Assembly (NCBI GenBank): GCA_012295275.1
Contig: CM022671.1
Location: 27,032,001-27,096,000, forward strand
Length of the DNA stretch: 64,000 nucleotides
From: Chrysomallon squamiferum
Taxonomy: Eukaryota > Animalia > Mollusca
Direction: 5' to 3'
Shown: positions 1 through 64,000 of the stretch, one piece after another
Layout: each line of letters begins with the position of its first letter
Numbering within the stretch: the first letter of the stretch is position 1
Program-made: the position numbers and the translations under genes
Notes under the pieces: generated by a model
What the model was told of the DNA's origin: nothing
Databases searched by the model: none
What the model saw: only the letters and a program-made list of their open reading frames with translations

Positions 1-239
1 GAAGAATTTTTTTTATAAATAAATAAGTAAAAAACAAAAAATAATAAATAAATAAATAAATAAATAAGGATATATATAAATATATAAATTTACAAATAAA
101 TAAATATATAATAACAATAGCATCATCATCAGTAACAACAACAACACTACTAATAATAGAATGCATATAATATAATTCATTTTTACTTACTCCTCAATAT
201 ATATATATATATGTATGTATGTATATGTATGTGTGTGTG

Positions 240-244
<5 letters not shown>

Positions 245-310
<66 letters not shown>
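245..310. repeat. (TA)n microsatellite
   Basis: Perfect TA dinucleotide run; explains the spurious IYIY ORF. Confidence 0.95.
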
Positions 311-318
<8 letters not shown>

Positions 319-2289
319 CTATATGTATGTATAGTTTTACATTTTTCTACCTTCGTAACATTAACACCTGACAAACTTGAACTAAAATAAAATCTGTGTT
401 CTTACGTGTTCCGTTCACAAGCAAGACGAAAGATTCACAGAAAATGATCACTAAAGAAATTATCAACATTGTCGTGTTCAGTGACCTACACGTTTTCCTT
501 TAACGTAGTTTTGTCTACAGTCAAAATTTAACCGGCTTTTTCTGCTCGTTTTATATTTTTATTTTCTTTATCAAATAAGATGTTTGAAAACTCGTTATAA
601 AATTGTGGATGCATTTTCTTCACTACTAGCTCCTTTTAAACACATGACACTCAAAGCAATCTATTACTGAGACGTGACCTAAAAAAACAAAAGGAAGAAA
701 AGATATATTGTTACCTTCATAATTATTCATTTTATATTGCGTCATTTCATGATTTTATTTATTTATTTATTTATGTGTGTTTGTGTATACATATATCGAA
801 ACTTTTTTTTTTTCGCTCTCTTAAAGCTGCAGTTACAAGTTTTTATTTTATTATTATTATTTTTTTTTTTTTTGTAAAATATAATATTATTATTAACTTT
901 GGTACTTGTTTCGAAATTATTGGTGTATTTTTTTTTTAATTTCATTATTTCATTATTTATTTTTTTATTTTGTACTCTCAACACATTCTTAATCAATGGT
1001 TATATCATTCTTTAGTCGTTGATAAACTAAACAGAGTTTAACTGTTATCATGAACAAAGGTAGAAAAGCAGATTAACACTGAAATGAGATTACATTTGTT
1101 TACAGATGAAGCATAAATCTTTGTTGTGTTCTGAACTGCATTCACATTTAATAATGACCGCAGAGGTATAATAAATGTTAAATTAAATTAAACTAGGGAA
1201 AACTGTCACAGCATGAGAAAAACAACTACGGGGGAAAAAAAAAAGACAAAAAAAAAGACAATGACGACAACAACAACCAAAAAAATACTGATGATAATGA
1301 TGATAATAATAAGAAAAAAAAATAAGAAAAAAAAAATGATAATAATAATAATAACAATAATAATAATAATAATAATAACAAAAACAACAACAACAAAAGG
1401 GTGAAAAAGGTCACAACTTTAAAATAAATACGCAGACAAATAACCCACAAATGTAAAACATTTTGTTAGTGAGGTTTAGTCTCAGTCGGTTCACGGTTCA
1501 GTGATGTTTCGTCTACTGCCTCATAATTATACCCTACAAATACAAACACATGTACACTGTGACTTTGTGTCCTGTTACTTTTTAAAATCTGTACTAAACT
1601 GAGAGTTACTCTGTGACCTTCTTCTCCACTCAACAGATAACTAATACTACACTATGTAGGTTCAAATAATGGATTTTGTAACATTAAACAACGACAGCAA
1701 TATATATATAAAGAACAAAATAATAAATAAATAAATAAAATAAAAACATAATAATAACAGTAACACTCAGCAAAAATATAGCTTAATACTACATAGATCT
1801 TAATCAAATTCTCATTAAAACAGTACCAGTGTATTTACGCAACGGATTTTGAACTGACAGTTGTGTACTCGTTGTACTGTTTGAATCCAAAATTTAAATT
1901 TCAATCACCAGAGACAATGTCGATCAACTTTACAGGAATAAACTGAAATAGTGAGGAGGCCGTCTTGAAATTAAATATCGAAATTCAAAAATAAATGTTT
2001 TGTTGCCTCCTAGACCAACACAAAGACAGTGTTGATGTTTTCCTATATCAACGAAGAAGAACAACATCAGTGTGCAGTAAGTATGTTCTGAGTATATGGT
2101 AAAAGATATGTCGCCTCTAGCCATATAATTATGTAAAACAACAACTGATTAAAACCTAATTAAATATGTGTATCTCGTTTGCTGGTTTATTTACTTCTAT
2201 TTTAATACAGATTGTTTCTGAATTTTCAAAATGTATTTTCATCACTATCGTCGTTATCATCATCATTATCACCAACATTATTATTATTA

Positions 2290-2367
2290 CTAGTGGTAGA
2301 AGTAGGGATAATAGTTTCAGTGGTGGTGGTAGTAGTGGTAGTAATAGTGGTAGTTGTAGTAGTAGTA

Positions 2368-2409
<42 letters not shown>

Positions 2410-2410
2410 A

Positions 2411-2453
<43 letters not shown>

Positions 2454-2475
2454 TGTAGTAGTAGCAGCAGCAGCA
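2290..2475. repeat. (AGT)n/(GGT)n imperfect trinucleotide microsatellite
   Basis: Long agt run with ggt/agc variants; explains poly-S/V/T/L/Y ORFs in several frames. Confidence 0.9.
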
Positions 2476-2859
2476 ATAGTTATAGTGGTGGTAAAATATT
2501 TCTTCGTGTACGTATGTAAAATAAATGGAAAGTGTTGTGTCACAGGAAAACCCACAGTCATCCGCTAATGAGATATGTAAGTACGTTGTTCTAAAACGAA
2601 GATAAACTGCAAGCTTAACGTGTTTTGTTTGTGTTACTTCTAACAAAGGTTAAAGGTTATTCTTGTCTATTCCTCTGTAGAATTATGTCAGCAGCTGCGA
2701 GACATTTAACATGTAAAATATCACTGATATCATTTGATAAACACAATCTTGTTACATTCTAGTTATCTAGTAAAACTTAACATTGCGTCTTACCGTATTT
2801 ACTCTGATATACGCCTCATTTAGTAAATATCTGAGATTGCATTACCGTATTTTGTTTAA

Positions 2860-3000
2860 TTTTATTTAATTATATTTTATTTTATTTCTAAATATAATAA
2901 GGGTTATTTTATTTAATTTAATTTTATTTTATTTCTAAATATAATAAGGGTTATTTTATTTAATTACATTTTATTTTATTTCTAAATATAATAAGGGTTA
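2860..3000. repeat. 47-bp minisatellite, 3 copies
   Basis: ctaaatataataaggg recurs at 2888, 2935 and 2982. Confidence 0.85.
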
Positions 3001-3316
3001 TAGTATAGTGTGAGATATTACTGGTTACAAATCTTTATTTGATGTCCTAACTGATAATGTCTAGTCTGTTTTGAACATTTTCGTGCTTTCTCTTGCGGCG
3101 TTTGTGCTGTTGATGGAGAATACGATGATAATCACGGTGATGATGATGATGATGAAAACAACCGTTATAATAATAATTAATAGCAACACCATCACCGCCA
3201 CCAAATAACAACACGGACACCAACAGTAACAATAAGAACAACAACAATAAAAATAAAATGACTTATATTATGATGGTGACAATGAAGATGTCACAGCAGC
3301 TATCAGTTGCATTGTT

Positions 3317-3436
<120 letters not shown>

Positions 3437-3835
3437 TTCTTTTTTTTTTTTGATATATCAAATATCAATGTAAAGATAGATAGATTATGCATTTATTTAT
3501 TTATTGATTTTAAAGAAAGAGAAAAAAGAAAGATATAAAAGGAGCTTGTGGGGGGTTTTTTTTGTTTGTTTTTTCGTATGTGCTGCTGCTACTACTATTA
3601 TTACTACTGGTAATAAATAAATTAAGATAGTAATTTAATTAATTAATTAACAAGAGGAACAAACAAAACAGACAAAGAAACAAGGTAAAAAGACATTTAA
3701 TATAGGATAAAATTAGAAATCACTAAAAACTTACGTTTCAATTACTAAAAAATTATAATTAAATATAAATGATGGTTTATTTATAACTGTTAATTATTAA
3801 TAATTATTAATAATCGTGAACAAAAAACGTAAACG

Positions 3836-3908
3836 AGGTTTCGGCGAGGCTCGAACTCGCGACCTTCTGCGTGTTAAGCAGACGTGATAACCACTACACC
3901 ACGAAACC
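3836..3908 (-). tRNA. tRNA-Val(AAC)
   Basis: 73-nt cloverleaf GGTTTCGTGG...TCTGC-TT-AAC-AC-GCAGA...GTTCGAGC...CGAAACCT; A and B boxes intact; T-run downstream. Confidence 0.95.
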
Positions 3909-4192
3909 GTTGAACAAAATCGTGCGATACAAAGCTAGAATCACCAGCATTAACTTTTAGTATACTTGCACGTACAATGTTACAGACATTTATAGGCACA
4001 GTCTTTAATATGCACCAGAGCACCACAGCACGTAGACGACAATATATGAAGGAAAAGTACTCAGGTTTTACAGATTTGAACTAATATTTTTAGAATGAAC
4101 AAAAAATTACTGTCCAGTGACTTTAATTAAACTACTGATGTTTTATTTATTGACTGAACTACGTGATACTATTTACATATAATATATGCGTA

Positions 4193-4265
4193 GGTTTCGT
4201 GGTGTAGTGGTTATCACGTCTGCTTTACACGCAGAAGGTCGCGAGTTCGAGCCTCGCCGGAACCT
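4193..4265 (+). tRNA. tRNA-Val(TAC)
   Basis: Same body with anticodon loop TT-TAC-AC; long oligo-T terminator follows. Confidence 0.95.
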
Positions 4266-4672
4266 TTACTCTTTTTTTTTTTTTTTTTTTTTTTTATTTC
4301 ATTATTTATAAAGAATACTATTTTTTATTATTTTGTCTAATTATTTCAGATATTCGAAAAGATTGCTGTGAAAAAGTAAATATAGCGAAAAAAGCACAGT
4401 CCATAGATATTTTGTGTCTTTTAAGATGCTTCCAAGTATCATAAATAAAGTAAAAAAAAAAAAAAAAGATTTAAGAAATTTTTGAAAGGTTATTTCAAAA
4501 CAGTGTCTCTTTGTCATCTGAATCCAATTTGATATAGTTTTTGCTTTGTTTCCCCTCTCTCTCTCTCTCTCTGAAAATAAAAATTAATTATTAATTGATG
4601 ATATTATACAAGCCAGAATAATCGAAGGAGTAGTACTGAAAAAACTGAAAATGATGGAAAGACTTTTTTAAT

Positions 4673-5406
4673 CTGGTTTCGTTTCTGCACTTGCCTGCAT
4701 ACACAGAATATGAAGTCATTGAAGAAAAACTGAAAGCTATGAACATTGAAATTTCAACACCAATTTACAGGAGATTTTATAAATGATCAAGATATGTAAG
4801 AATAAAATTTCCACTCGAAATAAAGAGGTTACCATACACTATGAAGTTTAGAACCTTTGAAGAAATTGAATATTTACGTGTTTTACACGACAATCAACTC
4901 AAAGTATGTTACAATTGTATGGCTGACACTCATTTACTGAAAGACTGCACAAATATAAGATGTCATCACTGTAAAGGACATTTTACAAGAAATTGCCCTA
5001 AAATTTTTCTTTGTGAAACATTGTGGGAAAAAAGAAGGTGAATCTGAATGTTCGTAAGAGTAAGACAGCGATGACATGAAAAACAGCGACAGTGACAGTG
5101 ATGTTATGAAGTATACTACGGATAATGCAAAACCAAAGAAGAAAAAAGAAAGTGAAGCCAAAAAAAAGAAAAAGATAAATACAATAGAAATGAAAAATTA
5201 TAAGGAAAAATCGCAGATTAGGTAGAAAAAAAAAACAGAAGAAAAAAACTATGAAAAATACTAACAAAGACGCAGAAACCATCGAAGCAGAAAATAGTCA
5301 GCAGAGAAAAACAATGCGTCGAGCGAGATTGATCAGGCGTCCGTCAGAAGAAAAACTGTGGAGTTCGGTAGACAATAGAAAATAAAAAAGAGACAAGCAG
5401 CGCGCA
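4673..5406 (+). mobile_element. Decayed ORF1 of a Tx1/L1-clade non-LTR retrotransposon
   Basis: Translates LVSFLHLPAYTEYEVIEEKLKAMNIEISTPIYRRFYK*SRYVRIKFPLEIKRLPYTMKFRTFEEIEYLRVLHDNQLKVCYNCMADTHLLKDCTNIRCHHCKGHFTRNC. This has a CX2CX4HX4C knuckle plus a second, internally deleted one, then a frameshifted D/E/K-rich tail. Stops and deletions show decay. No ORF2 seen. Family assignment is from motif recognition, not a search. Confidence 0.75.
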
Positions 5407-5712
5407 TGAAACTCTTTGAGAAACAAGAGAGGTATGTTTATTAATTTCAGATCTCCGTTTTTGGGGGGTTTTATTTTTTTTACTTTTTGTGTATTTGATT
5501 TTCTTTTGCGGGGGATCATTTGGGGGCAGTTTAGTGATTTATACATTTTTACTGCTCTCATTCCCATAGCTGCTATTTTAATCAGTTAATTATTGAATAA
5601 TGTTGGGTCACATATTAAATGGAAAAGTAATTTCTCTAGATAAAAACAAAATTCTATAAATTTCCATAACACACATGCAGGAAAAAAGAAAAAAATCAGT
5701 GAAAAGTTTGCC

Positions 5713-5785
5713 AGGTTCCGGCGAGGTTCGAACTCGCGACCTTCTGCGTGTGAAGCAGACGTGATAACCACTACACCACGAAAAC
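5713..5785 (-). tRNA. tRNA-Val(CAC), unit 1 (G2>T acceptor mismatch)
   Basis: Anticodon loop TT-CAC-AC; 5' end reads GTTTTCG; T-loop TTCGAAC. Confidence 0.8.
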
Positions 5786-6028
5786 GTCGTAATCTTATTA
5801 CTTCGTGGAAAGCATTAAGACGTGCCAGTGATAATATAAGACTATACGAATGCGCCCAATAAATGACACGATAAGTTACGTTAAAACTGTTTTTTGTTAC
5901 ATTTGCAAGTTGCATCACTATCGATTATTTATAGTGAAAGCAGAGATTATAAAATATTTTATCAGGAAATCATCATTTCTTTTGCTCATAATTATGACAC
6001 AGTTTACTGCGGAATTATAATACATGCA

Positions 6029-6101
6029 GGTTTCGTGGTGTAGTGGTTATCACGTCTGCTTAACACGCAGAAGGTCGCGAGTTCGATCCTCGCCGAAACC
6101 T
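6029..6101 (+). tRNA. tRNA-Val(AAC), unit 1
   Basis: Complete cloverleaf, T-loop variant TTCGATC, oligo-T terminator. Confidence 0.92.
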
Positions 6102-6599
6102 TGTTTTTTTTTTTTCTTTTTTAAATTATTCTGTTCCCATTACAATGAAACATTTAGTAATAAAATAATTATATCTAAGTGAAGATAGAAACATCAAACC
6201 AAGATTTACAATTCTGAATTTTTTTCTTATTCAGCGATAAAATCTGACAGTTAGTTAATTAAACTAGATAAAAAGACGAAAAGGAAAGTATTTCCTTAAA
6301 AAAGTATTCATTCAAAACATTTTATATCATTCCATTATCTTCAAGTCTGGTATGAATTACGATTTTTCTTCTAAGGAAAAGTCTTCTTATAGAAGTGAGT
6401 TTTCTTTATTATTTTAAACTTATCCTTGTCTGTAGTTATGAACTCTACTCAAACAAGTTTCGTTTAGACAGGTGTTATCTGCTTTAAATAATTCTTACAA
6501 ACAATTTCGAGAAAATGTCTTTCTTTAACTTGAAACTCTTTGAGAAACAAGAGAGGTATTTTTATTAATTTCAGATCTCCGTTTTAGTTGGGGTTTTTT

Positions 6600-6630
<31 letters not shown>

Positions 6631-6846
6631 GTGGGGTTTTGGGGGCGTCTTTTTGGGGGCAGTGTTAGTGATTTATACATTTTTACTGCTCTCATTCCCA
6701 TAGCTGCTGTTTTAATCAGTTAATTATTGAATAATGTTGGGTCACATATTAAATGGAAAAGTAATTTCTCTAGACGAAAACAAAATTCTCTAAATTTCCA
6801 TAACAAATGGGAGGAAAAAAAAAAAAAAATCAGTGAAATGTTTGCC

Positions 6847-6919
6847 AGGTTCCGGCGAGGCTCGAACTCGCGACCTTCTGCGTGTGAAGCAGACGTGATA
6901 ACCACTACACCACGAAACC
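6847..6919 (-). tRNA. tRNA-Val(CAC), unit 2
   Basis: Complete consensus copy. Confidence 0.95.
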
Positions 6920-7163
6920 TGCGTAATCTTATTACTTCGTGGAAAACATTAAGACGTGCCAGTGATAATATAAGACTATACGAATGCGCCCAATAAAATG
7001 ACACGATAAGTTACGTCAAAACTGTTTCTTGTTACATTTGCAAGTTGCATCACTATCGATTATCTATAGTGAAAGCAGAGATTATAAAATATTTTATCAA
7101 GAAATCATCATTTCTTTTGCTCATAATTATGACACAGTTTACTGCGGAATTATAATACATGCA

Positions 7164-7236
7164 GGTTTCGTGGTGTAGTGGTTATCACGTCTGCTTAACA
7201 CGCAGAAGGTCGCGAGTTCGAGCCTCGCCGAAACCT
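7164..7236 (+). tRNA. tRNA-Val(AAC), unit 2
   Basis: Complete consensus copy. Confidence 0.95.
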
Positions 7237-7987
7237 TGTTTTTCTTTTCTTTCTTTTTTAAATTATTCTGTTCCCATTACAATGAAACATTTAGTAATAA
7301 AAGAATTATATCTAAGTGAAGATAGAAACATCAAACCAAGATTTACAATTCTGAATTTTTTTCTTATTCAGCGATAAAATCTGACAGTTAGTTAATTAAA
7401 CTAGATAAAAAGACGAAAAGGAAAGTATTTCCTTAAAAATGTATTCATTCAAAACATTTTACATCATTCCATTATCTTCAACTCTGGTATGAATTACGAT
7501 TTTTGTTCTGAGGAAAAGTCTTCTGATAGAAGTGAGTATTGTTAATTATTTTAAGTTTATCCTTGTCTGTAGTTATGAACTCTACTCAAACAAGTTTCGT
7601 TTAGACAGGTGTTATCTGCTTTAAATAATTCTTACAAACAATTTCGAGAAAATGTCTTTCTTTAACTTGAAACTCTTTGAGAAACAAGAGAGGTATTTTT
7701 ATTAATTTCAGATCTCCGTTTTAGTTTTTTGTTGTTGGTTTTTCTTGATTTTTTTATTTTTTATTTTATTTTTTTTTTTGGGGGGGGTGTCTTTTGGGGG
7801 CAGTGTAGTGATTTATACATTTTTACTGCTCTCATTCCCATAGCTGCTGTTTTAATCAGTTAATTATTAAATAATGTTGGGTCACATATTAAATGGAAAA
7901 GTAATTTCTCTAGACGAAAACAAAATTCTATAAATTTCCATAACAAAATGGGAGGAAAAAAGAAAAAAAAACAGTGAAAAGTTTGCC

Positions 7988-8060
7988 AGGTTCCGGCGAG
8001 GCTCGAACTCGCGACCTTCTGCGTGTGAAGCAGACGTGATAACCACTACACCACGAAACC
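7988..8060 (-). tRNA. tRNA-Val(CAC), unit 3
   Basis: Complete consensus copy. Confidence 0.95.
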
Positions 8061-8304
8061 GTCGTAATCTTATTACTTCGTGGAAAACATTAAGACGTGC
8101 CAGTGATAATATAAGACTATACGAATGCGCCCAATAAAATGACACGATAAGTTACGTTAAAACTGTTTCTTGTTACATTTGCAAGTTGCATCACTATCGA
8201 TTATTTATAGTGAAAGCAGAGATTATAAAATATTTTATCAGGAAATCATCATTTCTTTTGCTCATAATTATGACACAGTTTACTGCGGAATTATAATACA
8301 TGCA

Positions 8305-8377
8305 GGTTTCGTGGTGTAGTGGTTATCACGTCTGCTTAACACGCAGAAGGTCGCGAGTTCGAGCCTCGCCGAAACCT
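8305..8377 (+). tRNA. tRNA-Val(AAC), unit 3
   Basis: Complete consensus copy. Confidence 0.95.
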
Positions 8378-9127
8378 TGTTTTTCTTTTCTTTCTTTTTT
8401 AAATTATTCTGTTCCCATTACAATGAAACATTTAGTAATAAAAGAATTATATCTAAGTGAAGATAGAAACATCAAACCAAGATTTACAATTCTGAATTTT
8501 TTTTCTTATTCAGCGATAAAATCTGACAGTTAGTTAATTAAACTAGATAAAAAGACGAAAAGGAAAGTATTTCCTTAAAAAAGTATTCATTCAAAACATT
8601 TTATATCATTCCATTATCTTCAAGTCTGGTATGAATTACGATTTTTCTTCGAAGGAAAAGTCTTCTTATAGAAGTGAGTTTTCTTTATTATTTTAAACTT
8701 ATCCTTGTCTGTAGTTATGAACTCTACTCAAACAAGTTTCGTTTAGACAGGTGTTATCTGCTTTAAATAATTCTTACAAACAATTTCGAGAAAATGTCTT
8801 TCTTTAACTTGAAACTCTTTGAGAAACAAGAGAGGTATTTTTATTAATTTCAGATCTCCGGTTTATTTTTTTTTTTTTTTTTTTTTGATTTTTTGATTTT
8901 GATTTTTTTGTGGGTTTTTTTGGGGGGTGTCTTTTGGGGGCAGTGTAGTGATTCATACATTTTTACTGCTCTCATTCCCATAGCTGCTGTTTTAATCAGT
9001 TAATTATTGAATAATGTTGGGTCACATATTAAATGGAAAAGTAATTTCTCTAGACGAAAACAAAATTCTCTAAATTTCCATAACAAATGGGAGGAAAAAA
9101 GAAAAAAAAATCAGTGAAAAGTTTGCC

Positions 9128-9200
9128 AGGTTCCGGCGAGGCTCAAACTCGCGACCTTCTGCGTGTGAAGCAGACGTGATAACCACTACACCACGAAACC
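9128..9200 (-). tRNA. tRNA-Val(CAC), unit 4, B-box mutant (C56>T), likely inactive
   Basis: T-loop reads GTTTGAGC instead of GTTCGAGC. Confidence 0.75.
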
Positions 9201-9440
9201 TGCGTAATCTTATTACTTCGTGGAAAACATTAAGACGTGCCAGTGATAATATAAGACTATACGAATGCGCCCAATAAAATGACACGATAAGTTACGTCAA
9301 AACTGTTTCTTGTTACATTTGCAAGTTGCATCACTATCGATTATTTATAGTGAAAGCAGAGATTATAAAATATTTTATCAGGAAATCATCATTTCTTTTG
9401 CTCATAATTATGACACAGTTTACTGCGGAATTATAATACA

Positions 9441-9460
9441 TTCGAGCCTCGCCGAAACCT
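9441..9460 (+). pseudogene. tRNA-Val(AAC) remnant, unit 4 (57-bp deletion)
   Basis: aataca joins directly to ttcgagcctcgccgaaacct (tRNA nt 54-73); the unit is correspondingly shorter. Confidence 0.9.
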
Positions 9461-10209
9461 TGTTTTTCTTTTCTTTCTTTTTTAAATTATTCTGTTCCCA
9501 TTACAATGAAACATTTAGTAATAAAAGAATTATATCTAAGTGAAGATAGAAACATCAAACCAAGATTTACAATTCTGAATTTTTTTTCTTATTCAGCGAT
9601 AAAATCTGACAGTTAGTTAATTAAACTAGATAAAAAGACGAAAAGGAAAGTATTTCCTTAAAAAAGTATTCATTCAAAACATTTTATATCATTCCATTAT
9701 CTTCAAGTCTGGTATGAATTACGATTTTTCTTCGAAGGAAAAGTCTTCTTATAGAAGTGAGTTTTCTTTATTATTTTAAACTTATCCTTGTCTGTAGTTA
9801 TGAACTCTACTCAAACAAGTTTCGTTTAGACAGGTGTTATCTGCTTTAAATAATTCTTACAAACAATTTCGAGAAAATGTCTTTCTTTAACTTGAAACTC
9901 TTTGAGAAACAAGAGAGGTATTTTTATTAATTTCAGATCTCCGGTTTTTTTTTTTTTTTTAGTTTTTTTTTGATTTTTTGATTTTGATTTTTTTGTGGGT
10001 TTTTGGGGGGGTGTCTTTTGGGGGCAGTGTAGTGATTCATACATTTTTACTGCTCTCATTCCCATAGCTGCTGTTTTAATCAGTTAATTATTGAATAATG
10101 TTGGTTCACATATTAAATGAAAAAGTAATTTCTCTAGACGAAAACAAAATTCTATAAATTTCCATAACAAATGGGAGTAAAAAAGAAAAAAATCAGTGAA
10201 AAGTTTGCC

Positions 10210-10282
10210 AGGTTCCGGCGAGGCTCGAACTCGCGACCTTCTGCGTGTGAAGCAGACGTGATAACCACTACACCACGAAACC
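10210..10282 (-). tRNA. tRNA-Val(CAC), unit 5
   Basis: Complete consensus copy. Confidence 0.95.
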
Positions 10283-10526
10283 GTCGTAATCTTATTACTT
10301 CGTGGAAAACATTAAGACGTGCCAGTGATAATATAAGACTGTACGAATGCGCCCAATAAAAGGACACGATAAGTTACGTTAAAACTGTTTCTTGTTGCAT
10401 TTGCAAGCTGCATCACTATCGATTATTTATAGTGAAAGCAGAGATTATAAAATATTTTATCAGGAAATCATCATTTCTTTTGCTCATAATTATGACACAG
10501 TTTACTGCGGAATTATAATACATGCA

Positions 10527-10599
10527 GGTTTCGTGGTGTAGTGGTTATCACGTCTGCTTAACACGCAGAAGGTCGCGAGTTCGAGCCTCGCCGAAACCT
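10527..10599 (+). tRNA. tRNA-Val(AAC), unit 5
   Basis: Complete consensus copy. Confidence 0.95.
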
Positions 10600-11343
10600 T
10601 GTTTTTCTTTTCTTTCTTTTTTAAATTATTCTGTTCCCATTACAATGAAACATTTAGTAATAAAAGAATGATATCTAAGTGAAGACAGAAACATCAAACC
10701 AAGATTTACAATTCTGAATTTTTTTCTTATTCGGCAATAAAATGTGACAGTTAGTTAATTAAACTAGATAAAAAGACGAAAAGGAAAGTATTTCCTTAAA
10801 AAGTATTCATTCAAAACATTTTATATCATTCCATTATCTTCAAGTCTGGTATGAATTACGATTTTTCTTCTAAGGAAAAGTCTTCTTGTAGAAGTGAGTT
10901 TTCTTTATTATTTTAAACTTATCCTTGTCTGTAGTTATGAACTCTACTCAAACAAGTTTCGTTTAGACAGGTAAAAGCAGTTAACCTGCTTTAAATAATT
11001 CTTACAAACAATTTCGAGAAAATGTCTTTCTTTAACTTGAAACTCTTTGAGAAACAAGAGAGGTATGTTTATTAATTTCAGATCTCCGTTTTTGTTTTTG
11101 GTTTTATTGATTTTTTATTTTGATTTTTTTTGTTTTTGTAATGGGGTCTTTTTGGGGGCAGTGTAGTGATTTATGGATTTTTACTGCTCTCATTCCCATA
11201 GCTGCTGTTTTAATCAGTTAATTATTGAATAATGTTGGGTCACATATTAAATGGAAAAGTAATTTTTCTAGACGAAAACAAAATTCTATAAATTTCCATA
11301 ACAAATGGGAGGAAAAAAGAAAAAAATCAGTGAAAAGTTTGCC

Positions 11344-11416
11344 AGGTTCCGGCGAGGCTCGAACTCGCGACCTTCTGCGTGTGAAGCAGACGTGATAACC
11401 ACTACACCACGAAACC
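11344..11416 (-). tRNA. tRNA-Val(CAC), unit 6
   Basis: Complete consensus copy. Confidence 0.95.
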
Positions 11417-11660
11417 GTCGTAATCTTATTACTTCCTGGAAAACATTAAGACGTGCCAGTGATAATATAAGACTATACGAATTCGCCCAATAAAATGACA
11501 CGATAAGTTACGTTAAAACTGTTTCTTGTTGCATTTGCAAGTTGCATCACTATCGATTATTTATTGTGAAAGCAGAGATTATAAAATATTTTATCAGGAA
11601 ATCATCATTTCTTTTGCTCATAATTATGACACAGTTTACTGCGGAATTATAATACATGCA

Positions 11661-11733
11661 GGTTTCGTGGTGTAGTGGTTATCACGTCTGCTTAACACGC
11701 AGAAGGTCGCGAGTTCGAGCCTCGCCGAAACCT
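11661..11733 (+). tRNA. tRNA-Val(AAC), unit 6
   Basis: Complete consensus copy. Confidence 0.95.
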
Positions 11734-12481
11734 TGTTTTTCTTTTCTTTCCTTTTTTAAATTATTCTGTTCCCATTACAATGAAACATTTAGTAATAAAA
11801 GAATGATATCTAAGTGAAGACAGAAACATCAAACCAAGATTTACAATTCTGAATTGTTTTCGTATTCAGCAATAAAATCTGACAGTTAGTTAATTAAACT
11901 AGATAAAAAGACGAAAAGGAAAGTATTTCCTTAAAAAAGTATTCATTCAAAACATTTTATATCATTCCATTATCTTCAAGTCTGGTATGAATTACGATTT
12001 TTCTTCTAAGGAAAAGTCTTCTTATAGAAGTGAGTTTTCTTTATTATTTTAAACTTATCCTTGTCTGTAGTTATGAACTCTACTCAAACAAGTTTCGTTT
12101 AGACAGGTAAAAGCAGTTAACCTGCTTTTAAATAATTCTTACAAACAATTTCGGGAAAATGTCTTTCTTTAACTTGAAACTCTTTGAGAAACAAGAGAGG
12201 TATGTTTATTAATTTCAGATCTCCGTTTTTGTTTTTGGTTTTTATTGATTTTTTTATTTTGATTTTTTTGTTTTTTGTACGGGGGTCTTTTGGGGGCAGT
12301 GTAGTGATTTATGGATTTTTACTGCTCTCATTCCCATAGCTGCTGTTTTAATCAGTTAATTATTGAATAATGTTGGGTCACATATTAAATGGAAAAGTAA
12401 TTTCTCTAGACGAAAACAAAATTCTATAAATTTCCATAACAAATGGGAGGAAAAAAGAAAAAAATCAGTGAAAAGTTTGCC

Positions 12482-12554
12482 AGGTTCCGGCGAGGCTCGA
12501 ACTCGCGACCTTCTGCGTGTGAAGCAGACGTGATAACCACTACACCACGAAACC
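12482..12554 (-). tRNA. tRNA-Val(CAC), unit 7
   Basis: Complete consensus copy. Confidence 0.95.
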
Positions 12555-12798
12555 GTCGTAATCTTATTACTTCGTGGAAAACATTAAGACGTGCCAGTGA
12601 TAATATAAGACTATACGAATGCGCCCAACAAAAGGACACGATAAGTTACGTTAAAACTGTTTCTTGTTGCATTTGCAAGTTGCATCACTATCGATTATTT
12701 ATAGTGAAAGCAGAGATTATAAAATATTTTATCAGGAAATCATCATTTCTTTTGCTCATAATTATGACACAGTTTACTGCGGAATTATAATACATGCA

Positions 12799-12871
12799 GG
12801 TTTCGTGGTGTAGTGGTTATCACGTCTGCTTAACACGCAGAAGGTCGCGAGTTCGAGCCTCGCCGAAACCT
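12799..12871 (+). tRNA. tRNA-Val(AAC), unit 7
   Basis: Complete consensus copy. Confidence 0.95.
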
Positions 12872-13615
12872 TGTTTTTCTTTTCTTTCTTTTTTAAATTA
12901 TTCTGTTCCCATTACAATGAAACATTTAGTAATAAAAGAATGATATCTAAGTGAAGACAGAAACATCAAACCAAGATTTACAATTCTGAATTGTTTTCGT
13001 ATTCAGCAATAAAATCTGACAGTTAGTTAATTAAACTAGATAAAAAGACGAAAAGGAAAGTATTTCCTTAAAAAAGTATTCATTCAAAACATTTTATATC
13101 ATTCCATTATCTTCAAGTCTGGTATGAATTACGATTTTTCTTCTAAGGAAAAGTCTTCTTATAGAAGTGAGTTTTCTTTATTATTTTAAACTTATCCTTG
13201 TCTGTAGTTATGAACTCTACTCAAACAAGTTTCGTTTAGACAGGTAAAAGCAGTTAACCTGCTTTAAATAATTCTTACAAACAATTTCGGGAAAATGTCT
13301 TTCTTTAACTTGAAACTCTTTGAGAAACAAGAGAGGTATGTTTATTAATTTCAGATCTCCGTTTTTGTTTTTGGTTTTTATTGATTTTTTTATTTTGATT
13401 TTTTTGTTTTTTGTACGGGGGTCTTTTGGGGGCAGTGTAGTGATTTATGGATTTTTACTGCTCTCATTCCCATAGCTGCTGTTTTAATCAGTTAATTATT
13501 GAATAATGTTGGGTCACATATTAAATGGAAAAGTAATTTTTCTAGACGAAAACAAAATTCTATAAATTTCCATAACAAATGGGAGGAAAAAGAAAAAATC
13601 AGTGAAAAGTTTGCC

Positions 13616-13688
13616 AGGTTCCGGCGAGGCTCGAACTCGCGACCTTCTGCGTGTGAAGCAGACGTGATAACCACTACACCACGAAACC
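13616..13688 (-). tRNA. tRNA-Val(CAC), unit 8
   Basis: Complete consensus copy. Confidence 0.95.
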
Positions 13689-13932
13689 GTCGTAATCTTA
13701 TTACTTCCTGGAAAACATTAAGACGTGCCAGTGATAATATAAGACTATACGAATTCGCCCAATAAAATGACACGATAAGTTACGTTAAAACTGTTTCTTG
13801 TTGCATTTGCAAGTTGCATCACTATCGATTATTTATTGTGAAAGCAGAGATTATAAAATATTTTATCAGGAAATCATCATTTCTTTTGCTCATAATTCAG
13901 ACACAGTTTACTGCGGAATTATAATACATGCA

Positions 13933-14005
13933 GGTTTCGTGGTGTAGTGGTTATCACGTCTGCTTAACACGCAGAAGGTCGCGAGTTCGAGCCTCGCCGA
14001 AACCT
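13933..14005 (+). tRNA. tRNA-Val(AAC), unit 8
   Basis: Complete consensus copy. Confidence 0.95.
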
Positions 14006-14750
14006 TGTTTTTCTTTTCTTTCTTTTTTAAATTATTCTGTTCCCATTACAATGAAACATTTAGTAATAAAAGAATGATATCTAAGTGAAGACAGAAACAT
14101 CAAACCAAGATTTACAATTCTGAATTGTTTTCGTATTCAGCAATAAAATCTGACAGTTAGTTAATTAAACTAGATAAAAAGACGAAAAGGAAAGTATTTC
14201 CTTAAAAAAGTATTCATTCAAAACATTTTATATCATTCCATTATCTTCAAGTCTGGTATGAATTACGATTTTTCTTCTAAGGAAAAGTCTTCTTATAGAA
14301 GTGAGTTTTCTTTATTATTTTAAACTTATCCTTGTCTGTAGTTATGAACTCTACTCAAACAAGTTTCGTTTAGACAGGTAAAAGCAGTTAACCTGCTTTA
14401 AATAATTCTTACAAACAATTTCGGGAAAATGTCTTTCTTTAACTTGAAACTCTTTGAGAAACAAGAGAGGTATGTTTATTAATTTCAGATCTCCGTTTTT
14501 GTTTTTCGTTTTTTTGATTTTTTGATTTTGATTTTTTTGTTTTTTGTAGGGGGGTCTTTTGGGGGCAGTGTAGTGATTTATACATTTTTACTGCTCTCAT
14601 TCCCATAGCTGCTGTTTTAATCAGTTAATTATTGAATAATGTTGGGTCACATATTAAATGGAAAAGTAATTTCTCTAGACGAAAACAAAATTCTCTAAAT
14701 TTCCATAACAAATGGGAGGAAAAAAGAAAAAAATCAGTGAAAAGTTTGCC

Positions 14751-14823
14751 AGGTTCCGGCGAGGCTCGAACTCGCGACCTTCTGCGTGTGAAGCAGACGT
14801 GATAACCACTACACCACGAAACG
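14751..14823 (-). tRNA. tRNA-Val(CAC), unit 9 (G1>C acceptor mismatch)
   Basis: 5' end reads CGTTTCG, breaking the 1-72 pair. Confidence 0.78.
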
Positions 14824-15067
14824 TTCGTAATCTTAATACTTCGTGGAAAACATTAAGACGTGCCAGTGATAATATAAGACTATACGAATGCGCCCAATAA
14901 AATGACACGATAAGTTACGTTAAAACTGTTTCTTGTTGCATTTGCAAGTTGCATCACTATCGATTATTTATAGTGAAAGCAGAGATTATAAAATATTTTA
15001 TCAGGAAATCATCATTTCTTTTGCTCATAATTATGACACAGTTTACTGCGGAATTATAATACATGCA

Positions 15068-15140
15068 GGTTTCGTGGTGTAGTGGTTATCACGTCTGCTT
15101 AACACGCAGAAGGTCGCGAGTTCGAGCCTCGCCGAAACCT
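15068..15140 (+). tRNA. tRNA-Val(AAC), unit 9
   Basis: Complete consensus copy. Confidence 0.95.
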
Positions 15141-15886
15141 TGTTTTTCTTTTCTTTCTTTTTTAAATTATTCTGTTCCCATTACAATGAAACATTTAGTA
15201 ATAAAAGAATGATATCTAAGTGAAGACAGAAACATCAAACCAAGATTTACAATTCTGAATTTTTTTCTTATTCGGCAATAAAATGTGACAGTTAGTTAAT
15301 TAAACTAGATAAAAAGACGAAAAGGAAAGTATTTCCTTAAAAAAGTATTCATTCAAAACATTTTATATCATTCCATTATCTTCAAGTCTGGTATGAATTA
15401 CGATTTTTCTTCTAAGGAAAAGTCTTCTTGTAGAAGTGAGTTTTCTTTATTATTTTAAACTTATCCTTGTCTGTAGTTATGAACTCTACTCAAACAAGTT
15501 TCGTTTAGACAGGTAAAAGCAGTTAACCTGCTTTAAATAATTCTTACAAACAATTTCGAGAAAATGTCTTTCTTTAACTTGAAACTCTTTGAGAAACAAG
15601 AGAGGTATGTTTATTAATTTCAGATCTCCGTTTTTGTTTTTGGTTTTTATTGATTTTTTTATTTTGATTTTTTTGTTTTTTGTACGGGGGTCTTTTGGGG
15701 GCAGTGTAGTGATTTATGGATTTTTACTGCTCTCATTCCCATAGCTGCTGTTTTAATCAGTTAATTATTGAATAATGTTGGGTCACATATTAAATGGAAA
15801 AGTAATTTTTCTAGACGAAAACAAAATTCTATAAATTTCCATAACAAATGGGAGGAAAAAAGAAAAAAATCAGTGAAAAGTTTGCC

Positions 15887-15959
15887 AGGTTCCGGCGAGG
15901 CTCGAACTCGCGACCTTCTGCGTGTGAAGCAGACGTGATAACCACTACACCACGAAACC
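15887..15959 (-). tRNA. tRNA-Val(CAC), unit 10
   Basis: Complete consensus copy. Confidence 0.95.
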
Positions 15960-16235
15960 GTCGTAATCTTATTACTTCCTGGAAAACATTAAGACGTGCC
16001 AGTGATAATATAAGACTATACGAATTCGCCCAATAAAAGGACACGATAAGTTACGTTAAAACTGTTTCTTGTTACATTTGCAAGTTGCATCACTATCGAT
16101 TATTTATAGTGAAAGCAGAGATTATAAAATATTTTATCAGGAAATCATCATTTCTTTTGCTCATAATTATGACACAGTTTACTGCGGAATTATAATACAT
16201 GCAGGTTTCGTGGTGTAGTGGTTATCACGTCTGCT

Positions 16236-16307
16236 CTCCGCGGCTGGAGTCGGGACGTTTCCCCCACGGGAACGAACCCCGGCTTGAGAGAAAAAAAAAA
16301 AAAAAAA
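16236..16307 (+). other. Unidentified 55-nt GC-rich hairpin-forming segment followed by A17, at the 5' end of the insert
   Basis: ctccgcggctggagtcgggacgtttcccccacgggaacgaaccccggcttgagag+A17. gagtcggg pairs with cccggctt, and cgtt(t)ccc pairs with gggaacg around a ccac loop. Confidence 0.8.
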
Positions 16308-17472
16308 GAGTGGAACGGAAGTGGATGTAACAAAGATGAAAGATTCCGAGCGTCCCAGTACCTAATTGGTCTGGTACAAGAGAGGAATGGAAGAGCTAAG
16401 ACTGAAGTAATAGATGAAGATGGTAAAGACTCAGATACTCGAAGGAAAAAGGCTGAGTTTATGAAATTTCTCACTGAAGAGGACTGTGAGGACACAGAAA
16501 AGCAGTATGAGGCAGCTGACACATGTAAACAACTGTTCAGACTCTCTGATGCTAGTGGCAGTTTGCAGTTTTCTCTGGAAAAAGAAGGCACTGTTACCAA
16601 AGGTGACTTTGACAGCAAGGATGTGTTTATCTTTGACACAAAGCAGCAGCTCTTTGTGTGGATAGGTAAACAGACAAGTCCAGAAGAAAAGAAGAATGCA
16701 CTTGTTTATGCTCACAAATATCTGATGAAGTCAGATCATCCACTTGTACCAGTGAGCTGTCTGAAGGAGGAAAGACCAAACCACGCGTTCCTTAGTGCCA
16801 TCGCAGCCTGAGCCAGAAACACTGAAACAATTTATTTTTAACCGTTGATCTTTGGTGAAATGTTTATCATTATGTTCATTGGTACCCTCGCAACTTGAAC
16901 TAGATAAACAGAAACATTTTATCTTTAACTGTGAACTTTGGTGAAATGGTTATAATTATGAAACTATTATTAACTTGTGAATTAAATTGCAATTCTAACA
17001 TCATTGTCTTATGATATTGTTAAAACACTTTAAAATGTAAAACAACTTGCTAAATACTGTTTCACTGGTAATCACGTTTTGAAAACATTTTATTATCTTG
17101 GTTGGGGAGATGAAAAATTTATTAATTTGTCTAGTTGTTATTAATTCTTTTTGTTTCTGGTATTTTACAAATTTTGTTAATAGAAAACAACTCCTGTTTT
17201 CAGTTAGTTCATGGAAATCTTGTAATGAAAACCATGAGCCAACAATAACTTTTAGATGTCATAATAAAAACAGATTATAACATCACACTCAACGTTTTTA
17301 GGTTGGTTGCTCAAAGAATATATTAGAACAAGAAATCAAATAGTTGGAAAAATACATTTTTAATATTACATACATACATTTTAAATTGTTCTCCTGTACA
17401 AAAATATATAAATACCTTGTTATGAAGAAAAAGAGTAATAAATGTTTTTAATCTAAAAAAAAAAAAAAAAAA
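16308..17472 (+). pseudogene. 5'-truncated processed retrocopy of a gelsolin-like (gelsolin/severin family) mRNA
   Basis: Uninterrupted intronless frame 16308-16811 (WNGSGCNKDERFRA...QLFRLSDASGSL...DSKDVFIFDTKQQLFVWIGKQTSPEEKKNAL, gelsolin-repeat motifs), 3'UTR, AATAAA 17437-17442, A18 17455-17472, then the TSD. Confidence 0.93.
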
Positions 17473-18273
17473 GTTATCACGTCTGCTTAACACGCAGAAG
17501 GTCGCGAGTTCGAGCCTCGCCGAAACCTTGTTTTTCTTTTCTTTCTTTTTTAAATTATTCTGTTCCCATTACAATGAAACATTTAATAATAAAAGAATGA
17601 TATCTAAGTGAAGACAGAAACATCAAACCAAGATTTACAATTCTGAATTGTTTTCGTATTCAGCAATAAAATCTGACAGTTAGTTAATTAAACTAGATAA
17701 AAAGACGAAAAGGAAAGTATTTCCTTAAAAAAGTATTCATTCAAAACATTTTATATCATTCCATTATCTTCAAGTCTGGTATGAATTACGATTTTTCTTC
17801 TAAGGAAAAGTCTTCTTATAGAAGTGAGTTTTCTTTATTATTTTAAACTTATCCTTGTCTGTAGTTATGAACTCTACTCAAACAAGTTTCGTTTAGACAG
17901 GTAAAAGCAGTTAACCTGCTTTAAATAATTCTTACAAACAATTTCGGGAAAATGTCTTTCTTTAACTTGAAACTCTTTGAGAAACAAGAGAGGTATGTTT
18001 ATTAATTTCAGATCTCCGTTTTTGTTTTTCGTTTTTTTGATTTTTTGATTTTGATTTTTTTGTTTTTTGTAGGGGGGTCTTTTGGGGGCAGTGTAGTGAT
18101 TTATACATTTTTACTGCTCTCATTCCCATAGCTGCTGTTTTAATCAGTTAATTATTGAATAATGTTGGGTCACATATTAAATGGAAAAGTAATTTCTCTA
18201 GACGAAAACAAAATTCTCTAAATTTCCATAACAAATGGGAGGAAAAAAGAAAAAAATCAGTGAAAAGTTTGCC

Positions 18274-18346
18274 AGGTTCCGGCGAGGCTCGAACTCGCGA
18301 CCTTCTGCGTGTGAAGCAGACGTGATAACCACTACACCACGAAACC
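18274..18346 (-). tRNA. tRNA-Val(CAC), unit 11
   Basis: Complete consensus copy; its upstream flank is interrupted by the H1 retrocopy. Confidence 0.93.
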
Positions 18347-18390
18347 GTCGTAATCTTATTACTTCCTGGAAAACATTAAGACGTGCCAGT

Positions 18391-19519
18391 AGTACTTCGT
18401 AAAGCGGTTGCCGTGTGTTCGTTACTGAATTTCAGTTAAATCTTCGTAGAAAACTTTAGATATCGAAAATGTCTGATGCAGCAGTAGCAGCAGTACCTAC
18501 TCCAAAGGTGAAAACACCCAAGAAAAAGAGTACGAAGCCAAAGACGCCGTCCGAACATCCTAAATACAGCCAAATGATTAAAGAAGCGATTGTTGCTCTA
18601 AAGGAAAAAGGCGGTTCGTCTAGACAAGCAATCCTGCAGTATGTTGTGAAGCATTACAAGGTAACCGACGAGAAAACTGTCAACCAACATTTGAAAATGG
18701 CACTGAGGGCTGGAGTGAAAAACAACAGTTTAAAACACGCTAAAGGATCGGGCGCCTCCGGATCTTTCAAACTCGGAGAAACAAAAACACCCAAAGTGAA
18801 GAAGCCAGCAGCTAAAAAAGTAAAGAAACCGAAGACTGCCAAACCCAAGAAAGTCACGAAGACAAAATCGCCCAAAAAGCCCAAGACAGCTAAACCGAAA
18901 AAGGCCAAGGAAGCAAAGCCTAAGGTAAAGAAATCACCCAAAAAGGCAGCGAAACCCAAAGTCACAAAGGCTGCAGCAGCAAAACCTAAAGTAAAGAAGC
19001 CCAAGACGCCCAAAAAGGCAGCGAAGAAGTAAACCAACAAAAATGTTAAGAGGTGCAATGGACATTCATTATTTATCAGTGGTTTCCTGACAGTACAGAT
19101 CTGCGTGTGTTCGTTTCTAGGATATTCTTACGTCAACAACATTTATATTGATGTGACGAGGTGACTATAGTCTGCGGAGAGAAAATAGTGTGAATGAACT
19201 GGATGACAAGATTTTTAGAACGTTTTTCATTTCTGAAAGTTACAAACTTCATCATATTGTTAATCTTTCATGGACCATCGGTGTACATATAATTCATAAA
19301 AAAAAAAAGTGTCATTTTTATACAAACTTTGTTTAAATATTCTTTTGTTTTGTTTAAAAAAAAAAGAAGAAAAATAGTGCTTCATAGACCTTAGAGATAA
19401 ACAATGTTTACCATTTTGAAAATGGGACACAATTCTGTATCATTATATGTATGAAACTGAGAGTGTTATAACTAATCATCATTAAATATTATCTGTTTAC
19501 ATTTGAAAAAAAAAAAAAA
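18391..19519 (+). other. Processed retrocopy of a polyadenylated histone H1 mRNA
   Basis: 13-bp TSD aagacgtgccagt at 18378-18390 and 19520-19532 (leading As ambiguous with the tail); 78-nt 5'UTR, ORF, 3'UTR, ATTAAA 19481-19486, poly(A) from 19506. Confidence 0.95.
18469..19032 (+). CDS. H1: Linker histone H1 (H1.0/H1-delta-like replication-independent type), intact 187-aa ORF within the retrocopy
   Basis: Globular domain HPKYSQMIKEAIVALKEKGGSSRQAI...GSGASGSFKL, K/A/P-rich tail with S/TPKK motifs; no histone 3' stem-loop; poly(A) tail present. Confidence 0.93.
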   Translation: MSDAAVAAVPTPKVKTPKKKSTKPKTPSEHPKYSQMIKEAIVALKEKGGSSRQAILQYVVKHYKVTDEKTVNQHLKMALRAGVKNNSLKHAKGSGASGSFKLGETKTPKVKKPAAKKVKKPKTAKPKKVTKTKSPKKPKTAKPKKAKEAKPKVKKSPKKAAKPKVTKAAAAKPKVKKPKTPKKAAKK

Positions 19520-19732
19520 AAGACGTGCCAGTGATAATATAAGACTATACGAATGCGCCCAATAAAAGGACACGATAAGTTACGTTAAAACTGTTTCTTG
19601 TTGCATTTGCAAGTTGCATCACTATCGATTATTTATAGTGAAAGCAGAGATTATAAAATATTTTATCAGGAAATCATCATTTCTTTTGCTCATAATTATG
19701 ACACAGTTTACTGCGGAATTATAATACATGCA

Positions 19733-19805
19733 GGTTTCGTGGTGTAGTGGTTATCACGTCTGCTTAACACGCAGAAGGTCGCGAGTTCGAGCCTCGCCGA
19801 AACCT
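19733..19805 (+). tRNA. tRNA-Val(AAC), unit 11
   Basis: Complete consensus copy. Confidence 0.95.
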
Positions 19806-20003
19806 TGTTTTTCTTTTCTTTCTTTTTTAAATTTTTCTGTTCCCATTACAATGAAGCATTTAGTAATTAAAGAATTATATCTAACTGGAAATAGAAACAT
19901 CAAATATTTTTTTGAAACGTTTTTTCTATACTAGTGTCTATTTGTCATTTAATTCCAGCTAGATAAAATATCTCTCTCTCTCTCTGCCAAAAAGTTAAAA
20001 AAG

Positions 20004-20042
20004 GGTTATCATGCCTGCTTTACATGCAAAAGGTCACGAGTT
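20004..20042 (+). pseudogene. Decayed tRNA-Val(TAC) fragment (nt 17-55)
   Basis: ggttatcatgcctgctttacatgcaaaaggtcacgagtt differs from the 4193 gene at 5 positions, 3 of them CpG transitions. Confidence 0.75.
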
Positions 20043-20270
20043 GTGATGTGATGAGGAACAAAGTGAAACAGAAGAAAGTAAGTAACAGAATAAGAATTCT
20101 GGATGAAGCTGACAGTGGAAGTCCCGCATAAACAGACGAAAGTCTTGTTGTTGTTTTTTCAGTGTGTATCTAATGACTTTGAAAATCTTTCACATGTAAT
20201 GTATGCTAAATATTTTCGTAAGACATCGCTCTTTACGACTTCACAGGAATACTGGAATGTTGTATATAAC

Positions 20271-20348
20271 GGTTTCGTGGTGTAGTGGTTATCAACTAAA
20301 AAACATGAAAACTAAAACGGAGATCTGAAATTAATAAAATTACCTCTT
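20271..20348 (+). pseudogene. tRNA-Val 5' fragment (nt 1-24) joined to an inverted piece of the array spacer
   Basis: ggtttcgtggtgtagtggttatca at 20271-20294, then aaactaaaacggagatctgaaattaataaaa, the reverse complement of the spacer motif ttttattaatttcagatctccgttttagttt. Confidence 0.8.
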
Positions 20349-21748
20349 GGTAGAATCCCATTTCGTAGAATGGCTAAATGTGGTTCAGTGGTCTTATTGA
20401 CATGTTTGGTTTTACCTCAGTCATTATAATGAACTGCTCCAGATTATTTGGAAAGCGATTATTATTGTATAAATACAGTAATATTTCACTTAATGATACC
20501 ACGCTTTAACAATCTTTCTTCTTTACAAATTATATAAATAGAAATTTAATTTAATAGTTAATTGCTCGAAATAAATGATACAAATGTATACAGTGCATGT
20601 TTTTAAGTCCTTTTTCTTTAATTTTTCGTTCATTCACGAGCTTCTCTCAGTTGTGTTGATCAGTTGACACGTCATATGTGCATCTGATATTCTGATTCTC
20701 TTTTGTCTTCTGCTTCGATTTAGACTTAAACTTGTTTGTAATTTACCCTTCCAATATGTCAAAACGAATAACAGTATACCGGCAAATGCTGATGATAAAA
20801 GAAAGGGAAGATAATAACTTTAGAAACAAAATACATTATCTTAAATGAAACCAAAACCCACAATCAGCGGCATATACTTATTTCTTAATGTATTTGTATA
20901 AATTAATTTGTAAATGATTTACTGTTTATTTAATATCTACAATCTATTAAATCATTTATGTCTAAACTGCCGTTTTATTTCTCCTTATTTCAGCTTTTTT
21001 TTTTATGTCAGATCTCATCAGCGAGAAAGTAACCACTGCTTTTAACCTTAATTCTATGTAAATTAGTCTCCCGCTTACCTAACTTAATTATTGGAAGTTT
21101 TGGAACCAATATCATCTTTAATCTGAGGTATTATTGTAGTATGGATATTGCTTATCGCATAAAGTATGACAAATATCGAAATAATCTATGTATCGAATAT
21201 AGTGAATGTAAATAATTAAAAAAGAAGGTATTTATCTAAAAGTATTCCCAATGATTTGGTCCTTCGTATAAACTTTTTCAGTCATAGCCAAAGTATTTGC
21301 AGGTCATAATATCTTTAGTGTACACACTATTAATATACTATGTCACATATATTGTATAATATGTGCACAATGTGAATATGTATGTGTGCAAACGTAAATA
21401 TGATCAGTAACAGATATCTTGTACATGTTTAAGCTGAATACGGTTGAATTCGAAAAGTTAATGATAAATGTAACGTTCAAATACTCTATTTACTGAATAT
21501 AAGTAAATTACTCATATGTAAAATATGTTTTGTTAAAAATTATATTTGCTGAATTAGTTATTTATAATATTTTTGTCGTATTCTCTTACAGAAGCAAGCC
21601 ATTTTTCTTTTCTTTCATTCTTTTTTCGTTTTGTATTTTAATAGATAGATGAAATTGATGTAAAATTGTTTATTATTGGTTGCTTGTTTTGTAACGGAAA
21701 TGAAATGTTTATGAATTAGAAATGACCAGTTTAAAAAAAAAAAAAATA

Positions 21749-21779
<31 letters not shown>

Positions 21780-22166
21780 GTAACAGTAATTATAATAAGA
21801 AGAATAAGAAGAATAACAATAATAATAATAATAACAACAATAATAATAGTAATAATATTATAATAATAATAATAATGTTGATGATGATAATTATGATGAT
21901 GATAATGAGAAGGAGGAAGATGATGAAATAATGAAAAAGTAACAAATCAACAACAAATGAGTTGTGAATGCTTATTCTGCTTTCGGTTGATGTTACATAA
22001 TCGATTTAGGAACAATGCGCTCCCCATCTGAATGTTAGAAAGAAACCAGATGTATGCACAGGCCAAGTTCATTATATACAGAGGTTATCAGGTATTGCGG
22101 TAAACCAGGTTTTTCTACGAAATGGGAATTATACGAACTGGGAATCTACCAAATGGGAAGACACCC
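20347..22166. mobile_element. Possible decayed non-autonomous DNA transposon with repetitive inverted termini
   Basis: ttggtagaatcccatttcgtagaa (20347-20370) is inverted relative to ttctacgaaatgggaattatacgaactgggaatctaccaaatggg (from 22113). The left end is truncated and no TSD is visible. Confidence 0.35.
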
Positions 22167-23488
22167 TCTGTATGTGACTGTGTGCGCGTGCGTGCGTGTG
22201 TTAAATTACTGTTACATGTAACAAGCATGCCACGGACGTAAGAAAAGTCCTGTTACTCAGACTTCAGTGCACATTCCGCATTGATCGGGAAGCAGGTTTC
22301 GTATTTAATAAGCTGTAAAGAATTTACAGTGAGTTACATAATTGACTGGACACATCTGGTATTATAGCGAGAAGTGAGCAAGGGAGAGACCGCTACCGTT
22401 GAGCCATTTTTTCAATAATTTATAAAATATTTAATTCACTTGTATTTATTTATTTTATTAATATTATTATTGGGGTTTTTTTTGGTGTTTTTTTTATTTC
22501 ATATTTCTTCATTTTCTTTTTGTTCTTCGTTTGAAATTAAAATAATTAAATAACAATAATTATAATAATTATTTTTTTTTTTTTTTTTTAAATTAAATAA
22601 TGAGTAATAATTATAAAATTAATTTCTTATAGCCAGGCATGAGAAAATAGAGAGAAAAAGGGACGAAATCAGTACGGTTCCTTCGCCTCTCCTACAGTAA
22701 CTAGATACAAAGGTAACAGAGAAAGATTAGAAAACTGTGTTAATCGAAACATTATAAGTATAAATAGATCCATGATGATGATGATGATGTAAAAAATGTA
22801 GAAAAGTAACAGATATATAATTAACACACATGTAAATAATTATATGTAATATTAGATATAACATACATGAAGAGGGTTGTTGTTTTATTTTGATCCCAAG
22901 TTGAAACTGTAATCCGAACGTTTATATTTTACCTGCTAAACGTCTTTAATATTTTTTTAGCTCGGCTGTTATTTACGTATGAATACAATAATTACTTATC
23001 TTATATTTCTTATTCGTTATGCAATTTAATTTCTGTGTTGAGGGTCACCACCCAAACCTGAAGAGTTGCCTCCCCCAATATCGAAATCTGGCCATAAGTG
23101 CAGGTAACCCATAGTGGTACATACCAAAAATTAATGATGACAGAAGTTTAATTAAAAAGTAAAAGCAAAACTACAACAACAACAAAAAAAAAAAAAAAAA
23201 AATAATATTAATTAATTAATTCAATAACTAACTAATTAATTAAATACTAATAAACAAATGAATAAAGATGCATGTCGTGCATACCCTCACTGGATCTGTT
23301 TGTAAATTTGTCAGGGAATATCATTTAAATATCATTTAAATATCAAGCTGATATCGATTTTCCAACAAACCAGAAAAGAGGTGATAACGAATTTACAGTA
23401 ACACTCGCGTTATCGATACTCCGAAATCGCGAAAGATAAGCAGAATATATGAGAAGTTAAGTCGGATAGATTATAGACACACAATACT

Positions 23489-29994
<6,506 letters not shown>

Positions 29995-30125
29995 ATTTAT
30001 TTATTTATTTATTTATTTATTTATTGCTCTTTTTCAGCCAAAGATATATATTTTACAGGGATCAAGTATCAAGTTTAATGAATCAGATGCCAAATATTTG
30101 CAGTTTTTATATTTAAGGATTTCCT

Positions 30126-30159
<34 letters not shown>

Positions 30160-33100
30160 ATTATGTTAATTTTTTTTTTTATATTCAGAGAAAAGAACCA
30201 ATAATAAAAAATAAAAAAATAATAACAATAACAAAAAAATAAATAAATATAAAATAATAATAATAAATACATAAAATAAATAAAAATAATTTATTTTGTA
30301 AAATAATAAATTAATAAATAACTTGATTAGAAAAAGAAGTTTTTTTTAAAAATAGTAACAATAAACTTTTCCAAAAAACTAATTATATTTGTAATATTTC
30401 TTTAACACTTTTATTATGATCAGGTGATTTTGAAAAGTTTAATTTTTCATTTATTTAAAAAAGTGTTCAAAGGCTGTTAGGTTACAAGACTTGTTTTAAG
30501 ATGTCAGAAAGGATTTCTAGTAAAGTGAATGAAGAAAAATACTGGGATGTATCTAAATGAGCTAGACAGATTATTTTCTTTATTTAAATTTCAACAAAAA
30601 CAATATATAACATTAGATGTGATCTTTATTAATAGATAAATAGCATCTCTTTGTACAGTCAAAAAAGAAAAAAAGTACTGACCATCATGAGATAATTATT
30701 TATTAAAAAAAAAAAAAAAAGTATCATGATGACTGTCTTACAAAACAAAACAAAGGCAAAACAAATACAAGATATAATTTGCAAGTGAAATTTTCAACTC
30801 TTGTATACTTCCCTACTGCTGTATATAGCACCAGTCTTGTCATTCCTTCCTGCATAATACCTCCTGTTGCCTAAAATACTTACTGTTTACAATTATAATT
30901 TGTTTCACAGTGAAAATTTCACTTCAGAAGCACTGTATCAAAAGTCTAAAGCACTATATGTGTTTATGTAATAAAAACAAATTCAAGATATGTTAGAAAA
31001 TTAAGCCCAAAATTTCTTTATTACAATCATTTATTTGTTAAATAACAAATATCTCAACAACAAAATGAAACTAATAATTAAAACCAAGAAATAGTTGTAA
31101 ATTGAGCATTATGTATCAGGCATACTGTTTATCATATTTCCATAATATCTATTTAAATTTTATTAAGAACTTATAAATAAATAATTAGAAAAGAAATTAA
31201 CAAACTTGACAAAAATAAATAAATGATTACATTATAACAAATAACATTTTTCTTTATAAAAATAAATACTGTTAACAGTTTTGTTATAACATATGTATAA
31301 ACATCTTGTCTATGGGTAATCATAACAGACGTCATAGTAATAGAAACAAAAATATGACGCTATAGGTTTCACCTTTATTATTTTACTTTTATTTTTCTTA
31401 AAAACTGTTGAATTACATAAAAAAAAAATATTCTTAAAACTATTTCTAAACGTAATTTTTAATATTTTTTCTTTTAATTCAATTCTTTATTAATAATAAA
31501 TAATAATTAATAGTAATATCTTTTCACTCATTTCCCTTTTTTAAGGGTTAGAATATCAAACAAACATTTGGTTAAACCATTGCCTAGCCTAATAAAATGT
31601 TCTCAACTAACTGTAAATATATGAAATGATTTTTTATTTTTATTTTAATATACATTATCTGTAAATAAAAAAGCCATATTACATATCCACCGCAAAGCTC
31701 AAGCATAGGACTAATACTTTAATATTATATGTAACTGATATTTACATCACAAATAGCAACACATCTAACTCTTAAAAAAATGTAATAATTAAAACAGAAG
31801 TCCAAAATAAAAGGTTTTGTAACATCATGGCATATTATGTTAGAAGAAATGTATATAAATAAAAAGAAAAAAGGTAAAAAGGTTTTAACTACCATTGCTG
31901 TATTGGAAAAGGATTTTTTTTTTTTTAAAGTATAGACATAATTAAGTTAGTTTTGCAATAACATTGATTTTAACAGAAAATTATAGTAATTTAAAAAAAA
32001 ATTCTTACATGTCAATCTATTATTTATTTTCTTTTTCAAATTAGAAAAATGTAGATAATGGGTGAAAAAGTTGAAAAATATATGATCATTAAACAATATT
32101 GAGGTACTAATATCATTTATATAATTAAAAGTAACTACATTACGTGTACATTTGTTGAAGCTTATAACGTTTATGAATTATATTATTTAACTACCAGTAA
32201 AAAGCATTTCTTAATAAGAAAGGTATGTACTAAAGCAATACTGTAAAATAACAAAAATATCCCGTCTAAAGAAAATACTCAACTATTTATTTTACTCATA
32301 TTTTTAGAACAAGAGTATACAGTACTATTTAAATAAGAGATCAGATGATAAGATATGTAATATAAACAAGCTGAACATTAACCCATAAATTTATAGTAAT
32401 GAATAATGCATAAGCACATTCATAGAATTGAAACCAAATTAAGAGATTCATGATTCTTAATAGCAATTATTTATATAAAGTCCTCATAATTTTTTTGTAC
32501 TTGATTCATACTATACATCAGCTGATATTACATTTCACATCAGTTAGGCAGACAATTAGTTGCAGTTATATTAGTTTTTATCATATTTTGCAGAAGGGAA
32601 AATATGCATGATATATTTGCTAGATATCATTATTGGAATCCAAAAATTTATTTAAAAAACCACACTTACCAATCAGACACACACACACACACAAACAAAA
32701 CAGCAAAAACATATTCACAATCACATGCACAAGAAAACAACTGACCTGTCAAATGTACTCTCAAAAACACACCTTTGCATTGTTGTCAGAAATACAGTTT
32801 TAACAGAAATACTTCACTGAAATGGTTTATTTCAAGTCTTGATGAGAATGACTAAAAGACTATTATACGATGGGTCAGATCTTGTGCTAATTGTAACTTC
32901 TTGTTTTCATCTTTTCTTTAGTTTAATCCACAGTACATGTTCTCAAAAAAAGAACAGTTTTATGCCACAATCACTAACATGAAAAGTAAAGCACTAAAAT
33001 AATCTTATGTAAAAGGTAAAATAACAGCACTAATTTAAATATACTAATAAATAGATTAAATGTAATTGCTAAAAAAAAAAGACAATTTGTTTCTTATCAA

Positions 33101-33454
33101 AATAATATCCTAGTATTATCTTCTAATGAAAACCAGTTACATGTATAAACTTTTGAAATTACATTTAAAAAAAACAGCACTATTCAAGAATTTTAAGAAA
33201 ACCCACACTGTTTAAAAAATAATTAACCATTAATATGATAAGTGGCTCACGGAATTTTACCAGGGGAACAATTTTTCTTTTTTCTTCAAAACTACCATAA
33301 CTTACAACAAAAAAAGCAATGCACAATGCAGACTTAGATCTGAAATTTCCTCCAAAGGATAAAATATCTAAAAAGACTGAATCCACTTAAAAGAGGTTAT
33401 TAAAGAAAGACAGATTTGAAAAACTCTCAGAGAATGTTATGTTGATGGATTAAT

Positions 33455-36400
33455 TCACAGTTTCTGAAGGTCTTTGTACTTGAGAAATTCTTTCACCCGG
33501 AGTGGAACGTGCAGATGATCAACCATCTGAGTTGTGACAATTTTACGTATGTTTGTTCGACAAAGATGCTGCAGACTGTTGATTGTCGTTGGACTTGTGT
33601 AGAAATCAACAGAACCATCCCGGCACCTGTGACAAAAAAGTGTACACTGTATAAATATTTCTTCTTTTACCGCTTTTCCTTTCATGCTGTTTGAGAAAAA
33701 GTAAGGATAACAAAATTGTGAAAGAAAGGCGAAAAAGAAATGACAAAAACCCTATATCAGCAAAACTACTTCTCAGGAATAACTTTTTGGGGGTCTTTTT
33801 AAAAACAACCAAAATGTATTTTATGTCTATAGCACTGGCAAAACACAAAGAGTGGAATTATTTATGTGAACAGATTAATAATTTTAAAACCATATCTCAC
33901 AGAGTTGAAATTTCATTTTCCATCAAATAACTGAAAATCCATTTGACTATTATTTCACAATAAAATTTTTTTTTGACTGTTTCTATTTATGTTCACTTAC
34001 CCAACTGCAACCAGTGCACCATCAGGTGAATACCTACAGCACAAAGCACTATGATTCTCGGCTATTGTTTCAGGATCTCCATCATGCCACAAACGCCAAA
34101 ATCTCACGTACCTAAAACAATACAAAAACATTTATAATGTTTAAACCAACTGTATATGTGCAAAGTTTATGCAGATAAACTTTACATTCTTACTTGTATC
34201 ATTATAAACAAGGAATGGTCAAATTACTGTGCTTAATAAATTAAAAAACGCTTACCCATCATCTGCAACAGTTACAACATGGGTTGTATTGCAGCTGAAT
34301 GAAACACTCCGCACAAAATGATCATTTGCACCACTTGCATAGATCAGACGTGGAGGAGGGAATAAATGACTGAAAAGAGACAATAAAAGATTTTTAAAAA
34401 ATTTTATGATAGGATTTCATTACCGTATAGACTTGTGTATAAGTCAAATTTTGGGAGACTATATTAAGGTAATATTTTGGGGGTCGACTTATACATAGGT
34501 AATGCTTTTGTAGCTGTTGCTGAAGAGTCGCCATTTTGACTATTTTTTTGCTACGGGATGCATCTAAAATAATCGCGGTCTTTCAGCTTTTCAAAAATAG
34601 AATTTTATCGTATAAATTTTTTTTGAAAAATTAAATAACAAAACCAAATATGAATGTAAAACATGATATTCTTCTGTTTAATGACATAAAAATACATTTT
34701 AAAGTGAGAAAACCGTCAGTACAGCGTTATGCCTTATGGCGTCTTGCAATGATCTAGGAATGCAGACTTCTCTGCCAAATTGCACTAAATATCGGTCCTA
34801 ATTTCATAAACAAAACTCACTTGTTTAATTGTAAAGAATTTGGTGAAATAATATTGCAATCGTCATTAATATCCACTACCGACAAATTTTGTAAATCATA
34901 GAATGGCTAAATATAACGGTAAGTTAGGTCTCCATGTTAGACCTATTACATTAAAGAGATACTATTTATGATACATTTAGGCTATAGCTCGTGTAATACA
35001 TCATTTACGTTATTATGGTATGTTCGTGCAAGTTATGTTACAGTAGGCGTACAATGGAGGCCTTCATGGCACTGTCACACTGGTCTAAAAATAGTGACGG
35101 TGCCTGGAATCTACAGTCGACTTATACACAAGTAATACCTAAAATGACGCAATTTTTGGTCTTAAAATACACATCGACTTATACATAAGGTTGCCTTGTA
35201 CACAAGTATATACGGTACTTTATTTTAAAAATGATCATTGTATAATAAAATTAATAGAATTTTAACCAAATATCCATAAAATAACTTGTACGAAAAATAA
35301 TTCATCAACAATTTCAACAAAGGTAAAAGAATTTAAAATTTCAAATATAAAATTCTCTGCATCTACATTTACAGAACATTACACCTAACTGAGCAAAAAA
35401 ATAAAAGAAACAAAATTGTAATAAAAAAAATAATAAATAAAAAAATAAAAAATAAATAAATTATATAAATAAAACAAATGAATTTTTCATTAAAATAACA
35501 AATAACATAACATAACATAGCATAACACAAAACAAAACATTTGGTAATAAGAACTTACTTTAAATCACAAATAGCATCACCGGTATCTGTGTCCCAGATT
35601 ATCACTCTGGTGTCGTATGAAGCTGTGGCAAGAAGTGCCCCATCTTTTGAGAAATCACAGCTCACAACATTATGATGATGTCCCACCAGCTTCCTTGGTT
35701 CTTCTGATAAGCTGTCAATGTCTTCTGCTTTATAAAGCATAACCTGCAACGTATTTTAAAGAGGAGTTGTAAAACATTAAAACAGTATATGCTGATAATT
35801 TTCTAAAACATTCTAAAATAGAACCTCTGCAAATTAATATTTCCTGATCATTGTATGTAACGCTGGCCAGAAATATTAAAACAATTAAAAACTTCAGATC
35901 AAGACAAAACTGACTGCTTCATTTTTCTGAGAAAAATACTTGGGTGAAAAAGAAGTTTTGAACAAAATTTTACATGAAAGCAGTGTTGAACATTGTGATT
36001 ATTTCCAGGAATTCGTGGTAATTTTTAACAGCATAAATTAGTGAGCAAACAAATGTAAAACTTAATCTATTAACTTTTTCAATTAAAAAAGATGAGTATA
36101 TATTTCAGTCAGTATACCAAATAAAACTTTTGTCTCCAAGTCTAATTTTACATTATAATTTATATTGTCTTACGAAAGTCAACAAATTTATGAATTTGTC
36201 TAAAATAATGTCTGAATTAGTTTCTTTAAGATCAGAGTTTAGAACTTACAACTGAAACTGTATTACACATACATTTAATTAAGTAACAATATGGTTGTAT
36301 TAGTCTCTGTATTCCAAAGTAGGTATGTTCTGAAAACTACAATGTTACTTACACATTTACAGTCTCCCACACAAGCTAAATACTTTTTCTTGTAGGACCA

Positions 36401-39400
36401 GCGACAACCATAAGCCATTTGACATTTTGGCCTGATTGTGTGATACATGTTGCCATCCATATGCATATCCCACAGTTTGATCGAGCCATCCCTTGATGCA
36501 CTTGCTAGATGGAGGTTTCCATCTGGTGCAAAGTCAAGATCGCGGATAACATCTTTGTGGTCCAAGAGCTCCATTAACAACTGACCTGAAACGATATCAA
36601 AATTACAGACTAGTAAATTGGAAAATTAAAATGTCTGTGTAAACAGTGGATGAATAATAATTAAAGATATAAAAAAACCACAGCACAATTCAGTTGGTAA
36701 ATTAATTCACTTCTCTTTATGAATAATGATGAGTTTGTTCTCAATCAATGTAACAAAAACTAGGAAACTAGGACTGGATAAAATCACTGTGTTTGTTGTA
36801 ATTTTACACACTGTTTAAAGGAAACAGAATACATTATTTTGATTTATTATGGGTAGTGGTTTTACAATTATAGTTTGCAGAATCACATATCTCATCTACA
36901 AGAAATTAATACTATGTACATTAATTTGGACCTTGTTAATGTTGATTCACCCATATTTAATTATGCTGTATCTATCCTGTTTACCTGCAGCACAGTTCCA
37001 TATCTTGATTTTACCAGACTGAAGTCCTACAGCCAGTATCAAACCCCCATTGAAATTGAAACGAGTCCATACTTTGGCAGATTTGTTTGTCTTCTCTTTG
37101 TTGGCGCTAGAACCAAATGCCAAGGAATAGACAGCTTCTCCACAATCAATAATAACAGGCAGCTGAACATCTTCTGCACCATTGACTCTATATCAAAAAA
37201 AATATATATATTTGAAACTATATTAAAAATATTTATTAGATGGTTAATTCAGTACCTAAGATTCAATAATCTATCCAGAACATAACTATTTTCTATTCAG
37301 GATATTTCAGATAAACTCGTACCTTGAATTATTTTTGTGTCTGAGCCATGGTACAAGCTGCACTTTGCGATTACCACATGACCAAGCAAAGCATGAATAA
37401 TCTGGAGCCCATGCTGTGGAGCGTGCCTCTAGGCATGATGTGAAATTGGCCTGTCCACTGTATGGAGACTGAAGATGATGGACAACATTGGCACTCTCTG
37501 CAATCAAAAATAAAAAACAATTAGTTTTAATATTATTATTATTTTATTTGTTCAGATAATATGCTAAACAAATGCTTTTAAATACATATAAATATGGAAT
37601 ATGTTTAACTTCTTTGTGCATTAGTCAGCAAGTAAAATACTAATATTAATAAGCATCTGAAACGTAGCATTCTAACATTTAATATACTTACATTAAACTA
37701 AATGTCTGTTCATATATGAGATTTACAATTTTATGTCAGTTGTTTTTCAAGAGAGAATGTTGTTGTTTTTGATGCTTTATATTAACAAAAATATATAACT
37801 GTTACTGAAAAGAAATGAATGACAATTTAAATATGTCCAATTAAATTAGCAAGTCAAATAATGTAAAAACAGTACACAACTTGTAGTAAAACAGATACAA
37901 TATTCTGCATTAATAATAAAGGGAAGTAACCCATGTAACAGTTGTTTTTAAACATTTATCCAAAAATAAACTGTAATATTCACATATATATATAAATTCA
38001 TCCAATAATGAGCAGCAAGAACTACTAGTATGTAACAATAATAGATTTCAGACAGTCCATTTCAAACAAGCATTAGTAACAGATTTTATCACATAAGGAT
38101 TTTGTAAATTGTAAATTAAACAAATTAAATGATATTTATGCAACAATTTATAGGCAGAAATAGTGGATTTCAATAATCAGTAATAGAATTTAGTATATTT
38201 GTTTATTTCCTTTTTATAAATCTAATTGATATCTTTTCTTCTTTTTTTTTTAAAGTTGCATTGACTGCTTTTTCTAAATAATAGTAATTTTTGTTCAGTA
38301 ATTATTTACTTTTTATTCTTTTTTTTCTAAGTTGAAAAACATATGAATTTAAAAAAGGAAAAGATTTTTTTCTTTGAAACCACTGACTGTTTCGTCAATA
38401 TTTTCATATTTTCACAGCTACACAAAATGAGATAAACAGTTACTGCCACTTCAGGTAAGTATTTATATAAAGGATTTTTCACAATAATCATATCAAGATA
38501 TATGTACATGGAAATAATTAAAGATAAAAATGATACTACTGTAACTATTAATATAATTGGGAAATATATTCATCAGAAATGATATACAATAAGATCTAAG
38601 GATCCTTACAAACATATTTATTTTCAGAGAGCTCAGGGATAAATAAAAAGAATAATACTTGAATTTTATTTTTAAATGTTTCATTATCTGTTTTTTGAGA
38701 ATAATTTTGTTTTAGTTTAAAAATGACCTGTTAATGACAATATACATTCCACAGATTTTCAACTGAGAAAGATATTATATAAATTTGATGTTTTTTTTTA
38801 AAGTTTTCTTTTCAAACAGCTGATTAACAGGCCTTGTTTTGAAAAGTCCTTGCACTGCACATGAGCTAACCTGCTCCATCAATATATAATGTCTGTATCC
38901 AATAGTGAACCTGATACCCTGGCTTGTCTGAAGAGGCAGACCCAACTTTCACTTTCAGTTGAGCATTCTGAAAACTGGGTGTCAGGAAATACTGAAATCA
39001 AACAAAGCCAAACCAAAAAACAAACTAATGCATGTTAATATAACTTCCCTCAAAATATATATATATATATATTTCTTTTTTTGTTTTTTTTTAAAATAAA
39101 TCTAAAATAACAATAAAAATATTATGATCATTTTCATTATAAATGAAAATGATTTTTAAAAATACAAATAAACTTTCTGAAAACTGAAAATGAAATAATA
39201 TAATTAAATAATCTAGATTTTAAAAATACTAACAACTAAAATGAATACAGTAATTATATATATTTTTCATTAGCTCACACACACAAACACTAATAAAAAT
39301 TAAAAACATTAAAGAAATATATATGTTTCAGGAACAAAGTTTATTATATATGAATATTAACCAGTTTATCACTTGAAATGTGCTGATGTTTTTCTTACTA

Positions 39401-41418
39401 ATTCATTTTATTCAATACTTTCCTTTCTTGCTGTCTTTGCATCACTTAACTTTACGGATGAAAGAAAAGTAGGTTACTGTGACTTATTATGTACAATATT
39501 TATCCAGTCATGGGCTCTGTAAAACCAATCCCAAATCTCAACATACAATAACAGTGACCTGAATTTCTTTAAATGGATTTCGGTAAAAAGTCAGTGATGC
39601 TTGAAAAATAAAACAGTCAAACATCTATTGTGTGTTAACATAGGACATCTACCTGACTATCAGCAGATACCAATTCACCATGAATTGAACATTATATATG
39701 ATCAATTAAATAAAGTAGCTACCTTACTTATAGTTGTCACTAAACTTTTATATTAATTTATTAATGCATGAAACCTAACCAATGGCAATATATAAACATG
39801 ACTACTAAAGAATAAAGACTGTCTTAATTTTAGTCCCTCGTGCACAGATTTTGTTACCACTATCAAAGAACATTGACCTGTAATTTAATAATACTTGTAT
39901 TTATGTACAATTATATTCCATAACAGTATACACTTTACATGTATAACAAATGGCTATTCTTGAGATTGTTTTATTATTATTATTGTTGTTGTTGTTGTTT
40001 GTTTTTTTTGTATGATGATTTAAAATAAAGGTTACACATAATTTGAAAAGAATTATATTTTTTTGTTGTTGTTGTTGTTCTTGATAATTCATTGTTACTT
40101 TTATTTTTATAAATAAAAATGTTATTAAACAACAGATTATTAGATTTTAAATAATAGAATTAATAATGAACTAATACTATGTTGTTTTTTTTTTTTTTTT
40201 TTTTTGATGTATATTCAAACTGAATACTATATATTTTCAAAATGTAAACAAATAATATTTTATGCTTGCTTAAACTAAAAAAGGTAAAGATGTTGTTTGA
40301 AAAATAATATGGGAATAATCTAAATATCTATTATTTTGATTTCTGTTACCAGTGGTGAGAACTTTGTAATACTGTAATTTTAAACTGTTTAAATTGGATT
40401 TTGTTATTTATAATAATAAATATCTGTAATATCTGACATAGTTATTACAAACTTATAAAGAAAATGTCTTCTAAATCAACAACTAATTATTTTAAAAATT
40501 CATTTCCATAATTTTGATTAAGGAAAGACAACTGATGAAATGAAAAGATATGAGAAAAATACATTTATGAATTATTCTATATATAATGAAATTTAAGCTG
40601 CTTTCAGATTATTAAATTAATGCACACATAAATATTTACACTGATTATAATGCAGCTATCAATTTGTAATAATTAATGCCAACAAAATGGACTAATGTTC
40701 TAAACCCCTGATTCTGCGAGAACCTCGTTCAATCAATGTTTCTGACAACCTTTTAAATTATTTCATTAATAATACTGATATTAATGTCATTAACAAACGG
40801 GGTTGACTTAAGTAATCTACCGAAGAATACAATTCAACCTTTCTCAATAATAATATTGTAACATTTTATTTTTGATTTTGACTGTAATAAAATTGACATT
40901 TGTCATTTTTAGTTAATAGCTCCAAAGCTTTTTGAGGGATGATGACATTAAATATCATATCTTCAAATAATTAACAATAAAATATTCAACTCTAAAGTCG
41001 GGAAAAGAATGGAAGACTGTATTTTACGATTTACGTGCTATTCTGCAACTTCAGTGGTGAATTGTAGTACATGTAACGTAAGCGACTGAAGTATCAGTCT
41101 ATTTTTATTTACAATTTTTTTTTTTTTTTTTTTTTTTTTCTTCCCCCCCCCCCCAGGAAAATATCTGTGTAGTCCAACAAGTGACAGTAATTATTACAAA
41201 TGATTATTTCAAACAAAACTGTTTCAAATATCTGTACATACCATAAAACATGATAGTGATACATGACGCCTGGCATGTTTACAAATGGTGGCACACATTT
41301 ACCATGTAATTTTAATATAAATTATTCTGTTTTGTTTATCTATTATTTGTAATTTATGCTTACCTATTTCTTCAGGCCTCAAAAAGTGAAAGCTGTTTGA
41401 CTGAGCTTGACTTCTCAT
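33455..41418 (-). CDS. WSB1: WD-repeat and SOCS-box protein (WSB1/2-like), 8 coding exons
   Basis: Exons (minus) 41418-41364, 37497-37323, 37187-36985, 36585-36353, 35743-35559, 34369-34256, 34111-34001, 33626-33455, GT-AG and phase-consistent. Motifs AWAPDYSCFAWSCG, IDCGEAVYSLAFG, LLDHKDVIRDLDFAPDG, GHHHNVVSCDFS, HLFPPPRLIYASGAND and SOCS box SLQHLCR...LHVPLRVKEFL. The first exon is the least certain. Confidence 0.92.
34423..35215. mobile_element. 793-bp non-autonomous Tc1/mariner-pogo(Tc2)-type DNA transposon in WSB1 intron 5
   Basis: TA TSD at 34421-34422 and 35216-35217; TIRs ccgtatagacttgtgtataagtcaa / ttgccttgtacacaagtatatacgg; subterminal tcgacttataca repeats; no ORF. Confidence 0.85.
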
Positions 41419-41804
41419 TTAATTTAAATTATTAGTCCATTAACTATATAAAATGTGTTGCTTAAAACAATCGTCGAATCCAACAACAACACGCCTGTCT
41501 TCTCAAAGAGAAGTCATATATTCACAAACTGGAAATACTGCTTCCAAGTTGATTGATCCGACTATTTAAAACAACAAAATAACTCGAAAACGAACAAATC
41601 TAAACACTTGACTGAATTACAGACAGCGAAACACTTTTCAACTCATCGACACCTCACCAGGTCGGTGAAACAAATGGCATTTGCACACGACGTCTGGCAT
41701 AGAGAAACCTTGGAAGAATGACCTAATTAAGACTTGGTTAGGCCATCTACTATACGTTGTTATATTTTACGGAAACAACCGAAGGGTCGCAATACAACAT
41801 GTCT

Positions 41805-41905
41805 CTTCCGATTGGATAAGTTTGTCACACCCTTAGAAATCTGTTTTTGATCAGGTTGTTTATGCTTTACTCTGATCCCATTGGATAGTTAATCACACAC
41901 CCCAA
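41805..41905 (-). promoter_or_regulatory. Putative WSB1 promoter with two CCAAT boxes
   Basis: attgg at 41811 and 41880 (CCAAT on the minus strand), both in similar attggata..gtt..tcacac contexts, ~400 bp upstream of the ATG in a locally CpG-richer stretch. Confidence 0.45.
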
Positions 41906-43754
41906 CAGAGATACGGATACATTCATTAAAGGGATACCCTTATTGATAACTGAAACTTAATATTTTACTTTCATAAAAATTAATTTTGCTTAAAACTGTT
42001 CACTGTAAAAACTAAAAATTTAGTATCTGATGGGAGCAGTTAATAATAATAAGAAATATCATTAAAAGTATTTTATCTTTAAATATAATTGAAATAACTA
42101 TCATGAGAGAAGGCTTATATATATATATATATATAAAACTGAGTTATTTATATAGTATATGTTTGTTGCATATGTGAGGAATTCAACTAAAACACTCAGC
42201 ATCATATTTTATTATACTGAACATACATTACACACCACTAAGGTTCATTTCTCTTTATTAAGACTTGGAAATTACTCCCAGACACTTTGGGCATTAACAC
42301 GTGGTAAATATTACCATAACATAATAGTCCTCCAGTACTAGTCAGGTGTGTGTGATGTTATCGGCGTGACTGGAATGAAAGATAGTACACGGAAAGAGAG
42401 AGAATATCTGACAAGAGAGAAAGGCGTTTAGGGCCAACTCTACACATTATATACACTGTGTATTTTAAATGTATATTCAACTTATAAAATTTTGTAGAAA
42501 ACAAAAATTATTTTATTAGTATTTACATAATAATAATAATAATAATTATAATAATTATGAATTATAAAATTTGGGAGACATGAACAAAGGAATCTTTTTA
42601 ACATACTTTTATAATTTTATGATTAGAAATTACATTCTTCTGTGACTATAAATAACCCTGATGGTTAATCTGGTAAATCAATCAAGCAGCTATGGCTGGA
42701 ATGGGAAATAGCAAAAAAAGATGGAACATTGCGTCTTTTCACATTTTGAACCATGAGTATCAAGGTCAAGAGATTAACTTTGTGCTGAATATTTTCTTAG
42801 TACATTTACTCTGCATACAAAATACCTTGACCTCCTTATTTCAAAAGTAGCACAGAGACCGTGTCACCGATTGTATTATCAGACGAGAAACAAAGCCTAT
42901 GTAGAGTTAAAGATAATGGAATTACTGATACATTAATGAAGTTAGATCAGTTTAATTCATACTGATGGAAATAAACGGATTGTTTTATTCACCCATATAG
43001 ATATCACAAAGCTAGATGATACAGATTAACAGGTGGAATTTAAACAAGAACCGTTGATGTTAAGATAATTATGTACGTATTTGACCTTCAAAAGGAAACA
43101 ATTGCTCAGAAGAGCAAAATTATCTTGATAAATCTAAGATTATCTTGATTATTTTTTTCTTTAAAGGAATATTATGTGTGCGTAATTAAAATTTTAATCT
43201 CATACTTGTTCATATAAAAAAATAATTAATATAAATAGGATGTTGACACAGGACAGTAAACACATGGCTTTATTATTTCTTTTAAATATGGAGACTAGTT
43301 AGTTGAGTTAACTGCTGCATATCAAAACCAAGGCCTCGGGAAATCTATAAATCATTAAAACAGGTTTCACACATGAACTGATAAAAACAGATGAGTTATT
43401 TTTATTTATAATTGCATCAGCATGACTCTATAGACCTGAGGTATTACGTGTTCTATATGCAGGTTTGTCATTTAATACATTTGGACAATAGTTTAGCCTA
43501 CTTGATTAGGTCCATTATTGTATGTAGTTAATAAGAGATAAATACAGAATTGTATAATGAAGTCTGAGTTTGTACTTATGAGAGGCTTATGTGTAAATAT
43601 TGCCCTGATGTGAGAAGTTTTATCTCTACACAGCAAAAAAAAAAAACCTGCTGAAATTTACTGAGAATGTTTCTATCATCGGTGGTATCTGGGTGCGTGT
43701 GTGGGTGTGGATGTATTTATGTGACTGTTTTGTTTGTTAATACTGGAGATTTTG

Positions 43755-43808
<54 letters not shown>

Positions 43809-44030
43809 GACGCATATTTGTAAAAATGAAAATACGATTGTATGTTTAAATATATCAATTTAGATTAATTTCATATATGATTTAAGAAAATATAACAGAT
43901 AAATTAGTTATTTTTATATCAGGATTTATAATTATAACTATATACAAGACATTTAAGAAATTTTCAGCTTGTAATTATGGAAACGAATAGTATCCATGAA
44001 TGATTTTATAATAGACTGGTATTTGACTTC

Positions 44031-44199
44031 ATTTTAAACTTGTTTACAAGTCCATGATATTAACCGTTTTTATGGAAAACGGAACAAGAATGACTAGATA
44101 TAATTATTGCTTGTGGAATCTGGTAACTCAATGTATATATGTGTGTTCCACTTTCCATAAAAATGGTTAATGTCAGAGACTTGTAAACAAGTTTAAAAT
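44031..44199. mobile_element. ~170-bp foldback/MITE-like inverted repeat
   Basis: attttaaacttgtttacaagtc...ttaaccgtttttatggaaa pairs with tttccataaaaatggttaa...gacttgtaaacaagtttaaaat (arms ~48 bp). Confidence 0.7.
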
Positions 44200-44460
44200 A
44201 TAATATTATATATATATATATATTTATTTAAAGACTGATGAATATATATATATATATATGATTATATTTAAAGACTGATGAATATGTAACCTAGAAAATA
44301 TAATGTCACAATGTTCTATTGCTGGCTGTGTTGAGAAATGTAAACTAATATGGGATTATGTTAATGTTAAATAAAGAATCTTCCTGTATTACTTTGAATT
44401 GTTTAATCAAAAACAGATGTATGTGCTAAAAGAAAATTTAAGTAATGAGTTAAAAAAAAA

Positions 44461-44497
<37 letters not shown>

Positions 44498-47400
44498 ATA
44501 AAAACTTTAAAAACAATAATAATAAAATAAAAATAATAATAATAATAATTTCATAAGAAAGTTTGTTAAAAGTGTAAAATATTCATTGAAAAACAAACAT
44601 ATTTGATAAAGTTTTACAAGCAGCTTAACTAAATTTTTTAACAACAATAAATTTTCCTCTGTTAAAATGTATACTTATTACAAAAGCACTGTTGGTGAGT
44701 GTTACAACCATGGTGGTCAAATTAAGCCAGCTGTGTCGATCAAGATCAACAAAGCCTCACTGCATACCACAAATAAATGACTCTTGGCTTGTGGAGATTA
44801 AACAGGTGTTGTTTTTACACAGAGAGATGAGTAAGCTGTATTTCTAAGTACATGAACAGTACAGATTACTGTGTTTAAATTTTAAGAAAATAATAATTAG
44901 GCCTTGAAAATATACAAATTCATGAATAAATGATCAAATTACAGTATGCACCGAAATACTGAATGTACAATGGCTCCAACTGAATTTTTTTTTTAACGTG
45001 TCCTTTTAAGGATACCTGTAATATAAAACTCTACACCTTATCTACTACCAGTGAAGTTTTTCATAACATACCTTTATTCTTCTTAGAATTACATACGACG
45101 GCTCTGATAACCAGCAAACATCGCACACCGGCCCACCCCACATACGTGTCACCTCAACAAAACCCGGCTGTTCTGCACCACTGAACAATTTTAACTGAAT
45201 ATTTTTAAAAAAATTCTTACTGCAGAGAAGAAACTTCACAGTTGACTGCGCATTGCATGATGTGTAAAATCAGTCGTCTTTGTGGGAACTGCTTTCCTTG
45301 TGTCAGCTCTCAGTTACAGTTTGTATTTGATAAAAAGACTCTTAAAATGCTAATTGGAATTGTAGCTCTAATTCTTTATGTTCAAATGTTAGATTAATTA
45401 ATAAATAATATACAATTAATTAATAAATACAATAATATATAATTAGCTAAATAGAAAAAATATACAAACAGTTAAGTTTATTAATTTTAATTATTTCATT
45501 ATTTTTAGATACTCAGAAGAACAATCAAGCTGCATTCAGTAAATAACCACAATGTTAAAGGTTTTGGATTATTTTTTATCTCGCCTTCAATGTGTGTATA
45601 TAAATATCCAAGCTCAATGTCCCCAAATTTTTAAATTTCATTTTGTTTTCCTAAGTTGATGAAATATATACTTGTTACTGACTAGAATGGTGGTTATGTT
45701 AAATCTTATTCTTCTAAAAGGAAAATTGGTAGAATGAATATCTTTCTATACAGTTAACTATTCTTTTAACTATTGATTTCTTTTTCTTTCTTTTTTCTTT
45801 TAATTTATTTAATTAATAAGTTTCATACATTCAAGGCAATTTCCTTTGTGCTATGTGAAAAATAGAATCTAAACAGAATAAAATGGATCCTAAGCTTAAA
45901 AGAATTATTTTGTTTATAGATGCATACATCTTTTTTCTTTCATTATTATTATTTTTGATTATAGACGCATTAAGGAGAAACACACACTTCATGCCAAGTA
46001 CTATCAATGTAATCAAACACATAAAATAATATCTTAAATTTTAGCTTGATACTAGTTATTTATTTTAATGCAGGAACAATGTCAGTCTTTTATTCACTGA
46101 TCCATTTAAAAATTTATAACACAATATCAGAAAACAACAAAAACCTCTCAATTTTAAGATTTTTTTTTATTTTTTATTGTTTAAATTTAATTTTGACAAT
46201 ATCTTTTCTCCCCATAACATTATAATTACTTGTATGTACAAGGTTAGTGACATTTTTATATATAGTATATAATATTACTCATCTGAAACACCAATGAACT
46301 CAGTGCACTGATAAAATAATCTTTAACATATAATTTGCATATTAATTTCATATACAGCAACCATCACAAGCAAAATTACATTTAAAAAAAAAAAAATCAG
46401 AATAATGGAATCGTTTTATCCACTTTTATGTGAATAATTACATTTAAATAATAATGACTCATTATGATGGAACACTGCATGAAAACAAAACACAATGGAA
46501 TAATACATGATTGTCTAACACATTTTATATAAATATGTTATTTCATAAACTGAGATTTTTACACCTGATTTAGCAATAATTAGAATATGTGTGACATAGA
46601 AGTAGATTTTAACTACTATTGAAATATGCAATGGTTAGCATTCAAAAACTGCTGGTTATTTTTTTAACATGAGTAATAAGCTAATCAACTGTTTATTGTT
46701 ATAATATATATAATATCTGAATGATGAATTTCTACACACACTTTATCACAGTCATTGTGTTTGTTGTTAAATGTCAGTCAACTGATGTGACCTCAACTTT
46801 ATAGTATTATGTTCCCATTAATAAATTTATAATAATAATAATAATAATAATAATAAAGACAATAATAATAATAATAAAAGCAGTTGTAATAAAGAAAATA
46901 ATAATATTAACATTAATAATTTAAAAATTAATTTTTTTTTTTGTGGCTTGAATTGAAATAGCATTATAGTAACTTCGTTTGATAATCATGACTGTAAACC
47001 AAATTCTTTATCCTTTTTTCAGTAAACTGAAGTATAAATGACCAGATAATGCATTGACTTAAAATAGTTATCTTTTGTTAAAACTCAAAAATTGTTATTA
47101 ATCATGGGTTTATGGAAGTCCCAGGATCAAAACATGATAAAATGACTATAAATTTTATCACATGTTTCAAACAACATACACTGCTTGATTTTTAATTTAA
47201 AAAAAGTAAATAAATTACAATATATAGATTCTTAAATCTGATATCGTCTTTTTTATTTAAAAATATTGATTTCAGTATTCTAAAATCAATATAATTATAA
47301 ATAAAGACTAGATTGTGTTATTTAAAAATTAATATTTAGCAAGGTGCTCATGTTAGTTATAGTACTGAATCTTTTTCTCTGGTCTTTGGTGGAGAAAAAT

Positions 47401-49515
47401 ATATTGTAACATCTTTAAAAAAAAAAGGGAAAAACTCTCCACCCCAAAAACCAACAAATAATACAATAATAAAAAAACAAAAAAACAATACAGAATTGAA
47501 AAGACAATAAATTTGATTAAAAAAAATAATAATAATAATATATTTAATAAAAATAATAATAACAACATATAATAATAAAAACAATCAGAAAACACTTTGT
47601 AATTATGACATAACACAATATGTAAACTAAATAACATTCCAGACATGAAATCTCATTCAAATTGATAAAGACATTAACATTATTGGAAATGCATTTTAAT
47701 GTTTAGAAGAAGAAGAAAAAAAATTAACATTACAAGTAAATTGAACAAAATCCACCATATTAATTACACAGAAATGATTAGGTTAAACCCTACACTCTCT
47801 TCAACTAAATATAGCACATTTTACTGATGTAGATTCACTTTAAATGCACCTGTGGTTTTAACAGATAATGTATATGCACTTCATTGTTTCATTTATTCAC
47901 AAAGGGTATTTGTGTTACAATGGTATTTGAACATGTCTGCAAAAAAACAAACAATATGGAGACTACCTTGTTATATTCTTGTAGCAAAAAAAAAAAAACA
48001 TTTGTAATTTAAACTGTAGATGAAAGTAGGAAAAGAAATCATTGTGGTTTGTATTATAATATATAAATGAATAATGCATTAATTATTATCAGTGTGTACT
48101 GTAGCTGACACATATTCTCACAATAACAAATGCAGCAGCTGATGAAAGTTACAGAAATGGTTAGTCATTTGAAATGAGCACACATCTGTTCAAAATATTA
48201 CACAAGAAACATTTTCTACGGTAATAATGGAAAATATTTGATATTATGTAACTATGTATGTATACTGATTAACTTGTTTCACTTATCTGGTGTACAAATC
48301 ATTAAATGTAGGCTATATAGTTATTACTATGAAATGATATTTCATTTTCCTTTGCAGGGTTCAAGTTAACAAATACAATCTTAAATGATGAGAAAAAAAA
48401 AAAAAGTTTTTCTGTTTGATATCTGCATTATGTTAGAACACTGAATACTAAACATACATAATTTTAAATTAAAACATAGATTAAATATCTGAAAAGTTTC
48501 TTATTAAATCAAAGGATTAATGATCTTGGAATTTGACCTTATTAATAAATCACCATCTGCAGAGTTTTCTTTACAAAATAACATCATTATCAGAGTTTTC
48601 TGCCTGCAAGGCTTAAATCAGAAACCTAATTCTAATTAAGACCTCAAAATTTGAATTATATACATATTTTTGGGAAAAAAAGTTTTATTAAAGGTATCAG
48701 AAACAGTTCAAACTCTGTACTCATCTGTCAACAGTTAACAATTTTCAGCAAATAACTCTGATTCTGTTGATAAAATAAATTATGCACTCAAAACTTTCTA
48801 GCAAAATTGTAAACATTCTAGTCAAAAATACACTCTCTCTAAAAAAAACACCTGATAATATAAAATGGCCTTAAATGAAATGCTAGATCTTAACACTACA
48901 CAATATAATTACCATATGAACAGTTCGGTGGAAGATGCTTTTCAAGTAAAATGGAGTATAGGTTTGTTTGTACTGTGTTTTTACAGCAAACTATTCTGAC
49001 AGGCTTCTAAAACATTACTATCAAATCTAAATCCCAATCAACTTACCAACTTCTAAAAATCCACTTATAAAATAAATGAACATATATTTTAATGCAGATG
49101 AAAGAAATATTTAATGACATATAACTTAAAAGTATTGATGAAGACTAGATCTAATTAAGATACATCTGATCAAATTAAATATTAACTTTAATTAATCACC
49201 TGGGTATATAAACCAATTAAAGATTTAGCCAGAACTGGCAATAACTAGCATTTAAATTAGGCAGACATCTTCAAAATGAATATTCAATGGACTCTAAAAT
49301 TCTAAACAAATTTTAATATAATTTAATCAAAAAGTAGAATGTATGTAAAAGTGTACAAACAGCACCAAATGCTCTAGTACTTAGTATGATTAAATCTGCT
49401 TTACATACAGATACAAATATAATCAAGATGTATAAAGATATGGTAAGACTAATTAAGATTGTCAAAATTATCTGATAAGATTTATCAGTTATTTTTAAAC
49501 TCCTAACAGGTTTAT

Positions 49516-49548
<33 letters not shown>

Positions 49549-51769
49549 TTCAAAATTCTTTAAAATTTTAAAATAAGAAAACAGAATAAATAACTGTTTA
49601 AAGACAATGAAATAGAAAATTTAAACTGTTTGGTTAGTGGCAAAAATTGTTACTGGTGTGTAAACTGTTTATAATTAGAATACAAAACAAGAAGAAAATC
49701 TGATGTTTATAAGGTTTTTTCAACAGGTATTTTTTGTTTTTATTTTTATATTTTCATAATGGATGCTTCAGTTTTATAATAGTTATAAACTGATATTAAA
49801 TGAAATATTTAATCAAATATATAATAAAATAATAAAATTAAATACTTTAAACTTAACACCACCACCCTCACAAAAAAAAAAAAAAAAAAAAAATAATAAT
49901 AATAGTAATAATAATAATAATAATTACAAATAAATAAATAAATAATAATAATAATTATAAACTGAAAAAGTGCCAAATATTATGCATTTTTAAATCTAAT
50001 GATTTGATAATTGTTTATTATTTATAAATGCAGACAAATGACAAGAACAAGCCATTAATAATTCCAAATAATTCTTATTTTCTTATAAAAACAAAAAATA
50101 GCTTTCAAAAATTGTTTAGCTTTACTGCACCATTACATGCTTATAATATTATGTTTGCATAATTATTTCTTATCAAATACAGATAAAAATAAATCTAAGA
50201 AAACCACCCAACTAATAATTCTAAAATATATAAAATGTATTTAACTATTTGTTTTTAACAATACAAATAAAATTCATATTTTCAAAAACTATACAATTTA
50301 TTTAAAATAAAATTAAAAAAAAAAAAAAAAAAAGAAAACAGTTAAAGATGTAGGTTTTGCATATAAAAATATAATTAAAAAATAATAATTTTTTTATATT
50401 TCCTTTTAAGTGGGGTTTTTTTTTTTTTTTTTTCTCTCTGTTCACTGAAACTTTAATATGATTGTATCTTCCTGCTTACTTCAAATATACTGCATAAATG
50501 TTTATATAATACTGTAAATAAGATCACTGTAAACTCAACAACAGCAACAGACCAATCCCAGATTCCAAACAGCAACAGTTGTTTTTATATTTTTTAATTT
50601 TTTTGTCTACATAAATAACATTTAAATAATGATACCAGCTATATTATTATTATTACATAATTTTTTTTTTTTCCTTTATAATCCAAACACAAAGAGATAA
50701 AAGAAGACAGTGTGAATAACAACAGCCTGTGTAACATCTTTCTGTTATAAATAAATAAACAAAATAAAACTGAAATATTTATATTTAAAAAACAGTTCAA
50801 CAGAAAGTGAAAATATTACATCTCATTTAAAGTGTGAAAGGGTAAAAAGTGCAAAATATCCAATGTGTTTTTTAAAATATCAGAAATCATCTGAAAAGAC
50901 TGAATTCCAGTGTATAATTTATAATAGTAATAACTCCTGAAATTTATTTTTTCAATCTTGCTTCTAATTTCATAAAAATTAAGCAAATTATTCTCATTTC
51001 TTCACTAGTGATTTTCAAATTAATATAAATGATATTTTGAAATAAGTCTTGTAATTTAAATTAACAAAGTTAAACATTTTTCTTAACTGGTGTCTTGATT
51101 CCTATATCTTTATTATAAAAACAAAATATTAATACAAATGTGATATTTAGTTTAATTTGTAAAGGGAGATCACTTGGTGTAAAACCACAAAAGATGTGGG
51201 AAAATTCTAAAAAAAATGAATAATTTAAAAATTAATTAAGAAAATGCAACTTTAAATGATTATTCATGGTTAAATGAGAAGGTCATAATTATTAACAGTA
51301 AAAAAAATTTATCTCATAATTCTGAAAAACTATTTTGATCAAAATGTAAATTTATGACTACTAAATACATTTATTTATTTTATTTAAACACTATAAAAAT
51401 TCTAAGATTAAAGATAAAAACTAAAATATTCTGTTATTTTTTTAATCTTTTTTGTTTGTTTGTTTTGTTTGGATTTTTTTAATATTTTCTGTCAATGAGG
51501 TGAAACATTTAGGAAAATGGAATGTTGGTTAATTAAAATAACTAACATAACATAACAGATGAATATTTGATATGTGTGATAACATTAAATTTAAGAATCT
51601 CAAATCTTGTTTAGTCCCACTCATCAAACAAAAAACAACAAGAAAGAAAGAAACCAAAAATAATAAAAATTTAAAAACTAAAAGATTTGTTAAAACAAAA
51701 ACTAATAATAATAATTTGAAAAAAAAACACACAAAAAAAAAAAAAACAAATAAATGAATAAATAAATAC

Positions 51770-51816
<47 letters not shown>

Positions 51817-54800
51817 CAAACAGAAATGATAATAACAATTTCGAAACTAAAACAAAACCTAAAATCTAAAAGGAAATGAAACATTAAAACAAAAGAATAT
51901 TTAAAATGTTTTGGTTTACAACAAAATTAACAGGTTAAAATTTGGGTCTGTTTCAGTATTTTAAACATCACTTACTTCATTTCAAAGCAAATAACAAAAT
52001 TTCTACAATGACAGACTGCGATTAAATATACATCTAAAAATGCAAAAAAATATTTAAATCTGTATATTTAATTTTGCATAAATATGTACTAAATGATTTT
52101 TTTAACAACAACATTATCTAAAAAATTCATTAACAATTATTCATATTCGTATTCAAAAAATCTAAACATAAAAATAATATGCATCTGAATAATAGTGGTT
52201 AAACTGCATATTGATATATCGATAAAAATGTGCACACCTTAAAAACCTCATAAAATAAATAGATCTATCAACAGCACGTATTTCTGAATATTAATTGTTA
52301 TTGACAACAGAACACCCTAATAAGTTATGAGACAGTTTCTGCCAAACAAACATGCCACCATGACAGAACCACATGTTACCGAGACCAGAGATTTACGTCA
52401 CTCACGATGCCATATGACAATGTCAAGAGTCACATGTTTCTTGGACGAGATGTCGAGATATCGAGATATCTCACTTGAAAGCCCATTAAAAAAATCTTGC
52501 TGTCTGGTTAGTTAGTCCTAGCGAAGCACCCATTCATGTCATTATGCAGCTAGTTTTCTTTTTTCGGCTGCAAATATAAATAAGAAAGGACAAATCTTAT
52601 AAGTCGAGATAATTCTTCGTTTTATTCTGAACATTCTTATTTGACATAATTAGATATTTATCTGTATAAAATATATATATATATATGTATTAGTTTAAGC
52701 TAAGCAAATTATTAATGTAAATTTAATACATGATAACTCTTAATTAAAGCTAAATTTTGGAATTTTTTAAAATATTTTTAATATTTTCAAATTAACAGTT
52801 TTAAAATAATAAAAAAAAAGTATACACATGAATATAAATTATTATAAAGATAAATCTTTCATATAAAATACAATTAACATTTCTTAAGTTTAAAAAATAA
52901 TCATTCTGTAGCAAATCATGGTTTGAGGAAATTATATTTTAATAATTAATTAATGAATTTTGCTGCATTGCAGGAGAAATTAGACAAGGTGAAGGAATGA
53001 ATTATTTTTAAACATTCTTGTTAATACTTATTAATTTACTTATGTTCTTCCCTTTCAACTCAATTTCATTGTTTAGAAGATTCACTATTCTTTATAATTA
53101 TTTATCATTTAGTAAAAAGTTCATACTAACAAGTAAATATTTGTTAACAAATTGTTATACATCCGACTTATACAATTTTTTTTTTTCTTTTTTTTTCTTA
53201 AAAATCTTTAATGTATTAAATGTAAGCATTAAAATATTATTATTTGGCTTTCTTGGCAGGGTAGGGGTTTGTGCAAATCATGAGATTTCAAATATAAATG
53301 TTTACTAACATTTTAATTAAATTTACTCATTTTTGTTATTTAATTTATTACTGGGTAATCGTAAATGGCTCTAAGAATTTTTAAAATGCCACTCTCAACT
53401 CTTGTAAAAAAATAAAAATAAAAATAATAGTAATAAATAAATTTATATGAATAAAATAATAATCCATACAAAATTATTTTTATTATGTGTTTTTTTGGTT
53501 TTTTTGTCTGAAACTTTTTAAACTTTTTATTTAGTTAGTTTTTATTATTTACTTTGTCATCAATGACAACAAAAAATACATATATTCATATATATATGCA
53601 TGTATCTTTTGTATATATTTTTTTGCTAGGAGACCTCTGTGGCAAGGAATTAAGTTTGGGCAGGCAAACAGCACTGTCTAACTAACTAGTGTGTGCAGTC
53701 TCTAAAATCTAGTGCACATGCATCATAAACAGTAGAGGAACTTAATTAAAACTGTTTTCATCATTTCTGCACTCGTATGTACTAATCTACAAATCACACC
53801 ACTTTAAAAATAACTGAAACAGATCCATAGTTCAACAAAATAAACATTTTTTACCCCATTCCCTGATAATTTTTCACATCTGAATAAAAGTAGCTAATGG
53901 CAATATAGGTGTATAAAATACCTTATACTAACCCCAGTTAATTTTTTAGCAAACTCATTAAAAATTATTAATAATAATTTTCTTTTCAATATTTTATTCT
54001 TCATTAAAAAATACATATATATATCTATATAAAAAATAAAAAATAAATGTATTTAGCATATGTAACAAATGAAAAAAATAACAATAATTATATAAAAATT
54101 GTTTTTTTAATTAGCAATATTATACTTTTCATATAATTGTTTATTATTTATTTTTTTTATTTTTATTTTTTTATTTTTTTATAATTAAATTAAATTAAAT
54201 CATTAGGAATATCATAATTAATTTTTATAAAAAATCTTTGGAATAATAATTTTTAAAATTTTATTAATAAATTAAACAGCTTATCAAATTAAAAAGGATC
54301 ATAATTAAATCAGTAACATTTTATAATTAATTACACATTGAAAAATGTTAAAAATAAAAATTTTAAGAACCAAAATTAAATAAAATAAAAAACAGTCATG
54401 TTAGTAAATTAAAAATAATAATAAAAAAACAGTTTACTTAGCAATATTATAATTTGTTAAATCAAAAACAGATAATAATGAATTAACTTAAAGTCCCAGT
54501 TACTTAAATTAATTTTCAAAAAATTATAATTCATAATTAATTCACTTAGCACTAATAATCTATCATAGAGTTCATGATTATATAAAAAGAATTAAAAAAA
54601 AAATGTATTAAAATTAATATGTAATTTACCAATCAAATTATATCATCACTATTTAAATCATAAACCTGTTTAAGATTTTAAAGTAATTATTTGTGAATTT
54701 CAGATGTTTTGTGAAGAAGGGGGTCAGGGAAGAGATTTGATGGAAAGCATGTCTGAGCTGAATAGGATTTCACACAGTCTTAAATAAATGGCACCACTTA

Positions 54801-56865
54801 CAGAACAGAAGCAAAATTAAAATTCAACTTTTTCCCAAGCTAACAAATATCTCCCATTTTCATTCCAGGTATGTTAGCAATCACAAAATTATGCCTGTGA
54901 TTATTTCTCTTATAAATGAATTCAGTCATTTCAGATATTTTCTTCATTTGGCTTGTATCAATTTTTAATCCAGCATAAAAAATTAAAATTTGTTTCTGAA
55001 CATAAAATATTATGTGCAGAATTTTTAAATGTTTGTTAATTTATTTAGTAATCAATTTTAAAACTGCTTATAAATAAAGACATATTTCTGAATAGAATTA
55101 ATGCATAAATTTAACTTTTAAATTTTCATTTTCTGTTTCTTGAGTAACACAATTAATATGCATATTTTTAATATTAAAGATTATTAGTTTTTAATAATTT
55201 TTCATTAGTAAATATTATATAAAAATAAATTGAAAGTAACTGAATGGAACTTAAAAGAAACTGAAACAGTTTAAATAATATACTATGCTTGACAATAAAA
55301 ATACTCCTGAATGAAAAAACACATACATATACATATATATATATATAAAACAATAATCTCCAACTGTCAACAAAATATTAATAATGATGATACATATCTG
55401 ATTCACTATGAATGAAATAATGTTTATTAATACCAAATTCAGTAAAAGTTTTCTTAATACTGAACTTATTAAACTGACATGATTATATAATAAGTAACAA
55501 ATAAATCTGACATATTTCAAACATTCTTAATACAACAATTACAATCCAGAATCATTTTGCACCACAAACTTTCAAAGGCAAAGAGAAAAAAATGAACTGC
55601 CACCATTTTGCATATATCCACCAAGAGAAACTTCAGTCTCCAAAGAAATAAATTATATATTAAATAGGTATATTTTCTGAGAAAAAAATTGTAAAGCTTT
55701 TGTTTCATAACATCCACTGAGATAACATTATTTTGTCCAAACAGTCAACTGATTGTTATAAGTCAAATATTAAATATACTGCAGTCACAAGTCTGCTAGA
55801 ATAATCAATCAAGATGATTCTATCCCACTGATGAAAGTGCTTCAAAATTGTGCTATCACAAAAGTGAACTATTCTGTAGAGCAATAGCTGATATGGTTGG
55901 AAGTACAACAGAAGAAGAATGGCCGTGAGTTGATTTCAGTGGAGAGCTTCACAGTCTAAAAGAAATAAAGATACAATGTAAAAATCTTAAACCTCGTTTC
56001 ATTTACCACTAGCTTCTTTAAGAATGTTCTTCCTTCATCCACCGTTTTTATTATTTAATTGGTTTTTAATACTGATCTATTTATTTATACATTTTATTAT
56101 TATTTATTTGGGGAAGGAGTTTTTTTTTTTTTTTTCAGAGGTTGTTTGTCAACACAGAGGAATATGTTAATAGCTGTCAAAATCCCCACCAATTTATTTT
56201 AAAAAAACAATTAAAAAAAAAATAATAATTAAGGATTTTAAAAATTATGCTGGATATGTAAATCATTTTTAAATCAAACTGTGCTTCACAAAATGTTAGT
56301 TGTTAATGATAACATAACTGCTCCTGCATGGCCATGCTAATAATGAAATTGTCAGTAACTGTGTTCTTCCACCAACAAATGCAAAATAATATTAGCTGAA
56401 ACAGCATTTTATAAGAATGCATATATTTAACTGAAATAGACTATGAACTAATTCATCACTATTCTACTGAAAACTGTTATAAATGTCATCAGATATTATG
56501 ACAGACAGATTCTAGAAATTATTAATAATCACTGAAAATATGAAAAACTAAATTATTCAAAATTAATCAAATGAAATAATAACTATAAAAATAATAATAA
56601 GAAGATTAATAAACTAGTGTCTCTTGAAAAATAATTACTTTTAGATCTGTAAAGATTGCCAGAATAAAATTAAATATATTGTTCATTGGTTAAACAAAAA
56701 TTAAAATTAAAGCAATTTATGAAAATAAAAAATTAAGATAATAAAATATAAAAATCAAAAAAATTATTTAGATTTGAAAAGATAGTTATTCATTTTGTTC
56801 ATATAATCTGAATGAATAACTAAATGTGCATAATTAAGAAAGCACATACATTCAGCATTCAGCTT

Positions 56866-56914
<49 letters not shown>

Positions 56915-59900
56915 TTATGTACGACTATCTGCTTATCTAAATGTTTGTTACTTTGTATTTTAACAAAATCTTGTTTATACAATATATTCCCTTCCCAATA
57001 ATAAAATACAAAATTGTTATGCAAAGAAATGAATAAATAAAATTTTAAAAATAATAAAAATGAACTGAGGATTAGTATATGGTTAGCAAACTGAACATAA
57101 TGGTTTTTTCTAGAAACAAATACGCAACTCACCACAGAGATTACTAATATCTATAGAGGAAAAAAAAAAAAAATAAGAAAACAATCTTAATCTACTGAAT
57201 ACTGTACAGTATTTCTAGATACTAAATATTTTAAAACTTGTTAATTAAATATGAAGAAAAAAAAAAAAATAAAATAAAATAGATATAAATATAAACTTCA
57301 TTTTTTTTTAATAATAAATAAATAAATATATAAACAAATAAATAAATAAAAATAAAATACATAAAATGTAATAATAATAATAATAATATAATATTAATAA
57401 TAATAATAATAATTTTAAGAATATAAAAAACCCCCTCAATTTTTGATCTCAAGGTTTTTCAAGACACTGTATCTCTAAAAAATGTACAGGAGTATTTGTG
57501 TGTAAGTGCATGCATGCATTAGTATGTGTGTTAAGGCTTATATAAGCTCATTTCAAAATAATTACTTGCATATTCTGCCATGCTCTCATTAACAACATTC
57601 CACAAATAAATGAAAAAATAATAAAAAAAGAAAAGATTCTTTAGCATGCTATTTAGTTATGATTAGCTGATGAATGCACTAAAACTGTTCTGAAATATTT
57701 TTTATTTTTTTTTTTTTTTTTTTATTTCACAACATGTGGCTTAGTACAACATGCAGTGCATATCAAGTTACCATGATTCCTAATAAAGCAAGAACCAAAA
57801 ATTTCTAAGGAGGGATCTGAATGCACAGGATGATCAGGAAGTTTCATGTGTTAATAACATAGGAATGACAGTTATAAAATAGTTATTAAAAACAAAATAG
57901 AAAAACAATGAAAGTTAAAAAAAGAAAAAAATTGTTTTAATATAATATAAATTTATCAATAAAGTAATAACTTAAATAATATCATATTCAAAAGTTGTTT
58001 AAAAATAATTATGATAAATAAATAATGAAATAAAATTAATTATAAATAAATAACAATATAATTTATAAAGTTTGTTTCTATCTAAAACTGGGGTTACTTT
58101 AAAGCAAAATTTTGAAATAATATATCTTGACATATTTTTTTTTGCTTGTGATTCTGAATGAAATTTCCATCAAAGAGTCAATGCAAAACAGACAAAACTC
58201 CATAAATTTGTCGATTTAAAATTAACATTATTTTATGTCAGCATATTATTGACAAAATATACATTACCAACTTTACTGTCACTTTTATCAAGAATAATCC
58301 AAGAAAATAAAAAACACAAAAAATCTTTTTTTACAGACAACTGAATACAAGAACATTTTCAACCTAAAATTCCTAAACCTAATATTCTTTTGGTTAAACA
58401 ACACCAACATTTACACATCTTAATTTATGTAACTAACAAAAGTAGAAAGGAACAACAGGTCCTCCATTATGAAATATAATACTAGCAGGTTTCTGTCACT
58501 TAATATTATAGATCTGTTTTAGTCAACTGAAGATAGAACAATTAAAATTTTATACATGAATTACAGATGAATACCACAAAATCTACCTTTAATGTTTGGT
58601 AGAAATGCTTTTTTTCAATAATAATATCATTAAATCTATCTTGAAATGTTTTTATTTTGAAAGTAATCAATCTGTAACTAATTAAATGGAATAACATACA
58701 GATAATAATTTGTAAGATGTATTAAAATGAGTAGACCCAGATATTTAAACAATTTATATAAACAAAAATCCAAATCAATAAATTTTATTAATTAAAAATA
58801 TTATAATAGGACAGAAATTATATTTTTAAAGTAGAAAACAAACCAATTATTAATCCATTAGAAATAACTAACTTTAGCAGAAACATCAAAAAAACATCTA
58901 ATACAAGTTATAAAATTAATATTTGTTAAACTGTAGAAAAAAAGGTATCAGCTTGATCAAAACTGTTAAGAAACAGTGCTTTGCGGTAAAAGACAGATGT
59001 AATTAACAAATATTGTAAAATCATTTTATTTTACACAGAAAATAAATAAAAAATACACTAATCAGCTGTTTTTTGAGGTTATTTAAGTAATGAATTCAAC
59101 ACATTTAACAAAGAGCTCTGGTCTGAATGGGAAAACGCTCAGAAATAAGATTTAAAGCTGCAACCAATACTGCCTCAGTCCAAATGAATAACAACAAATT
59201 ACACTTTAGTTGGGTTAATTAATTATGAGTCTTTCTAGAAACAGAAACTGGAAACTGAAACTGAAACTGAAGCAATATTATTACAGTGATATATTATTGT
59301 TATTATTATATGAATGTGATAATAATGTTTTGTAAATCTTGATGACTTAATGTTAAATGATAATAAATGATAACGGCATAACAGAACAACCTCATTATAC
59401 GATACAAAAGCAGTAGTGCATGTTAAATCATTTTACCTATTATAAATGTATCATAAAACTATCATAATTTAGCATTTTATTATTACAGTGATTAAACTGT
59501 ATACACTAAATTATATTTTATATGTAATTGACTTATATTTATAACAGCTAGAATATATGAAGAAATAAGCAATAAAATAAACAATAAAACAAGTATTCTT
59601 CTTCCTTTGCCAAAAAAAAAAAAAAAAAAAAAAGGGGAATCAAAACAGTGTAATTATTGTGAGCAGTAAGGGATTAAACATCTCAATTTACTTTTTCACA
59701 TTTTTTTGTCAAAAGCAACTGAAGTGCAAGACAAATGTGTAATTCCAGTTGATTTTTGAAAATAATGTAACATTAAGAAAGATTTAAAAAGAATTACGAC
59801 AGAAAGAAGCACATAGGAAACAATACAACATTAAACAAAAATGGATTTTCTTTTTCCAGTATTGTATATAATTTGATTACTTGAATTTAATAAATCTTTT

Positions 59901-60397
59901 TTTTTTTTTAAATTGCTTAATTTATAAATGTTTTTTTTTTTTTTTAGTATTAACTAATAAATTATGTTTTTTTAAATTATATAATATCATCTTAATTAAA
60001 TAAAAGAAAAAGTCTAATTCAATTTTATTTTTCATATAAACATCTTTATTAAATAATATTTCAAAAGCATTTTATAATTTGGTTATATAAATATTTGTCT
60101 AAATGTTAGGCATGTCTTCAAATATTCAGTAAATACCAAGTGACATGAATTAAGAAAGAAATCAACAAAATTAAAGATCTGGTCTTAATTTGATGAATAA
60201 ATCTTTAAAATCTAATATTTATAATTTATTACATAAATTTGAAAGAAAAGCTATAATTCAAAATATTTATGTACAGATTACGAAAAAAAGGTTTCATGCA
60301 TAACAAATAAATAAATAAATAAATACAGTCAATCATGCAGAAATATAATATAAAACCAATGATAATTAGTTAATTAATTAAAAAATATATATAAACC

Positions 60398-60433
<36 letters not shown>

Positions 60434-61271
60434 TAATAATAAATAATTAAACAAATAAAGAAAATAAAAAAATAATAAAACTTCAATATGGGATATACAC
60501 ATGTAGAAATACGGAACAAAAATAAATAAATAAAAGAAAGAACTCAAAAGAAAGTGCTTCTATATTTGATACAAATGTGGAGATTTCCACTATCTGAAAG
60601 TGAAGTGCCACTACATGGTGCACTATCACAGCAAGTTTCAGGTGCAGTTCATTACTTTACAACCACAGGTAACAAATACACTAACCATTATCTACACCAC
60701 AGATCAGTTTCAACATTAAAACTAAGTATTCAATGTATATTTAAAAAAATAATAAGCCATCCATACATCAGCTTTAGCATTAAAAGTATATTTTCTATGT
60801 ATATTTTTAAAAACGAAAATAAATTGTAATAAATAATAATAATAATTGTGCTGGATTTCTCTCTGTAATTTGAACCATAACTGAAAGTCAGAGGAAACTA
60901 AATTCTACACTAACAGACTGACCTAAAATAAGCACCGATTTATCAAGATTTGTGAATAAATGTGATGTAATAAAAATAATAATAATAATAAATAATTAAA
61001 TAAATATATAAAATAAATAATAAAATAAATATATAAAATAAATTTTAAAAAAACCCCAAAATCCTGCATAATATATCTTATGTCATTGTTACTGAAAGTT
61101 AAGCCCACCTGTAACATAAATATTTCTAATAATGATTTCTTCAGAAAGGATTTTGCTTCAGACATTAAAAAAAATAATAACAATAAATAAATATATAAAT
61201 AAATAAAAATTAAATTAAATAATTAAATAAATAAATAAATAAACAAATAAATAAATAAATAAGTTAGTAAG

Positions 61272-61302
<31 letters not shown>

Positions 61303-63518
61303 AGAACTGTGTTAGGAAAACAAAAGCATTAAGTCCAAGAATCACTAAAATAATTTTCTAAAAATTAACCAGAAGAACATTTTGAGCAAATTTATCACTT
61401 TGTAGATTCTGGTAATCTAGAAAATATTCTACTTGAATTATGCTTCCAATTGCAATGAAAATAAATTTCATCAATATATTCTGTTTCCTCCATTATTAGT
61501 AAAACACCAGTCATTTTATCTATAAATATCAATTTTCCTGTAAGAGCAATGTAAAGCATTAAATATTAAAAAAAAAAAAACACCTTTACATCAACACTTA
61601 ATACTACCTCAACTATCTTACGAGAAAAAAAACAAGAAAAGAAACATTATATGGATATGAAAACTATAAGGATTATATAAATATCTGAGAAGAAAAAAAA
61701 GCCTTGTGAAACAGTGTATGCTGACATGACCAATTTTTTTACCTACAATATGAAAATGACTAGTGTGTCATGAAAAGATTTGTAGATTTAAAATCACATC
61801 ATCAAAACATTTGAAATATCTAATTTCCTTACTAAACGAAATTTAAACAAAATACTTATGTTTTTCCATAATTACTTTGTAAAGAAGACCATATTAACAA
61901 AGAGAATAAATAATATTTTGAAATAAATTGTATTTTCAGGAACTCATTAGAATATTATTTTTTCATATATATATATATATATATAATTGCTACATTCTGT
62001 CAGTTAATGACCATAAACTATGTCACAATGGATGATTTTACAAAATTTTAGGATTTTTTTTTTACCTGTTTTATTTTAGTTATTATTATTTATTTACTTA
62101 TTTACTTATTTATTTATTTATTATTATTATTAAGAAAAAAAAAAAAAAACCCAAAACCCCAAGAGGATATTTAAATAACTTTATTTGAATTACCTGAAAT
62201 TCTATACTGATTTCTAATTTTTTCATTTCATAACAAATAATCTGTTTTGTAGTGCAAAAAAAAAATAATAATTTAACAATAAAAAATAATTAAAAAGTAT
62301 GTATCTTGTTTTGTCTCTTAAAAATAAAAAATAAATTGGTCAATTTCATTTAATAAAATAAATAAATGAAATAAAAAAGATATAAAATACTCCTTAACTG
62401 CTGCCAATGACAAAATCACAAAAGACAATTAATACCAAAGTATTATGCTAAAAGCCCATATTTTCTGTTAAAAATATTTTAAATGGGACTAAAAAATAAA
62501 TAAATAAATAAAAATAAATAGATGTTTAAATATCACTTCAGTTTTGAAACTTGCAATATGTTTTATTTTGTTTCTTTTATTCTTTATATGTGTTATTGTT
62601 TTTTGTTGTAAAATTTAAGATTATAATCTATAACATTATAAAAATAAATTCCTAACTTAAAGTTGTAAAAATATTTGAAAATGGATTTCAGTTACTTTCC
62701 AATAGCTTTTTGAAAACAAAATAAAAAATTTTAAAATTTTCTTTATTATTTTGATTAAGAGTATTAAAGTTACTGGGGTTTCTGGGGGTTTTTTCAATTG
62801 TTTCCAGTAATTTTTATATGCAAAATACATTAACTTCCCACTTTTAAACTTGAATATTAATATTTGATTGTGTTCTGTAGTTAAAGAAAATAAGAATCTT
62901 AATATTAAATGTTTAATTCTGCAATATTTTACTTTTACGATTTCACTTTTAATACAGAAACAAAATACATGAAATCATTTTAAATCATTATCAGTCACAT
63001 AGTTACTTTGTTGGAATATTGTGTCAGCTATTTTAAACAAAAATATTCAGCAACAGGGGGAACAATTTTTGAAAGTTTTTAACCTTTTCAAATAAGTAAT
63101 TGAAATAATTATAAAGGTTCTGCAAATATTTGTGACCACAATGAAAATTTAAATTAAAAACCCTATGCTTTTGGAAAGGATACATTATAAATGTGTATTT
63201 TCAAACCAAGGAAATTATTTTTGAAATTTTAGGAAGCACATAAAAAAAGCAATTGTAAAATACAGCAAGGTTATTTGGTTTAACTGGTGTAAGGCACTTG
63301 TACAGGAGTTTGATGAGTTCACACACAAAAAGAAAAAACTGAAGCACATTTAATAAATTTTATATAAATTACAGTTGTAATGAAATCTTTCCATGAATTT
63401 ATTGACTCATAATTTAGTATGTAACATATAAAAATATTTTCCTATTAAAAAAAAAAAAGAATAAATTAATAAATTAATAAATAAATAAATAAATAATAAT
63501 ATTAATGATAATAATGAT

Positions 63519-63526
63519 AATAATAA

Positions 63527-63589
<63 letters not shown>
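63519..63589. repeat. (AAT)n microsatellite
   Basis: Long aat run; one of many similar AT-rich simple repeats in the window. Confidence 0.85.
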
Positions 63590-63590
<1 letters not shown>

Positions 63591-64000
63591 TATTTAACAA
63601 TGAATAATTTGTTTTATAACATGAGAAAATCAATCCATTTCTATCAGTCAATGAAATGAAGTAGGCAGCAGAAAAGGACAGAAAACATATCAGTTTGCAT
63701 AGTAATTTGAGCTGAAAAGCATAGCAATATATATATATATATATTTATAATACTTGTTCCTTCATAAAGTCAGTGTAAGTTCATATCAAAGTCAGTGGTT
63801 ATGGTGATGTATTTTTTATTTTCAGTTATTAAAAATGTATGTATAAAATTTAACGTCATAAACTTGTCATCAAATTTAAAAGCTTTCATTCTTCTATAAA
63901 AAGCAAACTCATTAAAATGTTAAATGTTAAAGATGAAAAAAAATTGTAATTATTTACATGAGATATGTATATTAAAAACAAATATTCTTAATATCCTATA

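Follow-up and report, generated by a model that had tools for sequence, protein, structure and literature searches.

Why should DNA copies of two host messenger RNAs lie in neighbouring repeats of a single array of tRNA genes? The question is raised by a stretch of 64,000 nucleotides of the Chrysomallon squamiferum assembly (contig CM022671.1; hereafter the window), for which a preliminary description had proposed that a Tx1-like element funnels host mRNAs into tRNA loci. The evidence supports the view that each insert arose from a polyadenylated host mRNA by target-primed retrocopying, and what drew them to the array is discussed after the inserts themselves.

Two inserts in a tandem array of tRNA-Val genes

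The units of the array measure 1083-1145 bp, and each holds a divergent pair, tRNA-Val(CAC) on the minus strand and tRNA-Val(AAC) on the plus strand, with 20 intact genes at the 22 unit positions. The tRNA features needed here are:

3836-3908, minus strand: tRNA-Val(AAC) of an older divergent pair outside the array, left of an ORF1 fragment
4193-4265, plus strand: tRNA-Val(TAC), its partner, 333 bp upstream of the ORF1 fragment
5407-19904, no strand: tandem array of 11 units of about 1.135 kb, which differ by 0.5-6.5%
16204-17528, plus strand: tRNA-Val(AAC) of unit 10, cut in two by insert 1 (nucleotides 1-32 on the left, 18-73 on the right)
18274-18346, minus strand: tRNA-Val(CAC) of unit 11, intact; 44 bases separate its first base from that of insert 2

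As first described, two processed mRNAs occupy adjacent units in the same orientation: both inserts are on the plus strand, 890 bp apart. Their poly(A) tails and perfect short target-site duplications were likewise confirmed (A18 with 15 bp, A16 with 13 bp, all exact). The chance of such exact duplications at a fixed junction is about 1e-8 and 2e-6, the empty sites for both being provided by the sibling units, and poly(A) signals begin 18 and 25 nucleotides ahead of the two tails. Each insert is present in one of the 11 units, even though units 7, 8 and 10 differ from one another by just 0.5-0.8%, which speaks against the proposed amplification of the cargo within the array. Other scars were seen at the 5' halves of tRNA genes: sequence has been lost near 9441, and 20269-20347 holds a fragment that is inverted and has an internal deletion.

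A young, spliced copy of a gelsolin mRNA

The first insert has the following parts, all on the plus strand:

16221-16235: left copy of the 15-bp target duplication (tRNA nucleotides 18-32)
16236-17472: insert 1 (hairpin, A17, gelsolin, A18), inside the tRNA-Val(AAC) of unit 10
16236-16290: stem-loop of 55 nucleotides, 69% GC, the 5' part of the insert
16291-16307: internal A17, between the hairpin and the cDNA
16308-17454: gelsolin-like protein 2 cDNA, spliced and 5'-truncated, coding to 16811 and followed by 3' UTR
16437-16451: cassette microexon of 15 nucleotides (5 residues), kept in the copy
17455-17472: poly(A) tail A18
17473-17487: right copy of the target duplication, exact

The cDNA matches gelsolin-like protein 2 of Gigantopelta aegis, a gastropod to which the host is close, at 80%. 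It starts near residue 206 of the 367-residue homologue, with about 205 of the 367 codons missing, and has no start codon of its own. Exons are joined at 16436/37, 16451/52, 16540/41, about 16619/20 (a joint placed from contig ends) and 16715/16, and in contigs of public runs the introns of the parental gene appear as GT/AG loose ends at 16436, 16450, 16536, 16540 and 16716. The joined pieces were recovered without mismatch in all three DNA runs, from two studies, and the same runs hold the introns. Depth on the joined pieces against that on the exons shared with the parent was 24-28 against 86-109 in run X1, 8-9 against 14-23 in X2 and 76-77 against 182-336 in X4, values that do not give a copy number. 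Copy and parent are about 99% identical, and the copy is very young. The microexon that it keeps is skipped in the RNA contig from run X8, and isoform X2 of the homologue lacks it.

The insertion lies inside a tRNA gene, a point that the preliminary description did not state. Its site begins where the A box ends and, unlike a typical L1 site, offers no T-rich primer for a poly(A) tail. The split gene is called by neither ARAGORN nor Rfam, and judging from its sequence it is likely dead, because 1.25 kb now separates its A box from its B box.

An intact copy of a histone H1 mRNA

The second insert is also on the plus strand throughout:

18378-18390: left copy of the 13-bp target duplication, at a TT/AAGA site
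18391-19521: insert 2, with an exact 13-bp duplication and A16
18391-19505: histone H1-delta-like cDNA, apparently full-length (78-nucleotide 5' UTR, ORF, 3' UTR)
19506-19532: poly(A) A16, whose last two A are shared with the right duplication copy (19520-19532)

Its ORF (18469-19032) is intact and encodes 187 amino acids, and no histone stem-loop motif was found in the cDNA. The initial claim that the retrocopies carry no disabling mutations thus holds for H1 but not for gelsolin, which is truncated, lacks a start codon and is fused to the hairpin and A17. The evidence for intron loss comes from gelsolin, the read comparison having covered insert 1 to the right of position 16320; native H1 genes of this kind may have no introns. 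The H1 insert lies 44 bases upstream of the intact tRNA-Val(CAC) and points away from it; its duplication, made of 11 non-A bases and two A, spans 31-44 bases upstream of that tRNA. This is an ordinary L1-type site: TT/AAGA matches the T-rich consensus for nicks of L1 type, and the gelsolin site does not.

Insert 1 is probably a chimera with an A-tailed hairpin

Hairpin, A17, gelsolin and A18 have the same orientation and are enclosed by one 15-bp duplication, with none between the parts. Two successive insertions, one of the hairpin and one of gelsolin, should have left a duplication between the two, and as there is none this reading was rejected. An inversion of gelsolin by twin priming was judged unlikely by reasoning, as it would need a T17 run in the coding part. 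Template switching to another RNA, whose 3' end is now the hairpin, is the likely origin.

This hairpin folds at -25.2 kcal/mol (z about -2.0 alone and about -2.5 with its tail). Its matches to Rfam are at chance level (mir-320, E 4.3; a trypanosomatid snoRNA, E 3.7), the BLAST matches listed include no second copy in the window, and a 20-base pattern drawn from it has no match in prokaryote genomes. Two loci in metagenome contigs of 61-62% GC contain the pattern, but they agree with the hairpin at only 22 of its 55 bases and were taken as chance.

The ORF1 relic and the rest of the window

A retroelement fragment is found at the left edge of the array:

4598-5406, plus strand: decayed non-LTR ORF1 fragment of type I, L1/Tx1-like, with an RRM-like domain and CCHC knuckles

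It spans about residues 65-355 of some 375, interrupted by stops, frameshifts and deletions, and is 60-65% identical to proteins P0244-P0247 (tblastn segments 4673-5032 and 5269-5406); its domain look-alikes are zf-CCHC and ZCCHC3 RNA-binding domains. A type I ORF1 is consistent with Tx1 elements of non-mammalian animals, as described in PMC5203782, but is not enough to assign a clade. Directly 5' of the fragment is a (CT)n run (about 4555-4572). The abutting ORF1 noted at the outset is real, decayed and on the plus strand, but it ends mid-ORF, where array spacer is joined to it 306 bp from the nearest tRNA, with no ORF2, 3' UTR or poly(A) following. The joint is a mid-ORF break and not a retrotransposition junction, so that the fragment loses its value as evidence for a driver: it is best explained as an older relic and not as the driver, and it shows no targeting. 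Among related ORF1 proteins, those whose frames are open fall into clusters of 15 and 28, indicating recent activity of LINEs of this sort in some related genome. Pfam showed no ORF2 in the window; it barely detects the ORF1 fragment itself and was run in six frames to the right of position 4500.

The other 49 kb of the window hold no convincing retrocopy, in agreement with the first description. A scan for poly(A) plus duplication outside the array returned four low-complexity matches, against a mean of 2.2 in shuffled sequence (18 of 100 shuffles reached 4). Candidates at 24307/24859 and 63234/62054 were rejected on reading as low-complexity matches; two long-range matches of the scan lie at 44770 and 49574. 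In positions 19905-64000, a six-frame Pfam scan found exons of phospholipase B, WD40 and SOCS-box type only, and no transposon protein domain.

What brought the two mRNAs to the array

Chance would hardly place two young copies in a single array of 14.5 kb unless retrocopies in this genome number in the thousands. With an assumed 500 per genome, the probability of two in 14.5 kb is 2e-5 to 2e-4. Both sites are at the 5' end of a tRNA, in the gene or at most 55 bp upstream, a space that makes up 23% of a unit, so that both would fall there by chance with a probability of about 0.05 (a post hoc figure). The first of these values depends on an assumed retrocopy density, and all concern two inserts at one locus, which was picked out in a search for oddities. 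The clustering is not explained by target sequence, since TT/AA(A/G)A sites are no denser in the array (6.2 per kb) than elsewhere in the window (7.4 per kb). The two target sites share no sequence, one being tRNA nucleotides 18-32 and the other a TT/AAGA spacer site, and they differ in position as well. The idea of a single sequence target like those of Dewa, Keno or Mutsu is thus not supported, and one site-specific enzyme of the Dewa/Keno type is disfavoured.

Our leading explanation, which we hold tentatively, is that both mRNAs were copied very recently by a poly(A)-reading LINE of L1/Tx1 type biased towards open Pol III tRNA chromatin. The process would have involved 1) target-primed reverse transcription of the gelsolin and H1 mRNAs, with the ORF2 of a LINE presumably acting in trans; 2) a loosely specific endonuclease for which open tRNA chromatin occupied by Pol III is probably a more frequent target than bulk DNA; 3) in insert 1, a reverse transcriptase that may have left the gelsolin mRNA mid-gene and continued on another RNA, entering it at its A tail and copying the hairpin at its end; and 4) a redundant array that could tolerate the loss of one tRNA gene. 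The bias would be regional, through accessibility or nicks, and would need no recognition of a single sequence. Capture of mRNAs via poly(A) is described as a property of the L1 clade, to which Tx1 belongs (PMC3472496).

A less probable view is that of a dedicated tRNA-targeted LINE, tethered to TFIIIB/TFIIIC as TRE5 is, or cutting inside tRNA-Val, which would accept any poly(A) RNA and whose own or whose SINE's 3' end would be the hairpin with its A17. The H1 insert has a TRE5-like placement, 44 bases upstream and in opposite orientation (the TRE5 range of distances in this orientation makes up 1.3% of unit space, computed post hoc), and the gelsolin site, which begins as the A box ends, is not of L1 type; yet the two sites have neither sequence nor position in common, and the H1 site is an ordinary TT/AAGA. 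Stem-loops before poly(A) are reported as typical of LINE and SINE 3' ends (PMC3472496; PMC3159450), although this hairpin matches no Rfam family. Animal non-LTR families specific to tRNA genes have been described (LIN15_SM and LIN25_SM; PMC4640811), and the ORF1 fragment is a third retro-derived piece, placed between two tRNA-Val pairs. However, there is no LINE copy in the 11 units, where self-deposits should far outnumber host mRNAs, and the tRNA-targeting TRE5-A is reported to need its own 3' end and to make no processed pseudogenes (PMC3159450).

Coincidence is somewhat harder to accept: two independent, unbiased events in a retrocopy-rich genome, in an array that the scan then picked. 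If one assumes 5000 retrocopies, 0.4 Gb and 30 arrays, the probability that one array holds two is about 0.36; but the very young gelsolin copy shrinks the relevant pool, and with 500 copies this probability drops to 0.0005-0.005. Gelsolin and H1 are plausibly abundant mRNAs and the H1 site is normal for L1, which would suit unbiased landings, while the other 49 kb without a convincing retrocopy and the lack of transposon protein domains in 19905-64000 speak against this view.

We regard as improbable a single germ-line episode in which nicks or breaks were patched with cDNA of two or three RNAs and which left no lasting preference. Such a burst would account for inserts in adjacent units, on the same strand and 890 bp apart, and for the further scars at tRNA 5' halves (near 9441; 20269-20347), but clean short duplications, here of 13 and 15 bp, are more readily explained by an endonuclease making staggered cuts than by the repair of breaks. 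Finally, an assembly artefact (cDNA contamination or a mis-join in the repeat) can practically be dismissed: tandem arrays are hard to assemble, none of the listed contig pieces spans insert 1 and the read data yielded no evidence on the joints between insert and array, but both inserts have exact duplications, and mismatch-free spliced pieces occur in three of three DNA runs that also contain the introns.

Known systems and significance

Retrocopies are usually treated as near-random landings, and the well-studied tRNA-tethered LINE TRE5-A is reported to make none. If mRNA retrocopies are biased towards tRNA arrays in an animal, then target choice and cargo choice would be separable, a class of gene duplicates would sit in repeats that short-read assemblies collapse, and there would be a natural enzyme that delivers poly(A) RNA of any kind to a redundant locus. 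Without such a bias, the case is still that of a young, well-documented chimeric retrocopy, which preserves a gelsolin isoform with a microexon, likely from the germ line.

In mammals, the processed pseudogenes and template-switch chimeric retrocopies made by L1 have, as here, poly(A), duplications (9-19 bp) and 5' truncation, and in the chimeras, as in insert 1, a single duplication also encloses a piece of another RNA at the 5' end (bioRxiv 10.1101/2025.02.02.635956; PMC4494074). The present case differs in its gastropod host, in the clustering of two copies in a tRNA array, in an A-tailed hairpin of no known family and in one site that is not T-rich. TRE5 of Dictyostelium, of the L1 clade, is described as inserting about 44-54 bp upstream of tRNA genes in opposite orientation (PMC5911963), an arrangement found in one of our two inserts, the gelsolin insert being inside a tRNA gene. 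TRE5-A requires its own 3' stem-loop, in a genome reported to lack processed pseudogenes (PMC3159450), whereas the cargo here is host mRNA. A more speculative and rather doubtful possibility is an animal LINE that combines TRE5-like Pol III tethering with L1-like relaxed recognition of poly(A); the hairpin would be its 3' end, or that of its SINE, joined by template switching, and such an element would deliver host retrocopies into tRNA arrays, making them nurseries of retrogenes in this lineage, where the H1 copy already has its full ORF intact.

Target-specific Tx1 elements include Dewa (tRNA-Leu spacer), Keno (U2), Mutsu (5S) and Kibi ((TC)n), as listed in PMC3706591 and PMC4494074. Shared with them are a multicopy small-RNA locus as target and a nearby relic of an RRM/CCHC-type ORF1; unlike them, the array has no common target site, no element copy and no ORF2 that would place the clade. 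The closest printed case that we found, in a literature consisting largely of papers outside subscription, is SINEU of crocodilians, moved in trans by Tx1-Mar, where a target-biased Tx1 carries another RNA to its own target (PMC4494074); there the cargo is a SINE family and the target Mariner, here they are single host mRNAs and tRNA genes. LIN15_SM, LIN25_SM and NeSL-1_TV are described as inserting within a tRNA gene, like insert 1, but as carrying themselves and not host mRNA (PMC4640811). Some duplications of Dada DNA transposons are also part of the A box, at 6-7 bp and without poly(A), from insertion of the element itself (PMC3706591).

Two retrocopies of host mRNAs in one tRNA-Val array

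The array (5407-19904) comprises 11 repeats of 1083-1145 bp in a window of 27% GC, and every unit carries a tRNA-Val(CAC) on the reverse strand and a tRNA-Val(AAC) on the forward strand, head to head. Both ARAGORN and Rfam place 20 of the window's 22 tRNA genes in the array; the two array positions lacking a call are a 5'-deleted gene near 9441 and one gene split by the first insert. Units diverge by 0.5-6.5%, and units 7, 8 and 10 by 0.5-0.8%, which points to recent homogenisation of the array, despite which each insert is carried by one unit in 11. The inserts and the genes to the right of the array are:

16236-17472, forward strand: insert 1, gelsolin retrocopy, with an exact 15-bp duplication on both sides
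18391-19521, forward strand: insert 2, histone H1 retrocopy, within a 13-bp duplication at TT/AAGA
~23500-30000, forward strand: phospholipase B gene, intron-containing
33455-~37000, reverse strand: WD40/SOCS-box (WSB-like) gene, intron-containing, tail to tail with the phospholipase B gene

The duplication of insert 1 corresponds to tRNA nucleotides 18-32, so that the insert splits the tRNA immediately past the A box. Read 5' to 3', the insert consists of a 55-nt stem-loop, A17, a gelsolin cDNA beginning near residue 206 of 367, a 3' UTR and an A18 tail, which an AATAAA signal in the UTR precedes by 18 nt. The closest named match of its protein is gelsolin-like protein 2 of the peltospirid vent snail Gigantopelta aegis (80%).

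We aligned contigs from three public DNA runs (X1, X2, X4) and one RNA run (X8) to insert 1. Among the 27 of 60 pieces listed, intron-type loose ends start with GT after 16436 and 16540, others (ending in or completed by AG) lie before 16450, 16536 and 16716, and contig ends near 16619 imply one further intron. The same pieces include mismatch-free ones across exon joints in all three DNA runs: 16407-16479 (X1, X4), 16407-16540 (X2), 16591-16647 (X1, X4) and 16686-16745 (X1, X2). By a threshold of 31 letters on either side, the X2 piece alone bridges a joint (16451/52), the others having 28-30 letters on one side, as in short branch contigs. A spliced gelsolin form is thus present as DNA in samples from two studies, and it is likely insert 1 itself. 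The RNA contig extends 467 letters beyond the gelsolin of insert 1 at the 5' side, confirming the truncation of the copy. Insert 1 differs from the contigs by three substitutions and one single-base gap common to all four runs over ~1130 nt, and from the longest parent piece in X1 by 6 differences plus 1 gap over 729 nt; judged from these sequences, the copy is about as close to its parent as alleles are to each other. The 15 nt at 16437-16451 (5 residues) are kept in the retrocopy and skipped by the RNA contig and by Gigantopelta isoform X2. Parent intron ends border this 15-mer at both sides, identifying a cassette microexon, and the retrocopy is a record of the isoform produced by the source cell.

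Insert 2 carries an H1 cDNA that is apparently full-length: a 78-nt leader precedes an intact 187-aa ORF, and ATTAAA lies 25 nt ahead of the tail; a search of the insert for the histone stem-loop motif found none. Its protein best matches, among named ones, an H1-delta-like protein of G. aegis (87% over the aligned part). Together with the gelsolin match, this makes the host a gastropod related to that snail.

Possible traces of a driver element

The hairpin of insert 1 (55 nt, 69% GC) folds at -25.2 kcal/mol, a value reached by 8 of 200 shuffles alone and 5 of 200 with the tail. A single duplication surrounds hairpin and gelsolin and none separates them, so both were inserted in one event; template switching is the established route to same-orientation chimeras of this sort (bioRxiv 10.1101/2025.02.02.635956; PMC4494074). 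The hairpin has no identifiable family in Rfam and no convincing 20-base pattern match in metagenome contigs or prokaryote genomes. Many LINE and SINE 3' ends are described as having a stem-loop ahead of an A tail (PMC3472496), which makes it the best handle on the driver element; alternatively, it may be a polyadenylated rRNA or small-RNA fragment.

The ORF1 fragment left of the array matches unnamed ORF1-like proteins at 60-65% (4673-5032) and 50-56% (5269-5406). Residues 1-235 of one relative, P0244, grouped with zf-CCHC and ZCCHC3 RNA-binding-domain clusters in a protein atlas (scores 0.93-0.94). The fragment contains stops, frameshifts and deletions, begins near residue 65 directly past a (CT)n run and ends ~20 codons before the ORF end. 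Its joint with the array at 5407, with an overlap of at most 5 bases and the nearest tRNA 306 bp away, is a deletion or recombination joint, and the fragment predates the gelsolin copy by far. The preliminary description had taken this neighbour as a hint of a tRNA-targeting driver; decayed and cut before the ORF end, it is uninformative on targeting. The (CT)n run (4555-4572) recalls the (TC)n target reported for Kibi-type Tx1 elements (PMC4494074), a lead only. P0244 and a second relative, P0245, represent open ORF1 clusters of 15 and 28 members at at least 90% identity on long contigs, and constitute a family that is related to the fragment and was active recently.

How the cluster may have arisen

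A LINE that is relaxed in its recognition of poly(A) would capture host mRNAs, and its loose endonuclease would act more often on open tRNA chromatin. We tentatively regard this combination as the most likely reading. Dedicated tethering of a LINE to tRNA loci is less likely; it is favoured by the odd site of insert 1 and by the geometry of the H1 copy, whose first base lies 44 bases from that of a tRNA-Val(CAC), with H1 directed away from it. Distance and orientation resemble those of TRE5, the Dictyostelium tRNA-targeted LINE, described as integrating ~44-54 bp upstream of tRNAs in opposite orientation (PMC5911963); such a position and orientation, noticed post hoc, occupies 1.3% of the unit-by-orientation space, and the sequence there is an ordinary L1-type target as well. 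Against tethering, the inserts have no site in common, none of the 11 units has any element copy, and TRE5-A is reported to leave no processed pseudogenes (PMC3159450).

Chance is an unlikely explanation. If a genome of 0.4-1.2 Gb is assumed to hold 50 to 5000 retrocopies, the probability that two fall into a given 14.5 kb is 2e-7 to 1e-2. Over 30 arrays it reaches up to 0.36 in the richest assumed setting, so that chance requires a retrocopy-rich genome. L1-type sites are not in excess in the array. The earlier statement that no other retrocopy was seen in the rest of the window stands: outside the array, a scan for poly(A) plus duplication gave four weak hits, within the shuffled range. Pfam found no transposon domains in 19905-64000, a weak control in that the ORF1 fragment itself scores E 0.08. 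That the pair stems from a single burst is quite improbable, and an artefact is barely conceivable.

All components have known counterparts: retrocopies, template-switch chimeras, elements targeted to tRNA loci (Dewa, in a tRNA-Leu spacer, PMC3706591; LIN15_SM and LIN25_SM, PMC4640811) and trans-mobilisation to a Tx1 target, as described for SINEU (PMC4494074). A literature search covering mainly papers outside subscription journals returned no printed precedent for a cluster of host-mRNA retrocopies in a tRNA array of an animal. The pair is real and unusual; the system is a candidate.

Surroundings of the array

In unit 4 (1083 bp), a loss at ~9436-9445 has removed roughly the first 53 nt of the tRNA-Val(AAC) together with its 5' flank. 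A separate head-to-head tRNA-Val(AAC)/Val(TAC) pair at 3836-4265, with a spacer unrelated to that of the array, adds TAC, so that AAC, CAC and TAC, the three Val anticodons seen, are all present in the cluster. To the right lie a decayed tRNA-Val-like remnant (20004-20042; 39 nt, 87% identity) and an inverted, internally deleted unit piece (20269-20347) joining nt 1-24 of a tRNA-Val to reverse-oriented spacer. Similar short motifs in opposite orientation at 20351-20375 and 22113-22159, with two to three copies of a 15-16-bp repeat at 22113, could be the termini of a small non-autonomous DNA transposon.

Follow-up and report, generated by a model that had tools for sequence, protein, structure and literature searches.

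Two Tailed RNA Copies within One Target Site Duplication in a Gastropod tRNA-Val Gene: Nested Insertion or Template Jump

Chimeras attributed to template switching (U6/L1, U6/processed pseudogene, MINE) are characterized, according to PMC2104539, by a full-length RNA on the 5' side, a truncated part on the 3' side, a direct join between the two and a single pair of repeats around the whole. The named alternative is a second insertion into the 3' end of a first one (PMC4476161), and the same account takes an extra base at such a junction, in one case, to point to two events. Of three de novo LAVA insertions, one lies within the poly(A) tail of an Alu that was already there (PMC5174737); another carried an untemplated G at its 5' end, and therefore G's of this kind also arise without nesting. 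In vitro, the jumping of R2 works best with an overhang of 1-2 nt that is complementary to the 3' end of the acceptor (PMC8857657). Elements that target tRNA genes or their arrays include Dada DNA transposons, Dewa (Tx1 group) and TRE5-A (PMC3706591), and the insert described below likewise lies inside a multicopy tRNA gene. Both nesting and jumping are known from mammals and fungi, and no paper on retrocopies in mollusc tRNA arrays was found in a literature search that covered a minority of the subscription papers.

The whole stretch of DNA that we analysed, called the window below, is 64,000 nt long with a GC content of 27% and carries a tandem array of tRNA-Val genes (3835 to 19904, of no single strand, with a unit of about 1135 bp), each unit of which holds one AAC tRNA-Val gene on the plus strand and one CAC gene on the minus strand. 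There are 22 intact tRNA-Val genes in the array, and the insert splits one further gene, a tRNA-Val(AAC) on the plus strand. The 5' part of the split gene (nucleotides 1-32, positions 16204 to 16235) ends two bases before the anticodon; the right part (nucleotides 18-73, positions 17473 to 17528) starts with the right copy of the target site duplication (TSD), and both parts are identical to an intact neighbour. Sequence comparison places the left copy of this 15-nt direct repeat at 16221 to 16235 and the right copy at 17473 to 17487. The two copies agree exactly and cannot be extended, so that one TSD pair does bracket two separately tailed pieces, as the preliminary description of this DNA had it; the identification of the target as a tRNA-Val gene of a tandem array goes beyond that description. 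The last three nucleotides of the left copy (16233 to 16235) also match the source of the first piece, and therefore the TSD is 12-15 nt long. The 300-nt flanks match other units at 97-99% on the left and at 96-99.7% on the right.

Between the TSD copies, all on the plus strand, lie a 55-nt GC-rich hairpin (16236 to 16290), a run of 17 A's (A17, 16291 to 16307), a single G (16308) that is probably not derived from gelsolin, a 5'-truncated, intron-free gelsolin-like cDNA of 1146 nt (16309 to 17454) and a tail of 18 A's (A18, 17455 to 17472), which begins 12 nt behind a poly(A) signal. Twin priming is rejected because the two parts share one orientation. The insert contains no retroelement ORF and neither of its pieces is recognizable as a retroelement, again in agreement with the preliminary description; both ORFs in the insert region are intact. 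The structure is real and was made by reverse transcription from two sources. The tRNA 5' part, the 55-mer and A17+G happen to run in frame with the gelsolin coding sequence, which gives 212 codons without a stop (16173 to 16811); this ORF has no ATG 5' of the gelsolin part.

The insert resembles the template-switch chimeras in that it has two RNA copies in one orientation, one pair of repeats and a truncated 3' part. It differs from them in that its 5' part is truncated too (the source in run X6 continues for 25 letters upstream of 16233), has an A-run of its own and is no small RNA known to Rfam; a direct join is in doubt, as one probable non-gelsolin G, an extra base that matches the target, completes an 18-nt repeat with the right end. 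With an insertion nested in an A tail it would have in common the shared orientation, a host tail as the target and an inner TSD of A's that is hard to see; here the host would be a 55-nt repeat piece and the passenger a cellular mRNA, the site is a tRNA gene in a gastropod, and the order is deduced. Like the processed pseudogenes of the L1 type (PMC2912911), it has lost its introns, carries its tail downstream of a poly(A) signal, is truncated at its 5' end and shows a TSD in the range of 13-15 nt and microhomology at the 5' end, whereas its outer nick, in the tRNA gene, is not T-rich; a histone H1 copy nearby sits at TT/AAGA. Dada has TSDs of 6-7 bp and encodes a DDE transposase (PMC3706591), and a Dada DNA transposon is rejected here on the grounds of the TSD of 12-15 nt, the A tails and the lack of a transposase ORF. 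Dewa sits in the spacer of a tRNA-Leu array according to the same source, whereas the present insert is inside a tRNA-Val gene. A tRNA-targeting element would be expected to insert repeatedly at the same tRNA position; within the window, none of the 22 intact tRNA-Val genes has the insert.

We turn to the gelsolin part, for which contigs of public runs were aligned to the insert. These come from 8 of 13 runs: X1, X4, X8 and X9 at a likeness of at least 90%, and X5, X6, X3 and X7 at 80%, with X2 and X10 to X13 left out (the latter four have a share of 0.06 or less). The fragment matches the gelsolin family of Pfam (PF00626, E 3.3e-13), and its ORF is 80% identical to residues 206-367 of protein P0001, so that it begins at residue 206 of 367 and is truncated at its 5' end. 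The closest named protein is gelsolin-like protein 2 of the gastropod Gigantopelta aegis (80% identity), the next matches reaching at most 60%, which makes a related snail the probable host. The stop codon (16809 to 16811) is followed by a 3' UTR with the poly(A) signal AATAAA at 17437 to 17442 and by A18 from 17455, and contigs of the parent gene continue past 17443. A 5'-truncated gelsolin mRNA had thus been recognized correctly from the start; the 1165 nt then given for the RNA copied counts the tail and G16308 along with the 1146 nt.

The introns expected in the parent gene are there. In contigs of X1, X4 and X9, introns begin (GT) behind 16436 and 16540, one ends near 16618 to 16621, and a 559-nt intron lies at 16715/16716. 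X1 and X4, the kind of which is guessed as DNA, also have contigs that span the spliced junctions at 16436 to 16451, at a depth of 77 against 101-147 in parent-only contigs (X1) and of 9.3 against 12.8-14.1 (X4). A processed gelsolin copy therefore exists in the X1 and X4 animals, and no contig shown links it to the split tRNA gene. In X9 there is an unbroken parent contig of 3959 nt and the spliced junction was not found, a hint that the retrocopy is polymorphic for presence and absence. Over about 1100 nt, 6-8 positions separate the window copy from the runs, and from this we take the gelsolin copy to be young. Contigs and protein comparison also reveal an alternative micro-exon of 15 nt (16437 to 16451), five residues that are absent from P0001 and included in the retrocopy; in the RNA run X8 some contigs contain it and others end at its borders. 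One X8 contig extends about 1190 nt beyond the poly(A) site of the retrocopy, and a form with a longer gelsolin 3' UTR may exist. As in processed pseudogenes made by LINEs, the gelsolin part has lost its introns and carries its tail behind a poly(A) signal; a flanking TSD of about 10-20 nt is supplied by the outer 15-nt repeat, and the inner A(n)+G repeat is a candidate for another.

The first piece is of a different nature. The 55-mer has a GC content of 69% and folds as one hairpin (-25.2 kcal/mol, z -2.47, 5 of 200 shuffles being as stable), which confirms the hairpin segment that had been noted there. A second copy was not found within the 64-kb window, and at a likeness of at least 90% no contig covers 16244 to 16290 in any of the four runs X1, X4, X8 and X9. 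At 80% five contigs cover the 55-mer, all less than 90% alike: one of 102 nt in X6, with a depth of 4133, and four of 60 nt in X5, with depths of 27-73. X3 and X7 have none at this likeness. The source contigs match 16236 to 16257 exactly and have 7-9 extra letters in and beside the loop (7 in X6, 9 in three of the X5 contigs), all of them missing from the window and mostly in homopolymers. In X6 the match begins at 16233, which takes in three bases of the TSD, and the contig has 25 GC-rich letters upstream of this point, so that the 55-mer is a 5'-truncated piece joined by a 3-nt microhomology. Its 3 mismatches appear to fall in 16285 to 16297, one of them at 16285; at least 5 of the first 7 A's of A17 would then match, and the source would be A-rich too. 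The source contigs vary in the length of the C-run in the loop, and their depths are 24-fold apart (4133 in X6 against a sum of 174 in X5).

The single-copy depth is about 13 in X4, which belongs to the same study as X6; with this value in place of X6's own, the X6 depth would make some hundreds of source copies. A ribosomal spacer and a young dispersed repeat are the leading guesses, and organelle or symbiont DNA is a further possibility. At the gathering score, Rfam returns only 22 tRNA matches, and on 16180 to 16340 only two chance miRNA matches (E 2.7 and 7.7), in a search that would miss a variable rRNA segment or a spacer. Exact 18-22 nt patterns of the 55-mer have 0 matches in JGI metagenomes, GTDB genomes and IMG/VR; the first pattern set crosses the loop where the source differs and is a weak test, and the second set lies within the matching part. 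This argues against a bacterial or phage source as far as these three collections reach. That the 55-mer is part of the gelsolin mRNA is rejected: an X8 RNA contig runs 669 letters upstream of 16321, an extent that agrees with the 205 codons missing here, but 16244 to 16290 are without depth in this run, and X7 has no contig at 80%; such coverage holes are weak evidence. The separate sources proposed for the two pieces are thus borne out, with source contigs at high read depth on one side and parent gelsolin contigs on the other. An age reading, by which the 7-9 missing letters would make the 55-mer older than the gelsolin copy, was dropped because differences that consist of deletions only also fit a variant copy, slippage at the hairpin or long-read error.

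The internal junction is where we depart from the preliminary description, which saw no target-derived sequence at this point. In frame, 16308 to 16310 reads E in front of a conserved WNG. Among the best 61 of 95 homologue matches (the other 34, mostly vertebrate scinderins, are left out), 52 have Q at this position, 6 have L, one each has T, I and V, and none has E; this makes CAG the likely codon of the parent and G16308 probably foreign to gelsolin. Judged by these homologues, the gelsolin part most likely starts at 16309 and not at 16308. A17+G (16291 to 16308) is an exact 18-nt repeat of 17456 to 17473, that is, of the right tail with the first target base, and A17+G, or a shorter A-run with the G, may be the left copy of a second TSD that is almost entirely A's. 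If an mRNA is inserted into an existing A tail, the inner TSD consists mostly of A's and is absorbed into both tails, and the whole remains enclosed by the outer TSD. An inner TSD of A's is invisible, and therefore the single visible TSD cannot separate one event from two. A second TSD had been named beforehand as the case against a single insertion, and a candidate for it is present on both sides of the gelsolin part, nearly all A's and dependent on one base.

How much weight this base can carry was estimated with a toy model of nesting, in which, under assumed inputs, 22-79% of cases show nothing of the inner TSD. Exactly one G is obtained under nesting at a rate of 0.07-0.12 and one extra G in a single event at 0.009-0.036, a ratio of about 2-13 for which the inputs are assumptions (an extra-base rate of 12-15% and a TSD peak at 14-16 nt, both human values from PMC2912911). 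The ratio is modest and depends on one base with a deduced parent state. G directly follows 21 of the 72 A-runs of 10 or more in the window, so that the match of that base alone is weak.

The outer nick falls between nucleotides 17 and 18 of the tRNA, in what we take to be the A-box region of the gene, and frees a primer that ends in GATAAC, with T at 2 of the last 10 bases. For human L1, four terminal matches to poly(A) give the best priming, and some mismatch is tolerated, a terminal C best (PMC3649969). By these rules the primer is a poor one for the poly(A) of an mRNA. A T-rich nick of the TT/AAAA type is absent at the tRNA nick and would be present if the target was A17. Under nesting and jump alike, one event at the tRNA nick stays outside the L1 rules.

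Any explanation has to account for the intron loss, the tails, the outer TSD, the separate sources and the 18-nt A17+G repeat, which the sequence establishes. The one to which we incline, without great confidence, is that two ordinary insertions are stacked at one spot, the second into the tail of the first; the order of events and the enzyme in this scheme are what we infer. A nick between tRNA nucleotides 17 and 18 would have primed the copying of a structured GC-rich RNA, which would have halted after about 55 nt, joined by 3-nt microhomology and left the 15-nt TSD. The new A17 would then have been nicked near its 5' edge, its T-run would have primed on the gelsolin poly(A), and an L1-like reverse transcriptase would have copied 1146 nt of gelsolin mRNA. 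With a second nick one base past the A-run, A(n)+G would be duplicated on both sides and hidden in the tails. Nesting fits the identity of 16291-16308 and 17456-17473, and it gives G16308, which needs a non-gelsolin origin, a supplier in the target. It also spares the poor tRNA-nick primer from serving an mRNA poly(A): the neighbouring H1 copy used TT/AAGA, and the gelsolin mRNA, too, would use a T-rich primer. Precedents are the LAVA insertion in an Alu (PMC5174737) and the alternative named in PMC4476161. Against this, the argument hangs on one base, the parent state of which comes from homologues, and a G directly behind the A-tract of the source itself would leave the two models even. For the first insertion a target that is not T-rich is still required, which moves the problem without removing it; three insertions are needed within 3.3 kb; and one of them has to hit a target of 17 bp when the array offers about 108 TTAAAA-like sites and 10 long A/T runs. 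Neither an intermediate allele (55-mer and A tail without gelsolin) nor a contig across the tRNA/55-mer junction was seen in the contigs of the 8 runs, and filters and contig cleaning make the latter result uninformative.

A single event, which we regard as possible but doubtful, would have the gelsolin poly(A) primed at the tRNA nick, 1146 nt copied, one untemplated base added, a template jump to the A-rich end of a structured RNA, about 55 nt copied from it and a finish by 3-nt microhomology. One TSD pair around both pieces and their shared orientation speak for such a jump, as does the need for two events in the array instead of three. Flanks and tRNA halves that are as intact as those of the neighbours fit one recent event, chimeras of this kind are described in mammals and Magnaporthe (PMC2104539 and PMC4476161), and 12-15% of human 5'-truncated junctions carry extra bases (PMC2912911). 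The jump has to contend with an extra base that is the very one that the target would duplicate, and the untemplated C would not pair with a poly(A) end, where the cDNA without it already ended in T. The truncated 5' part stands against the full-length 5' RNAs of the known chimeras, and the mRNA poly(A) would have to prime on the primer ending in GATAAC. Of the reverse-transcriptase jump in the preliminary description, reverse transcription is supported; the template jump itself is not established, with a second-TSD candidate in the sequence. Readings other than nesting or jump are, taken jointly, unlikely. A composite RNA is very unlikely; its pieces would have been joined beforehand, either at the RNA level or through a gelsolin copy within a transcribed repeat at another locus, and the tRNA gene would have received them in one round of copying. 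It would explain one TSD without a jump, chimeras in an L1 assay arise by ligation before copying (PMC8857657), and another processed copy could exist, as the spliced junctions of X1 and X4 are not tied to the insert locus by the contigs shown. Set against it, there is no composite contig in two RNA runs, and the depth of the spliced junctions in X1 and X4 leaves room for about one processed copy. Ligation of the RtcB type is poorly suited to this joining, since it needs a cyclic-phosphate end and a poly(A) end has none. It is highly improbable that the gelsolin retrocopy is real and the 55-mer or its junctions arose only in assembly. The lack of contigs on 16244 to 16290 at a likeness of at least 90% in 4 of 4 runs would fit, as would the likeness below 90% of all five contigs at 80% and gap letters that are all missing from the window and mostly in homopolymers, as long-read errors would give; an artefact, however, would not create an exact TSD, a junction microhomology with the true source and two intact ORFs. 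The 55-mer may contain errors even if the insert is genuine.

It follows from the hiding of an inner TSD in A-runs that a single TSD around two tailed pieces is no proof of template jumping, and we see the insert as one dead, young insert made by known routes. Should the jump be demonstrated, it would be an invertebrate in vivo case with a tailed acceptor other than U6. If the 55-mer belongs to a tRNA-targeting element, it would mark a new site-specific retroelement. We think it quite unlikely that the 55-mer represents the 3' end of a structured RNA or element of high copy number, as yet undescribed, the partner enzyme of which cuts the A-box of tRNA-Val without a T-rich primer, and that a true jump in vivo joined the gelsolin cDNA to it. 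Were both the jump and such an enzyme true, the locus would be a mollusc record of a tRNA-targeting retro-machine that captured a host mRNA.

A separate histone H1 retrocopy occupies the spacer of the next unit (18378 to 19532 on the plus strand, TSD included). The insert itself (18391 to 19519) matches Pfam PF00538, the H1/H5 family (E 1.1e-27), has an A16 tail and is flanked by a 13-nt TSD (18378 to 18390 and 19520 to 19532) at TT/AAGA; the site is empty in 10 other units. From this retrocopy at TT/AAGA, L1-like capture of mRNA appears to be ordinary in the array. Two or three retro-insertions within 3.3 kb at one array end suggest that such arrays collect retrocopies. The H1 copy is apparently full-length with an intact ORF (ATG near 18469, stop at 19030 to 19032) and has a long 3' UTR with ATTAAA at 19481. 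Several other features of the window may be recorded. A broken ORF at 4450 to 5406, preceded by an A16 run and abutting a truncated array unit at 5407, has two zinc-knuckle-like motifs (4787 to 5038; Pfam zf-CCHC at E 0.27, below the cut-off) and an Atlas match of 0.91 to a cluster in which 41% of members have zf-CCHC; it is possibly a remnant of an L1/Tx1 ORF1. The first pair of the array (3835 to 4266) has AAC and TAC anticodons and different spacers, and one unit lacks the first 53 nt of its plus-strand tRNA region (9201 to 9441, with an internal deletion at about 9441). Beyond the array end, at 20271 to 20347, a 24-nt 5' fragment of tRNA-Val is joined to an inverted 50-nt piece of array spacer.
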